Assembly (NCBI GenBank): GCA_010909165.1
Contig: VJWM01000223.1
Span: forward strand, 124,001-188,000
Length of the DNA: 64,000 nt
Direction: 5' to 3'
DNA from: Anthoceros angustus
Lineage: Eukaryota; Plantae; Anthocerotophyta
Shown here: piece by piece, positions 1-64,000 of the stretch
Layout: each line of letters begins with the position of its first letter
How positions within the stretch are numbered: the first letter of the stretch is position 1
Made by a program: the position numbers and the translations under genes
The notes under the pieces: model-generated
Told to the model about the DNA's origin: nothing
Database searches by the model: none
Seen by the model: the letters and a program-made list of their open reading frames with translations, nothing else

Positions 1-2374
1 TTTGGGTTTGCATCTGAGAGCCGAGCTTGCTGCTACAACATCTTTGGTTGATATAAGGCCCACAGTCCGGTCCATGTTGGAAACAATCCGAAATCTGTTA
101 AACGCCACATCTTCACTCAAATCGCATCCGTGCAGCTACAGACTAACCAGACAAAAATGAAAGAAGAGTTTCAGCGAATAATTATCCAAACCCGAAACAG
201 CAGACAAAAACATCACTTACGCAAGATCAAAAATTTGCTGATAGCTCAGATCCATCTCAAAGAAGCGACTTAAAGCAAGCTTCACACCTTTGTCTTCAAG
301 TACTCTCTAAGAAAGTCAAAGAGGTTTCTAGGGCATGCCTACAACAAATAGCTGGCTTTCAAACGCGAGAGCTTTATCCTGCTCCGTTCAAGTAAACAGC
401 TCATAACTTGAGGATACTGCAGAATTGAGGTTGAAGACGGCACTGAACTCCGTATGAGGAAAATCCACCCCAACTGGTAGGAGTAAGGACTTACGCAGGT
501 GCCTGATAGATCACAGGGTGAGAGACATGAGTCAGTTGATGGCCTTGACTGTAGGGATGCAAACGGACCTCAAGCAGCATGACTGAAGACTTCCCCACAT
601 CGGGGTAGCAAATCACATTTATAAAGTCTTAAATCCCCACCCTAAGGAGGCTTCGAACGTCGGGGGAAACAGAAGCAACTTGCGATGGGAAAACCTAGAT
701 CGCACTCGTTTCTCCAAGAGCAGATCTGCATCCTGCAAAGAGGCTCCTACACAGTCAATGGTCATGCAGTTCAAAGTCAACGGGCATGCAGTTCAATCAG
801 TTATCAAGAACAGAAACATGGAGGGCTGGAACACAACGCACCAAGCGGGAGCTTAGACCAACAATTGCAGCTTGACATTCTGGGGACTGCATAGCATCAA
901 GCAGATTGTAGAGCAGGAATTGCTGAGACCTCTGTGACCAAACGCACATTGGACACAGAGATGATCAGATGGCACATTCGCAATGTGAAATGGTCCAGCT
1001 ACCAAAATCTGTCGAAGTAACAGTAACATGTCAGCAGCATGAGTGTAATGCAAGCACGCCTGACAACTTGCTAAGCTGTTTGATATGTCCGCAGTTCATG
1101 CTCCATGCCAATTTGCAGTCACCCGTCACAATTACCTGCGCAAAGAGGTCAAACTCATCGAGAACGAAGACAACCGCTTTCTGTTCAAGAGCAGAGTCCC
1201 TGCAAAAGCAGGGTTGGCGATGGGAGACCGTAACTATGTTTAGAACAGGCAACACCGGAAGACAAGGTTCTTGGTTCAAGTGCCTCAAAGGAAAAGGAGG
1301 TCTCTGTACCTGAGACTGGCTGATAGGAAGATACGGTTTTCATCAACCGAGGCCTGCACAGACAGACAGTGAGGGCCAGGTATAGCTTAGTCTCCAAGCC
1401 AAGATGTGCAAACAGTGGATACAGACATCCGACAACGAGGGCGTGCATAAACTCGAGTAGACCATCGCCAGCACAACACTGGTACACTTGCAGACACGCT
1501 GCTAACACATAAACACAGGTGAGAATTCGACGATGTGCATACCGAGTTCGAGAAGGACAAGTGGTGTTCCGTGCAAAGCTGCTTGGCTATCTCCTGCATA
1601 GACCACAACTTCAAATGAGGGGTCACAAATGTGGAATGCCGGGTATCTGCCAAAAGCACATGCGTAGGACTTGAAGGAAGACCTTGAATGCGCAACGGTC
1701 ATCGTGATGTAGAAGGCCATTGAGACGGACCTGCAACAGCAACCAGCAAATACGCCGATGAGTGCCGAGGCGATATCCTGGGCGCCAGCCGGAGCAAAAA
1801 AATTCAGCTGCCGCGTGGGGCGAAAGTGAAGAGCAGAGCTTACAACTGAGAAGCGGTCGCTATGTTCCCTCCGGAGATCTCGCAAGACATGCTCCAGCAC
1901 GAAGGATTTGCCACACCCTCGCGGGCCTAGAAGCAGTGCGGAGTTGTTATGACGGTTAAGAACTGTGTCAGTGAGGAGGTCGGTAAGCTGCCTACTGGCG
2001 TCGGGAGCGAAATCAGTGGCAAGCAGATGGAGGTGGTGCGCGTCTGCATCGTCGGTGTCCGGGAGGGCACAAAGCCTGCGCCGCAAGAGCCCCACACTCC
2101 AGCTGATGGCCGCCGGATCCGCAACACCCTGCTGCTGCTGCTGCTCTTGCTCCTGCTCTTGCTGCTGCTGCTGCTGCTCTAGCCCCTGCTGCTTCTGCTC
2201 TTGCTCCTGCTGCTGCTGCTGCTGCCCTTGCTCCTGCTGCTGCTGCTCTTGCTCCTGCTGCTGCTGCTCTTGCTCCAGCTGCTCCTGCTGCTTGCTTCCC
2301 TTGCGCGTACGTTTGGGCGTGGGGGCAGGGATCGGATCGAGCTCGGGGTCAGCCCCTCGGCTGCGCGTCCGCAT
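1..2374 (-). CDS. ORC4: Origin recognition complex subunit 4 (multi-exon; 3' end lies beyond the window start)
   Basis: ATG at 2374. Exon 1 (2374-1844) has Walker A LLLGPRGCGKS. Spliced exons read VRLNGLLHHDDRCAFK (1730-1683), EIAKQLCTEHHLSF, ASVDENRIFLSASLR, DSALEQKAVVFVLDEFDLFAQ (Walker B), QFLLYNLLDAMQSPECQAAIVGLSSRL and DADLLLEKRVRSRFPHRKLLL. All match plant ORC4, and the boundaries I checked are GT-AG. Confidence 0.93.
2128..2295 (-). repeat. CAG/GAG-rich trinucleotide tract encoding poly-Q/E in ORC4 exon 1
   Basis: Plus strand shows ctgctgctg/ctcttgctc runs; translation QQEQLEQEQQQQEQEQQQQEQGQQQQQQ... Confidence 0.9.
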
Positions 2375-2418
2375 CGCAAGAGTGTCAGCACTTGTATTGG
2401 CTGAAGAAAAAACAGCGT

Positions 2419-2430
2419 TTGCGCGGGAAC
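2419..2430 (-). promoter_or_regulatory. Possible E2F-like site (TTCCCGCG core) about 50 bp upstream of the ORC4 ATG
   Basis: gcgcgggaa on the plus strand. ORC genes are known E2F targets, but the match is imperfect at the 5' base. Confidence 0.3.
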
Positions 2431-3042
2431 ACAACCGTCGGCCTTCACGTCACACAGTACCTACGTACTGTACGCATGGACGTCGAGATACAGCGCTGCT
2501 ATCTTCAGCTCTTCAAAACCCCGCAATACGTACGTACCCTATATACGTATTTGGGGATGGATCATCGATGGGATGGGAAATCAGTCTCAAGTAAATGGGT
2601 TGGGATAGGGATTAAAGGCCTTATGAAGCTTTATGTCCTTTAGAAACCCAAAAGTCAGATAAGTTTTGGACGACGCGACCGAATGTGGTCTACGTTCCTT
2701 CAACACCACCCGGCGTTAGATTTGTTTTATGTCCTAATTTCGATATGGTAGATATAACACCGCCTCATGTCTACTTATCAAAAATAGACTGGGTGATTGA
2801 TCGAAATTCAGTTAAGACATTGCTCTTCATTCTTATGAAAGACGCATGGGAGCTAGAGTGGATACAAGGTTGTATTTTATAATACTTCTACAATAAAAAA
2901 ATAAAGATCAAAACTTTTGCCAATCTCTCTCTCTCCGTCTCTTCTATCATCTGCAATACAAAGACTCTTCTAGATTCCTGCCTTTTAAGCCTCAAGGCCT
3001 GGTGCAAGAGACCTTCTGAAATGGCCAAGGCCAAAGGAGAGG

Positions 3043-3265
3043 CCCAAGTCCCAAGGCTTGAGGCCAAGAGAATAGTTTGAAGGCACAAGGCCAAGAAAAA
3101 GAAATAGAAAAGTCCCAAGTCCCGAGGCTTGAGGCCAAGAGAGGAGTTTGAAGGCATAAGGCCAAGAAAAAGAAATAGAAGAGTCCCAAGTCCCACGGCT
3201 TGAGGCCAAGAGAGGAGTTTGAAGGCACAAGGCCAAGAAAAAGAAATAGAAGAGTCCCAAGTCCC
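3043..3265. repeat. 71-bp tandem repeat, just over 3 copies
   Basis: cccaagtccc recurs at 3043, 3114, 3185 and 3256. Confidence 0.9.
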
Positions 3266-3710
3266 AACGAGAGGTATGAGACCTTCCCAAGGGAGCTTGG
3301 TCTTTTAACGCCAACCACCCAAGAGAGAAAAAAGTGTAAAATACTTTTTGGTGCTTCGAATCCAGGCTTCAAGGCAATAAGGAAGGGGAGCATAGGATTT
3401 GGTCAGTTATGCATTTATTGGTGTTGGCTATACATTCAAAACTCTAACTCGGTGGCACCCAGGAGCTTGAAGGCACAAGGCCAAAAAGAAGAAGTAGAAG
3501 AGCCCCAAGTCCTAAGGAGAGGAATGAGACCTTCTCAAGGGAGCTTGGCCTTTTAAGGCCAACCACCCAAGGGAGAAAGAAGAATAAAATACTCTTGGGT
3601 GCTTGGAAGCCGGGCTTTAAGGTGATAACGAAGGAGAGGATAGTGTTTGGTGAGTTATCCATTTATTGATGTTGGCTATCCATTCAAAGCTCTGACTCGG
3701 TGGCACCCCA
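3225..3710. repeat. Diverged ~240-bp tandem duplication
   Basis: 3225-3460 aligns with 3468-3710 (gagacctt..caagggagcttgg..ccaaccacccaag..actcggtggcaccc). Confidence 0.85.
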
Positions 3711-3875
3711 TCTCAATACTGATCCATACCTAGGGTAGCACCCCATCTCAATACTGATCCATACCCAGGATGGCACCCCATCTCAATACTGATCCATACC
3801 TAGGATGGCACCCCATCTCAATACTCGTCCATACATAGGATGGCACTCCATCTCAATACTCATCCATACCTAGGG
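3700..3875. repeat. 35-bp tandem repeat, 5 copies
   Basis: gcaccccatctcaatactgatccatacctaggat(g) at 3703, 3738, 3773, 3808 and 3843; no spacers. Confidence 0.92.
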
Positions 3876-4221
3876 TCCTTAACTCCTAGGTGCTTGACTG
3901 TAGAGTTCTTACTATGGTGGTAACCAAATCACCCCATTTAAGTTCCTCATACACACAAGAAAGATTGAAGAGTCCTTGTATAGTGTTTAGGCATGCAACC
4001 CACACATACTTAGAAGTTTCACTAACCATGATCTAATCGAGCAGAGTGTGTTAACCTTGATTGAGGGTTGTGGCGCTAACCACTAACCACCTTGAAGTGC
4101 ATGCCTGGGCATACTCGATCTGGACACAACTACAATCCATCAGAGCGAATTCGAAATCCCAATCAAGTGAGAGAGGTACGAACAAGTGAGAGAGGTACAA
4201 ATAGCTCAGCTCCGTAGCACC

Positions 4222-4480
4222 CAGTACACCTGCAGTAGGAACTGGTACACTTGCTACAGGAACTAGTACACCTACCTGCAGTAGGAACTGGTACACTTGC
4301 TACAGGAACTAGTACACCTACCTGCAGAAGGAACTGGTACACTTGCTACAGGAACTAGTACACCTACCTTCATGAGGAACTGGTATACTTGCTACAAGAA
4401 CTAGTACACCTACCTGCAGTAGGAACTGGTACACTTGCTACAGGAACTAGTACACGTGTAGCCGGAACTAGTACACCTGT
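4222..4480. repeat. 46-bp tandem repeat, about 5.5 copies
   Basis: tgcagtaggaactggtacacttgctacaggaactagtacacctacc at 4231, 4277, 4323, 4369 and 4415. Confidence 0.92.
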
Positions 4481-4677
4481 AAATATTAGTTATAGTGTAC
4501 TCTAAATATTAGTTTAATCTAAAATATTAGTTTTCCCTTAAACACTTCATAGGTATCTTAGATTGCCGTAAACTACTACATACTTATCTAATTTTATTCT
4601 AAACACTACAAAGTTATTTTAGTTTAAACTAAACACTATAGAGTTATCTTAGACTTTAAAACATGTCATATTATTGT

Positions 4678-5290
4678 ATCCGTCCAAGACTTCAGGGGAA
4701 TGTCATCCTCGTGGGTGCACAACATGACCACCAGCTCTTCCAGTCCTCCGTTTTAGTGGAGGACTCCACGGCCTGGGAAATCTATAGCCCATTGTAACAC
4801 TAGAGCAAATAATCCACCAAGGACTCTATCCACCTATCCATTGGGAGCTGGCTCGCCAAAAAGAACTTTGTGATCGATGCTAGGTCGCAAGCTAGAAGTC
4901 CACTTTGGGGATGGTACACAAGGCTTGCATTTCTTGCATGGTCCAGGTCCAGAAGACTTGCAATTCATGCAGAAGTAGGCGCTGTTGGGCAAGGCCACCA
5001 CAGCCATTGGTGCACCATTCAGTTTAGCAAGCCTCCATGGAACTCCATGCTCACTGATGCATCGAAGGGGTACCAAAAATTGAGCTCCTACGGCTATAGC
5101 GCTTCCGTGCTAAGAACGACCTGGACAACTTTCCTTGTGTCATATTTCGGACAGCGGGCCGTGCCTGTTGCCCCTGATTGTGTAGGAGCCACGAGCACTG
5201 TGTCTGGCTTTGCCCAACCAATTCTGAAGGAGCATGAACTCTAGGCTTGGCTAAGAGGTTGTTCTTCTAGCGGTTGCGGATGCGGACCAT
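4678..5290 (-). pseudogene. Decayed copy of the N-terminus (Cys motif and first trihelix helices) of the 27065-29382 gene
   Basis: ATG at 5290 in the same context as 27065. Reads ...NGAPMAVVALPNSAYFCMNCKSSGPGPCKKCKPCVPSPKW...GWIESLVDYLL*CYNGL*...EDDIPLKSWTD, with in-frame stops. Confidence 0.9.
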
Positions 5291-5829
5291 GAGTTAACTC
5301 TTGACCTGTCGAGCTTAATCCAAAGCCCAGCACCATGGGCCACACCAAGTAGCTAGGAATTAGCTGCACGTACAAACATCAAAATGTATTGTACGTACCA
5401 AAAACCATTCGATCACAGCAAAAGAGGAGAGGGGGTGTGGCATAAGCATAAGCAAGGAAAAACATAGAAAACATAGCTACAACATATGTTCACTACTCAC
5501 CCTAAAATTAGATAGTCCTTAACAAAAAAATATCTCATCAGAAACAACGGCAATGATCAAACAACGACAACAATCAGATATGAAACCAAACGACTCGGGC
5601 AACAAGTTGAGAGATAGGGTGAATCTACCAGAGCAACAAGCTATGAGAAGATATCAAGCGACTAGAGCAACATGTTTAGAGATGGGGCAAAGCGACTGGA
5701 GCAACAAGCTTGGAAATTGGTCGAAGAGACTGAAACAACATGCTAGTAGAAGAGATCAAGCGACTAGAGCAACAAGTTTAGAGATGAGGTGAAGCGACTG
5801 AAACAATAGGCTAGTAGAAGAGATCAAGC

Positions 5830-6150
5830 GACTAGAGCAACATGTTTAGAGATGGGGCGAAGCAACTAGAGCAATATGTTTAGAGATGGGGCGAAGCGAC
5901 TAGAGCAATATGTTTAGAGATGGGGCGACTAGAGCAATATGTTTAGAGATGGGGCGGGCTTAATTAGAGCAATATGTTTAGAGATGGGGCGAAGCGACTA
6001 GAGCAATATGTTTAGAGATGGGGCGAAGCGACTTGAGCAATATGTTTAGAGGTGGGGCGAAGCGACTAGAGCAATATGTTTAGAGATGGGGCGAAGCGAC
6101 TTGAGCAATATGTTTAGAGGTGGGGCGAAGCGACTTGAGCAACAAGCTTA
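5830..6150. repeat. 34-bp tandem repeat, about 9-10 copies
   Basis: Unit gagatggggcgaagcgactagagcaatatgttta. Confidence 0.92.
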
Positions 6151-6329
6151 AAAATGGGGTGAAGCGACTGAAACAACAGTCTAGTAGAAAAGATTAAGTG
6201 ACTAAAGCAACAAGCTCGGGAATGGGGCGAAGCGACTAAAACAACAGGCTAGGAGAAGAGATCAAAGGACTGTAGCAATAGAAGTAAGCGCATAAGTGGA
6301 ACAACAAGAGGCAAGAGCAAATTTCATGA

Positions 6330-7170
6330 CTACAATTTGGTCTTTGGGGCATATGCGGTTATCTATTTGAAGGATATAGGGTAATCTAACATGACTCTAT
6401 AATGTTTTAGGTCAAACTAAGACAATTTCACTTTGAAATTTGGGTCTGTAGACTGAGACAATCCACTTTGATTTTTTGGCAAATTAACTTAAAAAACTTG
6501 AAACACCTTTACTTTGATGTTTGGGTGAGTAAACTACGACGGCTTCACTTTGATCTTTGAGTGCGGAAACTAAGACCACTTTACTTGAACCTTAGATAAG
6601 TAAGCTAAGACCACTTAGCTTTGATATTTGTGCTCTCTAATGTCAACTATACTTTTTTCTTAGATATAGTGGATACGAAAATATAACATGTTTTAGAGTA
6701 AATTAAGATAAATCTATAGTGCTTAGGTTAAACTAAAATAAGTCTGTAGTGTTTAGGATAAATTAAGATACCTTTGTAGTAGTTTAGGATAATCTAAGAT
6801 AACTTTGAAGTGTTTTAAGGTAACTAATGTATGAGGGTAAGGGGTAAACTAATATTTTAGTGTAATTCAATGTCTTATTGTAAACTAATTTTTTAGTGAG
6901 AACTAATTTTTTAGCTGAAACTAATGTTTTAGCGTAAACCAATGTTTTAGCATTAACTAATTTTTTAGGGTAAACTAAATTTTTGGAGTAAAATAATGTT
7001 TTAGTGTAAACTAATGTTTTAGCATTAACTAATTTTTTAGGGTAAACTAATGCTGTAGTGTAAACTAATTTTTTAGCATTAACTAATTTTTTAGGTTAAA
7101 CTAATTTTTAGCATTAACTAATTTTTTAGCATTAACTTATTGTTTAGGATAAACTAATGTTTTAGCGTAA
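6330..7170 (-). repeat. AT-rich sub-repeat array module (taaactaa/tttag units), inverted relative to 9330-9960 and 25050-26230
   Basis: Reverse complement aligns with ...aaaacatgtcatattatcgtatc... and aaagatcaaagtgaa units; 18-19 bp units at 6870-7170. Confidence 0.8.
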
Positions 7171-7239
7171 AAGTCCTTCAACAAAGATACGATAGCTCCA
7201 CTCCAATTCCCTAGATTTGTCTATAGTCTCTATGTCTGC

Positions 7240-8030
7240 AAACAAGATACTGAAAGGATGCAACCTCACGGCCTAGTAGAGCTTGTGCAAAGAAGTGCTG
7301 GGGGGCAACCTGAGGATGGATGGGCAACCTGCAGAAGCCATCAGCCCCACTATCAACTTCACCAGAGCATCCAATGCGACCATATCGTTGTGCTCCCGGA
7401 CGTTCTTCAGATCCAGTACCACAAAGTCATACTTGGCCCTCCCAAAGATCTGTGCAATAGTCGGCAACAAATGGCCATGCTGCTCCATCTGACCCTCGCT
7501 CTGCTGGCGCTTCTTGCACAGCTTGCACCTGCCATTCTGCGGTTCAAGATTGAAGCCCCCGCTGGTGCCGCGAAGAGATAGTGAAGATCCCTGGAGGATG
7601 CTATAGTGGCCGATGCCATCGTCGGCCGATCACGAGGGGCTCCCCCAAAGGAGCTTAAACTAGGGCCAGACCCGTTGGTAGCGTCTTGAGCTGGGGCAAC
7701 TATTCTGCTTGGAGGTGGTGCCAGTGCAGCAATGGTAACTATTGGGGGAAGCTGAGCATGTGGTGCAGAAGCCCAACCAGTGGAGAAGGTTGTGCATTAG
7801 TAGCGCCATGAGTGCGAGGAGCCCACGGAATTGGCCAGCCTCTTGGAAACTTGGCAGCTGCACAAACAAATCAGAGTCAGGTAAATCGGAAGCTGGAAGC
7901 TGGCCTTGGCATATGTAATATTCCATTCCAAAATCAAGAATACAAGCCAAACCAGAAACAAAATAATTAGCATATCCTGAGGAGAGGAGTGGTTCCAGTA
8001 TCCGGTGCAGGAGGAGTACTCCAAGAAGCT
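7240..8030 (-). pseudogene. Decayed copy of exon 2 end, intron 2, linker and N-terminal half of the HpcH-like domain
   Basis: LLPTIAQIFGRAKYDFVVLDLKNVREHNDMVALDALVKLIVGLMASAGCPSILRLPPSTSL matches the 28430 ORF; the nucleotide match extends through intron 2. Confidence 0.9.
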
Positions 8031-8039
8031 GGAGGAGAG

Positions 8040-10290
8040 ATCAAGCGACTGGAGCAAGAGGTGGCAAGCATGAGTGGAGCAATATGAGGCACGAGCGAAG
8101 CAACAGGAGGCAAGAGCAAAGCAATAAGAGGCAAGAGCAACAAGAGGCAATGGCAACAAGAGGCAAGGGCAACAAGAGGCAAGGACAACAAGAGGCAAGA
8201 GCAACAAGAGGCAAGAGCAACAAGAGGCAAGGTCAACAAGAGGCAAAGGCAACAAGAGGCAGGAGCAACAGGAGGCAAGAGTAGGCAAGAGCAAAGTTCC
8301 TGACTTCAATTTGATCTTCGGGATTGTCTATTTGAAGGATCAAGGTAATCTAACATGACTCTATAGTGGTTTAGGTCAAACGGAGAGGATTTCACTTTGA
8401 TCTTTCAGCGTGTAACCCATGCCTTCACTTTAATGTTTGGGCGGGTAAACTACGACAACTTCACCTTGATCCTTGGCAGGTAAATTACTTTAATGTTTGG
8501 GCGGGTAAACTACGACAACTTCACCTTGATTTTTGGCGGGTAAATTAAAACGACTTCACTTTGATCTTTGGGCCCGTTATCTAAGACAACTTCACTATGA
8601 TCTTTAGGCCCGTCAACTAAAACCACTTCACTTTGATATTGGGGCGGGTGAACTAAGACGATTTCTTTTTGAACTTAGGGTGAATAAATTAAGACCACTT
8701 AACTTTGATGCTTGTGCTCTTCAATGTCAAGTATACTATTTTCAGGTAACAAGTTAACCTATTGGAGAAGCAGTTTTGCAAGGAGAAGAAGGCGCCTAGC
8801 TCCGACCAGCCTCACTATGCGAGAATCAAGTTGCCATTGAGAGAGAGCAGAGCATAAGGACCTGGCGGTGAGCGGTGATCCTCTCGTTCAAGGTGGAATA
8901 AGCAATGTGCCCATTCTTCAATATTTCTTTCTGGTTTGGTTGGCTATTTGGATTGGTTTCGATTTCCTTCCATTCTGCCTCCATCTCTTATGTGTTTTAA
9001 TTTGTGGTGATTATATTCTAATATGAATTGTGTTGTCTCCGTATGCTTGTGCTGTTAAGCTTTGTGATTCGTTAACTCAAATTTGTACTATGTCAACATG
9101 CAACAACTTCCTAGCTACTTGGAGTGCATGGCAGTGTTGGGCTTCAAGCTTGGGATTAGGCTCAAACAAAATGGGAGTTAAATCATGGTGCGCATCCACA
9201 TGCGCAAGAAGAACAAACTTCTGGCCAAGTGATCAGAGTTCATGTTCCTAGCTTGTTCCATTCGTTTGGTCATGTCTTTGGTTGCTTGTGTCATTTGGTT
9301 GCTTTAGTCATTGTTTACATTAAAACATAAAAAAGAGTCATCTTAGTTTACCCTTAAACACAACGAGTTGTCATAGTTTACCCTAAAACAATAGTTTACC
9401 CTAAAATACTAGTTTACCCTAAAACACTAGTTTACCCTAAAACACTAGTTTACCCTAAAACACTTTATACTTATCCGAAATTGCCCTAAACTACTACAGA
9501 GTTATCTTAGTTTATTTTAAACATAATAGAGTTATTTTAGTTTAACTTCAACACTATGAAGTTATCTTAGTTTACTCTAAAACATGTCATATTATCGTAT
9601 CCCCATACCTCATAACAATATAGTTGATGTTGAGGAGCACAAACATCAAAGTGGTCTTAGTTTATCCGCCTTAAGTTCAAAGTGAAGTTGTCTTAGTTTA
9701 TTCACCCAAAGATCAAAGTGAAATCTTCTTAGTGTACGAGCCTAAAGATCAAAGTGAATTCATCGTAGTTGACCCTGCCCAAACACTAATTGAAGGCATC
9801 TCAAGTTTTTATAGTTTGCCCGTGCAAAAATCAAAGTGGATTGTCTCAGTTTACTCGCTGAAAAATCAAAATGAAGTCGTATCAAGATACGTGCCCAAAG
9901 ATCAAAGTCAAATCGTCTCCGTTTGACCTAAAGCACTAGAGCTAGTCATACTATATTATCTTAATTCTTCAAATAGATGACTTTGAAGACCAACTTGAAG
10001 TCAAGAACTTTGTTCTTGCCTCCTATTGCTCGGCTCTTGCCTCCTATTGCTCTTGGCTCTTGTTGTTTTTACCTCCGATTGCTCTTGTCTCCTACTGCTC
10101 GGCTCTCGCCTCTTATTGCTCGGCTCTCGCCTCTTATTGCTCTTGCCTCCTACTGCTCGGCTCTCGCCTCTTACTGCTCGGCTCTCGCCTCTTATTGCTC
10201 TTGCCTCCTACTGCTCGGCTCTCGCCTCTTACTGCTTGGCTCTCGCCTCTTATTGCTCTTGCCTCCTATTGCTCGGCTCTCACCTCTTAA
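8040..10290. repeat. Long imperfect inverted-repeat pair, about 700 bp each (8040-8750 and 9600-10290), including (gcaacaagaggcaaga)-type short-unit arrays
   Basis: Reverse complement of 8300-8400 (cgctgaaagatcaaagtgaaatcctctccgtttgacctaaaccacta...) matches 9895-10010. Short-unit arrays at 8040-8290 and 10015-10290 are in opposite orientation. Confidence 0.85.
8765..8960 (+). pseudogene. Fragment of exon 1 end and intron 1 of the trihelix-aldolase gene
   Basis: ttttgcaaggagaag...cctcactatgc.agaat...gagcggtgatcc...caag|gt...tttctttctggtttg matches 27700-27890; the donor GT position is conserved. Confidence 0.85.
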
Positions 10291-11392
10291 GGGGCGCATC
10301 CAGGAAACCGGGAACCACGGGAGGGCTCAGTGGGTGAGCCCGTGATAAGCCCAGCGAGGAGGCAAACCCGGGTGCTCGTGAGTCCGGACTTTGTTTGGAC
10401 TCCTGAAGAAAGGCCGGACCCCGAGTTCCGGCCTCCTGAAGAAAGTATGGACTTAGAGGTCCAGACTCTAGTGTGAGGCCCAGACAGGTCCGGACTCGAG
10501 TCCGGACTCAGGTCCAGACTCTAGTGACAAGACCGGACCCCAAGGTTCGGACTCTAGAAAGAAGATCGGACCCCGAGGTCCGGACTCGAGAAGACGGACC
10601 CGAGGTCCGGACTCGAGAAGACGGACCCAGGTCAGGACTCGAGAAGACGGACCCAGGTCAGGACCACAGAAGACCGGACCTAAAGGTCCGAACTCCGGAG
10701 TCGAGACTGGACCCTGAAGTCCAGACTCAGGTAGTGGGAGGGAGCCACCAAGCACCAGCCCAGAGCCTTCTCTTGAAGGGCCCGGCCTGAGGGGCCCAGA
10801 GATAAGAGAGGAGGAGGAGGACTTAGTGGTGACCGCCCGTTGTCGAGCCCGCCGGTGGCGCCAACGCCGAACCTCGGGAGAGGTAGGGGCCCGCCTCATG
10901 GATCATCCGATTGATTGGGTGCGCCAGATTGTCAGGGCTGGGCCTTGGGCCGCCAGCACCAAGGCGGAATCAGGGGCAACCCCAGCCCCACCGAGAATAG
11001 GTAGGTGGAATAGGGGAGATAGTAGGCGGTTAGGGGCTTAACGCCATTAGCTGGAATAGGGTGTAATAAAGGCGCCGACCTTGGCGTAGTATAAGAGGGC
11101 CGAGGCTCTAAAGTAAATATCTTTCTCTTGGTGTGGATGCCGCGTTTTCTTGCAGGCCCTTTGCGTGCCATCTTGCTAACGTGAGTCCTGAGTCAGCGGC
11201 GGGCCGGCGGCCCGAGAGATCGATCAAGGTCTGGTGAGCGGACCCTAACGTGTGGTGGTGTGTGTGGGAAGGCGACGGGACCTTGCTCGTCGGCGGCGAC
11301 CAGTCGGACGACCGAACGCGTGTGAGCGAGGAACTCCGGGCGTGTAGAGCCGAGAGAGGCGAGCGGAGGAGGTCCCATCATGCAGCCCCACA
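10290..11392 (-). mobile_element. LTR-retrotransposon 5' remnant: putative LTR 10930-11392 (TG...CA), PBS-like TGGCGCACCCAA and a repeat-rich leader
   Basis: Minus strand reads TGTGGGG...CCCTGACA, then ATC-TGGCGCACCCAA, then 26-28 bp tandem units. No pol motifs or second LTR seen. Confidence 0.55.
10568..10680. repeat. 26-28 bp tandem repeat, 4 copies
   Basis: ggacccgaggtccggactcgagaagac units. Confidence 0.9.
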
Positions 11393-12084
11393 AGCGATTC
11401 TCCCTAAGGATAATGAATGAAGTGTGAATGATGAGAGGAACGGACTAGAGGGACGAGTGACAAACTTGAATGACACCTGACGCGAATCGGTCCTTCAGCC
11501 CGCCACGGGCAGTCTGTCGTGAATGCTACGGGTAGTTAGTCGAAATGGCGAATGTGCGTGAGTCTAAGACGGCACTACGCGTAGGTGAGAAACGCTGAAA
11601 CGTGGCCAACGGAGCCTATCATTCTCTTGGGAGCGGACCTCCTTACTACAACGACACGGGATCGTGCGCGCCCGGCTGACCGTCAGCGAAAGTCCCGCCA
11701 CAATAGGACATTCCCACGGAAGCCTGACGGGAGCAAGTGCCTCGGAGTAATCGCGAGTTGCAACTTAGCTTGAAGGGTAGGCCGGAGGCGTGCCATCTTG
11801 GACGAAATTAAAGTGCATACCACCTGCAATGCCTCAGAGTGACGAGGAGGACAAATCAATCCCTGCAAAGAGGCATCTGCGAGGGTGACATAGGTATGCT
11901 CTTTTATTGTTGTGGGTTTTTGCTCTTCAATCGCATCCTTGCTGTCCCTGTCTTCTGATTGAAGATATTTGTGTGTCTAGAGGCATGGCGAGTGGAAGAC
12001 ACAGCAAGAAGGACTTGACGGAGCCTAGTCCCGGTCACCTTGAGCTATTGGAGTGGCCAAAGAAGTAGCTAGCGTAAACCAAAG

Positions 12085-13165
12085 GTGAAAAAAGAAGACC
12101 CTTTGCCTGAAGCTCCACTCCTGGTTGTGCATATTGCCACCTCGGTTGGTATTCTTCCAGAGTTTTATAGATGCCTCTGCAAGGTCATCACAGAGTCCAA
12201 GATCTATCACAGAAGTATATTTGCAACTATGGAGCACCTTGCGGATATATCACCAGGGAAGGCGAGGTTCCAATGGATTGAGGCTCATGTGTATTATGGT
12301 CTCACTGTTTTGGAGATGAGAGTTTTAGCCACTGATCACAACACTATGTCCGACAAGAGGAGAAAGATGACCTTTATTGAGCAGGTTAGGGACCTCAGAG
12401 ACGAGTTGCAAATTGCGAAGCAGGATGTTGTGAACATGATCATGAACTGGAAATTCAACTTATACAAGGTACTTTGACTGATCGAAGATGACGAAGGCTG
12501 AGAGGATGAGTAGAATGAGCAAAAAAAGGTGGACAACAGGACCCATATTCTATCCATCTCCAAGTTGGAAGGAAAAGTGTGAGAGAATGTGGACAATATA
12601 TTTAGCAAGTGGGAGGCCATGGAGCTGCGAACAGTAAAACATGTTGCAAATTGCGAAGCAGGATGTTGTGAACATGATCATGAACTGGAAATTCAACTTA
12701 TACAAGGTACTTTGGTGATCAAGAAGGCTGAGAGGATGAGTAGAATGAGCAAAAAAGGTGGACAACAGACCCTATATTCTATCCATCTCCAAGTTGGAAG
12801 GAAAAGTGTGAGAGAATGTGGACAATATATTTAGCAAGTGGGAGGCCATGGAGCTGCCGAAACAGGCAAAACATGTTGCAGCGGGCACAAGCAAGAAAAA
12901 CAAGGGCAAACGTAAAGTGACGGATGAGCTGAAGGCAGTAGATGGCGTCTTTGTGAAGCCAAATTCAAAAAAGTTGCAAGGCAAGCCTTGGAGGAGTTTC
13001 CAAGGCATCCCACTTAGAGAGAGTAGCCAGCAAATGTTGATAAGTGCGACAGAGAAGGTTTTGACAGGGCTTCTAGACCGCAATGGGATGTCGAAGGAAG
13101 TCACTCTTCGGAAGATTCAAGTTCCATGTTATTTAGTTGGCAATGGCAAAGCACTTGAAATGTGA
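12085..13165 (+). other. Unidentified coding-like remnant with a 238-bp tandem duplication
   Basis: ORFs 12085-12477 and 12818-13165 have protein-like composition; gttgcaaattgcgaagcagg... repeats at 12405 and 12643. No family recognised. Confidence 0.4.
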
Positions 13166-13339
13166 CTCCAAGTTCGAGCAAGTTAGGCAAGAATATCCCC
13201 CACACTCAACGGACGAGGTTGACATCGTAAGATTCCAGACGGCGTTTGAGGCCAAGGTTTGTTTCAGGTTTGTTTCATGCTTCTATGCTATGATCTGTCT
13301 AGCATGAGGCGCCGGCATGTCAGCGCCCCTGCAGGTGTT

Positions 13340-16300
13340 CTTCCCCTCCTCCTCTTCTATATGCTAATGAACTCACCGTTTGTTTACGGCTCCCCAGGGC
13401 CCTCCTCCCTTCCTTCCGTGCGAAGGTGCGAGGTGCTCCGCCTCCGCCTCCGCCTCCTCCTCCTGCTCCCTTCGGCCACGTCATTCGTCATCAAACAGCT
13501 CTCCTAAGGTCCCCGTGGCTTTGCTATCCCCGGGACCTTCCTCCCTCGCTCCTCCTTCAGACCCATCTGGAAGTCCGCCCACCTGCCTAGGATGGCGCAA
13601 GACTCCAGAGCCTTGAAGAGCTCTGCGTGGTAGTAGGCAAAGTCGGAGTCGACTTATTGAATTGCCTCTTCCACATGGGCCGGGCACACGTTCCCTCCTC
13701 CAGAGGTGCTCGGCGGTGGGCGTGTTGTCACGACTCTGTCTCCGTCGCCAGCTTGCCAATTGGGCCGGGCAGACTTGATACCTTAAAGGCGACCTCGACA
13801 CCTCCTGCAGCCTACTGTTGGCACCTTCGAATCCTCCTCTTCCGTGCTCCACCAACTTCGGCCATGGAGCTGAGCTCTGCGTGGTAGTAGGCAAAGTCAG
13901 GTCGACTTGTTGAATTGCCTCCTCCACATGGGCCGGGCACGGTACTCCCTCCTCCGAGGTGCTCGGCGGTGGGCGTGTTGTAAACTGTGACCCGTCTCCG
14001 TCGCCAGCTTGCCAATTGGCCGGGCGAGACTCCTTGATGCCGCCAAAGGCGACCTCGACACCTCCTGCGGCCTGCTTGCTCGGCGTCTCCTCCTCCTTTC
14101 GTCGTTGCGGCTCCACCAACTTCGGCCATGGGTGAGCTCCTTCGCAATCGGACCGACCCTCTCACTCCTCCTCAGCGCTCGTCCCTCCGTTCATTCTTAG
14201 GAGGTCCGCCACTTCCTTCTCAGCGCGAAGTATCTCGCAAACTCTTGGCTTCCTCCGGCTCCTTCTTGACTGGCGGCGTCCAACTCCTTGGACGCCGCCT
14301 ATTCTCCTCCGTCTTGAGCAAAGGCGGGCGCTCTATCTCTGCTTTCGAAGTCTTGGATTCTCCGTTGAGAATCCGTGTTGCTCGGCGTCTTGGAGTTGCG
14401 GCTCAAGGTGTCTTTGCTACCTCCGGCTCACCACTCCTCCGCTTCCCTGCACGGAGGTCCCTATTTCTCGGTCTTGGCCTCCATCTCTTCCTCATGGCTC
14501 GCCGCGCCACTCAGCCAGCCACTGTTCGGCCTTGAGTTGCAGCGGCTACCCGCTTCTCTCCGGTTCGATCACGTCGGTAGTGATCCCGGTCGACCTTCGC
14601 CCCGCCTCCTCCGCCTCCCGCGCCGCCTTCACCGAGCCTCGCCGGCTTGGTGTTGGTCTGCAGTGCCTCGGCGGTCGCGGGCATTCTTCGCGCCTCGACC
14701 CTCCTCGCCTCCCGCGCCGCTTGCGGAGGTCTTGACCGTGCTTGGGCCTCTGCGCCGCTTATTCGCCCGGTGAAGGATCTTGGTTCGGTCTTCTTGAACC
14801 GCCTTGGACCTCCGCCTCCAGGCATTTCCCTCCTCGACTCGGGCGAGGACTCCATGTCTGCCGCCTCTGGGCGCCTCCATCGCCCTTCAAGTTCCACCAT
14901 CCTCCTCGGGTGGCCTCCACTTCTTGGGTCTTCTCCATTTGTCTTGTGAGACCCCAAAGCATCCGTCCATGGCCAGTAGCTAAAACTCGCCGCGTTTCTT
15001 CCACGGCCACGGGAGATGCCGAGAAAAGTCATTGCGGGCGCGAGCATCTCTGATCCGTCAAGGACGCCATCTGATCGGGAGGCCCAGTGGGGTGGGCTCC
15101 GGACCTAATCGGGACCCTTAGGTCACGAGTCTTTGAGTCCGAGCCTCACCTTCCTTGGCCCTCTTGGCGCTAGCTCGTTCTCCGCCTTTTCCTCCACAGG
15201 GCTCGGAGGTGGCGAAGGGGTCAGGGGCGGCCCTTTTCCTCTCCGGTTGGAGACAAGGCAGCTCGGGTGAGGCTCTGCCAGTGGCCTCCGCTCCTTGGGC
15301 GCGTCCCTCTCCGCCTTTTCCTCCTCCACTTCTTGCCACTCCGTTGGCGAGGCAGGCACGGCGCTGGTGTGCTGCGTTGATGCGGTAGCGTCTTCCGCCT
15401 CTTGATTCTCCTCCGCCTCCTCCAGAGGTGCTCGGCGTTGTTGTTGGTCTGGCCTGTGAGCCACCAACTCCCGTCCTTGGCGCCTCTCAGGCTCGGTGGG
15501 GGCACCAAGAGGAAGGCGGGATGTCCTCCACACTTCCACGGGTGGCGGGGGTCCGCTCAGGACATATAGATGCAGAATCACCTCCCAGTCGTCCTCCTCC
15601 GGACCTTCTTACTCCCGGATGGGCGGGCCTCTACCTCCTGCGCTCTTCCCTCCTCCAGAGGTGCTCGGCGGTGGGCGGCCCGGCCCTTTCGGGGTGCTCG
15701 TTCTCCTTTTCCTCCACGGGGCTCGGGGCGAAGGGGTCGCGGCCCTTTTCCTCTCCGGTTGGAGACAAGGCAGCTCGGGTGAGGCTCTGCCAGTGGCCTC
15801 CGCTCCTTGGGCGCGTCCCTCTCCGCCTTTTCCTCCTCCGCTTTCTTGGGTCTTCTCCGGCTGCCTGAGACCCCAAAGCATCCGTCCATGGCCAGTAGCT
15901 AAAACTCGCCGCGTTTCTTCCACGGCCGCGGGAGATGCCGAGAAGTCCATTGCGGGCGCGAGCATCTCTGTCCGCTAAGGACCGCCATATCTTAGCCTCG
16001 GAGCGAGTCCGGACTGGGCTCTCCGGACCTAATCAGGACCCTTAGGTCACGAGTCTTTGAGTCGAGCTCTCACCTTGGCCCTCTTGGCGCTAGCTCGTTC
16101 CCCTTTTCCTCCACAGGGCTCGAGTGGCGAAGGGGTCCGGAGCTTCTTTTCCTCCGGTTGGAGACAAGGCAGCTCGGGTGAGGCTGATGGCCCGCTCCTT
16201 GGGCGCGTCCCTCTCCGCCCCTTAACCTTGCCCTCCGCTTCTTGCCACTCCGTTGGCGAGGCAGGCACGGGCGCTGGTGTGCTGCGTTGATGCGGTAGCG

Positions 16301-18480
16301 TCTTCCGCCTCTTGATTCCCGGTCAGCCAGGCTCGGCGTTGTTGTTGGTCTGGCCTGTGAGCCACCAACTCCCGTCCTTGGCGCCTCTCAGGCTCGGTGG
16401 GGGCACCAAGAGGAAGGCGGGATGTCCTCCACACTTCCACGGGTGGCGGGGGTCCGCTCAGGACATATAGATGCAGAATCACCTCCCAGTCGTCCTCCTC
16501 CGGACCTTCTTACTCCCGGATGGGCGGGCCTCTACCTCCTGCGCTCTTCCCTCCTCCGGTGAGGCGGCCCGGCCCTTTCGGGGTGCTCGTTCTCCTTTTC
16601 CTCCACGGGGCTCGGGGCGAAGGGGTCGCGGCCCTTTTCCTCTCCGGTTGGAGACAAGGCAGCTCGGGTGAGGCTGCCAGTGGCCTCTCCGCTCCTTGGG
16701 CGCGTCCCTCTCCGCCTTGCCTCCTCGCCACCACTCCGTTGGCGAGGCAAGCCGGGCGCCGATATTCGCTGCGTTACAGCGGCGCCGTCTTCCGCCTCTT
16801 GATTCCGGCCCGTGAGGGCTCGGCAGCCGTTATCGTGGGGTGGCTGCGGGCCGAGCCACCAACTCCGTCCTGGCACGCCTGCCTCGGGCGCTCCGGGGGG
16901 GGCACCAAGAGGAGAGAAGCGGGGATGTCCTCCCACACTTCCCTGGGTGGCGAGGGGGTCCGCTCCAGACATATGGAGTCTGGAATCACCTCCCAGTCGT
17001 CCTCCTCCCGGACCTTCTTACTCCGGACTGGACGGGCCTCTACCTCCTGCGCTCTTCCCTCCGTCTCCGGTAGAGCGGCCAGCCCGTTCCGGAGTGCTCA
17101 TTCTTCTTCACCCTCCTTCAGGAGGTTTGCGTGCCCCCACACATGAATCAAAAACGGCGATAACGCGGCGAGGTAACTTCTCGCACCTTAGCTTGACGGG
17201 CTTCCGATTGACCGAGATTATCACGCCCGATCGTAGCGTTTCCCTACATGAGTCGTGGAGGAATACTAGCAGATTATCTCAAGGTGGTCCACCTTGGTGA
17301 GCATGTTCGATGGGCGATAATCTTCGCCGGCGTACCCTCACATGTCGAGGTCAGGCATCGACCATCCGTTGGAGGACGGCTGCGTTCACAGTCGCAAAAG
17401 GGCATACGGCGCTTCCACCTTCCCTTCACCTTGGGGTACTCCTCCTACTTCCTCTGCTGGGCGGTTGTAAGCCGCCCTCGGGACCTCCACGGTCCACCTC
17501 TAGGGTCCTCGCAGTTCTTGGATCGAACCTCCTTGTTGGCCGCCAACATCTTTCGGCGTACTCCGGACTAGGTGTTGTCGAAGGTCGAGATGGCACTGGA
17601 AAATGTCAGTGCCACTCCTCGGCTCCTCGCCTCCTCCGTACGGCCCGAAGTCGGGTGGCGCTTGGTAGCGATGTTGCGCTCCACCAGCGCCATGGCTCCC
17701 ACCTCCGCTTTCTTGGGTCCCATCTTCCCTCATACATTTACTGTTGAAGTGTGAGGTTCCGCAATCTTCCGCTCCTCGGCCGCGGGTTGCTTCCTTGCAG
17801 TCGAACTCGCCGAAGGGTGCTGAGCGATCAAAAGACAACGCATGAAGGCGGTGTCAGCTCGAGAGGATCTGTCATGCGATTGTTTGGAAGAATGACCTCC
17901 GCCTTTTCCTCTCCGGTTGGAGACAAGGCAGCTCGGTGAGGCGGCCGCTTGTATTGGCATCGGGGGGCACGCATGCCTCTCACCTTACGCTTACTCGGCC
18001 TTCTGCGCCGCGGTGCGGGCGTGAATACACACTATGCACTTTGGCCCAACCCCTACGGTCTGGCTGCTGCATGCCCGCCTACCACTCTGTACTATCGCAT
18101 TAGCGCCACCTGTCTAACTCACGCTCCAACTTCTAAGTTACTTTACTTGGCGTACTTATCCGTTTTGACGGGTGGGGTCGGACTTATCGATACTCGGTCG
18201 TGGTCCGGAGGTCCTTGGAGTGGGCTCAGTCAGTTACCTACCAGTCGGAGTCCGGTCATCGATCCAGGATCAGGTCCGTGCTTATTCCTCCTCTTCCGCC
18301 TTATTTTACACTCCCTACCCACGAAAAAAACAAACCCAGCTTATTTCCTAACCCCCAAGGAGAGTCCATTTTCCACACCTGTGCAAGAATCACACATCAT
18401 TATGGGGGTCTTGTTTACCATAAACCTTACTTAGAAGGGGCCAGCCGTAAGAATCCCTAACCTTATGACGGCAGCCCTAA
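13340..18480 (-). mobile_element. Mosaic of GC-rich tandem and shuffled duplications, probably a degenerate retroelement low-complexity ORF region
   Basis: ~255-bp unit (13615 and 13870), ~920-bp unit (14930-15850 and 15850-16740), and recurring motifs ctccagaggtgctcggcg and cctctccggttggagacaaggcagctcgg (15238, 15750, 16150, 16640, 17908). No RT, integrase or endonuclease motif found. Confidence 0.5.
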
Positions 18481-19054
18481 TAGTGCATGGTATCATTTTC
18501 AAAACCCCAGAATTCGATCATAACTGCACCTGATTCAACCCTATTTCGAGCATTATTGAACCCATAATTACACCATAAGTGAACCCTTTTTTGAGCATAG
18601 ATTTCGTAGTGTCAACAAACCAAACTGCGATCGGATGGCGGTGCCGTATCTTTTGCGGCTTGTATTCAGCTGGCAGCTATTATATCTCCTTTATTGTGCC
18701 CTAGTCAGTGCAGCTTGAATTTGCAAGAACGAGCAGAGTTTGAGTGTGGTAGCGGAGTATGAGCGGTTCCAATGTCTGGTGGACGGCTTCTTGTTACAAG
18801 GTCTACGGTGAATGCTAAGAGGCAACTCTACGTCGTGCTTGAGGGTTGGCGGTATCGGTGTCCGCTGGTCTAAGAAGGCATCTCCGCCATAATGCTGCAA
18901 TCCATCCATAGCCAGGACGAGGATGAGGTATTGTTTGTAGTCGCCATGGTCTCCACACTATATAGAAAAAGACATAGGCATTCCAGGTCCCATACAAACT
19001 AATGCGATGTTGTAGGAGGTGCTCGATGCTAGTATCAATGGAGCCGGAAAGACT

Positions 19055-19964
19055 GATTCTCAATTCCTGAGAAATCTGGATGATGTTCGAAGGAACGCTA
19101 GGAAGGCACGTCTCGGGGCACCTGCACTAGACGCACCCATTGCATCGTGCTTGCCACAAGCAATGCCAAAGGGTTATTTTGCCATAGCAACTCTGTCCAT
19201 GTGCAGTAGATTCATTGTCACAATTGCATATTCCAAGTGATGTTCACCATTTTGCAGTTGTATGCCTTTAGATGTTGGGTGGCTCAAAATTGGACTCACG
19301 TTGGCTATTTCACAGGTAATTGATATACCAGTCGCTAATCCAATACTGTGGATTAGTGGGCTGCTTAAGTTGAGATGAAAGCGATGATCTTTGCTGCAAG
19401 TCGAGGAGGAAAGAGGAGAACGCAATAGTCTCCACGAATTTCTTGATATGTGCCTCCCACTCCCCGGAACTTGAATTTGTATGGTATGATGGAAGGCAGC
19501 CCGGATCGAGGAAAGGCGATTCTCAATTCACGAGAAATCGGATGATGTTCGAAGGAACGCTAGGAAGGCACGTCTCGGGGCACCTGCACTAGACGCACCC
19601 ATTGCATCGTGCTTGCCACAAGCAATGCCAAAGGGTTATTTTGCCATAGCAACTCTGTCCATGTGCAGTAGATTCATTGTCACAATTGCATATTCCAAGT
19701 GATGTTCACCATTTTGCAGTTGTATGCCTTTAGATGTTGGGTGGCTCAAAATTGGACTCACGTTGGCTATTTCACAGGTAATTGATATACCAGTCGCTAA
19801 TCCAATACTGTGGATTAGTGGGCTGCTTAAGTTGAGATGAAAGCGATGATCTTTGCTGCAAGTCGAGGAGGAAAGAGGAGAACGCAATAGTCTCCACGAA
19901 TTTCTTGATATGTGCCTCCCACTCCCCGGAACTTGAATTTGTATGGTATGATGGAAGGCAGCCC
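19055..19964. repeat. Near-identical 462-bp tandem duplication containing exon-like segments
   Basis: tgatgttcgaaggaacgc at 19081 and 19543; gggttattttgcc at 19171 and 19633. Confidence 0.92.
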
Positions 19965-20689
19965 AGATGGGCAGAGGAAAGGCGGAGATTGTGCACATCC
20001 ATCCAACTCTAAGGCTGTGTGCGGGTTGTTTTCTGGAGATGCGAACGTCAAGGGGGTTGGCAGCCCTATAGATGATGACATGGATGCATTCCAGACACCA
20101 CCTATGACATGTAATGCAATGACTCTTATCATCCAAAGCTGCTATGTGAGACATTGCAAACGGACAATAATGTTTTTTCGCTTCAGAAAAGGTACGCTAC
20201 AGGTGTGTTTTTGAAGAAAAGCGAGGGAGATGATGTGATGGCAGATTTGAGGAAGCCGTACATGCTACAACAAGTACGTTGTGCCTGCCTATGCTATCCA
20301 AGGATGGTCTTCAGGAGCAAAGGACTAGGTTCTTGAGGATGGGAAGGCCGGTGCAAGAGACATTCCTTCAATCTCTTGTTAGACTGGATGTGAATGCGAA
20401 ATCTAGAGATCGTTATATGTTACTAGTGTATTACATGGGCGCCGGCATGCATGGAGACCCGTGGGAGGGCGCCGGCATGCCGGCGCCCTTGGCCTGCACG
20501 TTAGTGGTGGTCCGATGGCATGCCGGCATTGTAGCCTCGGAGACATGTCGGCGCCCCTTACTGTAGGGCGCCTTATTAAAGTTTATTGGGTCAAAGCCTT
20601 GACGGTTTCATGGTTGGAAGATGACACATGTGTACTGTGCGCACAAGTATTGTCATTTGGATGCTTTCCCAACATGCTGGCGATTCTCG

Positions 20690-21750
20690 ACGTCGAGAAC
20701 CACCATGACGTTTCCTTGTGTCACATTGCGCCCAGTGTCCTGGGCTGCCCTCGCTGTCCTTGAGGGTGCAGGAGCCACGGACGCTGTCTCTAGCTTTGCT
20801 TACACCAATTCAGAAGGAGCATGAATTCCGGGCTTGGCTGGGAGATCTTTCTTGTTGCGCTTGGAAATGCGGACCATGATTCAACTCCTAGTCTAGAGTC
20901 CAAGCTTAATCCAAAGCCCAGATCCCAACACTGCCGATGACAACAGGTAGCTAGGAAGTAACTGCACGTCCATAAGGTACAAATCTGTAGTGGCGAATGA
21001 CAAACCTTGACAACATAAACATACGCGAACAACATAATTTATACAAATCTGGAAGATCTCAGTTACTATATCACACATTAAAATATTGTTATATTATTAT
21101 ACGAAAAATCAAAACATAGCAGAACAGGTGTAGGTGCAGGTAGAAAGGAAGGAGAGGGGGTGCGGCATAAGCATAAGTAAAGAACAACATACAAAACATA
21201 ATTATAATAGTCGTCGACTTACCCTAAACTACACAATCCTCAAATGTAAAATACCTCATCAAAAACCAACTTCGATGATCAGACAACTACAACAATCAGA
21301 TATGAAACCAAACGACTTGAGCAACAAGATAGGATATAAGGCAAAGCTACAAACAAGATAGGAGATCGGGCGAAGCTACCGGAGCAACAAGCTAGGAGAA
21401 GAGTCGCTTTAAAACCAAACGACTTGAGCAACAAATTGGGAGATGGGGCGAAGCTACCGGAGCAACAAGCTAGGAGAAGAGTCGCTTCGAAACCAAACAG
21501 CTCGAGCAACAAATTAGAAGATGGGGCAAAGCTACTAGAGTAACAGGAGGCAAAAGCAAAGCAACAGGAGGCAAAGGCAACCGGAGGCAAGAGTAACTGG
21601 ATGCAAGAGCGATGGGCGAGAGGCGGAGGAGAGCAAGAGCGATGAGGCGAGGCGAGCAAAGCGGTGGGAGGCAAACAATAAGAGGCGAGCAAAGCGGAGG
21701 AGGCAAGAGCAATAAGAGGCGAGAGCCGAGCCGTAGGAGGCAAGATCCCT
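20690..21750 (-). pseudogene. Copy of the upstream region, start codon and N-terminus of the trihelix-aldolase family
   Basis: ATG at 20877 gives MVRISKRNKKDLPAKPGIHAPSELV...; reverse complement matches 26250-27240. Confidence 0.85.
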
Positions 21751-21759
21751 AAGAGGCGA

Positions 21760-23225
21760 GTGGAGCCTTTCCATGCGTTCCATGACATGACAAGATATGA
21801 TGAGATAAGAATGAAAAGGAAATATTTTATTGAGGTGAAAAACGATGGAAAAAGCCCATCTATGAGGGGACAACCAAAGAGGACCAGGGGTCAAGGTGAA
21901 GAGGAGCAAATAAGCTCCTACCTAAAGTCACCCATCGCACCCACAATGTCATATGCGGGAAGAAGCACCGCAAACCACGGAGATAGAGGAAGATCGTCAC
22001 CCTCATGGCCTTGTGGAGGATCGCTGAGAGCGCCTGAAGGGCAATTGAAACCCGTTGTTGGAAGTATCTTTGTAATCGAGAGGGACACCCCATGTCTACG
22101 TGCATGGTAAGCTTGTACGAGGACTTGACAAATTTGTCAAAGTCCTCGACCACCCATCGTTTCTAGTGCAAGCGGAATAAGAGGTGGCCGCTTGCATCCC
22201 GCAATATTTGCGGACCTTGAGAGCCCTGCTCCGTGACCCAACGGGCAGTTAGTGATGACTGGCGGAGATGGTGTCTCGTGTAGGATCGGTAACCACCACA
22301 TCCGCCGAAACACGGTCGCCACGGACAAAGTGCAGTCGGCCGGATTGAGCGACATGCGGAGTATACATCCGCTCCCTCCATGCCATGTAGCCGCTTTTCG
22401 CGGCGATGGCGAACATGATGTCAGCGGATGGCGTCGTGAGTGGCTATGCGATGACCCCGTGAGGACAACGGCAAGGTGTACCCCGTAATCATCGAGGCGA
22501 GCCGCTTTTCAAAGTAAGGCGAAGAAGCCACGGTGGGCGAGCCAGACGGAGAGTATACATCCGCCTCCTCCATGCCATGTAGCCGAGCGATGGCGAACAT
22601 GACATCGCTGGATGGCGCCGTGAGTGGCAATGCGATGACCGTAGGGACAACGAGCAAGGTGTACCCGTAATCATCGAGGGCGAGCCGCACTGCAAGTAAG
22701 GAGCGAAGAAGCCACAGCCGGAGCAGCTGACGGAATCGCATCGATGGTGAAGGTGGTTGGTGCGATGTGAAAACCCCGTATGCATGGGCGGGCCAATAGC
22801 CAAGCACTGCCCTTCCGAACAAGAGGCGAGCCGCGCCTTGTGGACACAGGGATGGAGGGGTCTGGAGGCGAAGCGGCGGGCGCTCGGCGAGATGCTGCAA
22901 CCCCAGAAACCATCGATAATAAATGTCGAGAAAGGAGGAAGTCCTTAGAGCATCCGATAACATGTCCCTAGCTTGCCTCAAGGGCGTTTGGAGAGAGGTT
23001 CCTCCTCCACACGATCGAGATCCTCGGAAAGGGCCTGTCATGGAGGATGAACCGAGAAGCCAAAGCGAGGCGCCCAGCCCGAAAGCCGGGAAGAGACCTC
23101 CAGTGAGCGGAACTGTGCCTCAAATTGCATGTAGGGACGCTTGCCAGCGGGCCAGATCGCCCATAGGGCACTCAAAAGCCCCTGAGCCCAGGATGTCCCC
23201 GAGAGTATCCATAATCTTCCTGTGA
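21760..23225 (-). mobile_element. Degenerate 3' part of a CRE-like (RLE-bearing) non-LTR retrotransposon
   Basis: Post-RT segment homologous to 53370-53470, zinc-knuckle-like DDYG..H...HRIATHDAIR, LIPLALETMGG, and terminal RYFQQRVSIALQ. AATAAA near 21826. Internal duplication 22380-22520 and 22560-22700. Confidence 0.75.
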
Positions 23226-23776
23226 GATAAGAATGATAGTGATGCACTGTGTGGAAGAGCACAATACAATCCGAACCGCCATGCGAAAGTGGTTCACAGG
23301 GGGAGGTTTGGTCTCATTTGTGTGGGACGAGACGAATATGCCCGATGACCAAGCTGGCTACGACATTGTGGAATACATCACAATAGGATGGGGTTTAACG
23401 TCTCGTAGCGAGAAGGCCAGAATTTCCAAGCTCCTGTATATTGTACAGGGTTCTTTCAACAAAGAGCATTTCTGTCATTGGGTATGACATCATGGTATCT
23501 ACCATAGTGAAGAAGTTGTTGTACACATCTTTCGATAAGTTGGTGGTCTGTGCTTATCAGAGTTCATTTTCAAAGGAGAGAGATTGGATTTTAGACGCCT
23601 ATACTGGGAGTGGTTCGACAACACTAGTTGCTCTGCTATATGGCTGCAATTGCATTGTTGTGGATGTAGACAAGCGCTGTACAAAGTTCATTCCTCAGAG
23701 GATCCATGGATATGAAGTTCTGCCAGACGCAGAAGCGAAGTTGTACCACGAGCCACATTGCCGGGGTTCTACCTAG
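23226..23776 (+). pseudogene. C-terminal part of a beta-class N4/N6 DNA amino-methyltransferase (N6_N4_Mtase-like), frameshifted
   Basis: SFSKERDWILDAYTGSGSTTLVALLYGCNCIVVDVDKRC matches the C-terminal SAM-binding motif I region. Upstream SFVWDETN...VEYITIGW resembles the central W-x-K/E motif region. No DPPY motif seen, probably truncated at the CRE junction. Confidence 0.72.
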
Positions 23777-24276
23777 TTCTAGGCTAAAGAGGTGAGCTTG
23801 TTGGAAAAGGGTTTGTCCCAAGCTCAAGTTGTTTCTTTGGGGTCTAGTAGGAGGAAATATAAGACTAGAGACATCCTCGACAGTGGGTAGCAGACATTGG
23901 ACACAGTCTGGCATCTAACGGACACCGCTGAAGGATGTGGAGGGGGCACATTGGACACAGGAAATGTCATGGAGGAGAAAGACACTTTTGAAGACCCCGA
24001 GCAGGCGCGACTGAAGAACCTAGAAGTAGTCATGGATAGCATTTCCTGGCAGTGCCCACCAAAGTCTCAGCTTTGTTTTGACGATCGTGCGGGTTAGAGT
24101 GCACTTTTGTGGATCGAAGGTTCCATACTCTTATGTCGAGCTTTTGTGTTGTGTAGAGGGCGCCGACATGCCAGTGCTCTCAAACTTCTAAACCCTTTGA
24201 CCAGTGATGACTTCAGGGCGGGTTTTTGATCCGACGGAACCACCCTATTGTAAACATATCGGAGAGGGTACTTCTG

Positions 24277-24311
24277 GGCACCGGCATGCCGGCGCCTGCT
24301 ACCGTACCTAG
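24277..24311 (+). other. GC-rich palindrome, 11 nt, then CTAG (Helitron 3'-end-like)
   Basis: ggcaccggcatgccggcgcc-tgctaccgtac-CTAG; related palindromes at 13308, 20438, 20467 (perfect 22-mer) and 24158. Confidence 0.45.
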
Positions 24312-24494
24312 ACAATTCTTGCTATTAAAAATGGACTAAAATTGCAATACGAAGGAATAATACCCACCCCCAAAAAATTAAAACATGCTTAAATATGCAA
24401 TATAGTTAATGTCCAGCTTTGCACAAGAGAGTTTTTGATTTGCGGAAGCGGGTTCGTATATTCAACCGCTTCAAATATTATCGTGTTCCGAAGA

Positions 24495-26600
24495 GGGAGA
24501 GCCACAAGAGCCCAAATTTTGGTACCCTTGCGACGCCTTGGTGAGCATGGAGTTTGACCGGATGCCTGGCAGAGTGAATGGCATAACGAAGGTCGTGTTG
24601 GCCTTGCCCAACAGCGCCATTGCAACATGAATTGTAAGTCAACTTGTGTGTTGTAGTTGTGATTTGCATGTTGTTTTTTGCTTATGCTTATGCCGCACCT
24701 ATCTTCTTAATTCCTTTTTGCCTCCAACTCTTATGTGCTCTAGTTTGTGGTACATATTTTTGATCTGGATTGTGTTGTCTGCGTATGCTTATGTTGTCGA
24801 GCTTTGTGATTCATTAAGTCAGATTTGTACCATGTGAACGAGTAGCTATTTCCTGGCTACTCGGCAGTTAGTGCTTGGCTTTGGGCTTGGGATTAGGCTC
24901 GAACAGAGCGGGAGTTAAATCATGGTGCGCATCCACAAGAGTAAGAAGAACAATTTCCCGGCTAAGCTCGGAGTTCACGCTCCTAACTTGTTGGTCCAGT
25001 CGTTTGGTCATGTCTCTGGTTGCTCCTCTCGTTTGATTGATTCAGTGGTTATTTGACCCTAAAATATTAAAATTGTCATGTTAATTTACCCTTAAACACT
25101 ATTATTAAGCTGTCAAAGTTTACTATAAAATATTAATTTACGCTAAAACATTAGTTTACGCTAAAACATTAGTTTATCCTAAAAAATTACTTTACCCTAA
25201 AATATTAGTAACCATAAAACACTTCAGACTTATCTTAGATTGCCCTAAACTACTATAGAGGTACATATTCTAGTTTATTCTAAACACTGCAGAGTTATTT
25301 CAGTTTAACCTAGACACTATGGAGTTATCTTAGTTTACTCTAAAACATGTCATATTATCGTATCTACCATACCTGAGAATAGTATAGTTGAGGTTGAAGA
25401 GCACAAAAAATTAAGTTAAGTGGCCTTAGTTTATATGCTCAAAGTTCAAAGTGAAGTCGACTTAGTTTACCTGCCCAAAGGTCAAAGTGAGGTGGTTTTA
25501 ATTAAAAGGCCTGAAGATAAAAATGAAGTCATCTTAGTTTACCCGCCAAAGATCAAAGTGAAGCTGTCTTAGTTTACTCGTTAAAGATCAAAGTGAAAGC
25601 ATTTTAGTTTACCCCCCAAAGATCAAAGTGAAGTCGTCTTAGTTTACCCGCTAAACAACGAAGTGAAGTCATTGTAGTTTACCTGCCCAAACATCAAAGT
25701 GAAGGCGTCTCGGGCTTTTGTAGTTTACCCGCCTAATCATCAAAGTGAAGGCGTCTTGGGTTTTTGTAGTTTACCTATGCAAAAATCAAAGTGGATCGTC
25801 TTAGTTTAGGGTTTTTGTAGTTTATCTATGCAAAAATCAAAGTGGATCGTCTTAGTTTAGGGCTTTTGTAGTTTACTCGTGCAAAAATCAAAGTGGATCG
25901 TCTTAGTTTAAGGTTTTTGTAGTTTACTTGTGCAAAAATCAAAATGGATCGTCGTAGTTTAGGGTTTTCACAGTTTACCCGTGCAAAAATTGAAGTCTTA
26001 GTTTAGGGTTTTTGTAGTCTACCCGCGCAAAAATCAAAGTGGATCATCTTAGTTTAGGGTTTTTACAGTTTATCCTTGTAAAAATCAAAGCGAATCGTCT
26101 TAGTTTAATGCGTAAAAAATCAAAATGAAGTCATGCTAGGTTACGCGCCCAAAGATTAAAGTGAAATCGTCTCAGTTTAACCTAAACCACTGGAGAGTCA
26201 TGTTGAATTACCCTAATCCTTCAAATAGACGACCTTGAATAGCAATTGGCCTTGGACTTTGCTCTTCCCCCGGTTGCTCCGCTCTTGCCTCCTGTTGCTC
26301 TTGCCTCTTGTTGCTCCTACCTCCTGTTGCTCTTGCCTCTTGTTGCTCCTACCTTCTATCGCATCGCTTTGCCTCCTCTCTCGCCTCCTGTCGCTTCGCT
26401 TTTGCCTGCTCTCTCGCCTCCTGTTGCTCTTGCCTCCAGTTTGTTGCTCTTGCCTCCGGTTGCATCACTTTTGCCTCTTGTTGCTTCGTTTTGGCCTCCT
26501 GTTGCTCCGCTCTTGCCTCGTGTTGGTTCGCTCTTGTCTCATGTTGCTCCACTCAGGCGCTTGCCACCTCTTGCTCTCGTCGCTTCATCTCTTCCCCTAG
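24495..26600 (+). repeat. Family module: N-terminal coding remnant (24495-24640), duplicated start region (ATG 24922), AT-rich arrays and gcctcc/ttgctc short-unit array
   Basis: EPQEPKFWYPCDALVSMEFDRMPGRVNG..VLALPNSA; 24690-26600 is collinear with 8970-10290. Confidence 0.85.
25780..26070. repeat. 51-bp tandem array, most units containing TTTAGGG
   Basis: aaaaatcaaagtggatcgtcttagtttagggtttttgtagttta... at 25781, 25832, 25883 and 25934. Confidence 0.88.
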
Positions 26601-27064
26601 GTTGGTGCTCCGGTAGCTTAGCCCCATCTCCTAATTTGTTGCTCGAGTCGTTTGGTTTCATATATGATTGCTGCAGTCGTTTCATTATCGAAGTCGGACA
26701 AGGTATTTTACTTTTGAAGTGATTATATAGTTTTATAATAAGTCAATATATATTCAAATTATATTTTATATATTATAATACTTATATCATACCACTCTCT
26801 CCGTCCTTCTACCTCCACCTCTATATTCTAATTTTTTGGTACAATGTTCTGATTTTTGATAAAATATATTGCGATCCGTATTGGGATAACTCATATCTTT
26901 TAATCTTCTATTTATTGTGTGGTTCAGGCATGTTTATGCTATCAAGCTTTGCCATTCGCTAACAGAGATTTGTACCTTGTCAACGTGCAGTTACTTCCTA
27001 ACTACTTGTTGTGGCCGACGGTGCTGGGTTTCTGGATTAAGCTCGGACAAATCAGGAGTAAATC

Positions 27065-29382
27065 ATGGACCTGCCGGCCAAGGCCAAGCCCGGAATTCAT
27101 GGCCCGTCAGAACGGGTGGAAACGAAGCCAGAGACGGCGCCCGTGGCTCCTGCACCGTCGGAGGCAGAGGACGCTGCCCAGGACGCGGGGCGCAATGTGA
27201 CACAAGGAAACACACCAGGAAACGTCAAGGTGGTTCATGGCGAGGAAGCGCAAGAGTCACAGGAGCCCAAATTTCGGTACCCCTTCGACGCCTCCGTGAG
27301 CATGGAGTTTGAGCGGAGGCCTGCCAGTGTGAATGGCGCACCGGTGGTGGTGTTGGCCTTGCCCAACAGCGCCTATTGCAACATGAATTGCAAGTCTTCT
27401 GGACCTGGACCATGCAGGAAATGCAAGCCTTGTGTGCCATACCCGAACTGGACTTCTCGCGATCCGCCGTTTCACAAAGTTCTTTCTGGCGAGCCGCTCC
27501 CGGTGGACGGGTGGACGGAGTCCTTGGTGGATTACCTGCTGCAGTGTTACAATGGGCTGCAGATTTCCCGGGCCGCGGAGTCCTTCACCGAGGTGGAGGA
27601 CTGGGAGGAGCTGGCGGTCATGTTGTGCATTCACGAGGATGACATTCCCCCGAAGTCTTGGACGGATGCTCGTGCCAAGTTCAACCAATTGCAAGCCCGG
27701 TTTTGCAAGGAGAAGACGGCGCCCAACTCCAACTGGCCTCACTATGCCAGAATGGTCGCCATTCAGACAGCGCAGAGCACGAGCGCCCGGGGGGCGAGCG
27801 GTGATCCCCGCGTCCAAGGTCGGATGCAACGTGCCCATATTTCAAAATTTCTTTCTGGTTTGTTGGCTATTTGGATTGCTGGTTTTGGATTGGATTCCCC
27901 ATGTGAACGCTAGCCAGATTCCCATTTTTCCTGACTCTGGCCAGTCTGGCTTGAAACGAGTGTTTGTGCAGGTGCCAAATGCGCAGGATACAGGCCGATT
28001 CCGCAAGCTCCTCCAGCCTCTCGGACTCCTCCTGCACTGGGTACCGGTGTGATTCCTCTCCTCAGGATATGCCAGTTGTTTTGTTTCTGGTTTGGCTTGC
28101 ATTCGTGGTTTTGGAATTGAATATTACGCATGCCAAGGCCAGCCAGCTTGCAGCTTCCGATTTAGCTCTGCTTTGTTTGTGCAGCTGCCAAGTTTCCAGG
28201 AGACAGGCCGATTCCGCAGGCTCCTCGCACTCATGGTGCTGCTACTGCACAAGCTTCTCCACCTGGTCGGGCCCCTGCCCCTGGTCCCCGTGCTCGGCTT
28301 CCTCCAACAGTTGCCATTGCTGCACCGGCACCACCTCCAGGCAGAACAGCTGCCCCAGCTCAAGGTGCTGCCCGCGGGGCCGGCCCCACTTTAGGCTTCT
28401 CCAGGGGAGCCCTTCTTGGTCGGCCGGCGATGGCATCTGCCAGTGCAGCATCCTCCAGGGGAGCTTCACGTTCTCTTGGCGGCGCCAGCGGGGGCTTCAG
28501 TCCCGAACCGCAGAATGGCAGGCGCAGGCTCAGGCAAGAACTGGCCAGCAGGAAAACGTTATGCAGAGGGCCGCTGTATGGAGTGGTTTCGGCCATCTTG
28601 TCGCCGACTATTGCCCAGATCTTTGGGAGGGCCAAGTATGACTTTGTGGTACTGGATCTGAAAGACGTCCAGGAGCACAGCAAAATCGATGAGGACGCAT
28701 TGAACGCTCTGGTGAAGCCGATAGTGGGGGTGCTGGCTGCCGAAGGCTGCCCATCCATCCTCAGGCTGCCTGCCAGCACTTCTTTGCGCGAGGTCGCCTG
28801 GGCCGTGAGCTTGGATCCGTCCGGTATCTCGTTTGCAGACATCGAGACTCTCGACAAAGCTATGGAACTGGTGCTAAGCTGTCGGCTCCTCGATGACGGT
28901 GGTTTTTCCCTCGCCGCCACCAACAGCAACAGGCTCTTCATCAGCGTGGAGCTTAATTCCGTGACGGCTTTGAAGCATGGTGTCGGAATTGCCCTAATCG
29001 AGGGCGTCGACTGTGTCCAAATTCTGCCCATGGGGAAGCTGCGGGATGACCGTGTTCCTACTGAAAGTAAGCTCCACAACCTGCACCGGTACGGTCGCGT
29101 TGCTGCTGCCAACCTTCCACTCTACTCACAGTGTTGCTGCATGTGGCAGAGGACCACCTGCTCAATGTCTCCACGAAGATGGTGGAGGCAGATGTTCTGA
29201 ACTGCATTCGTCATCGGAGGACACCCGTCTATCTGGCGGGTCTCGCACATGCCCAGGACACATCGGAAACCCTGATGGGGTCAAAGTACGACATGGTTTC
29301 AGGAACCTCGGACTTTCTTCTCTTGAACGATGCTGCTGTGGCGGATGTCGCCAAGAAGGTCCAGAGGCGTCCGGGTCGTTAG
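27065..29382 (+). CDS. Predicted 645-aa fusion protein: Cys-rich motif, trihelix (Myb/SANT-like) domain, Pro/Ala linker, and HpcH/HpaI aldolase-fold domain lacking metal ligands
   Basis: Exons 27065-27818, 27972-28040, 28185-29066 and 29150-29382 total 1938 nt. All three introns are GT-AG and phase 1, and there are no internal stops. Trihelix: WTESLVDYLL..EDWEELAVML..PKSWTDARAKFNQLQARFCKEK..SNWPHYARM. Aldolase: YGVVSAILSPTIAQIFGRAKYDFVVLD..EH..SILRLP..GVDCVQ..YLAG..YDMVSG..DAAVADV. The domain calls are firm; the splicing is inferred. Confidence 0.72.
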
Positions 29383-29574
29383 AAGCTGGTGGGACTGTCA
29401 CTGGAACACTCAGAACAGACTGTTTAGATGTAGGTTTGACATGCCCCTCGCATTGCATCCTGCATCGTGAATTTGGCTTGGAACACATCTGTCCTCGAGG
29501 TGGGCTTCCCTCCAAATTTCGTGCACGATTTCGGTTTCGTCTGAAAATTTTCAAATTCGACACCCGGGAGGGGA

Positions 29575-30330
29575 GACTCAGCCCCAGCCCCGGCGGGGAG
29601 GCTCAAGAGCCACAGAAGCCCAGGCCAAAATTTTGGTACCCCCTCCGAGGGGACGCCTCCGTGAGCATGGAGCCCGACCGGATCCGGAGGGCCAGGCTGG
29701 ATGGCACACCGGTGGCCGTGTGGACCTTGCCCAACAACCCCAACCTTCGTCTCGAGACCATACCCGAACTCGACTTCTCGCCACCCACAGCTTCTCAAAT
29801 TTGTTTCTCAGCTGAAAACGCAGGATTGGACGCACCCCTTGATGCATCGTCCTGGATTACCTCGACCCGCTGCAGCTCCAGTCACAGTGGCTGCCCCGAA
29901 TCAAGGTGCTGCCAGCAGGGCCGGCTCCCCTTCAGGCTTCTCCGTGGGAGCCCCACCTGTTCGGCTGGCAATGGCCACTGTAGGATCCGGCAGGAGGGCA
30001 GCGCGGGCTCCATTCCGAATCCGCAGGATGGCAGGAGGACGCCCCCGAGCCCGGCGGCCATAAGCATTTGAACACTCTGCTGCAGCTGGTATTGCTCGAG
30101 CTGGCTTCCCAGGGCTGCCCATCCGTCCTCAGGCTGCCCGCCAGACCTTGCTTGGTGAGGAATGCTGCTAGCACGGATGTGGCCAAGCGCCCCTCTCTAC
30201 CCATCTCCGTAACTGTGGAGCCCCTTTTTGGTAGAAGCTGAGGAGGTGGCAGGCACTGCGACAGTTGCAACTCGGTACCAGCTGAGCTCGCCGGACAGGG
30301 CCCTCAGACTATTTAGATGCGCTTCGTTTG
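29575..30330 (+). pseudogene. Tandem, internally deleted copy of the fusion gene
   Basis: EAQEPQKPRPKFWYPLRGDASVSM..LPN, linker AAPNQGAASRAG..GFS, PNPQDGRR, and QGCPSVLRLPA fused directly to NAASTDVAKR. The 3' flank 30290-30420 resembles 29420-29550. Confidence 0.85.
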
Positions 30331-30597
30331 CATCCGAGATCACGAGGTGGGATTCCCTCCAACTTTTGTCCATGACTGCCGTTTCGTTTCTGACATTTTC
30401 AGTGTCACTTTTCTGAACTGGATGGGATAATTGAGCTTGAAATCCTTTTTCCACACCTGTTCATGATGCTAGCCGGGTGGATTGAACAACATGACATCTA
30501 ACAAATGATTTTCCAGAATCCACTCCCAAATTGTTCCCCATCCTAAGACATACATGAGTTCGCTGGAGGCAACTCATGTTCGGAGTTCCTGAGCCCA

Positions 30598-31377
30598 TCA
30601 TGATTGTTGGACAGGTTTGTCGGATGACGTGGCCTCCTTGTCCTCCTTGGTAACCTCTATGGCGGCTTCTAGTACAAACTTCTTCAAATTTCCCAGGTCA
30701 CGTGAACCTAATCAGAACAACCATTAGACTCAAGATGCAGGTGAGTAGTCTACACAAATGACTACATACAACAACTCCTGATTTGTAGCTTCCAACGAAT
30801 TCCAGATATGTGGTAGCTTTTACATCTTCAGCACGGTACCTGAGTATTTTTTGATCTCCTCCCCGTTGTAGTACAGCTTGAGAGTGGGGTAAGATCGGAT
30901 GTCATGCTTGCTGCAGGTGGCTTTGCTGGTGGTGCAGTCCACGTGTGCTATTTCCACACCAGTCTCAGACTCCAAGGCCAACCCCAACTCGTCCCAGGTA
31001 GGAGCCAGTCGCTTGCTGGTAAGAACAAGCAGCACAAAATCAGGTCACTACCTGGATGGGGTCAAGAGCGAACGCAAACGCAAACGCAGTGTCGCAGTTA
31101 GTAGGGCCGGTCACATACCAGTGTCCACACCATGGTGCGAAGAACTTAATGAACCACACAGTGTCCTTCTCCTTCACCTGCACAACACCCAAAACATGAA
31201 ATTGAGCACTCTGCAAAAAGGAAAGGGAATTGGTGCTCTGAGTGAGGGAGGAATGCGCGCGACCTTGTCGTCGAAAGTGTCGTCGGTGAGCACCACCACA
31301 TGCTCGCCAGCCTGTGCCACACGCGCCACCGCCACAAACAGCGCCAGGAGGAGGAGCAAAACGCGAGCAGACGCCAT
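30598..31377 (-). CDS. PDIL5-1: Single-thioredoxin-domain protein disulfide isomerase-like protein (PDIL5-1 type), 4 exons
   Basis: Signal peptide, then [31 protein letters not shown]...VDCTTSKATCSKHDIRSYPTLKLYYNGEEIKKYSGSRD. Exons include 31377-31264 and 31177-31119; stop at 30598. Confidence 0.9.
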
Positions 31378-31744
31378 AGCTGTAATCGGGAAAAGCTCGA
31401 AGCTTGCGAGCTGAGCTTAGAAAGAGGTGGCCAGGAATCCAGGGAAAGCTACTGTAAACATATAGGGCTTCACAAACCTAAAGTTTCTAAACCTCGAAAA
31501 CGGAACCGAGGTGACTTGTTTGGTCTAGTCAAATCACGGAGATCGGTCAATCTGACAATCACACACATTGTATGTACACATTAGGTGACAAGGTAACACT
31601 GTATGTACACATTAGGTAACAAGGTCACATTGTGTGTGCAAATTAGGTGACAAGATAATAAATTATAAATGGAGATAGGGTGATCTAGATGATGAATTTG
31701 TGTGACGATCATAGTGTACATGAATACAATAAGGGGGCGCTTTG

Positions 31745-34700
31745 TCAGGAAGGAAACAACGCCTTCTGCTCCCGCCGTTCGTTCCAGTTCAAGCACCTCA
31801 CCAAGCTGGAAAACCAGTCATTTGTTTGATCGGACTTGTTCACCGTGGGAACAGGGTGTTGGCTCATGCCGATGCGAACCGAGTCTCCCTTCCTCAACTG
31901 CTGCCTTCTCTTACCATCGAAGGAAACCCAGGCATTGTTGCGAGCGTCAGATGGAACCTGGGGAACATGGCCAGGTTTCAGCCAGCATCCCAGAAACAGT
32001 GTGCACGCTAGATCTAACGTAACTGGACCTTCTCTCACCTTCAGTTCAAGCAAAGCAGAGTCCGGCAGGATCACGGGGCGGAAGGAAAGTGAGTGCGGGC
32101 AGATTGGGGTAAACAGCATGCAGGGCACGTTTGGGTGAACCTACAGTGTCAGACAGTGGAGCACAAAAGTGTCAGATGAGTCGACAAAGCTGCTACCTGG
32201 TGAGACGACAACATAAACACATGGACATAGATTTGTACCATAGAACCGCCAGCGGCAGTTGAGTAAGCTGTACTGCCGGTAGGTGTGGCCACTAGTACGC
32301 CATCAGCTTGTACCTGTGCGACATTACCAAAATGTGTGGGTGGGTGATCACAGTGCACCACCCTCAACGTGCTGAAAGTGGAATGCCTCGACGCACAAAT
32401 ACCTTGGTTATGAGACGGTTCCGCTCGTAACACTCTATCTTGGAGAGATAAGGGTTGGAGCCGCGATCCACCACAACCTCGTTCAAGACTTCGAACACTT
32501 TCCCAGGAATAGCCCTGCCTTCTCTGAAGAGCTCGCAACGCAACCTCATCCGAAGGGTAATGTAGACACCCATCCCGCTGTTCCCATGTATGATTGCCCG
32601 CAATGCTTGCCTGAAATTTTCAAACTGCTCGACAACGCAACAAAGGAATCAGCTAGTCAGCATAAAATCTACAGGCTCAATGGCAGACTGGGTGTGTCAA
32701 GGGTGTCTTGGAAATACGCACCGGATGTGCTGTGAGAAAGCCCAAAGATCCCAGGTTGAAGGACACAACTGGTGGTACAGCATTGCGAAACAGATTGGAT
32801 GCATGGAGGATTACACCATCTCCACCTAAGCAAATCACAAAGTCCACCCGTTCATGAAGCTCTCTGCATAGATCACAATGCTGATTAGCAAACCTTTGCA
32901 GAAACAACGAGATGGTGCCCAGGAAAGGTTTGGATACTTCGTGCGGAAAAAAGATTTGGCAGTGGACAGGGTACGTACCCGGCGTCCTGATTGTAAAAAG
33001 TTTGCACATAACCATAGCCAGGAGACCTTGCAAAGAGGTCATGTGCTTCAGGCTCCACCATAACATTCATCCCTTCATTATGGAGAAAGGTTGCAACCTA
33101 AATCAACCCCACCACATCATAAGTTGAGAGCTACCCATACATAGTCTGCGACTGAACCAACCTGAAAGTGATACCCACCTGCTCTGCTTCCTCCATCAGC
33201 TCAGTGCCCAGCTTTTTAAGCAACAGGACAGTCTTTGGAGGCGTTTTCCACATGAGCATTTGCTGTTGAGTGCTTGGATGTGTAAATGCTAGAGTCGACT
33301 CCATTACCCTTTCCCTGGTACACGAGAAGCCATCTGTTCTCACAAGATACATTTCTGCCTTTTTCCTGGACTGCACTCGTACAACGCCGGTTGTGGATGC
33401 ACACATGTCCCCTTGTACTGGGACTGGGTCGTCCGCATCATCTAGGACCTGGTAATTGTCACCAACTCCCACGAGTGCTCCATTGCGAGATGTGGTTGGG
33501 AAACTAGCCCCGTTTCCATTGGTGCCTGTGAGACTGTCAGAGACTTGTCGATTGCCCCCCGATTGCTCAGCACCAACACTTGTGTCTGCATTGACTCTTG
33601 GGCCGGCAAAACCATTCTCAGACCGTTTGCTCAAGCTCCCTGTCACGCTGGACACTGCATCTCCAACAGGCGAACCAGCTATCGGAATCCCAGGACCCGA
33701 CGGACCCCATTTCCCAGCTGCACCAGCTATATTCTCCGAGTTTGTAAGGACCTTGCTCTTATCGGACCTTCCTGCTGAACTACCTTGTGAAGGTTTACCA
33801 GGTCGCAAAGGAGGCGATATCTTCCTTTCGAGAAACGTCGCCATACCTTTTTTGGTGAAAGCATCTGGACCAGGTCTTTGAGCCTCAAATGGACTTGCAA
33901 CCATCCTAAAGGGTGACCCTTCTGCCACAATGGTGGGAAAGGCTCCATTCCCTGCTGTAGTCAGTGAGTCAACTACGTCATCCCTACTACCTGACTTAAT
34001 CCGCTCTATTTGCTCCCCAGCCACAGAGGTATCCCTCCCAGAGCTTGTGTCGATGACCTCAGAAAAGATTGCCTCACCTCCAGGCTGAGGGCCAGTTGGC
34101 AGCTCCATTGCGGATACACCGTTCACCCGTTCTCCATCAACTCCCACCGTGATATCAAGACTGCTACCCGGGGGCCCCTGCAATGCAAATTCTTTCCATC
34201 TAGCAACCATGGAGCACGGTCTTCTAACCCCTCTCCGACTGAAGAGCACCACCTCATCGTCCTTCATCCTTCCCACCAGGCCCGCGAACTCCTTGACCTG
34301 GTCCCTCGATGGAGCAGCTCCTGCAGCCACGGGAATTCTAACAACCTGCACCCTTCCAGAGTCTGCAGCGCTATTCAAAGCTGGGTCAAGCAGAAGGCTA
34401 CGCTCCTTGCCATCTCTGAGATCAATCAGCAACTTAAACCCTCTCTGCAGGAGCCATTCCAAACCCGTCTCAGTCATCTGGCCCCCTCTCCAGAACCTGC
34501 ACAACGTAGGCTCAGGCTTGCTTTGCCCTCTACCAGACACCAAGTCGACCACAGCAAAGTTCGGAATATCTCCAGGGCTGGGGGCCCCTTCAGCACGAGG
34601 AGCTCCAGCATCCACACACACATTCCTCAGTCTATCCAGACACCGATGCACAGCGCCCTCCGCATTCCGGTCCACGCTCAATGCCATCAGGGTCGTGAGT

Positions 34701-35535
34701 CCCACTTGCAGAGCATCACAGCACTTGAGCATCTCCTCACGGAATTGAGCAACAGGATCGGGGCTCACTTTCCCCCCGTTCCCAAATCGACCTAGCTTCC
34801 AACTGGGCACATCGACGAACTTCCCCCCGAACAGCTGCTCTCTGCCGTCGTCCAGAACCCAGGCCATCCGAGCGAGTCCCACCACCACTGCCTCCTCCAC
34901 ATCGGGAACTTTCACCAGCAGGCCGCCGGAGTTCAAATTGAGAACAGCGTCCAGAACAGTAGCATGCAGCTCCTCCGCTCCTCTGTAGATCCGGCAGAAG
35001 GCCTCAACAGAAGCGAGCCCACCCGGAGCCCGGCCGGAAGTGGATTCCCTACACAACTCCTCCTGCGCCTGCAAACAAGAGCAGCCCAGCCCGTGCATAC
35101 ATTCCCAGATTCACCTCCACCTGCCAAGAGCATGTCCGGACGAAGGCACGACGCAGGCACTCACGTACACACCTGAATTCGAATTGCCTCGTCCTCGGAC
35201 ACAGGATTCCAGGGCTCATCGTCAGCTTGTGCTCCCCCAGCGTCAGCACGCACCCTGTGGCCCCGAGATGTACAGTGAAGCTTGCGCGGCAGCAAAGAGA
35301 TCCTCCAACAATCCCACTCCCTTTCATACTGCCTGCTTCTGCCGCCGTTGAGCTTCCTCCGTCGGGCTGTGAGAAGCGGCTCGCAGGAGGCGTGGGAGGA
35401 GGAACAGACGGACGGCCGATTGCGAGGGGCCAGCTCCGAGAATGCACAGGTGGAGGAGATTGGAGAAACCTTGGCTGCGGCAGAGCAGCACACACAGCGG
35501 GAGGGAGGAGGTCGGGCCAGGACGGCGTCCGCCAT
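31745..35535 (-). CDS. NADK2: Chloroplast NAD kinase 2
   Basis: Transit-peptide-like exon 1 from ATG 35535; VEAFCRIYRGAEELH, FWRGGQ, MCASTTGVVRVQSRKKAEMYLVRTDGFSC, DFVICLGGDGVILHAS, VLNEVVVDRG, ATPTGSTAYSTAAGGSM, LNWNERREQKAL. Confidence 0.95.
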
Positions 35536-35702
35536 CGGAGAGAGCGAATTTGCCTCCCCGAAAGGGCGCAGTGTGGTGTGCACACGGACACGATTGCAAT
35601 GCAGCTTGCCTTGGCTGGTTAGACTTGGTTTTTACACAGACTACAACTACTGAGCAGTGGAGTTTAGGATTTCCCAAACACACAAAGGCTTTGCAAAACA
35701 GA

Positions 35703-37607
35703 CTAGCAGGCATCGGGATGGGGATGGAGCTGCAAGCTCTCGTCGCTGCTGACGACGCCGGGCTCCCGCTCTATCTTCACTATCAGCGGAGTCTGCAGAT
35801 CAGAATCCGCTGTGTCCAGCACCACCACCGCAGTATCTCCAGCGCTTTCATCCACAGCTCTTTTCAGCTCATCCCTTGCTATCCGGGTTATAAGCACCAC
35901 GGCCACCACTGTCAAGAGAAAACACAACGATTCAGCCGTCAGTTTACATTTGTTAGTCAAAACAAACACTGGACTTCTTCTTCAGACCCCCCTTTGTTTT
36001 TGGGGTGGATGGGTTTTTCCCATCTCTTTTCAATAATAAAATCTCCTTTTTTTTCTTCAGACTGGACTTACCGGTTGACAATAATCCTACGATGAGGAGC
36101 ACCTGCCAGAGAGAAACATTGGGTTGAGTCGTCCATGAGGGAAAAAAATGGTTCAAGGAGAGAGACTTGTGGATCGTGTGGAGAGCATCATACCCAGCGG
36201 AAAGGGGTGAACTCGCTGCCACCGTGGGCTATATCTGAAATATCCTTGATGGTGGTCCCCACGTAAACTAAGGCTAGAGTCACGGGCTGCAAGCATCAGG
36301 TAGACAAGGAACGTGTGCATGAAAAATTGGAAACGGGGAGGGTAATGTTTTAGCCTGTGCAGGGAGCATTAACACGGTGAACGGAATGAGCGAATGCATT
36401 TTTCCCAAAGAGAAAAAAAGCTCAAAAGATGCAGACAAACCTTACCATCATGCCGATGTAGGAGCCAAGTACGTAACTGTAAAGGCTCACTGGCGTCACC
36501 GAGAGCAGGTAGTTTAGAACATTGAATGGAAGAAGAGGTACGAGTCGCAAGAGTAAGACAATCTGTAGACACGCCACACAGACAAGACAGTGAAGTGAAG
36601 TCACGTAAGGCCAGGTTACCACGGATGCTCATCCGTGATGACATAAGGAACTGGATACTGGAGCAAACAAGAAATGTAGAGGGTGAGAGGAGGACCTTAA
36701 ATCCGGATTTTTGAACAGCAATGGCGACAGCTTGAAACTGGGGATAGTCTTTCAATTTGGAGGTGACGTAACTTCTGCCAATCTGTCCAGCAATTTTTGT
36801 CCGTCAGGAAGGCTTCCTCACAGGACCAAACAGACCACGAAAGTCAGCCAGCTACGGTATTACTCGCAGCCTGAAGAATGAATCCACGGCCAACCACTAT
36901 CCCACAACATGAGTAAAGGACTGGCTAATTGATGCACGTACTGTCTTGCCAACAAGGAAAGCAGCTGTGGCGCCAGCTGTAGCTCCAATACAGTCAGTTG
37001 CGAAGCCTTTCAGTAGGCCAAAAAGGTAGCCACCACCTAACTGCAGGGTAAAATTCATGCATTGTAAAAGGCGCATCAAAAGATGATGCTTCAGCCTACT
37101 CAAGGGTTACCAAGGGCTCCAAGAATCAGAAAAGAAGCAACATACTGTTAGTATAGATGCAGGAATAGCCAGAATCGTGCAGGGGATGTAAGCGAGTGCC
37201 CTACACACAAGACAAGGAGCGCAGGATACAAAGTCTCAGAATCCCTGCACCCTTTGTATGTCCTGTTAACAATCTGGGACGGTGTGGGTGGGTCAAGGGG
37301 GCGTAACAAAAGATGGAAGTAGTTTGCAAGGTGAAGGCACTTACAGAACAGCTGGGCCCCAAGGACCCACATCCTTTTGCACCCAAACGAGGAACTTGTA
37401 GAAGATCTGCGCAGAAATCCCAGCGGTGTGTGAGCAGAGGCAAGAAGGAGATTTTCTTTGGATTGAGAGCAACATGTGCAGCAAAGGGCAGGGCAGGAGG
37501 AGGCAACTGACCTTTTCGACGGGAAATGTGAAGCAGGCTACGAGAGCAGAAGCGAGGAAGAGTATGAGCACGGATGCTCGCCAGATAGTGGACCAGTGTG
37601 GCCTCAT
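35703..37607 (-). CDS. TVP38/TMEM64 family (SNARE-associated Golgi) membrane protein
   Basis: MRPHWSTIWRASVLILFLASALVACFTFPVEK, LGGGYLFG, MKDYPQFQAVAIAVQKSGFK, LLLRLVPLLPFNVLNYLLSVTP, C-terminal DLQTPLIVKIE. Confidence 0.92.
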
Positions 37608-38423
37608 CTTTGTGAATCTATGGAGACGCCTAAGGCTGCCAGTGTTGGTGAGGAGGGCCCGCTTGCCGGGCACACGGGCCCTCAGAAGACCTAAAGTCGC
37701 CAGGCTGCAGCAGTAGAATAAAATCGAGGCAGCGGATGCAAATCAGGCCAGCCGTGTGTGCCATTCCATGCGAGTCGCGGACTTGGGAGTCAGGAGCGAG
37801 CGATGTTGAATTAGGTTGGACAGTTGCTTGATAGATCAGCAAACAACAACCGGGGGAGGAGGTGGGGAACGGAGACGGCAAAGGGAGACGTTCGCCAGCA
37901 CAAGGGAAGGGAAGCGAAGCGAACGCTCTTGAAGGCAATTGCGCCTTTGAAAGGAAGGAACAGCACAAGGAAAGAACGACGAACCAAGACAACAAATTTA
38001 CTAATCAGCCCTTGGACAGCGCACAATCCCCATCTTTTTGCCGTATTAGGGCCTAGTATTCTCTACCAAGGATTGCGTGAAAAAACTAGGTAACTATTCC
38101 ATTCACATTAAGCAGGTGCAATGCATTGGGCATGCAAGCTCAGTCTAAAAAAGCCATTTACAAACGAACCCGGCTGTCGGGCAAGTCAAATTTGCGCCAA
38201 CTTCACTAACTGTCCTCTGGTTCCTTTCCACAGAAATGGATTCCTCAAACAATATCTAAGACGGCGACTGTAAGCTGTTGGTGAGTAACTGCGGCCGCAT
38301 ACCAAAAGCCTTCAGCTACCGAAGTCCTACATATCTACTGCGCGAAAAAATATTCGACAGACAGCTCCACTACTAATCGCTGCCCCGGCTACATGACAAA
38401 ACCCCAGGGATCCTTAACCAAAA

Positions 38424-41400
38424 CCAAAACCCTCGCTTGCTTCATGGATTGCCAGCAAAAGTCGCTCTTCCAATTGTTCCTTGGATGAGTACTCCGGCAA
38501 GTCAAGCTGATTGAAACTGCGCACATCATAATAACACCAGGTCCATCAACGGCGTCACATTCCAAAGCCACAACATGATCAAGAGACCAGGAAGGTAAAA
38601 GCACGTACCATGTATGTGCAGAGGGCAGGCGCTCAGGTGCACCATAGGCCTTATGTATTTGGAATCTCTGAGGACCAGATATGCCCTGCAAAGCCCTGAA
38701 ACCCTCCAAAGGTACCTGGATTGTACCCGAAACAATTATTTCTCTGTTGTCACCCTATTTAGACACAACAGCCCATACTACATGCCAACAGTACATACCT
38801 TAGAAGTACCAGTGATGAACTGCAACAAACGTGCCATATCTTCTTTGTTGAATGCACGGACAACATCCCAAAACCACTGAACAACAGCAGATGCTGCACT
38901 ATATCCAGTGTACTCTGTATTTGCTTTCAAATCCTCCACTACACATCCAACGAGTACAGGTTGGAGCAGAGTTAGGACAGTTTTTCTACAGGTTAAGCTG
39001 TTTAGAGGAGGAAGTTCCAAATTGCAACATGGTGATAGAAAACTCACAATCAATTTCAGGGAGACCACTTATCAAAAGCTCCAACTCCTTGTCATTGAAA
39101 ATGGAGATAAGCTCTCTGGAAACCAGCTCATTGAACCCATCCAAAAATGCTGTTATCTGAGGACGAATGGCAGTCGTAAGCCGATGCTCTGCCACAAGAT
39201 CAACATATTCATGCTTGTTCTCCTCCGTAACTCGGATGGAACGCCCACCAGGTACAAGTTCATAATCTGTCACCTACAGCCACAAATTCACACACACCAG
39301 ATTATTACCTCACCTTCCAAGGATTTATAGCTGCCACAAAAACAGTTGCACCCCATAATCTGGACGGAGTTACCTCAGTCTTCTCATACAATATATGCTT
39401 CTCTTCATCAGCATCCATACTGAACACAAGACCCAAACTCTCACTGCTCTCATTCTGCAAAACACAATTTTGTACAAGGATGAACGCCAATGAACAGTAG
39501 AAGCTTCATTTGAACTAGATTTCGACCGTCAACAGGTCAAGCAGCACACCTCCAACATCCACTTCAAACTCTTATAGTAGTCAGGATCAGTAGCCTCAAT
39601 ATCATGGTAGGTGACCTTCACTCCCAGTATGTGCTTGTAAAACGATCTTGTGAAATATACATCAAGCAACTGCCCATCAAACAGCGCCTTCGCCACCTGG
39701 AATTGAAATCAACAACCAAACTATAAGAAACACAGCTTCAGGGTGACGAATAGCCCGTCATGCTCCATGTTGTGATTGAAACGTACCACTCGACCCACAA
39801 ACTTGAAGTATGACAGATGCTCAGTCTGGAAGACTGAATTTGCATTGGGCTGAAAGGTAGACTCGTTCCCAACAGTTGTAAACAGCAAAGCTCCCTTGTC
39901 AAATACCACTCGAGAAAGTAACTGATACCATTCACGTGTCAGTCCACCAGCATCAATCCCTTCCTCACCCTGGAACTGGACAGTCAAACGGCCCTTCAGC
40001 TCATCTGGAGTGCGCATCCTCAGCTGATTATACGAGTCCTCCAGGACATAGGCTCTACGCACACAGATGCGCAAGGGTGCATAATGCTGCTGCTCATGCT
40101 GTTGTCTTATCCGAGATCGGAAATAAGCCCTCTTGTTATCAAAGTCGATCAACCTGGGAGTCTTCAACATCAAAGACAACGACTTCTCAAGCAAGCCTGG
40201 ATTCTGACGAACAAAGGCATTCAACAGACGCCGATGCCTGTCTGCAAAGCGAGTGAAGGTCATTCCCTTCTCATCAGGCTTCTTTGGCTGCAGCGGAGGA
40301 GATCTTGGAGTGATAACGCTAGCTCCTGATGTTGAGGCAGAAGAACTGGCAGCCTCCTTTATCTCTCGGGCCGTAGCAGTACTTGGTTCCTGTCCACTTG
40401 GAGGTGGTCCGGATCTCAGCTTCTCACACAGGACGAAAAAGGCCTCCACGAATGGCAAAACTTTTTGAGTTCCTGGAGGCAGAGGTGGAGCTACTGCAGC
40501 AGCACCCACTGAAGCAGCTGCGACGGCAGCACTACTTGAGGTTGCCATTGCTGATGTGTTACCTAGCCTACACTCTATCTTGCCGACACACAAGCTTAAT
40601 CCACACCATAACCTCTCAAGGTCCCCATTCAAATCTCTGACTAGAATCATGCCATCCTCTTGCTCCTTCTCAAAGGGAGCATCCTGACCCTTCTCTCTCT
40701 CTGCTCCGCTAATACCAGTGAGGGCACTCAAAGCCTGTAACACTCGCAGAATAGCAGCTCCAGCCATAGACGACGTGCTCACCACCACATTCTCTGCATC
40801 TGCTAAACTCTGTAATTCACCGACAGCAGGACCACTCAGCACTCGTGCAGCATCTGCCAGCTCTGTAACAAAAAGCCGCCGATGCAAGGGTGCCGCAATT
40901 GCAAGCTTCTTTAGAACCTCTGCAACTCGAGAGTATGCCATATCTGACAGCCTGCAACCAACAGATTATTAACCACCTATCGTGGAGGTGATCTATAAAT
41001 TTATGCAGCTATTAACAGCAGGAATACTAAGCTGAAAATAAGATGGCCTAGATATGTCCATCTAGGCAAAAGGTCTCCTACAGTTAAGCTCTTGAAGCAC
41101 AGTTGCCACACATCCACACTTACCCTTCACGAGCTAAAAGCTTGCACAAGTTGCGAAGCTCTGGCTCCGGCAGACTGAGGAGAACAGTTTCTGCATCCAT
41201 TTTCTGATCTGAACCAGATGTTGAAGCCTCCAAAGGCTCCGCAGAATTGTTCTCAGCCTCAGCTGTTCCATCTGGTCTTGGTGCATCAGCTGCTGCGGTC
41301 GTCCCCTCTGGCTCAGGTTGACTACTGGCACCATTTTCTGGATCTGCACCTTTTCCCAAGGCTGGTTCTGAAACCGCCAAAGCAGGCTTAGGAACAGAAT

Positions 41401-44400
41401 CAGCGGCCTTTGTCCGGGACCGCAGCTCTGCCTTCACTCCCGCATTAGTCGTTACAACCTCAAGGAGACCCATAACCTGTACTCCACAACAAAACATAAA
41501 TAACGTAAATTATGAGTTAAACATGAACGAAAGCATTATGAACACAAAAACTGCAGCCTACCTGCTCCAAGTGGGCACTGCTTCTTGAGTAAAGGGGCTG
41601 ATTCAGCAGTTTCAACAGCAAAATCAGGGGGACTTCCCCTTTCCTTCTCCGCTCAGTAACCTCCACAGCAACAGCTCCATCCACAAGCTTTGCTTTGCCT
41701 TTCTCCTTCTTCAACTCATTTGATTTCTGCTGCTCTGGTGTTCCAGAAGAACCATTGACAGGATCCAAATACAGTAGCAGACTCGCCACAGCAGAATGGT
41801 TTCTGGCCAAGTACGTCAGGATCTCCAGAACTCTGCGTGACACAAGGGGTGGAACACCTGCAACAAACACAGGATATTTGAATCAAAATCAAACTTCCAA
41901 ACACTTCGAAAACGTAGGTCCAACCAGGATCTAGAAGTTTGGAGGGCAAGTGGTAAAGGAATAACTACTACCATCAGATGATTGTGATCGAGCATATACA
42001 ATGTTCCATTGGCAACCATAGAGTCCCTGCGATGGCGCTCCACCAGCTGTCCCAGTAGACCCGACCTCAGCCTCTGGCCGTAGCATGTCCAAGAGCAACT
42101 GGAGCAATGTTACTCGCGTAACACTGTGAGCGCAGAGATTTAGAAGCAGGCGTTGGAGGAGTCCCTTTCCAAGGGGCTGTACCTCAGCAAACAGGAAAAC
42201 AGGAATTAGTGAACATTCCTGGAAGTCAGAGAACTTGTGAAAGAAGAACAAGTTGTTGGCCAACAAGGCGCACAAGGAGCAACCTGTGCAAGCCTTAGGA
42301 GGCGCAGCATTGCCTTCAAAGCTGCTGTATCTACAAGAGGTTTCCCTTCTGCTTCCTTCATGCGTCCACTCCCACCAATAGGTACACCTGTTCTTCGTGC
42401 AGTCTGAAGAGCTTGAACTCCGCCTATACCCCGTTCAATTCCAGAAGGCCCTATACCAGGACCAACACTTATGTTGTTCCTTCGATTAGCAATCCTGTTA
42501 GCTCCTCCATATAGGCCCCTTGCCTGATACTGATTCATTGCCCGTTCACGCAGCAATTGAGCTTCCGCAAGGAGAGCAGGAGGCAGAGCAGCCAACACAG
42601 CCTCAGAAGATGTCAGAAGCACCTGCACAATCAAGCAATATGTTAGCAGCATAAGCAGGAGAACTTTCACATTTGAAACGTTCCAATGTCTGGCTCTGAC
42701 AAGGAAACCACACAACAGTATATCCATACACAGGTTCAACGGCCCTGCAATCACCCTCACCTCTTCCCGAAGCTCAGCTGGAAAGGTGGCAATAATAGAT
42801 GCACTGTCCATGTCCACTGGCTGGCCCTCTATCTGCTGTGCCTGAACAATCCTTTGTGCTCGCTGTTGTGCAAGTACTTCTGCTTGAATATCTGGAGGCA
42901 AAGCTGCTAAAAACTCAGGATCAATATCCTCAGAGGGGGGCGGCATGTGATTCACAGGTCTCGCCACCTGTGTCTGCTGAGAGGCCAATACTTCAGCTCG
43001 CAAGTCCTCAGGAAGAGCCTCAAGAAAAGTAGGATCTATGGAGTTAACAGCTGCATTCCCACCATCCCCACTCCTAGTCTCCACACCAACCACTTGGGCA
43101 TCTTCACCAGTGGTTGTGTTCACAACGGGAACTGCAGCATCCACTGTCATACCCTCACTACCATTACCAGCAGCTCCAGCTGCCTCCATGTCCTCATCTG
43201 CATCACCATCCCCTACTCTTGGATTACTACTCTCTGCTCTTGGAAGACCTTCAGCTCCTCCAGCAGAAGGCACATCTCCAGCACTTAGCCTGTCTTGTCC
43301 TCCTTGCCGATCCCCTTCATCATGACCATCGGCACTACCTATTTCTACCTCCAGACTACGAAGACTTTCCCCTACAGTAGCTCCACTGCCTCCACTATCC
43401 TGACTACCAGCTTCTGTATCTTGGACTGCTGGCTCATCCCTGTTCTCTTGCATCTGTACATCCAACCCGGAATGTCCTGGTCCTATTGGCACTTGCTCGG
43501 GTGGACTCTGCTCACTGGTTTGAGGGGGATCAGATGCATTGCTGCCGTGACCCACACCGATATCTCCATCTGAGCTTTGAGGCTCTGTATGTACATGCCC
43601 TTCAAGGCCTTCATTTACACTTCCCTCTGTTGCCCTAGAAGGGGCCTCTCCCCCAGCCACCCCAGTAGCTTCCACATCCTCAGGGACATTAGTATCTGCA
43701 GGGCCAGAACTTGCAGGCACGTTCACAGCAGCAGTAATCCCAGCAGGTTGTGAATCACCTGGAGATAGCAGACGAAGCTGTGAAATAAACTGCTCCTCAA
43801 TAGCAGATGCAACCGCAGCAGCCTGTGCCCCAGCTTGTGGCTGTCCATCATCTGTCCAGCTACTCAAACGACCATCAATTCGACCACCCCTTCTACCCAT
43901 CAGATACACTGGGTCCATTGAGAAGTCAAGGAGAGGGGGAGGAGCAACACCCCTTTCCCCAAAGAGCATATCACCGGCTTGATCTAACATTGGTCCATCA
44001 TACATGTAAAAGTGAGTCACATCAAACCCACCACCCCCCAACATAGCTTCTGCATCCCTGACCAGAGAAGTAGTAGGCCACATAGTTTGTGAAATAACTC
44101 CTGCTAAGCCTGGCCCTGCAGTGGGTACAGGCCGAGTTAGAAGAGGGTGGTTGAAAGCACCACCCCGTTCTCCAACAGGCCGCTCTTGGAAAGTCCTGTA
44201 TGGAGGAGGCCTCCTTCCTCGGTTATCAGCGGCCCCTTGACGACGGAAAGAGCCAAACACGTCATCCATGTTCATAGCTTGGAAGGGATCACCTGGAAAA
44301 TCCACTACACTGGTACCACCTGCTTGTCCCAGAACCTGGACATGATTCAGTCCAGTCAAGCCATCTCGCCAACGGACCTCAATGACACGATCTGCCTGCC

Positions 44401-47400
44401 AATCATCCTCCTCATCTTCTTCCTCAACCATGTCTTCCTCGTATTCATCCCCTATCCCAAGCTCTTCCTGATCCTCAACATCCGTGTCAGGAGGGGACAA
44501 ATGCGGGACACCTTCACCTTCCATGTCGTCCTCATCCTCCTCCTCCTCCTCCTCCTCCTCTTCATCTTCCTCATGTTCATCAGCCTCATCTCCATCCATG
44601 TCGTCTTCTTCCTCCTCATCTCCAACATCATCAGCCACATGCTCCATCCTATATGCCATTTCTGCCATTTCTGCAGCAGCATCCTCCACATCCTCGTCAC
44701 CTGCTTGCATAATATCCTCTGCAAGTGCATCCAGCTCAACACCCAGGCGAGGCACTCCATCCACACTCCTTTCCATCCTTGTGTCTTCATCCATTTGCTC
44801 ATCTCTAGCACTGACTGCAGTGACAGCACCAATAAGACGATTTGCCTCCAATGTTGCCTGCTCAACAGACATTTCTCTCATCCCATCATCACTTCCCTGT
44901 TCTGGCAGTTCAGTTTGTCTTACTATGTCTGCCAAAATCACAGAAGGCCCAGAGCCTCTAACCTCCCCAGCCCGACCAACTGCCGCAGTTCGTCTCTGGC
45001 TGCCACCATCAGGACCACCAGAATGTTCACCAGCACTGGCAGATCGAGTCAGGGCTTCCAGTGATTTCAGAACACAATTTACAAGCTTTGGAGCATCAGG
45101 ATGATCAAGATCAATAACCTGCAGTGTGCTTGTCAATGCTTGCACCATCCCAGCTTCCATCATCGTCTTTGCCATGTCTGAGGAAAACCCTGGAGCTTGT
45201 GTGTTGCCTGATGAAGGGTGAGATGACAGTATAGAACTCACCAGTTCCACAAAAGCCCGAACTTTCCTGTTCGGCTGTTGCAGGCCCCTGGATGCTTTCA
45301 TTTCTGCACCCGCTGCTGCTGCAGACAGGGCCCTTGCAATCTCCACAACAACACGCCTTCTCCCTTCTCCTGAACGGACACAAACAGCCATCAGAAAGTA
45401 GCCTGCTTTATCTGATAGCTTCTCCCTCCACTCATCTTCATTCAGCTTCTCAGCTCCCTTGCTCCCTGCAGTAGGAAGTAGCCTGTGGAGTACATGATAA
45501 AGCAGGCCTCCATGGCCAATGGCATCCACTCCTCCTTGTGAAGGGCCTCGACTTTGACTGCTTTCAGAATCTCGTCGGAGAACAACGCTCACTGCTGAGA
45601 AGTACATCAGCAAAACCTCAGTCGTAAGCTTGAGAATGAAAGTAACCTTAGCAAGAGCAGCTGCACCCTCCGAGACAGTCTCCCCATCCTGTTTCACTCC
45701 ATCCGTAACTTTCGCTTTGCCCTTATCCCTGGGTGCCACATCGTCAACTTCCATTGCAGTTGCCGAACCTAAGCTGCTATCCTGAGTTGCATGATCACCC
45801 TCAACCTCTCCTGAAGGATAATGAAGAACAACTTCAAGCAACTGATCTATTACTTGAGAAAAACTGTGAGGAACTTTCTTATGACTCTTCGAAGACTTGC
45901 TAGATGGCTCTGGCAATTTTGTGCTGCCATCTGCTGCAGGCAACGAAGATCCAGCTTCAGTAAATCCTCCCTGGTGGCTATTCTTCACTCTTTCTCTCTC
46001 CTTCTCACCCTTATCCTTCTCTTTATCCTTCTCTTTCTCTCTGTCCTTCTCCTTTGCCAGGACAATAACAGGCCTTCCTGCAATGGACTCTAGCTGACAC
46101 ACAGCACTAGCAGCCTGCATGAATATTCCAGGATCTCGGGACACTACTGGAGCCATAGATGTCAAGAACATGCGAGGTGACACGCGTCCATTATGCCGAG
46201 CAAGAATAGCAACCAAAGTATGTCTTATCTCAGATTCCATAGCCTGCTGCAAGGTATGAGGATCCTCCAGGAGATGGCGAATAATGGCGGCAGCAACACT
46301 GTCAAAGCCAGAAAACAAGCAGTTCTGAGGCAAGGCCAGTAGAGCTTGCAAGCCTCCCGCATCAAGAAACTGCATTGCTACAGGGTGTGTCTTGGTAAGC
46401 CTGGCACACAACTGAAGCACAGCTTGCACAGCACTTGTTGGCAGTTGCAAGTATAAAAAGCGGCAACAAAGGGACATAGCCCTTTTCTGTTCACCATCTG
46501 TCATGTAACCTGTGGGATTTCCCAATATTGCAATAAAAGGATTGAGATCATTTTCCTTCACACCAGGAGTATCCGAACTGGGTGCATGAAGCGGAACTGC
46601 GGACCCTGACACAGCAGTAGTGCTTGCTGTTGCTGCAGTTGTTGTAGTGGAGGCATCAGTATTAATCTTCGGCTTGTATTGCAACATATGATCAAGAACC
46701 AGTAGCAGGGCACTAACCCATTTGGGCACATCAACAGGGTGATTCTCAACCTTACTGGGTGTGAAGTTCATCAATGTGTCCAGTGCTATATCCACAATGC
46801 CATTGTCAGCAGCGATCTCCCTAGCTGTGCTGTCCTCACTCAGCACCAAGGCCAGTGTATGAGCGATAGTTGACAGGGGACTTGTGTCACTAGCAGCATC
46901 CTCAGAGTTTTTCAACTGCTTCAACTGCTGAATCAAGTAAGATATGACCCTTGGCCGATCTTGACCCTTGTTTCGGTTGCACATGGTGACAAGCAAGTCT
47001 GTCAGAGGAAAAGCAACAGCATCTGTATTCTGCAGTAAATTCATGCACGTTGCTAACATGTCTTCAATTGGTGGAGCTTGTGGACAATCTTCCTCAGCAG
47101 GGACCTCCTTAGCCTTCCCCGCAGTGTCCTCCTTTACTGTGCCCTCACCACCACTAAGAGACAATGCAAGTGCACGAGCAAGTTCATCTTCCTCCTGAGC
47201 AGCTTCTTCTGGATGGCTGAAGAGCCATTCCGTGGCCATCTCCACACTATTGGCATCAACCCTTCGTAAAGCCTCCTCTGCTCTAGCCCTTGAGAAACCC
47301 ATTTCCACAATCATGGAAATGCAAGTTTCATCTGGCGGAGGTCCCATCAAGCGAACCCCTGACCCAGCAGCGCCTGTAGTTCTTGGGCCCTTCACATCTC

Positions 47401-50400
47401 CAACCCCAGAATAAATGTGGGTAACAATACCTGCAATTGCTGTGATGAATGTGGGACTACACTGTGGGAACAAAGGATTGTTCCAGACTGGCAGAATGAC
47501 TTCCAACACTTGAGCTTGAAGAGCACGAACAAAGGCCTCGGGATCTTTCGGAACTGGAACAGATCCACCAGTAACTGGTTGCACCAGCAACGGTGCCATT
47601 GAAGGTTGTGCCATTAGAAGAGATGATGTCACCAAGTGCTCCAGGAGTCTTGCATAATTTCTCAGAGTGTCCAACAACCACACATGCTCTGGTTTCTCTT
47701 CTGCCTTGTCTGTTTCCAGCTTACCATTCTCTGTGTCCATTGGAGAAGCAGATGCCTGAGCAACTGACCACAACAGCTGACTCGTTGCACTAAATGTTGC
47801 CAACAGCTCCTTCACAGCACCATGGGCATAGAGGTGGTTCACTAGCACGGTGTTACATGTCCTACGTCGACTGTCAAACACCACAGACGTCAGGTCTTCC
47901 ACCACCTTCCCTAAATACCGGCACTTGATAGAAACTTGAGCTTCTGGCAGACCTGAAGGCATTACATCTCTGAGGCTAAGATTGTCTTTCAGAAGCTTTG
48001 CAAGAGCCGAGGCCACAGATTTTGCAGCTGAACTCAGTGTTACAGCATCATCTCGGCGCCGAGAAGGAACAATCATGGCCTTGCCCAGAGCCACATATAA
48101 TCCCCGGGCTGATGACGCAAGCCTGGACAACATGTCAGCATTAACAACATCAGGAGACTTGCGCTTTCCAGATTCCTGAGCCTGGGCAGTCTCAACAAGG
48201 CCTGGAGCACTCTCCAGGTCAAGCTGCACGGCATCAGCATGGCGAGCTGCAAGCCTACCGAGACGTGCAATCTGACTAAGAGCAGACTCAGCATTTGCAG
48301 CCTGATCCCGTCTCGCCCGTCGATGTGGACCATCTGTATGCAGAACAGGAAACAAATCGGGCTCCACTCCCCAGTGAGCAGCAGGCGTATTCCGAAGAGG
48401 AACAGGATTGACGTATCGGACAACTGGAAATGCATCCTGGTCATCCTCAGACTCCCTGTTTCCAGTATTTCCTGCTGTACTTCCTCCCGGACTAGCACTC
48501 TCCGGGTCCTTTTTGATTTCCACTTTGGAGTCATCTGCCCAGGATATCTGCCATAACACCTCTCTGTGAACCTTCCCTATCTCATTCAGAACCTCTGCCC
48601 CTTGATTGCTGAGTTCAGTCATCATGGCAGCAGAGCTCCCAGCAGATCCTCTTACAAGCACAGCTGAAAGAGAAAGAAAGCACTCTGCAGAAGACAGACA
48701 TCGAACAACTTTCTGCTTAATCCCAGGCTCCAAGTCAGCCAATTTTGTCCCAGAAGCAGAACTCAAGATGCTCAGCGTTGATCTCAAGTGCTCCTTCAAA
48801 GCTCCACATACAGCTCTAGTGAGAGCAGTTGCATGCTGGGGTGAAAAAGCACGAAAGGTTACAGACATGTTGTGGGCAGTGGGGGAGCCACCAAAAGAAA
48901 CAGGAAGATGCGGTAAAGTGTACAGCTGCAATAGCGCCTCAATGCCTTTCTTCTCAATGAACACCCTACTAGTGTCAGCATTTTGCAATATTGATTCCAA
49001 CAACCGCACAGCATTGTTGATACACTCAGGAAGGAATGTTTCCAGGTTAGAGCTGGAGGCTTCAGCCCCAGGTTCAGCCACTTGCTGAGAAGATCCTGCT
49101 CTGCATGCCTCGTCACCAGCAGCTGGTGCTTCTATGTCCGTATCCATTGGAACAGCAACATCTGCACTGCTACTCTCCTGTGGCGAGGTTGAATTCACAT
49201 CAATGGCGCCACCAAGGGATGCAATTGTCTTCAAAATCTCAATGCAAGTGTCGATACCTGGAACTCTCAGAGATGGAGCATGGCGCATCAGCTCATCCAG
49301 TCCAGAAGCAAGAGATCCAGGAGTATCATTAGCCAGAGCCCGCAGGTATGTCTTGGAGGTGAAAATTTTCACAAAACAGGACAGAGCATTGCGATCTTTT
49401 ACTGCCTGCAACCCAGAATTATTCAGGCATAAAGCATCCAAGCTATTTGGTATGCATCCCACAGCCTCGGACGAAGGCAATACACCAGTTGTGATGGCAT
49501 CCAGAAATGCTTTGGGCAAGCCAGCAGCATCCAGCGCTGCAAAGCATGTTGGATCCTTGTGTATCAAATCACTCATCACCGATGCTGCTAAGGAGAATAC
49601 ACCACCACCAAACTCTCTAGAATGCCTGAATATAGTTGCCAAACATGCAGGTAAGGAGCTCTCCTCAGAGCCATGGAGTCGGGCAGTGCTGCCAGGGGCA
49701 TAGGTTCCCAAAGCAATCGCACGCAGCAAAGCTTTCAGCAACAGCCTTTGATGATAGGGAATCAATGATTCGGAAGGGCCAGTGACTGGCTGCTGGGCAT
49801 CCCCATCCTCGATCATTGGGGCCTTACCCTTGTTGTCAAGGGATTGCAGTTCCTCCTTGTGGCTTTTGGCACTGTCTTCAACTCTGCTTACTTCAAGCTT
49901 TAACCGTCCAATAGTGTCATCCAATCCCCCAAGATCCCTAAAAAGTGTACCTGCTGGATTGCTGTAGTCCATAAATGCCTCCAAGATGTGCACAGCGGAT
50001 GTTACAAGATGCATATGATGTGGATCCATGTCCTTAAGCAGAGGAAGAAGCGTTGGGATCAGACCCGCCTCCCTCAATGCTCCACACCCGGATGACGATG
50101 ATACAAGGACAGTGACAAGTGAAAGCAGTGCTTCCACAAACTGTACTGAACATCCGACCGTCCCACCCGTGACAGAACCCACAGCTTTCTGCATTAGACT
50201 TGGGAGAATGCCACGATGCCCACCAGCACTAATCACATTCAATACATTTGATTGCCGAGGCCTGTCTTGAGATTGTGCAGCCAAAGCAAGAACCGCCAGT
50301 ATCCTTACTTCCTCGGGCACTGAATCTTCATACCGCAAAATTGTAACTAGCTCGTTCACAAATTCCGGTTCATTGATGAAAAATGCAGTCAAGTCCTCAT

Positions 50401-51968
50401 GGTCAGGGTTCGACTGAAGCAGCACTGTGAAAGCAAGGAGGCGGATACAGATGTACTGCCGCCTGCTACCCAAAAATGCGAACGCCCTTGCAAACCGGAG
50501 CCTTGTCAGCAGGGAGAACCTAAGATTTGCAGGCACTGTGTACTGATCAACCAGCTGCTTCAAAAGCTCAAGATCATTTTCAGGTCGGAGATGCAAGTCC
50601 GGAATATGAATAACTTGTAGACCTGCCGTGGCCTCCAGTTCCCTTCCCAGCTCATGGCCATCTGCATAGAACTCAAAATGAAGTGTGGAGCCCAGTCTGC
50701 AAGCATCCCCATCACATCCATTTTCAACTGCACATGCCAGAAGCCCAAGGCCCTCTTCCTTTCCTCCCCATCCCTGGGACAATGAGAAGAGACGAGCATT
50801 CAGTGCAGAGTCTCCATGCCAGCGCATGGCACGATTCGCTTGCACTGGCTTCTTCACAAATGCTGCCAAAGTTTGCAGCGCTGCTATGACAATCTCTGGG
50901 TCCGTTGAGGCAAACAATGATGATAAATGCTGCACACAGGCATAAACACGATTACTCGTGCAATTTCCCGCCTACATCTACAAAAAAGACGACCAAGCAC
51001 CTCCAGATTACTCTTCTCCGCCTACCTCATTTGAGTTATACAAGTACTTATTTACACAGTTCTCGAGTATTATACGAGTAACTCGAAGTATCTGCAGAAC
51101 TGCTGACTTGGGGAACGGACTGTCGCCTTCCAGAAAGTCACCGTCCAGCTGCAGGTCCCTTCTAGGTTTGACAAACTTCTCAAAGAAGGATTCAAAGTGA
51201 TTGAGAAGGTCAACCCAATGATGAAAGTCGCCCTGAAGACCGTAGCAGCAGATGCATACAAGGAAGCAAGCGGTGAGAACTAAGGAGCTCAAATGTTGGA
51301 CGCAAAAGCCCAATACCAATGCGATAGCGGTACAACCCTAGTGATGCACTCTCACCTTTTCATAGTCCCAAAAGAACTTGGCAAGAGGGACATCCATAAT
51401 CTCCAGAGGTGTGCTGGTCACACTGGTGATGAAACTCCTCACTTTCGGCGGCTGCCACCACCAGCATACACACGTCAAATCCCCAATACAGCAAAAAGGC
51501 AGCTGTCGCTGAAAAGCTGCAACAACCGGGCAGCTCACCACCGTGCATCAAACACAAGGGATTGAGCCTGCAGACTGGCACACTAAGCATGCCACACAGT
51601 TCTAAGTCTTATCCCAGATAGGACAGGCAGGCTGGCACAAGAGAGTGAAAGCAGCGATTGTTCAATCTGCTCGGCATGTTGCAGCCGCATGGTGGGGATC
51701 CTGGAAGCGGCCTGGGAGTAGATCGAGATCCCGGCCCGACCCAAATTGCCACCTAACGAGTCCACAACCAGCCAGAGCAGAAGGCGGCGATCCTGTTGCT
51801 AATCGCAGGCAAGAAGAGCATGCAAATTGGAGATCCAAGGCCGCGCCGCGAGCTCAGCAGAGGGAGCAGGACGTTCTTTGGCATGCGGCATCGCAAAATC
51901 CATCACGAGAATGAGAAGCAGGAGAATTAACATACCGCATCCACGCCGCGCTTTTTCTTGGCCTTCAT
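38424..51968 (-). CDS. UPL1: HECT E3 ubiquitin ligase UPL1/2 (HUWE1/Tom1 type)
   Basis: Exon 1 [11 protein letters not shown] (51968-51936), then [21 protein letters not shown], an exon of over 8 kb with DUF908/913-like and UBA regions ([15 protein letters not shown]), [10 protein letters not shown] repeats, and HECT ([14 protein letters not shown]...[39 protein letters not shown]). Confidence 0.97.
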
Positions 51969-52537
51969 GGCGAGGTAGTGGACGGAATTGGTCAGTGGTG
52001 GGGGAAGTGACGCATGCTGCGGGCGCGCGGGCAGGGCCTAGGCCGGCGGGCACCTGGACCTGCACAAGCCAAGCCCACGGGAGCGCGTGAAGCGGGCCAC
52101 CTGAGGGCCCCAGGAAGCAAGCCACGGGCCGAGCTTTGCACAGCCTGGACTGAGCAGCGGTGCAAGAAGACGCAGGCGGGCGGGCGGCGGAGCACAGGCA
52201 CCGTGAGGGCAGGAGCCGGGACGCAGACGCATCAGCAGCCGCCGCCGAGGCACAGTCCCGGAGGCGCGGGCGGATCCTTTCAGGTGCAGCGCCCGATCGC
52301 GAGCCACAGCAGCAGCGCGGCCTGCAGGCACAGGCAGAGGAACAAACTTGGCCGGCGGTAGGGGCGAGACAAGAGGTAGGGCAGGGAGGAGGAGGTAGAG
52401 GACGCACGGCAACCTCAGGGAGAAGAGAAGAGCCCAAAGGGGAGGGGAGGCGAGGCGAGGGGAGGGAAGCAAGCAAAGGTAAAGGAAAAGGAAAAGGCCT
52501 CTCAGAGTATGTGGGAAGCGGAAGCACACAGGGCTGC

Positions 52538-52578
52538 TGGGCTGGGCTGGGCTGGACTGGACTGGGCTGGGCTGGGCT
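52538..52578. repeat. (GGGCT/GGACT)n pentanucleotide microsatellite upstream of UPL1
   Basis: gggctgggctgggctggactggactgggctgggctgggct. Confidence 0.85.
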
Positions 52579-52686
52579 GCTCCGGCTGCTCACCCAAACA
52601 AAGAGAGTACGGAATGCTATTAATTCTCCTCCGCAATGCAACACATTCCTCTGTTGCCGTTCGTTAGTGTGAATGCGTCTCCCACT

Positions 52687-52695
52687 AAACCCTAA
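52687..52695 (+). promoter_or_regulatory. Telo-box (AAACCCTAA) in the UPL1 upstream region
   Basis: Exact AAACCCTAA; a known plant promoter motif, function here untested. Confidence 0.4.
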
Positions 52696-52917
52696 CCTTG
52701 CTTCCCTGCCTTTTGCTCTTCCTATAGTTTCAATTTTCGTTTCTTTGTTTGATCTAAACAGCCGGAAAGAAATATCGTGCCTACGTTCCTTGTCCAACTA
52801 TTAGGACACTTGCTTAAAAGGGCAGATCGACTTTGCTGAATATACTATCTTCTAAATTTTCATTATCTATTTTATCTTATACATTTAAATTTTAACTTCT
52901 CCGATATATTACCCTCT

Positions 52918-53480
52918 TTGCCATACATGGCCCTTTCCAGGGCTGCTTCCTCTACGTGTGACTGTGTCTTCCCGTCGCTGGCAGACGACTCTCACATCCT
53001 TAGGCCTGGGAACAAGGTCAAGGAGGCCTTCCACTTCTTCTCCCATGAACTTTCTTTGGTCGGCTTCACTATCCAATTGCCGTGTCTGGTCCCCCTCAAG
53101 TATCCTACCCACTTTGCAGTTTCCTGCTGGGGAGATTGCTTTGGCCTTGGGTCTACGGATTTTGGGGGTCCCCTCCGGCTCCCCCTGACTTCATTGGAAG
53201 CTTCGTGGACCAAGCTTTCGCAAAGGACTTGTCCCATGTCGAGGACCTCCCCCTGTTGGGGGTTGCTCAGAAAGCCTTTGGAATTCTTTCCTTCTGCTTC
53301 GCTAGGCACCCTGGTTACCTCATCCTCACGCTTCCCCCGTCTCCGGTTCTCCTATCTCGACTTCAGGGGTTTGACAGGAAGATAATGGATACTCTTGGTG
53401 ACATCATGGTCCCAGGGGCTTTCGAGTACCCTACGGGCGATTTGGCCCACTTGCAAGCATCACTCTACCTCCTGCTCCGG
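52918..53480 (+). mobile_element. CRE-like non-LTR retrotransposon reverse-transcriptase fragment (frameshifted)
   Basis: FPSLADDSHIL (YADD-equivalent), GLRILGVPSGSP, FIGSFVDQAFAKDL..AFGILSFCF..FDRKIMDTLGDI; homologous to 22970-23225 on the opposite strand. Confidence 0.78.
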
Positions 53481-54199
53481 GTCGCCAATCCTACCCTGCA
53501 GGATTCCATTCCTCTACTGCAGGCTGGAGCTGCAGGCTCATTGTTTCCTTCTCCGCTAGCGCGGTCCACCAGGCTCCCCCAGCTCTTTGTTCTTAGTCCG
53601 GAGATCCGTCACCTCTACCAGCCTCTTCAACATCTCGTCCCGGTGTGCGACCCGGACTTGCTCCAAGGGCACCTGGTCTCTTTGCAGGTCAAAGAGGGCT
53701 AAGAACTGAGGAAAGGAAGAAGGGAGTGTCTTGCTCATTTTCTCTCAGGCAACCAGATGGGAAGGACTCATGGGGAAGACAGGGGAAGAGAAGAAGGAGG
53801 GAGTCCATGCCGGAGGATCCGCAGGAGATTATCATGCCCATGTTTGAGTGCTTTGTGGGTCATGTGTCACTACTAGAAACATGGTGCCCATGTTATGGTG
53901 TTTTATAACGGGATTCGGGTTTTTTGTAACGTTTATGGCGGCTTTGTAACATGTAGTAGGCCGTGTCCGCCGGATCACATAAACTCAACATGGCGTGGAC
54001 ACCAAAATTTGTAACACAAATTAGGCCCATTGTGGTCGAGTTGTTTATCGCCCTTTCGTCGAGTTTGTGGCCGAGGTGTCCACACATTTATTACCCATCG
54101 GGTTTTTTTTCAAACTTCACCGCTGGCATCCCCATTTAATCATTCCACCGCGGCGCATGCCGGCACTTTCGGCGGGATGGAACGGCTCATGTCCCGACC

Positions 54200-54735
54200 G
54201 CCACGCCGCCGACATGGCATGTACATCCTACGGGCCCCATGTACGTCTCCTGAACGTGTTGTCATACGTCCGCTCTGTATGTCGACAGTATGCCTTCATG
54301 TTCGCGTCATTCCATACGCACGCGTGTGGCATACGGCCGATGGTATCTGAGAAGTTTTCGGTGAAAAAACAATATACCAGGGGTTACACCAAGTACAAAG
54401 CACCATGTCCATGACATTTCATGGTTTCTGTAGTTTCTGCGGCCTCGAGATCTAATTATACTCCCGACGGTAGCCACCGCCACGACATGTGGCATGTACA
54501 TCCTACGGCCCCATGTACGTCTCACAAACGTGTTGTCATACGTCACCTGTATATGTGTTGCCTTCATGTTCGCGTCATTCCATCTGAGCGTCGTGCATCT
54601 GGCCGATGGTATCTGAAGTCGCGTTTTTTCCGGTGAAAAAAAACAATATACCAGGGGTTACACCAAGTACAAAGCACCATGTCCATGACATTTCATGGTT
54701 TCACAGTTCTGCGCCTCGAGATCTAATTATACTCC
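54200..54735. repeat. ~270-bp tandem duplication in the CACTA left arm
   Basis: ggcatgtacatcctacgg...aatataccaggggttacaccaagtacaaagcaccatgtccatgacatttcatgg...ctcgagatctaattatactcc occurs twice. Confidence 0.88.
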
Positions 54736-55008
54736 GTGCGGGCGTGTTGGCACTGTAGCTCATGACACTTTTGCGGCCTTTGGCTCTTTTCGCATTTCGT
54801 ATACAGTGTGCTCCTTTCCGCTTTGTGCCTTTCCATCGTTGGTTCTCTTGACGAGATGGTTGCGGGCCCTCCACATTGACGACGCCCACACTGCATGCAT
54901 GAGAAGAAACATCACAGATCTAATGACCCAAACTGATGAGTCCATCAGTTCGTCTCACCCTGGAGATCCCGCCTCTCTCCTTCCCCTTCCACACCGAGGC
55001 CTTTGTCT

Positions 55009-55656
55009 TCACTGCCGCCGGGCCTCGCTATTCTCGCCTTCGGCCTGTGACGTGGCCACCATCCGCCGCTTTTCTGTCCCGCTCCAAGAACGACTATACA
55101 CCTCTTGGAAATCGTCGTTGTCTGACGCCGATGCCCCTCCACCTAGTGACTCCGATGTGCAGAAGTGTGAGATGCCAACGCTTTTTCCATTCTGCCCGTT
55201 GTCTTCATCCCCATTCGGACCCGTCCCTTCCCCCTCTTCTACATACTCTTCTCCGACCCCTCGTCCTCCGAGCACCTCATCCTCGGAATTTGTGTCCTCG
55301 TATGTGTCCTCTCCATCCGGCTCTTCCCCACCGTCTTTATCCTCATCTGAAGCACCAACATCCGAATCGGAATTAATTCCAGCACACTTACCTGAATTCC
55401 GTTTGGCCTCGAGGGTTTTGGCATCGCGTTGAGCCCTTATTCTGACCCTCAGATCTTTCAAAAAGTCTGCCACAGGTGGTTCTCCCAGCTTCATCACATC
55501 CCACAGTTCATGCATTTTTGCTAGTGGCCGGAGTGCACCAAATTCGCATTCGTCGTCTGTTGGGGCTCTCCCATACTTTTCTTGGAACTTGAACTCCCAG
55601 CCAGCACGTCCACACTGGCCCCATGGGTTTGGCCCTTGTCCATTGGATTTCTCCAA
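55009..55656 (-). pseudogene. CACTA internal ORF, 3' part (weakly TnpA/Ptta-like, with an acidic tail)
   Basis: GRAGWEFKFQEKYGRAPTDDE followed by an acidic tract; lies inside the TIRs. The family resemblance is weak. Confidence 0.4.
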
Positions 55657-55762
55657 TTTGTCATGCTGGAGTCACGCTGTGTCGGGATCATCGGTTGAGG
55701 CAAGTCCATGTACATAGAGAGAGGATATCGGTAATATCTTGACATCTAGAAATGTCATGTAT

Positions 55763-58700
55763 TGTTAGCCATTGGTTTTCAGGAAGGTCGTGACGCAGAA
55801 TTACCAGTTGATTTGCTGGATCATAACAAGGAGATTCGCGCGGGAGCTGGTGAGAGTGACAAGACCGGGAAACGCAATCATATAAAAGGATGGAAGGCGA
55901 TGCATGGCGGGAGGGAGCAGCGACGAGAGAGCGACAGGCGACTAGGCGCGGGATACAAGAGGCAAGCGTGCTTGGCTTAGGATAGTCTTGAGAGTCTCTT
56001 CGAGCCAGAGGGAGCGACGAGCCCGGCCAGAATCTTAGTGAATGCCAAAGCTTGCTTGGGAATTTCGAGCGGATGTCCGAGTCTGACACTTGGTTTTGGG
56101 TTGCGGCACTATGCTCTGTTGTGAACTCTCAAACTCACCGCGTTTGATCGGCTGATAGACGCTGATTGAATGAGGCATTTTTACTCTCAAGACTATTCTG
56201 GACGGGTGCGTGTGATGTCGTGCTTGAGAAAGAACTAGGGTTGCTGAGCTATGTTCCTAGTTGCATGTCTGTCACCTTGATGTCAAGCTGCTGAGGACCT
56301 TGTTACGGTTCTTGAGAAAGCCTTGAGTTAGGGTCCGGATTCGATGTGCGTGAAACATGAATGTGGTAATCAAGTTGTTGGATGAAATCGGTTTCTGATC
56401 ATTGTTGCTGTTCTGTGCATGACGGATGCGCCGGATGAGCGGAGTGGTGAGGCACCCTGTTACCAATTACGTTCAAGGAGGGTGCTCAAGCATGTGGCTC
56501 GTACACCCCGCAAAAGAGCTGGACGGCAAAATCAGTCTGATTCTGTGAGTGAGCATCCGATGGAAGACCTGCAGCAAGCGGGAGATGCGCTTGTTCCTGA
56601 AGAGACATCTTCAACAGCCGTATCAGCTGTTGGCTGGTCACCATTGGCTGAGATCACGCCTAGCGCGTGCCCGCCTTCAGAATCGAGTGACTCAAATCAT
56701 GGTCGACATCGGTTCTCTTCCAGCCAAATCAGATAAGTTTTCTGGTAGACCTGGCACGCAGACTTTGCGTGATTTCAGCTCTATTTCAACTTCCTTACTA
56801 GCCGTGTGAAATTCAAGCATGGCATAGCTTTTACAGATCGTTACATGTTTGAGCAGCTACCGGGTTACATGGCAGATGAGGCTCTCGATCTATATGAGAC
56901 ACATGCAGCTGCATTGCTGGCTACATCTGTGACTCCTAATCCTACTGCTTATCGGCAAGCCTTGCGGTGGCGATAATAATTTGCATGCACGGTGTCACCA
57001 TCAAGCCGCCATCGCCGGGTAATGGTCACCTAATGTGAAACCTCCGAGTGATCAGATGACCTCCCAAGAGCGTGCTGCGCCACGGGTATAGAAGAATACA
57101 TTGAGGTTCCACGCTTAATCCGGTGGAGGAATTCTTTATCATTCTTGAGAAGGCTTTTCCTTTCAAGACCCGAGAAGATTGCAGAGTTGTCTACACGCAA
57201 GAAAGGAGAAATCGCTCAAATGGCTTTTCCGCCGCTCATGAAGCTAAGGAAGGTAATCGCATGTTGATTGACCGTGAGGTCGCCGAAGTTTCTTAGTGCT
57301 TTGGAGACGGAGCCATTATTTCATTTCCAATTGTTCACTTCACTTGTTGACAAGTACGGAGATCAATACACTCTTGAGCATGTGTTTCAGGAAGCGGAGC
57401 GAAAGGAGCTGGCATTCTCAGCTTATGCTTACAAACACTGGCGATCGCATTATCGACATGTTTGCCGGCAAAAGTAACTCGACGGAGTCGGCGAAGTGGA
57501 GTGGTAAAGCCTACAGTTAAACCAAGAAAAGTGCTTGCTACTTTCACACCGTTGTGTAATGTATGTGGAAGCACCAACATTTGTCTCCTGCATGCAAATG
57601 CGTGATGGAGTCAGACACACACATCACACAAGACCGGTCATGTTGTGATCCGCTTTCAAGTTTTCGAGCGCCGAGTGCAAAAGGCGGGTGGAGATGGTGA
57701 AATTTCAGCATCCGATTGCCATTGGGTCTCCTACTATAATGGCGGGACATCTGCGGGACTGTTTCCAAGAGCAAATTAAAGCGGGAGAAGTTTAAGCGGA
57801 AGGCGCCAATGCTAGTAAGGTAACCGCCGAAGCTACTGTTTGCTCTTACAACGATTGGGTACACTTCTTGCTAGTTTGGCGGTCAAGCTGCTGGAGGAGC
57901 TTCGCTCGTGGTGTCTAAAGATAAACTTGCGGGGAGTTATGGTTTGTGACTCTCGATGAGCATGTACGTGTGGGAGAAGATTATGGGGATCCTTACCATG
58001 TTTGCATGGCTCACAAGATGGTGAGGCAGAAGAAAATTGAGGCGAGAGCACGTTGTGCACACATCTAGTATGCTAGAAGACTTACCTTGCTCTTGGTTAG
58101 GTCGAGCTAGCCATAATGACGGAGGTTCGGCTCCCACGGCAAAGTATCAGTTGCGCAAGCTAGGCGATCATGCCTAAGTCATTTGCCCTTTGTACCTTTG
58201 GCGTCTGTTCGCCATTGCGTGGTTCGAGACCATTTGCCGACCATATCGGGCGTGAGTCGACTAGAGATCAAGGAGGTGAACCTATTTGTTTGTCTTCCAT
58301 GACGTGGGAGGTCGAATTGCTACACAAGCGGTGCATGTACCTTTATTTTCTCTTGAGGAGGTGGGAATAGGTGCGGGTTGCTTCCTTTACATCATTTGGT
58401 TCGGTGTCATACTGTGTGGTAGTCACGAGTTAGACAAGCCGATCTTGGTGAGGCGGCTAGGCGATGCTCTAGCTACCGGTGAGTGGATTGGATTGAGCCA
58501 CTTGCTGCTGGAAAACCGGTGATGGTTTCACACTTGGCCCTTGCCACTCAAGGCAATCCGTTGGTGCAACCAACAAATCGCCTGCAAGTTCGGGTCAATC
58601 ATGCATTGGTGAACAATACCGCTGGTCATGTGACGATCAATGGTGTTGCACCTCGTATGGTGTTGTTAAATCGGTGCTCGGCCGATTATTATTGGTCAAA

Positions 58701-59565
58701 CTCTGGCCACTCGATTGCAGTTGATGGGATCAGCATTACGCAACTCTCCCTGGAACATCCGTACAGCAACAGGAGCTGTGTAGCCAGTCAAGGGTGAGAC
58801 AGTGTTTCCAGTATCTATTTCTCTTGACCGAATGCGCCGATCTTTGTGACTCTCGAGTTCGTTATGCGGTTTCTCGCTACCAATTATGATGTACTTTTGG
58901 GTCGAGTTTTGTTCCCACAGGGTTAGCATTGATAATTGGACCGAGCAAGCTTTTACAGACTGATTGGCAGCAAGGAGGCAAGAGATTGGCCTATATTCCA
59001 CTTGATTTGCATCACCGCAATGACGATGTGGAAGTGTCGTTGGCGGCCGCCATGTCTCAGATGATATGATGTATTCCTCGTTGGTCAAGGATGATCGGCA
59101 TGAGCAATGGTTGTTTTCGAAGTTGATGAGACTATCGATGAAGTGACGCACCCTGACTCAGTGGTGGAGGCTTGTGCCGCTGCTGTTGATGAGATGATTG
59201 TCAGGTCACCCTCGTTGTCGGTTGAGGCTCAACATCATGTCGAATTTGAGTTACAGCGAGCTGCGGGCCTGGGCCTCGCACCTTTGGGCAGATTGCACAG
59301 GAGTTGCTTTCACTGCCCCTGGTGACGACGACTATTTCGTGGCCTTTTGCTGTACAGGGGCATGTACTGGTGGAGTTGTTTGGAGGTATTTGCACAGGCT
59401 TGGAGGCCCTATTACGTGCAGGATTGCGTATTCAGAGTTATTACTATTGTGATAACTGCTTAGTGGCTCGTCAAATTGCTGCACATCGTTTGCAGCAGTT
59501 GTGCATCCGTTTTCCCCAGCAATTTAATCAGTCCGCTTGCAATTGTGCTTTTACTCATGGGAATT
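55763..59565 (+). mobile_element. Truncated Ty3/gypsy retrotransposon nested in the CACTA: LTR 55763-56088, PBS-like TGG, decayed gag and protease region, C5-methyltransferase fragment
   Basis: TGTTAG...TATA-like atataaaa (~55880)...TCTGACA, then ctTGGTTTTGG. Gag-like pieces SDKFSGRPG, FKHGIAFTDRYMFEQLPGYMADEALDLYE and KYGDQYTLEHVFQEAERKELAFSAY. Confidence 0.75.
59355..59560 (+). pseudogene. N-terminal fragment of a C5 cytosine DNA methyltransferase (motif I region), retrotransposon-borne
   Basis: VLVELFGGICTGLEALLRAGLRIQSYYYCDNCLVARQIAAHRLQQL matches the LF-x-G SAM-binding start of DNMT3/DRM-like enzymes. It is truncated before the PC catalytic motif. Confidence 0.85.
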
Positions 59566-59658
59566 TAGCAGGATTATTGTTTTCTTTTTCTAATCACCGG
59601 AGATGTGTATACGTCGTGAGTCGAGTGATCGCGACATGTCACGCTGTTGCAAATGTTT

Positions 59659-62330
59659 TTAGTCAGTTAGTGGTGTTACCACATGCACAAGCTGTGAGAA
59701 CATGAAATGTTGTGCTATCCGATGTCCAGCTGTTTTTGCACGACAAATCTCGCCTTTGTCATGTGCGGCTCGACGGCAAAAGTTCCCGTGTTGTCTAAGT
59801 TCAACCCGTGCCCATGTGACAATATCCCTCCACACCTTTTCATCCGCCAGTGGAGGCTTCAAAGCTGCGGCTTTTTTTTCCCTACTCTCTTCTCCGCTAA
59901 GGCGTATGCCTTGCCGCCCATATCTGTTGTTCGCTGTGTACCGACTAAACTCGACCTTATCATGGACTTCACCAGAGATCCGGGAACCGTGAAGCCACTT
60001 CACCGCATGCTTCCTTCCTCCTTGCTGCGACAAGTCGCTCCATTTGCCCGGATCCCATTTGCGCTTTGCGGATGACTTCCATGAACTTCTTATGCCGTGG
60101 CACACTGAGGCCACCAAATGTCAATGGTGGCGAAGCCCGGGGCTTCGCCACATTCCCTTCCTCTTGCCCGCCACTTGTTAGCTCCAGCAGTTGGTCCTGG
60201 ACCCACCGCAATCCCCTTTTCCGTAGTATTGCTTCGACAAGCTCCTTGTTGTCCATGTCGTCCACAACAGCTGCTGGCCCATGTTTGCAGCAACATGGGG
60301 CCTCCGCCCGTTGACCACCTGCAGCTGCAAAATTCCCCGCCCACACTTCGTGGAGGGCTGCTGCCAGGCGAGCAACGCGGGCACTGCCCGGCGTGCCAAT
60401 CGACTCGGCATCTTCTTGAGAATCTGGAACCTCATCCGGGACAGTTTGCACAAGGCGAGGCCCTCCCCAACATCCATGTCCTCCTCCATCTGCATCCAGA
60501 TCCCATACGGCATTTCCATGTGCTCCCAATCTCCACCCTTCTGGAAATTCTGCGCCCTGTCAACCTCGACATCGCGATAGGTAGTTTGCAGTCAGAAGAC
60601 GTCGTATGCTTCCTTGTGATCACCAAATTCTGTTGTCACCGTCAACAAGCTACAACATGGCGCGTGCCTCTGCTTCAGTATCAAACGGACAGCATGAACA
60701 TGTTGAGACTCACCGTGTCCGGCAAAGGTATTGGCACTTTGAAACCATGTCTTCCAAGCTGGAGTTCTCACAGGCGGCGAGGTACGAATTGGGGGTCTGG
60801 CCGATGTGCAAGCCATTTCGTCTTTAGTTAGGATAAAGCGGAAGATGGGAAGACAAGAAAACGAGATGGCAAACCCGGCGGGATGGCGCGATTGTAACCT
60901 CTTTCAAAACCACGGACTCGCCACATTCCTTCCTCCTCGCCGTCTTGCGGACAAAAGACCACCGTTCGCGACTCTGCGCCATGTGACAATATCCCTCCAC
61001 ACCTTTTCATCCGCTGGAGGCTTCGTGCGCTTTTTCCCTACTCTCTTCTCCGCTAAGGCGTATGCCTTGCCTCCATATCTGTTGTTCGGTCGTCTAAACT
61101 CGACCTTATCATGGACTTCACAGGAGATCCGGGAACCGTGAAGCCACTTCACCGCATGCCTTCCTCCTCGCGATAAGTCGCTCCATTTGCCGGAATCCCA
61201 TTTGCGCTTTGCGGATGACTTCCATGAACTTATGCCGTGGCACATCGAGGCCACCAAATGTCAATGGTGGCGGCCCGCCGCCACATTCCTTCCTCTTGCC
61301 CGCCACTTGTTAGCTCCAGCAGCTTGGTCTGGACCCACCGCAATCCCCTTCCGTAGTATTGCTCGACAAGCTCCTTGTTGTCCATGTCGCCCACAACAAC
61401 AGCCGGGCCCATGTTTGCAGCAACATGGGGCCTCCGCCTGCTTGACCACCTGCACTGCAAAATTCCCGCCCACACTTCGTGGAGGGTCCGCCAGCGAGCA
61501 ACGCGGCACGCCTTGCGTACAATCGACTCGGCATCTTCTTGAGAACTGAACCTCATCCGGATAGCTTTTGCACAAGGCGAGGCCCTCCCCAACATCCATG
61601 TCCTCCTCCATCTGCATCCAGATCCCATACGGCATTTCCATGTGCTCCCAATCTCCACCCTTCGAAATTCTGCGCCCTGTCAACCTCGACATCGCGATAG
61701 GTAGTTTGCAGTGAGAAGACGTCGTATGCTTCCTTGTGATCACCAAATTCATTGTCATCAACAAGCTACAACATGGCGGTGCCTCGCTTCAAAGATCAAA
61801 CGACAAAAGATGAACATGTTGAGACTCACCGTGTCCGGCAAAGGTATTGGCACTTTGAAACCATGTCTTCCAAGCTGGAGTTCTCCTGGAAGCGGCGAGG
61901 AATTGCCGGACTGACGAATGCTGGGTCCTGTCGATGTGCAAGCCATTTCGTCTTTAGTTAGGATAAAGCGGAAGATGGGAAGACAGCAAAAACGAGATGG
62001 CAAACCGGCGGGATGGCGCAGATTGTAACCTCTTTCAAAACCATCAGTTCCCGCCTCCTCCGCCGCACCGTGCCGCCGGACAAAAGACCACCCGTTCGCA
62101 CTTGACTCCTGCCCGCGCCATGTGACCGAAATCACAAGCAATAGGGAAACTTGTTCCCTTGGACTCCATCTCGACATGGCAGGCCAAAACCGCCAGTCCC
62201 TTCCTCCGCCTCTCCCGCTGACAGCCGACGATGTTTTCAATTGCTGGAAATGCTGGTAATAGTTTATGAGACGGCAATTTATTGCCGGCACATCGTTACA
62301 TGCAGAGCGACAAAACCACGGGACTCGCCA
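59659..62330 (-). pseudogene. CACTA internal ORF, 5' part, present as an ~1.17-kb tandem duplication plus a partial third copy
   Basis: 59740-60880 aligns with 60930-62000 (ccatgtgacaatatccctccacacc at ~59812 and ~60980); DNKELVEAILRKRGLRWVQDQLLEL...DEKVWRDIVTW. The second copy is indel-rich. Confidence 0.6.
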
Positions 62331-64000
62331 CATTGATCGCCTGTTAGACTGCACTTCAGCCGTTATCCATTCATGTTTTCACGCATGCCACCCGATCTCA
62401 TTCCAATTGCATGGCTGACGCAATTGTTGACAAGTGTTACACGTTTCCTTTACTCCTCTTCGTTACAACCGGCTTTGCAACGCGTGCCAGCGAAGGCAAG
62501 TTTCATACATGAATCTGTTCGTTCACACGGCAATCGCAAAAAAACGTCTGCCATACACGCCGTCCAAGGCACGTGGAGGTTTTTGAAGGCGAGTTTCTTG
62601 TGCACACTTCATGTCAGAAACTTGGTGTGTGATGTATGCACTACCTCTAGGTGGAGGAATGTCTTGTACCGTGGTACTGAATGTGCACAGCTGTTTTGCA
62701 AAGACGCACAATTCATTGAGCGCTCCCACTACCTAGCAACCATTGCAACGTTGTTTGTCGTGGATGCCAAAAATTGGTATCCCAAGACGCTGGTCGATCG
62801 CACGCGGTACGCGCAGTCCGCGTAGTCGCTGCACATCGTCACGCGGTCCATGTCCTCTTTCGCACACCGGCGTCAAATCTTTTGCCCACCAGTTAGAATT
62901 ACACGACTCACCTTAGCATGGTCAGGGGCAAGGACATAGCGACTTACATGTCGTGGCGTGACGGTGTCCAGCGATCCCGCGCCTTTATTGCCAGCGCGCT
63001 CCATTTCCTGCCTGCCATACGACCATGTACGTCGTATACATACATATGGAATGCCCGTGGGGCGTACACGACGGACGCCATCGATGTGAACCACACACTT
63101 CAAAAAGCGCGTACAAGCGGGAGCGGAAATCCGGTTCCCTGACACTGGCGCTTCGTGTGGAGCCCGCAACTTCAGTGCACTCTTTAAAGCGAGACGAACC
63201 TGAATATTGTATTATAAGGGGCAGCTGCGAAAAGACGGGGAGGGCGGGTGATGGGAACACAATGCACCCGCCCGGGAAGGGAATAGTGTTATATGCAGGT
63301 GTAACAAAGGCAGGCTTGTATGCAAAGCCTATGCACGAAGCAAAAAATATAACGTTCTACAGGGCCGTAACAAGAACTGTGTCAAAAACCCATAACATGG
63401 GCACCATGTTTCTACTAGTGTGTGCTCACAGGATCTTATTGACTTCTGACCGTGTGTGAGTGAGGAGAATATATAACTTCAGTGGGTGTATGGCCACCAT
63501 TAAGCCTACAGTAATCTTGAGCTTGTGGAGGAGTGTTATGCTAGCCTCCACAAGACCCTAATTTTGATTAAATCTAAGTGTCAAGGAAATCTAATCAAAG
63601 TCTCTAGACATCGTTTGCTTACATCTTTTAGTCCAGTGCAAGTTGAGTTCATAGTATTAGCACTTCAACATATTTCTAATTTAAGTGTTAGTCCAATTAC
63701 TCTCATTTCTTCTTCTTCTCCTAATACTCTGCGACATGGCATCAGTGGAAGGTGCGACACTTTCAGCAGACCTACTTGATCCCAGAGGCGCACAAGGGCG
63801 GGATCATTCCATCCGCGCAATTCTCAATAAGTCAGATTCCGGAAGCGGTCATGGAAATGTTCTTATGACCTAAGAAAGAAGTTTGGTCTCATGGGAACGG
63901 CTGGAGGGTGTCCATGTTTAAGGAGCCCAAGTAGAACCTCTTTGTTAAGATATGGCTAGGACTTATTTGTGGGCCCGGAGGACCTACTTGGGGAACTCTC

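Follow-up and report, generated by a model that had tools for sequence, protein, structure and literature searches.

A Myb-like domain joined to a putative pseudo-aldolase barrel in a gene of Anthoceros angustus

In Anthoceros angustus we identified a real, spliced, protein-coding gene, its first two splice junctions predicted, in which a Myb/SANT-like domain is joined to an HpcH/HpaI-like barrel. The gene lies in a 64,000-nucleotide stretch of one contig, referred to here as the window. We infer that its product is probably a DNA-binding fusion protein whose barrel, a putative pseudo-enzyme, serves mainly as an oligomerisation scaffold. The combination of a Myb-like domain with an HpcH barrel is a new domain architecture: literature searches for trihelix with HpcH, or for HpaI aldolase with Myb SANT-like, found no paper pairing the two domains, in agreement with the initial annotation, an earlier reading of the same DNA, which had called the arrangement undescribed.

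The predicted protein runs from a conserved N-terminal region through a Myb/SANT-like three-helix domain and a linker, disordered and rich in Ala and Pro, that spans some 160 residues, to a (beta/alpha)8 barrel. DNA would be bound through the N-terminal domain, and the catalytically dead barrel, once oligomerised, would render that domain multivalent. The scaffold role is proposed because HpcH/HpaI hexamers are kept together through helices 1, 2 and 8 (PMC8560999), and conservation of the fusion barrel is strongest in helix 8.

Gene model and splicing

Four segments (27065-27818, 27972-28040, 28185-29066 and 29150-29382; Table 1) join into 1938 nt, that is, 645 stop-free codons plus a stop. 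The frame is made up of three ORFs listed separately (27065-27913, 28430-29200 and 29131-29382), and its introns are all of the GT..AG type in phase 1. With exon boundaries marked by slashes, the splice sites read AAG/GTCGGA..GTGCAG/G for intron 1, TGG/GTACCG..GTGCAG/C for intron 2 and AAA/GTAAGC..TGGCAG/A for intron 3. This model, with its three joined ORFs, its three phase-1 introns and a 69-nt exon, reproduces the one given in the initial annotation. An in-frame TAA at 27059-27061 precedes the ATG of exon 1, and a NADK ORF is among the neighbours of the gene. Over 26.9-29.5 kb there are 12 discrepancies in homopolymer length.

Shuffling the coding sequence 20,000 times never gave a stop-free frame (mean, 21 stops). 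Taken alone, the 81-codon linker came through free of stops in 21% of shuffles, and 103 other single-intron GT-AG joins from exon 1 to the aldolase frame are likewise stop-free; an open join thus says little in favour of junctions 1 and 2. Of the three junctions predicted earlier, 29066/29150 proved to be spliced: it is spanned with zero mismatches by one 299-nt RNA contig, and the joint is present in RNA run X1 and absent from DNA run X2. The other two, 27818/27972 and 28040/28185, lie beyond the RNA coverage, which comes from one small run and reaches only the 3' end of the fusion gene.

Intron 2 and the start of exon 3 recur as a tandem duplicate that comprises exon 2 and the intron before it (repeat D10, 27961-28037 versus 28174-28250, 77% identity), and this duplication accounts for the symmetric 69-nt exon. 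Skipping exon 2 would leave the frame unchanged.

Table 1. Coordinates of the fusion gene, its domains and its copies within the window
Feature	Position	Strand	Basis or remark
Exon 1 (residues 1-251 plus 1 nt)	27065-27818	+	44% identity with P0001 N-terminus
Conserved N-terminal region, residues 69-148	27269-27508	+	motifs YPFD.SVSME.ER...VLAL.N, PYP.W..RDP.F.KVL.GE
Cys-rich 19-residue segment CNMNCKSSGPGPCRKCKPC, residues 105-123	27377-27433	+	missing from P0001
Myb/SANT-like, trihelix-type domain, residues 150-232	27512-27760	+	Pfam PF13837
Predicted intron 1, 153 nt, GT..AG, phase 1	27819-27971	+	gene model
Predicted exon 2, 69 nt, 23 codons	27972-28040	+	duplicate of exon 3 start
Predicted intron 2, 144 nt, GT..AG, phase 1	28041-28184	+	gene model
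Exon 3: most of HpcH-like barrel, preceded by Ala/Pro/Gly/Arg-rich linker (up to residue 395 or so)	28185-29066	+	
HpcH/HpaI-like barrel, putative pseudo-aldolase, residues 387-638, split by intron 3	28520-29358	+	
Intron 3, 83 nt, GT..AG, phase 1	29067-29149	+	spliced RNA contig
Exon 4: last strand of barrel and C-terminal helix (YDMVSG..D..LL.DAAVADV), stop codon	29150-29382	+	
Collapsed, degraded tandem copy; N-terminal motif, linker and barrel pieces in same order	29592-30154	+	repeats D6, D7, D8, D12
Pseudogene fragment, 5' UTR and exon 1	4678-5371	-	76% nucleotide identity; stops, one frameshift
Pseudogene fragment, exon 2, intron 2 and exon 3	7190-8037	-	80% nucleotide identity; one stop, frameshifts
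Pseudogene fragment, exon 1 end and intron 1 start, inverted orientation	8750-8955	+	
Inverted copy of upstream region, 5' UTR and first 49 codons	20710-21350	-	inverted repeats I1, I2, I4
Exon 1 fragment, residues 54-112	24490-24640	+	85% nucleotide identity

A shared architecture and its two domains

Judged by sequence comparison, the two-domain fusion is real and recurs in an independent single-ORF sequence, P0001. An exhaustive search of 1.84 billion representatives returned P0001 (597 aa) as the sole long match, from one other cluster; its coding sequence is one ORF free of interruptions, on a contig of 2307 nt from a different sequencing run. Aligned end to end with the spliced window protein, it shows the same architecture and is identical at 216 of 534 positions (40%). 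The domain pairing read earlier from the window recurs elsewhere, and the proposed search for it in other proteins has yielded one example. In a phylogenetic tree the two proteins form one clade (support 100/99) inside the land-plant HpcH group, with a terminal branch of 4.48 for the window barrel versus 0.39 for P0001. The fusion family looks small, very rare and lineage-restricted; a word-indexed protein search with full-length P0001 retrieved canonical HpcH proteins only.

In the N-terminal half, residues 69-148 are conserved in P0001 and the degraded copies as well as in the window protein, and this region has no Pfam match. The Cys-rich segment within it is also found in the degraded copy at 4678-5082. 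The Myb-like domain that follows resembles the trihelix family (Myb_DNA-bind_4, PF13837) and the wider Myb/SANT-like clan (MADF, Myb_DNA-bind_3 and 5) in its W...W...W/RAKF pattern: the window protein and P0001 agree at W150, W180, W199 and F206, and both have the RAKF motif. For the trihelix assignment of the initial annotation, putatively of SIP1/ASIL type, the profile match of the window protein is near full length (positions 4-88 of 89, E 8.2e-6), but the scores lie just under the curated cut-off of 27, at 26.6 bits for the window protein and 24.8 bits for the homologous region of P0001. No trihelix protein with an HpcH domain was found in the literature searched.

Helices are predicted at 152-168, 177-187, 196-217 and 224-240, where such a domain would have them, in a low-confidence model (pLDDT about 41-58). 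The AF2 model of exon 1 was built on a two-row alignment and, at pLDDT 40.7, was too poor for a fold search. Atlas features of the Myb-like region match Myb/SANT-like clusters, as leads that add a little support, and the N-terminal profile gave chance-level matches only against solved structures. Word-indexed protein searches returned no matches for the exon 1 product, only P0001 itself for P0001 residues 1-215, and no unfused parent of the N-terminal half.

By its sequence relationships the C-terminal domain is clearly an HpcH/HpaI barrel, descended from a land-plant HpcH/HpaI class II aldolase gene. A canonical HpcH profile (plant and bacterial) matches residues 387-638 of the window protein over profile positions 68-319 of 331 with 113.9 bits, the best of 2000 shuffled controls reaching 6.7 bits; over their entire length the last 250 residues show homology to canonical plant HpcH/HpaI proteins, and they nest in the land-plant clade of these, much as had been claimed from the letters alone. 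Exon 3 by itself scores 22.9 bits against Pfam PF03328, under the cut-off of 25, while P0001 scores 72 bits. The fold was modelled on the P0001 barrel (AF2, pLDDT 85.5). The best Foldseek matches of this model were 1dxe, 2v5j and 4b5w (TM-scores 0.7-0.8), with 1dxe and 2v5j at 0.71-0.78, and its fold is that of bacterial class II pyruvate aldolases, namely HpaI/HpcH (2v5j, 4b5s, 7et8), GarL (1dxe) and YfaU/RhmA (2vws).

Enzymes of this family bind pyruvate through a metal held by a Glu and an Asp, and in HpaI a catalytic Arg touches the substrate; the metal ligands and the hexamer architecture are described in PMC8560999. With the bacterial enzymes the fusion barrel shares the catalytic Arg and the hexamer helix-8 region. 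The Arg (R70 of HpaI, R75 of GarL) is kept as R468, within ILRLP, in the window protein and as R399 in P0001. The canonical octahedral metal site, in contrast, is predicted to be missing. At the metal-Glu position (E153 of GarL, E151 of AbHpaI) the window protein has N532, in an alignment ungapped on both sides. The metal-Asp position in GPxDL (D179 of GarL, D177 of AbHpaI), anchored by a neighbouring VDCVQ motif, is taken by G558 in the window protein and S498 in P0001. Canonical plant proteins thus carry Glu and Asp where the window protein has N and G and P0001 has S and S, the Glu position of P0001 being ambiguous: multiple alignment places S474 there, whereas E472 pairs with E153 in the pairwise 1dxe alignment. 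E530 of the window protein occupies the position of a conserved Gln two residues before the lost metal-Glu, and the Glu common to both proteins (E530/E472) could conceivably still assist metal binding.

The strand-4/helix-4 substrate loop of the window barrel is about 21 residues shorter than in canonical plant proteins, so that this barrel also appears to lack the loop that completes the active site of the neighbouring subunit; an 8-residue insertion adjoins its EH motif. With both metal-holding carboxylates lost, and the substrate loop as well in the window copy, the fusion barrel is a predicted pseudo-enzyme that retains the catalytic Arg. The apparent loss of catalysis proposed earlier is supported by the substitutions at both ligand positions of the window protein.

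Two further differences separate the gene from canonical plant HpcH/HpaI genes. Their proteins begin with an N-terminal presequence, in the place of which the fusion has the Myb-like domain and the linker. The HpcH gene of Bertholletia is intronless whereas the window gene has an intron inside the barrel, which makes a comparison of shared intron positions uninformative.

Local copies, expression and competing explanations

The window copy is a paralogue that evolves very fast, is weakly expressed and is ringed by broken copies of itself (Table 1); neither its rapid evolution and weak expression nor its seat among its own pseudogene fragments had been remarked on before. Its RNA depth is only 3.7. 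A second RNA contig record from the same organism (3528 nt) has a depth of 68, and its flanks, LPVLHALAS and VVRRAVDLG, resemble P0001, unlike canonical HpcH. A conservative, P0001-like member thus appears to be much more strongly expressed in the same organism.

The window copy stayed intact while its local duplicates decayed. At sites where it disagrees with a fragment, P0001 sides with the window copy at 96 and with the fragment at 16 (p = 4e-15). Differences between the window copy and the fragments are flat by codon position (0.176, 0.182 and 0.177), so this test is uninformative and purifying selection is not shown. At 162 sites the divergence from P0001 is common to the window copy and the fragments, and most of that divergence is therefore older than the local duplications.

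These data bear on whether the window copy works at all. It might be a non-functional duplicate turning into a pseudogene, with the P0001-like member alone at work and the frame and weak transcription as leftovers, which we consider somewhat unlikely. Its terminal branch, more than 10 times that of P0001, the low RNA depth beside that of the P0001-like contig, the flat codon-position differences, the residues gone from the substrate loop, the insertion near the EH motif and the repeat-rich zone crowded with broken copies would all suit such decay. However, the frame is unbroken over 645 codons, with its three splice sites preserved, where copies 76-80% identical carry stops and frameshifts; the ancestral residue is retained six times more often in the window copy than in the fragments; the 162 shared divergent sites predate the local duplications; and intron 3 is correctly spliced. 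The preferred reading, a fusion protein with a scaffolding barrel, also has to be set against one in which the barrel does more and acts as a small-molecule sensor (of a 2-oxo acid, for example) gating the DNA-binding domain. The substrate-contacting Arg of HpaI present in both proteins, the shared Glu near the old metal site and the conservation of the barrel along its whole length are consistent with a sensor. It is nevertheless improbable, for the family binds pyruvate via a metal whose Glu and Asp holders are replaced here, a loop at the periphery of the active site is deleted from the window copy, and pocket residues are not the same in the two family members.

That the locus is a single gene of old origin has been weighed against two other accounts. 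Two genes may have been run together in error, one for a Myb-like protein of 282 aa with its stop at 27913 and one for an aldolase-like protein whose ATG is at 28430; RNA coverage spans neither junction 1 nor junction 2, GTCGGA and GTACCG make weak donor sites, and each of the three frames is open through the linker, which also stays open by chance in some shuffles. But both parts lie within one ORF in P0001, the degraded tandem copy preserves the order of the N-terminal, linker and barrel pieces, and conservation of the 7190-8037 paralogue extends through the linker upstream of 28430. On these grounds the two-gene account was rejected as very improbable. No more credible is the idea that a transposable element (Pack-MULE, Helitron or the Harbinger-associated Myb kind) captured gene fragments and spread them as a chimera. 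Myb/SANT-like domains do occur in Harbinger-type elements, and at least six fragments lie in the 64 kb, each accompanied by the same satellite-like upstream repeats. The fusion, however, is common to a protein just 40% identical and is therefore old, not a recent capture; the copies retain introns and upstream DNA, like segmental duplicates; the inverted repeats found are copies of the fusion gene's own 5' end; and within roughly 8 kb there is no ORF for a transposase or any other element, a Pfam search of the ORFs of 17.9-35 kb finding no transposase. Capture by a transposon was accordingly rejected.

Related regulators and implications

Regulators built on enzyme folds include CtBP (dehydrogenase fold) and Gal80 (oxidoreductase fold). 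The fusion is like them in concept, a metabolic-enzyme fold being reused for transcription control. The folds are different and there is no homology, and in the fusion the enzyme-derived domain is covalently joined to the DNA-binding domain. A wider proposal would make the fusion a conserved land-plant DNA-binding family in which a metal-free HpcH barrel, as a metabolite-sensing or hexamer-forming module, links 2-oxo-acid or central carbon status to transcription. We hold this to be doubtful; if true, it would define a transcription-factor class not previously described.

If functional, the fusion would be a clean natural case of a metabolic enzyme fold that became a pseudo-enzyme and was recruited into a DNA-binding protein, and the plant trihelix/Myb-like repertoire would gain a previously undescribed architecture. 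Since the family looks so rare, its impact is likely to be confined to one plant lineage, unless wider sampling reveals a broader spread. Its conservative and fast-evolving paralogues constitute a matched pair for studying how a pseudo-enzyme domain evolves after fusion.

Gene model and read evidence

The ORFs named in the initial annotation are present in the ORF list, and joining four exons reproduces the proposed stop-free frame (645 codons plus stop; spliced CDS of 1938 nt) with three GT..AG introns of 153, 144 and 83 nt, all in phase 1. Shuffling the CDS 20,000 times never gave a stop-free sequence (mean, 21 stops), so chance does not account for the complete frame. An open join between the halves carries less weight than it might seem to: shuffling leaves the 81-codon linker open in 21% of cases, and 103 alternative joins with one GT-AG intron are open as well. 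Exon 2 (69 nt) is symmetric, as claimed, and the symmetry is explained by a tandem duplication, in which exon 2 and its upstream intron repeat intron 2 and the beginning of exon 3.

Read evidence came from a single sample, sequenced once as RNA (run X1) and once as DNA (run X2). A 299-nt RNA contig joins 29011–29066 to 29150–29392 without mismatches, skipping exactly the predicted intron 3, and this joint is absent from X2. Thus, one of the three predicted junctions (29066/29150) is spliced in X1; no coverage of exon 1, exon 2 or the junctions 27818/27972 and 28040/28185 was found in this run, and RNA depth of the window copy is low (3.7). Between 26900 and 29500, X2 contigs show 12 deletions of one or two bases relative to the window, each in a homopolymer run of C, G or T, as well as two C>T changes; the X2 version of the gene would be frameshifted. 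One of the two data sets contains systematic homopolymer errors. We take the window version as correct, with a remaining caveat on base accuracy, because its frame is homologous to relatives throughout.

Features of the fusion gene, its degraded copies and its surroundings
Feature	Position	Strand
Exon 1 (predicted join)	27065-27818	+
Exon 2 (predicted join)	27972-28040	+
Exon 3 (predicted join)	28185-29066	+
Exon 4 (predicted join)	29150-29382	+
Cys-rich insertion	27377-27433	
Degraded piece	4678-5371	-
Degraded piece	7190-8037	-
Degraded piece	8750-8955	+
Degraded piece	20710-21350	-
Degraded piece	24490-24640	+
Collapsed tandem copy, degraded	29592-30154	+
Repeats and CT/GC-rich block upstream of fusion gene	25424-26179, 26235-26700	
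CT/GC-rich block copies	8036-8438, 9805-10280, 21266-21745	
ORF fragment, N6_N4_Mtase-like	23441-23776	
NAD kinase gene	31745-35098	-
HUWE1/UPL-like E3 ubiquitin ligase gene	42206-50935	-

A relative sharing the two-domain architecture

With the barrel as query, exhaustive HMMER searching of 1.84 billion representatives returned only 23 hits. The best was P0001, an unannotated predicted protein of 597 aa matched at residues 302–498; the others were ordinary HpcH proteins of about 150–430 aa. P0001 is encoded by a single uninterrupted ORF (259–2052) on a 2307-nt contig of another public run, with AT-rich, transcript-like flanks, and contains HpcH_HpaI (PF03328, 72 bits) and, at the place homologous to that in the window protein, Myb_DNA-bind_4 (PF13837, 24.8 bits). 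Its alignment with the spliced window protein begins at the N-terminal motif, crosses all three exon junctions and reaches the last helix, with 216 identities in 534 aligned positions. The proposed two-domain fusion thus recurs within one ORF, and this relative, aligned throughout, is our main evidence that the fusion is a single protein, and old; the comparison shows an architecture conserved over deep divergence. P0001 was the only other example found, and word-indexed protein searches found neither a further family member nor an unfused parent of the N-terminal half. Like the initial annotation, which knew of no such protein, we found no mention in the literature searched of a trihelix with HpcH, or of an HpaI aldolase with a Myb/SANT-like domain. 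The fusion is a new combination of two known domain kinds, rare and lineage-restricted.

The C-terminal half follows the HpcH/HpaI family end to end, as had been proposed. Exon 3 scored 22.9 bits against HpcH_HpaI (cut-off 25); a profile of 16 canonical HpcH sequences matched the complete spliced protein with 113.9 bits at residues 387–638 (profile positions 68–319 of 331; best of 2000 shuffles, 6.7 bits). The AF2 model of the P0001 barrel (pLDDT 85.5) gave as best Foldseek matches GarL 1dxe and the HpcH/HpaI structures 2v5j, 4b5w and 7et8 (TM-scores 0.7–0.8). Maximum-likelihood phylogeny places the barrels of the window protein and P0001 together in one clade (100/99 support) nested among land-plant HpcH proteins; its branching relative to Marchantia, Psilotum and the seed plants is not resolved, and Mesotaenium falls outside. 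The terminal branch is 4.48 for the window copy and 0.39 for P0001. The canonical HpcH gene of Bertholletia excelsa (L002 1501-2559) is intronless (1059 nt for 352 aa), whereas the fusion gene has a verified intron inside the barrel.

Evidence for the N-terminal domain stays near threshold. The trihelix assignment is backed by a near-full-length match of exon 1 to Myb_DNA-bind_4 (residues 150–232, profile positions 4–88 of 89), but the score of 26.6 bits, like that of P0001, is below the cut-off of 27. Both proteins share W150, W180, W199 and a RAKF motif, and for both, language-model features point to Myb/SANT-like clusters at 0.83–0.88, a lead-level signal only. The AF2 model of this part is poor (pLDDT 41), with helices at 152–168, 177–187, 196–217 and 224–240, and a two-sequence profile found no match among solved structures. 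The window copy shares with a degraded paralogue a Cys-rich insertion, CNMNCKSSGPGPCRKCKPC (C-x3-C-x8-C-x2-C-x2-C), that P0001 lacks and that could form a small metal-binding knuckle.

Active site and proposed role of the barrel

HpcH/HpaI enzymes coordinate their metal through a Glu and an Asp (E151 and D177 in AbHpaI), pyruvate and water molecules, with help from an Arg (R72 in AbHpaI, R70 in HpaI) and from a Glu-His pair (PMC8560999). The Arg is kept (R468 in the window protein, R399 in P0001). The Asp, anchored by the adjoining VDCVQ motif, is replaced by G558 and S498, respectively. At the Glu position the window protein has N532, in an alignment ungapped on both sides, with E530 at a conserved Gln position. 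For P0001 two alignments disagree: the multiple alignment places S474 there and the pairwise alignment to 1dxe places E472. Homology of the two Glu residues and the lack of gaps in the window alignment would make a single deletion in P0001 the more economical reading. The Glu-His pair reads EY in P0001 and EH in the window protein, where it lies within 8 extra residues and its equivalence is uncertain; the strand 4–helix 4 loop is ~21 residues shorter in the window copy. At least one metal ligand, and probably both, is thus gone from both proteins, and the barrel is most likely a pseudo-enzyme. This agrees with the suggested catalytic death as far as the metal ligands go: the Asp is replaced in both proteins and the Glu in the window protein, the P0001 Glu being ambiguous; the Arg is retained.

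One polypeptide thus combines a Myb-like domain, a long Ala/Pro/Gly/Arg-rich linker and an HpcH barrel lacking its metal site. The barrel probably serves as an oligomerisation scaffold that would render the predicted DNA-binding domain multivalent. In enzymes of the family, helices 1, 2 and 8 stabilise a hexamer (PMC8560999), and helix 8 is the best-conserved segment of the fusion barrel, which favours this role, as does the loss of the metal that canonical substrate binding needs. A ligand sensor, the other function initially suggested, appears less likely.

Degraded copies and genomic surroundings

The window contains at least six degraded pieces of the fusion gene, bearing stops and frameshifts. 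They keep intron sequence and upstream DNA, which identifies them as segmental duplicates and rules out a retrocopy origin; several are accompanied by the same satellite-like upstream repeats. A serious, if unlikely, rival explanation is that the window copy is itself a decaying duplicate. Differences between it and the fragments are flat across codon positions (0.176, 0.182, 0.177) and so do not demonstrate constraint, nor does its weak expression. With P0001 as outgroup, the intact copy matched the outgroup at 96 differences and the fragment at 16 (p = 4e-15), and both agreed against P0001 at 162 sites, counts that may be inflated by frame-shifted stretches and two overlapping matches. Taken at face value, they suggest that the window copy is better preserved than its duplicates and that its divergence mostly predates the local duplications. 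A second, strongly expressed X1 contig (record 2; 3528 nt, depth 68), with a short match touching 28744–28787 and flanks LPVLHALAS and VVRRAVDLG, is closer to P0001 than to the window copy or canonical HpcH, and is probably a conservative family member of the same organism. In our reading the family has two types of paralogue: a conservative type that is well expressed, and a fast-evolving type to which the window copy belongs.

The fusion gene is directly preceded by tandem repeats (35-, 46- and 51-nt periods) and by a CT/GC-rich block, copies of which stand beside paralogue fragments. No transposase was found by Pfam among nearby ORFs; one ORF fragment matched the C-terminal end of N6_N4_Mtase (PF01555) with 26.4 bits (cut-off 26.7). 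The 655-aa first exon of the neighbouring, convergent NAD kinase gene encodes a PTP-NADK phosphatase-like domain (PF22741, 132.9 bits) at the N terminus. The HUWE1/UPL-like gene (DUF908, DUF913, UBA and UBM domains) encodes 2909 aa in one uninterrupted ORF, and for a plant-like genome such an exon is unusually long.
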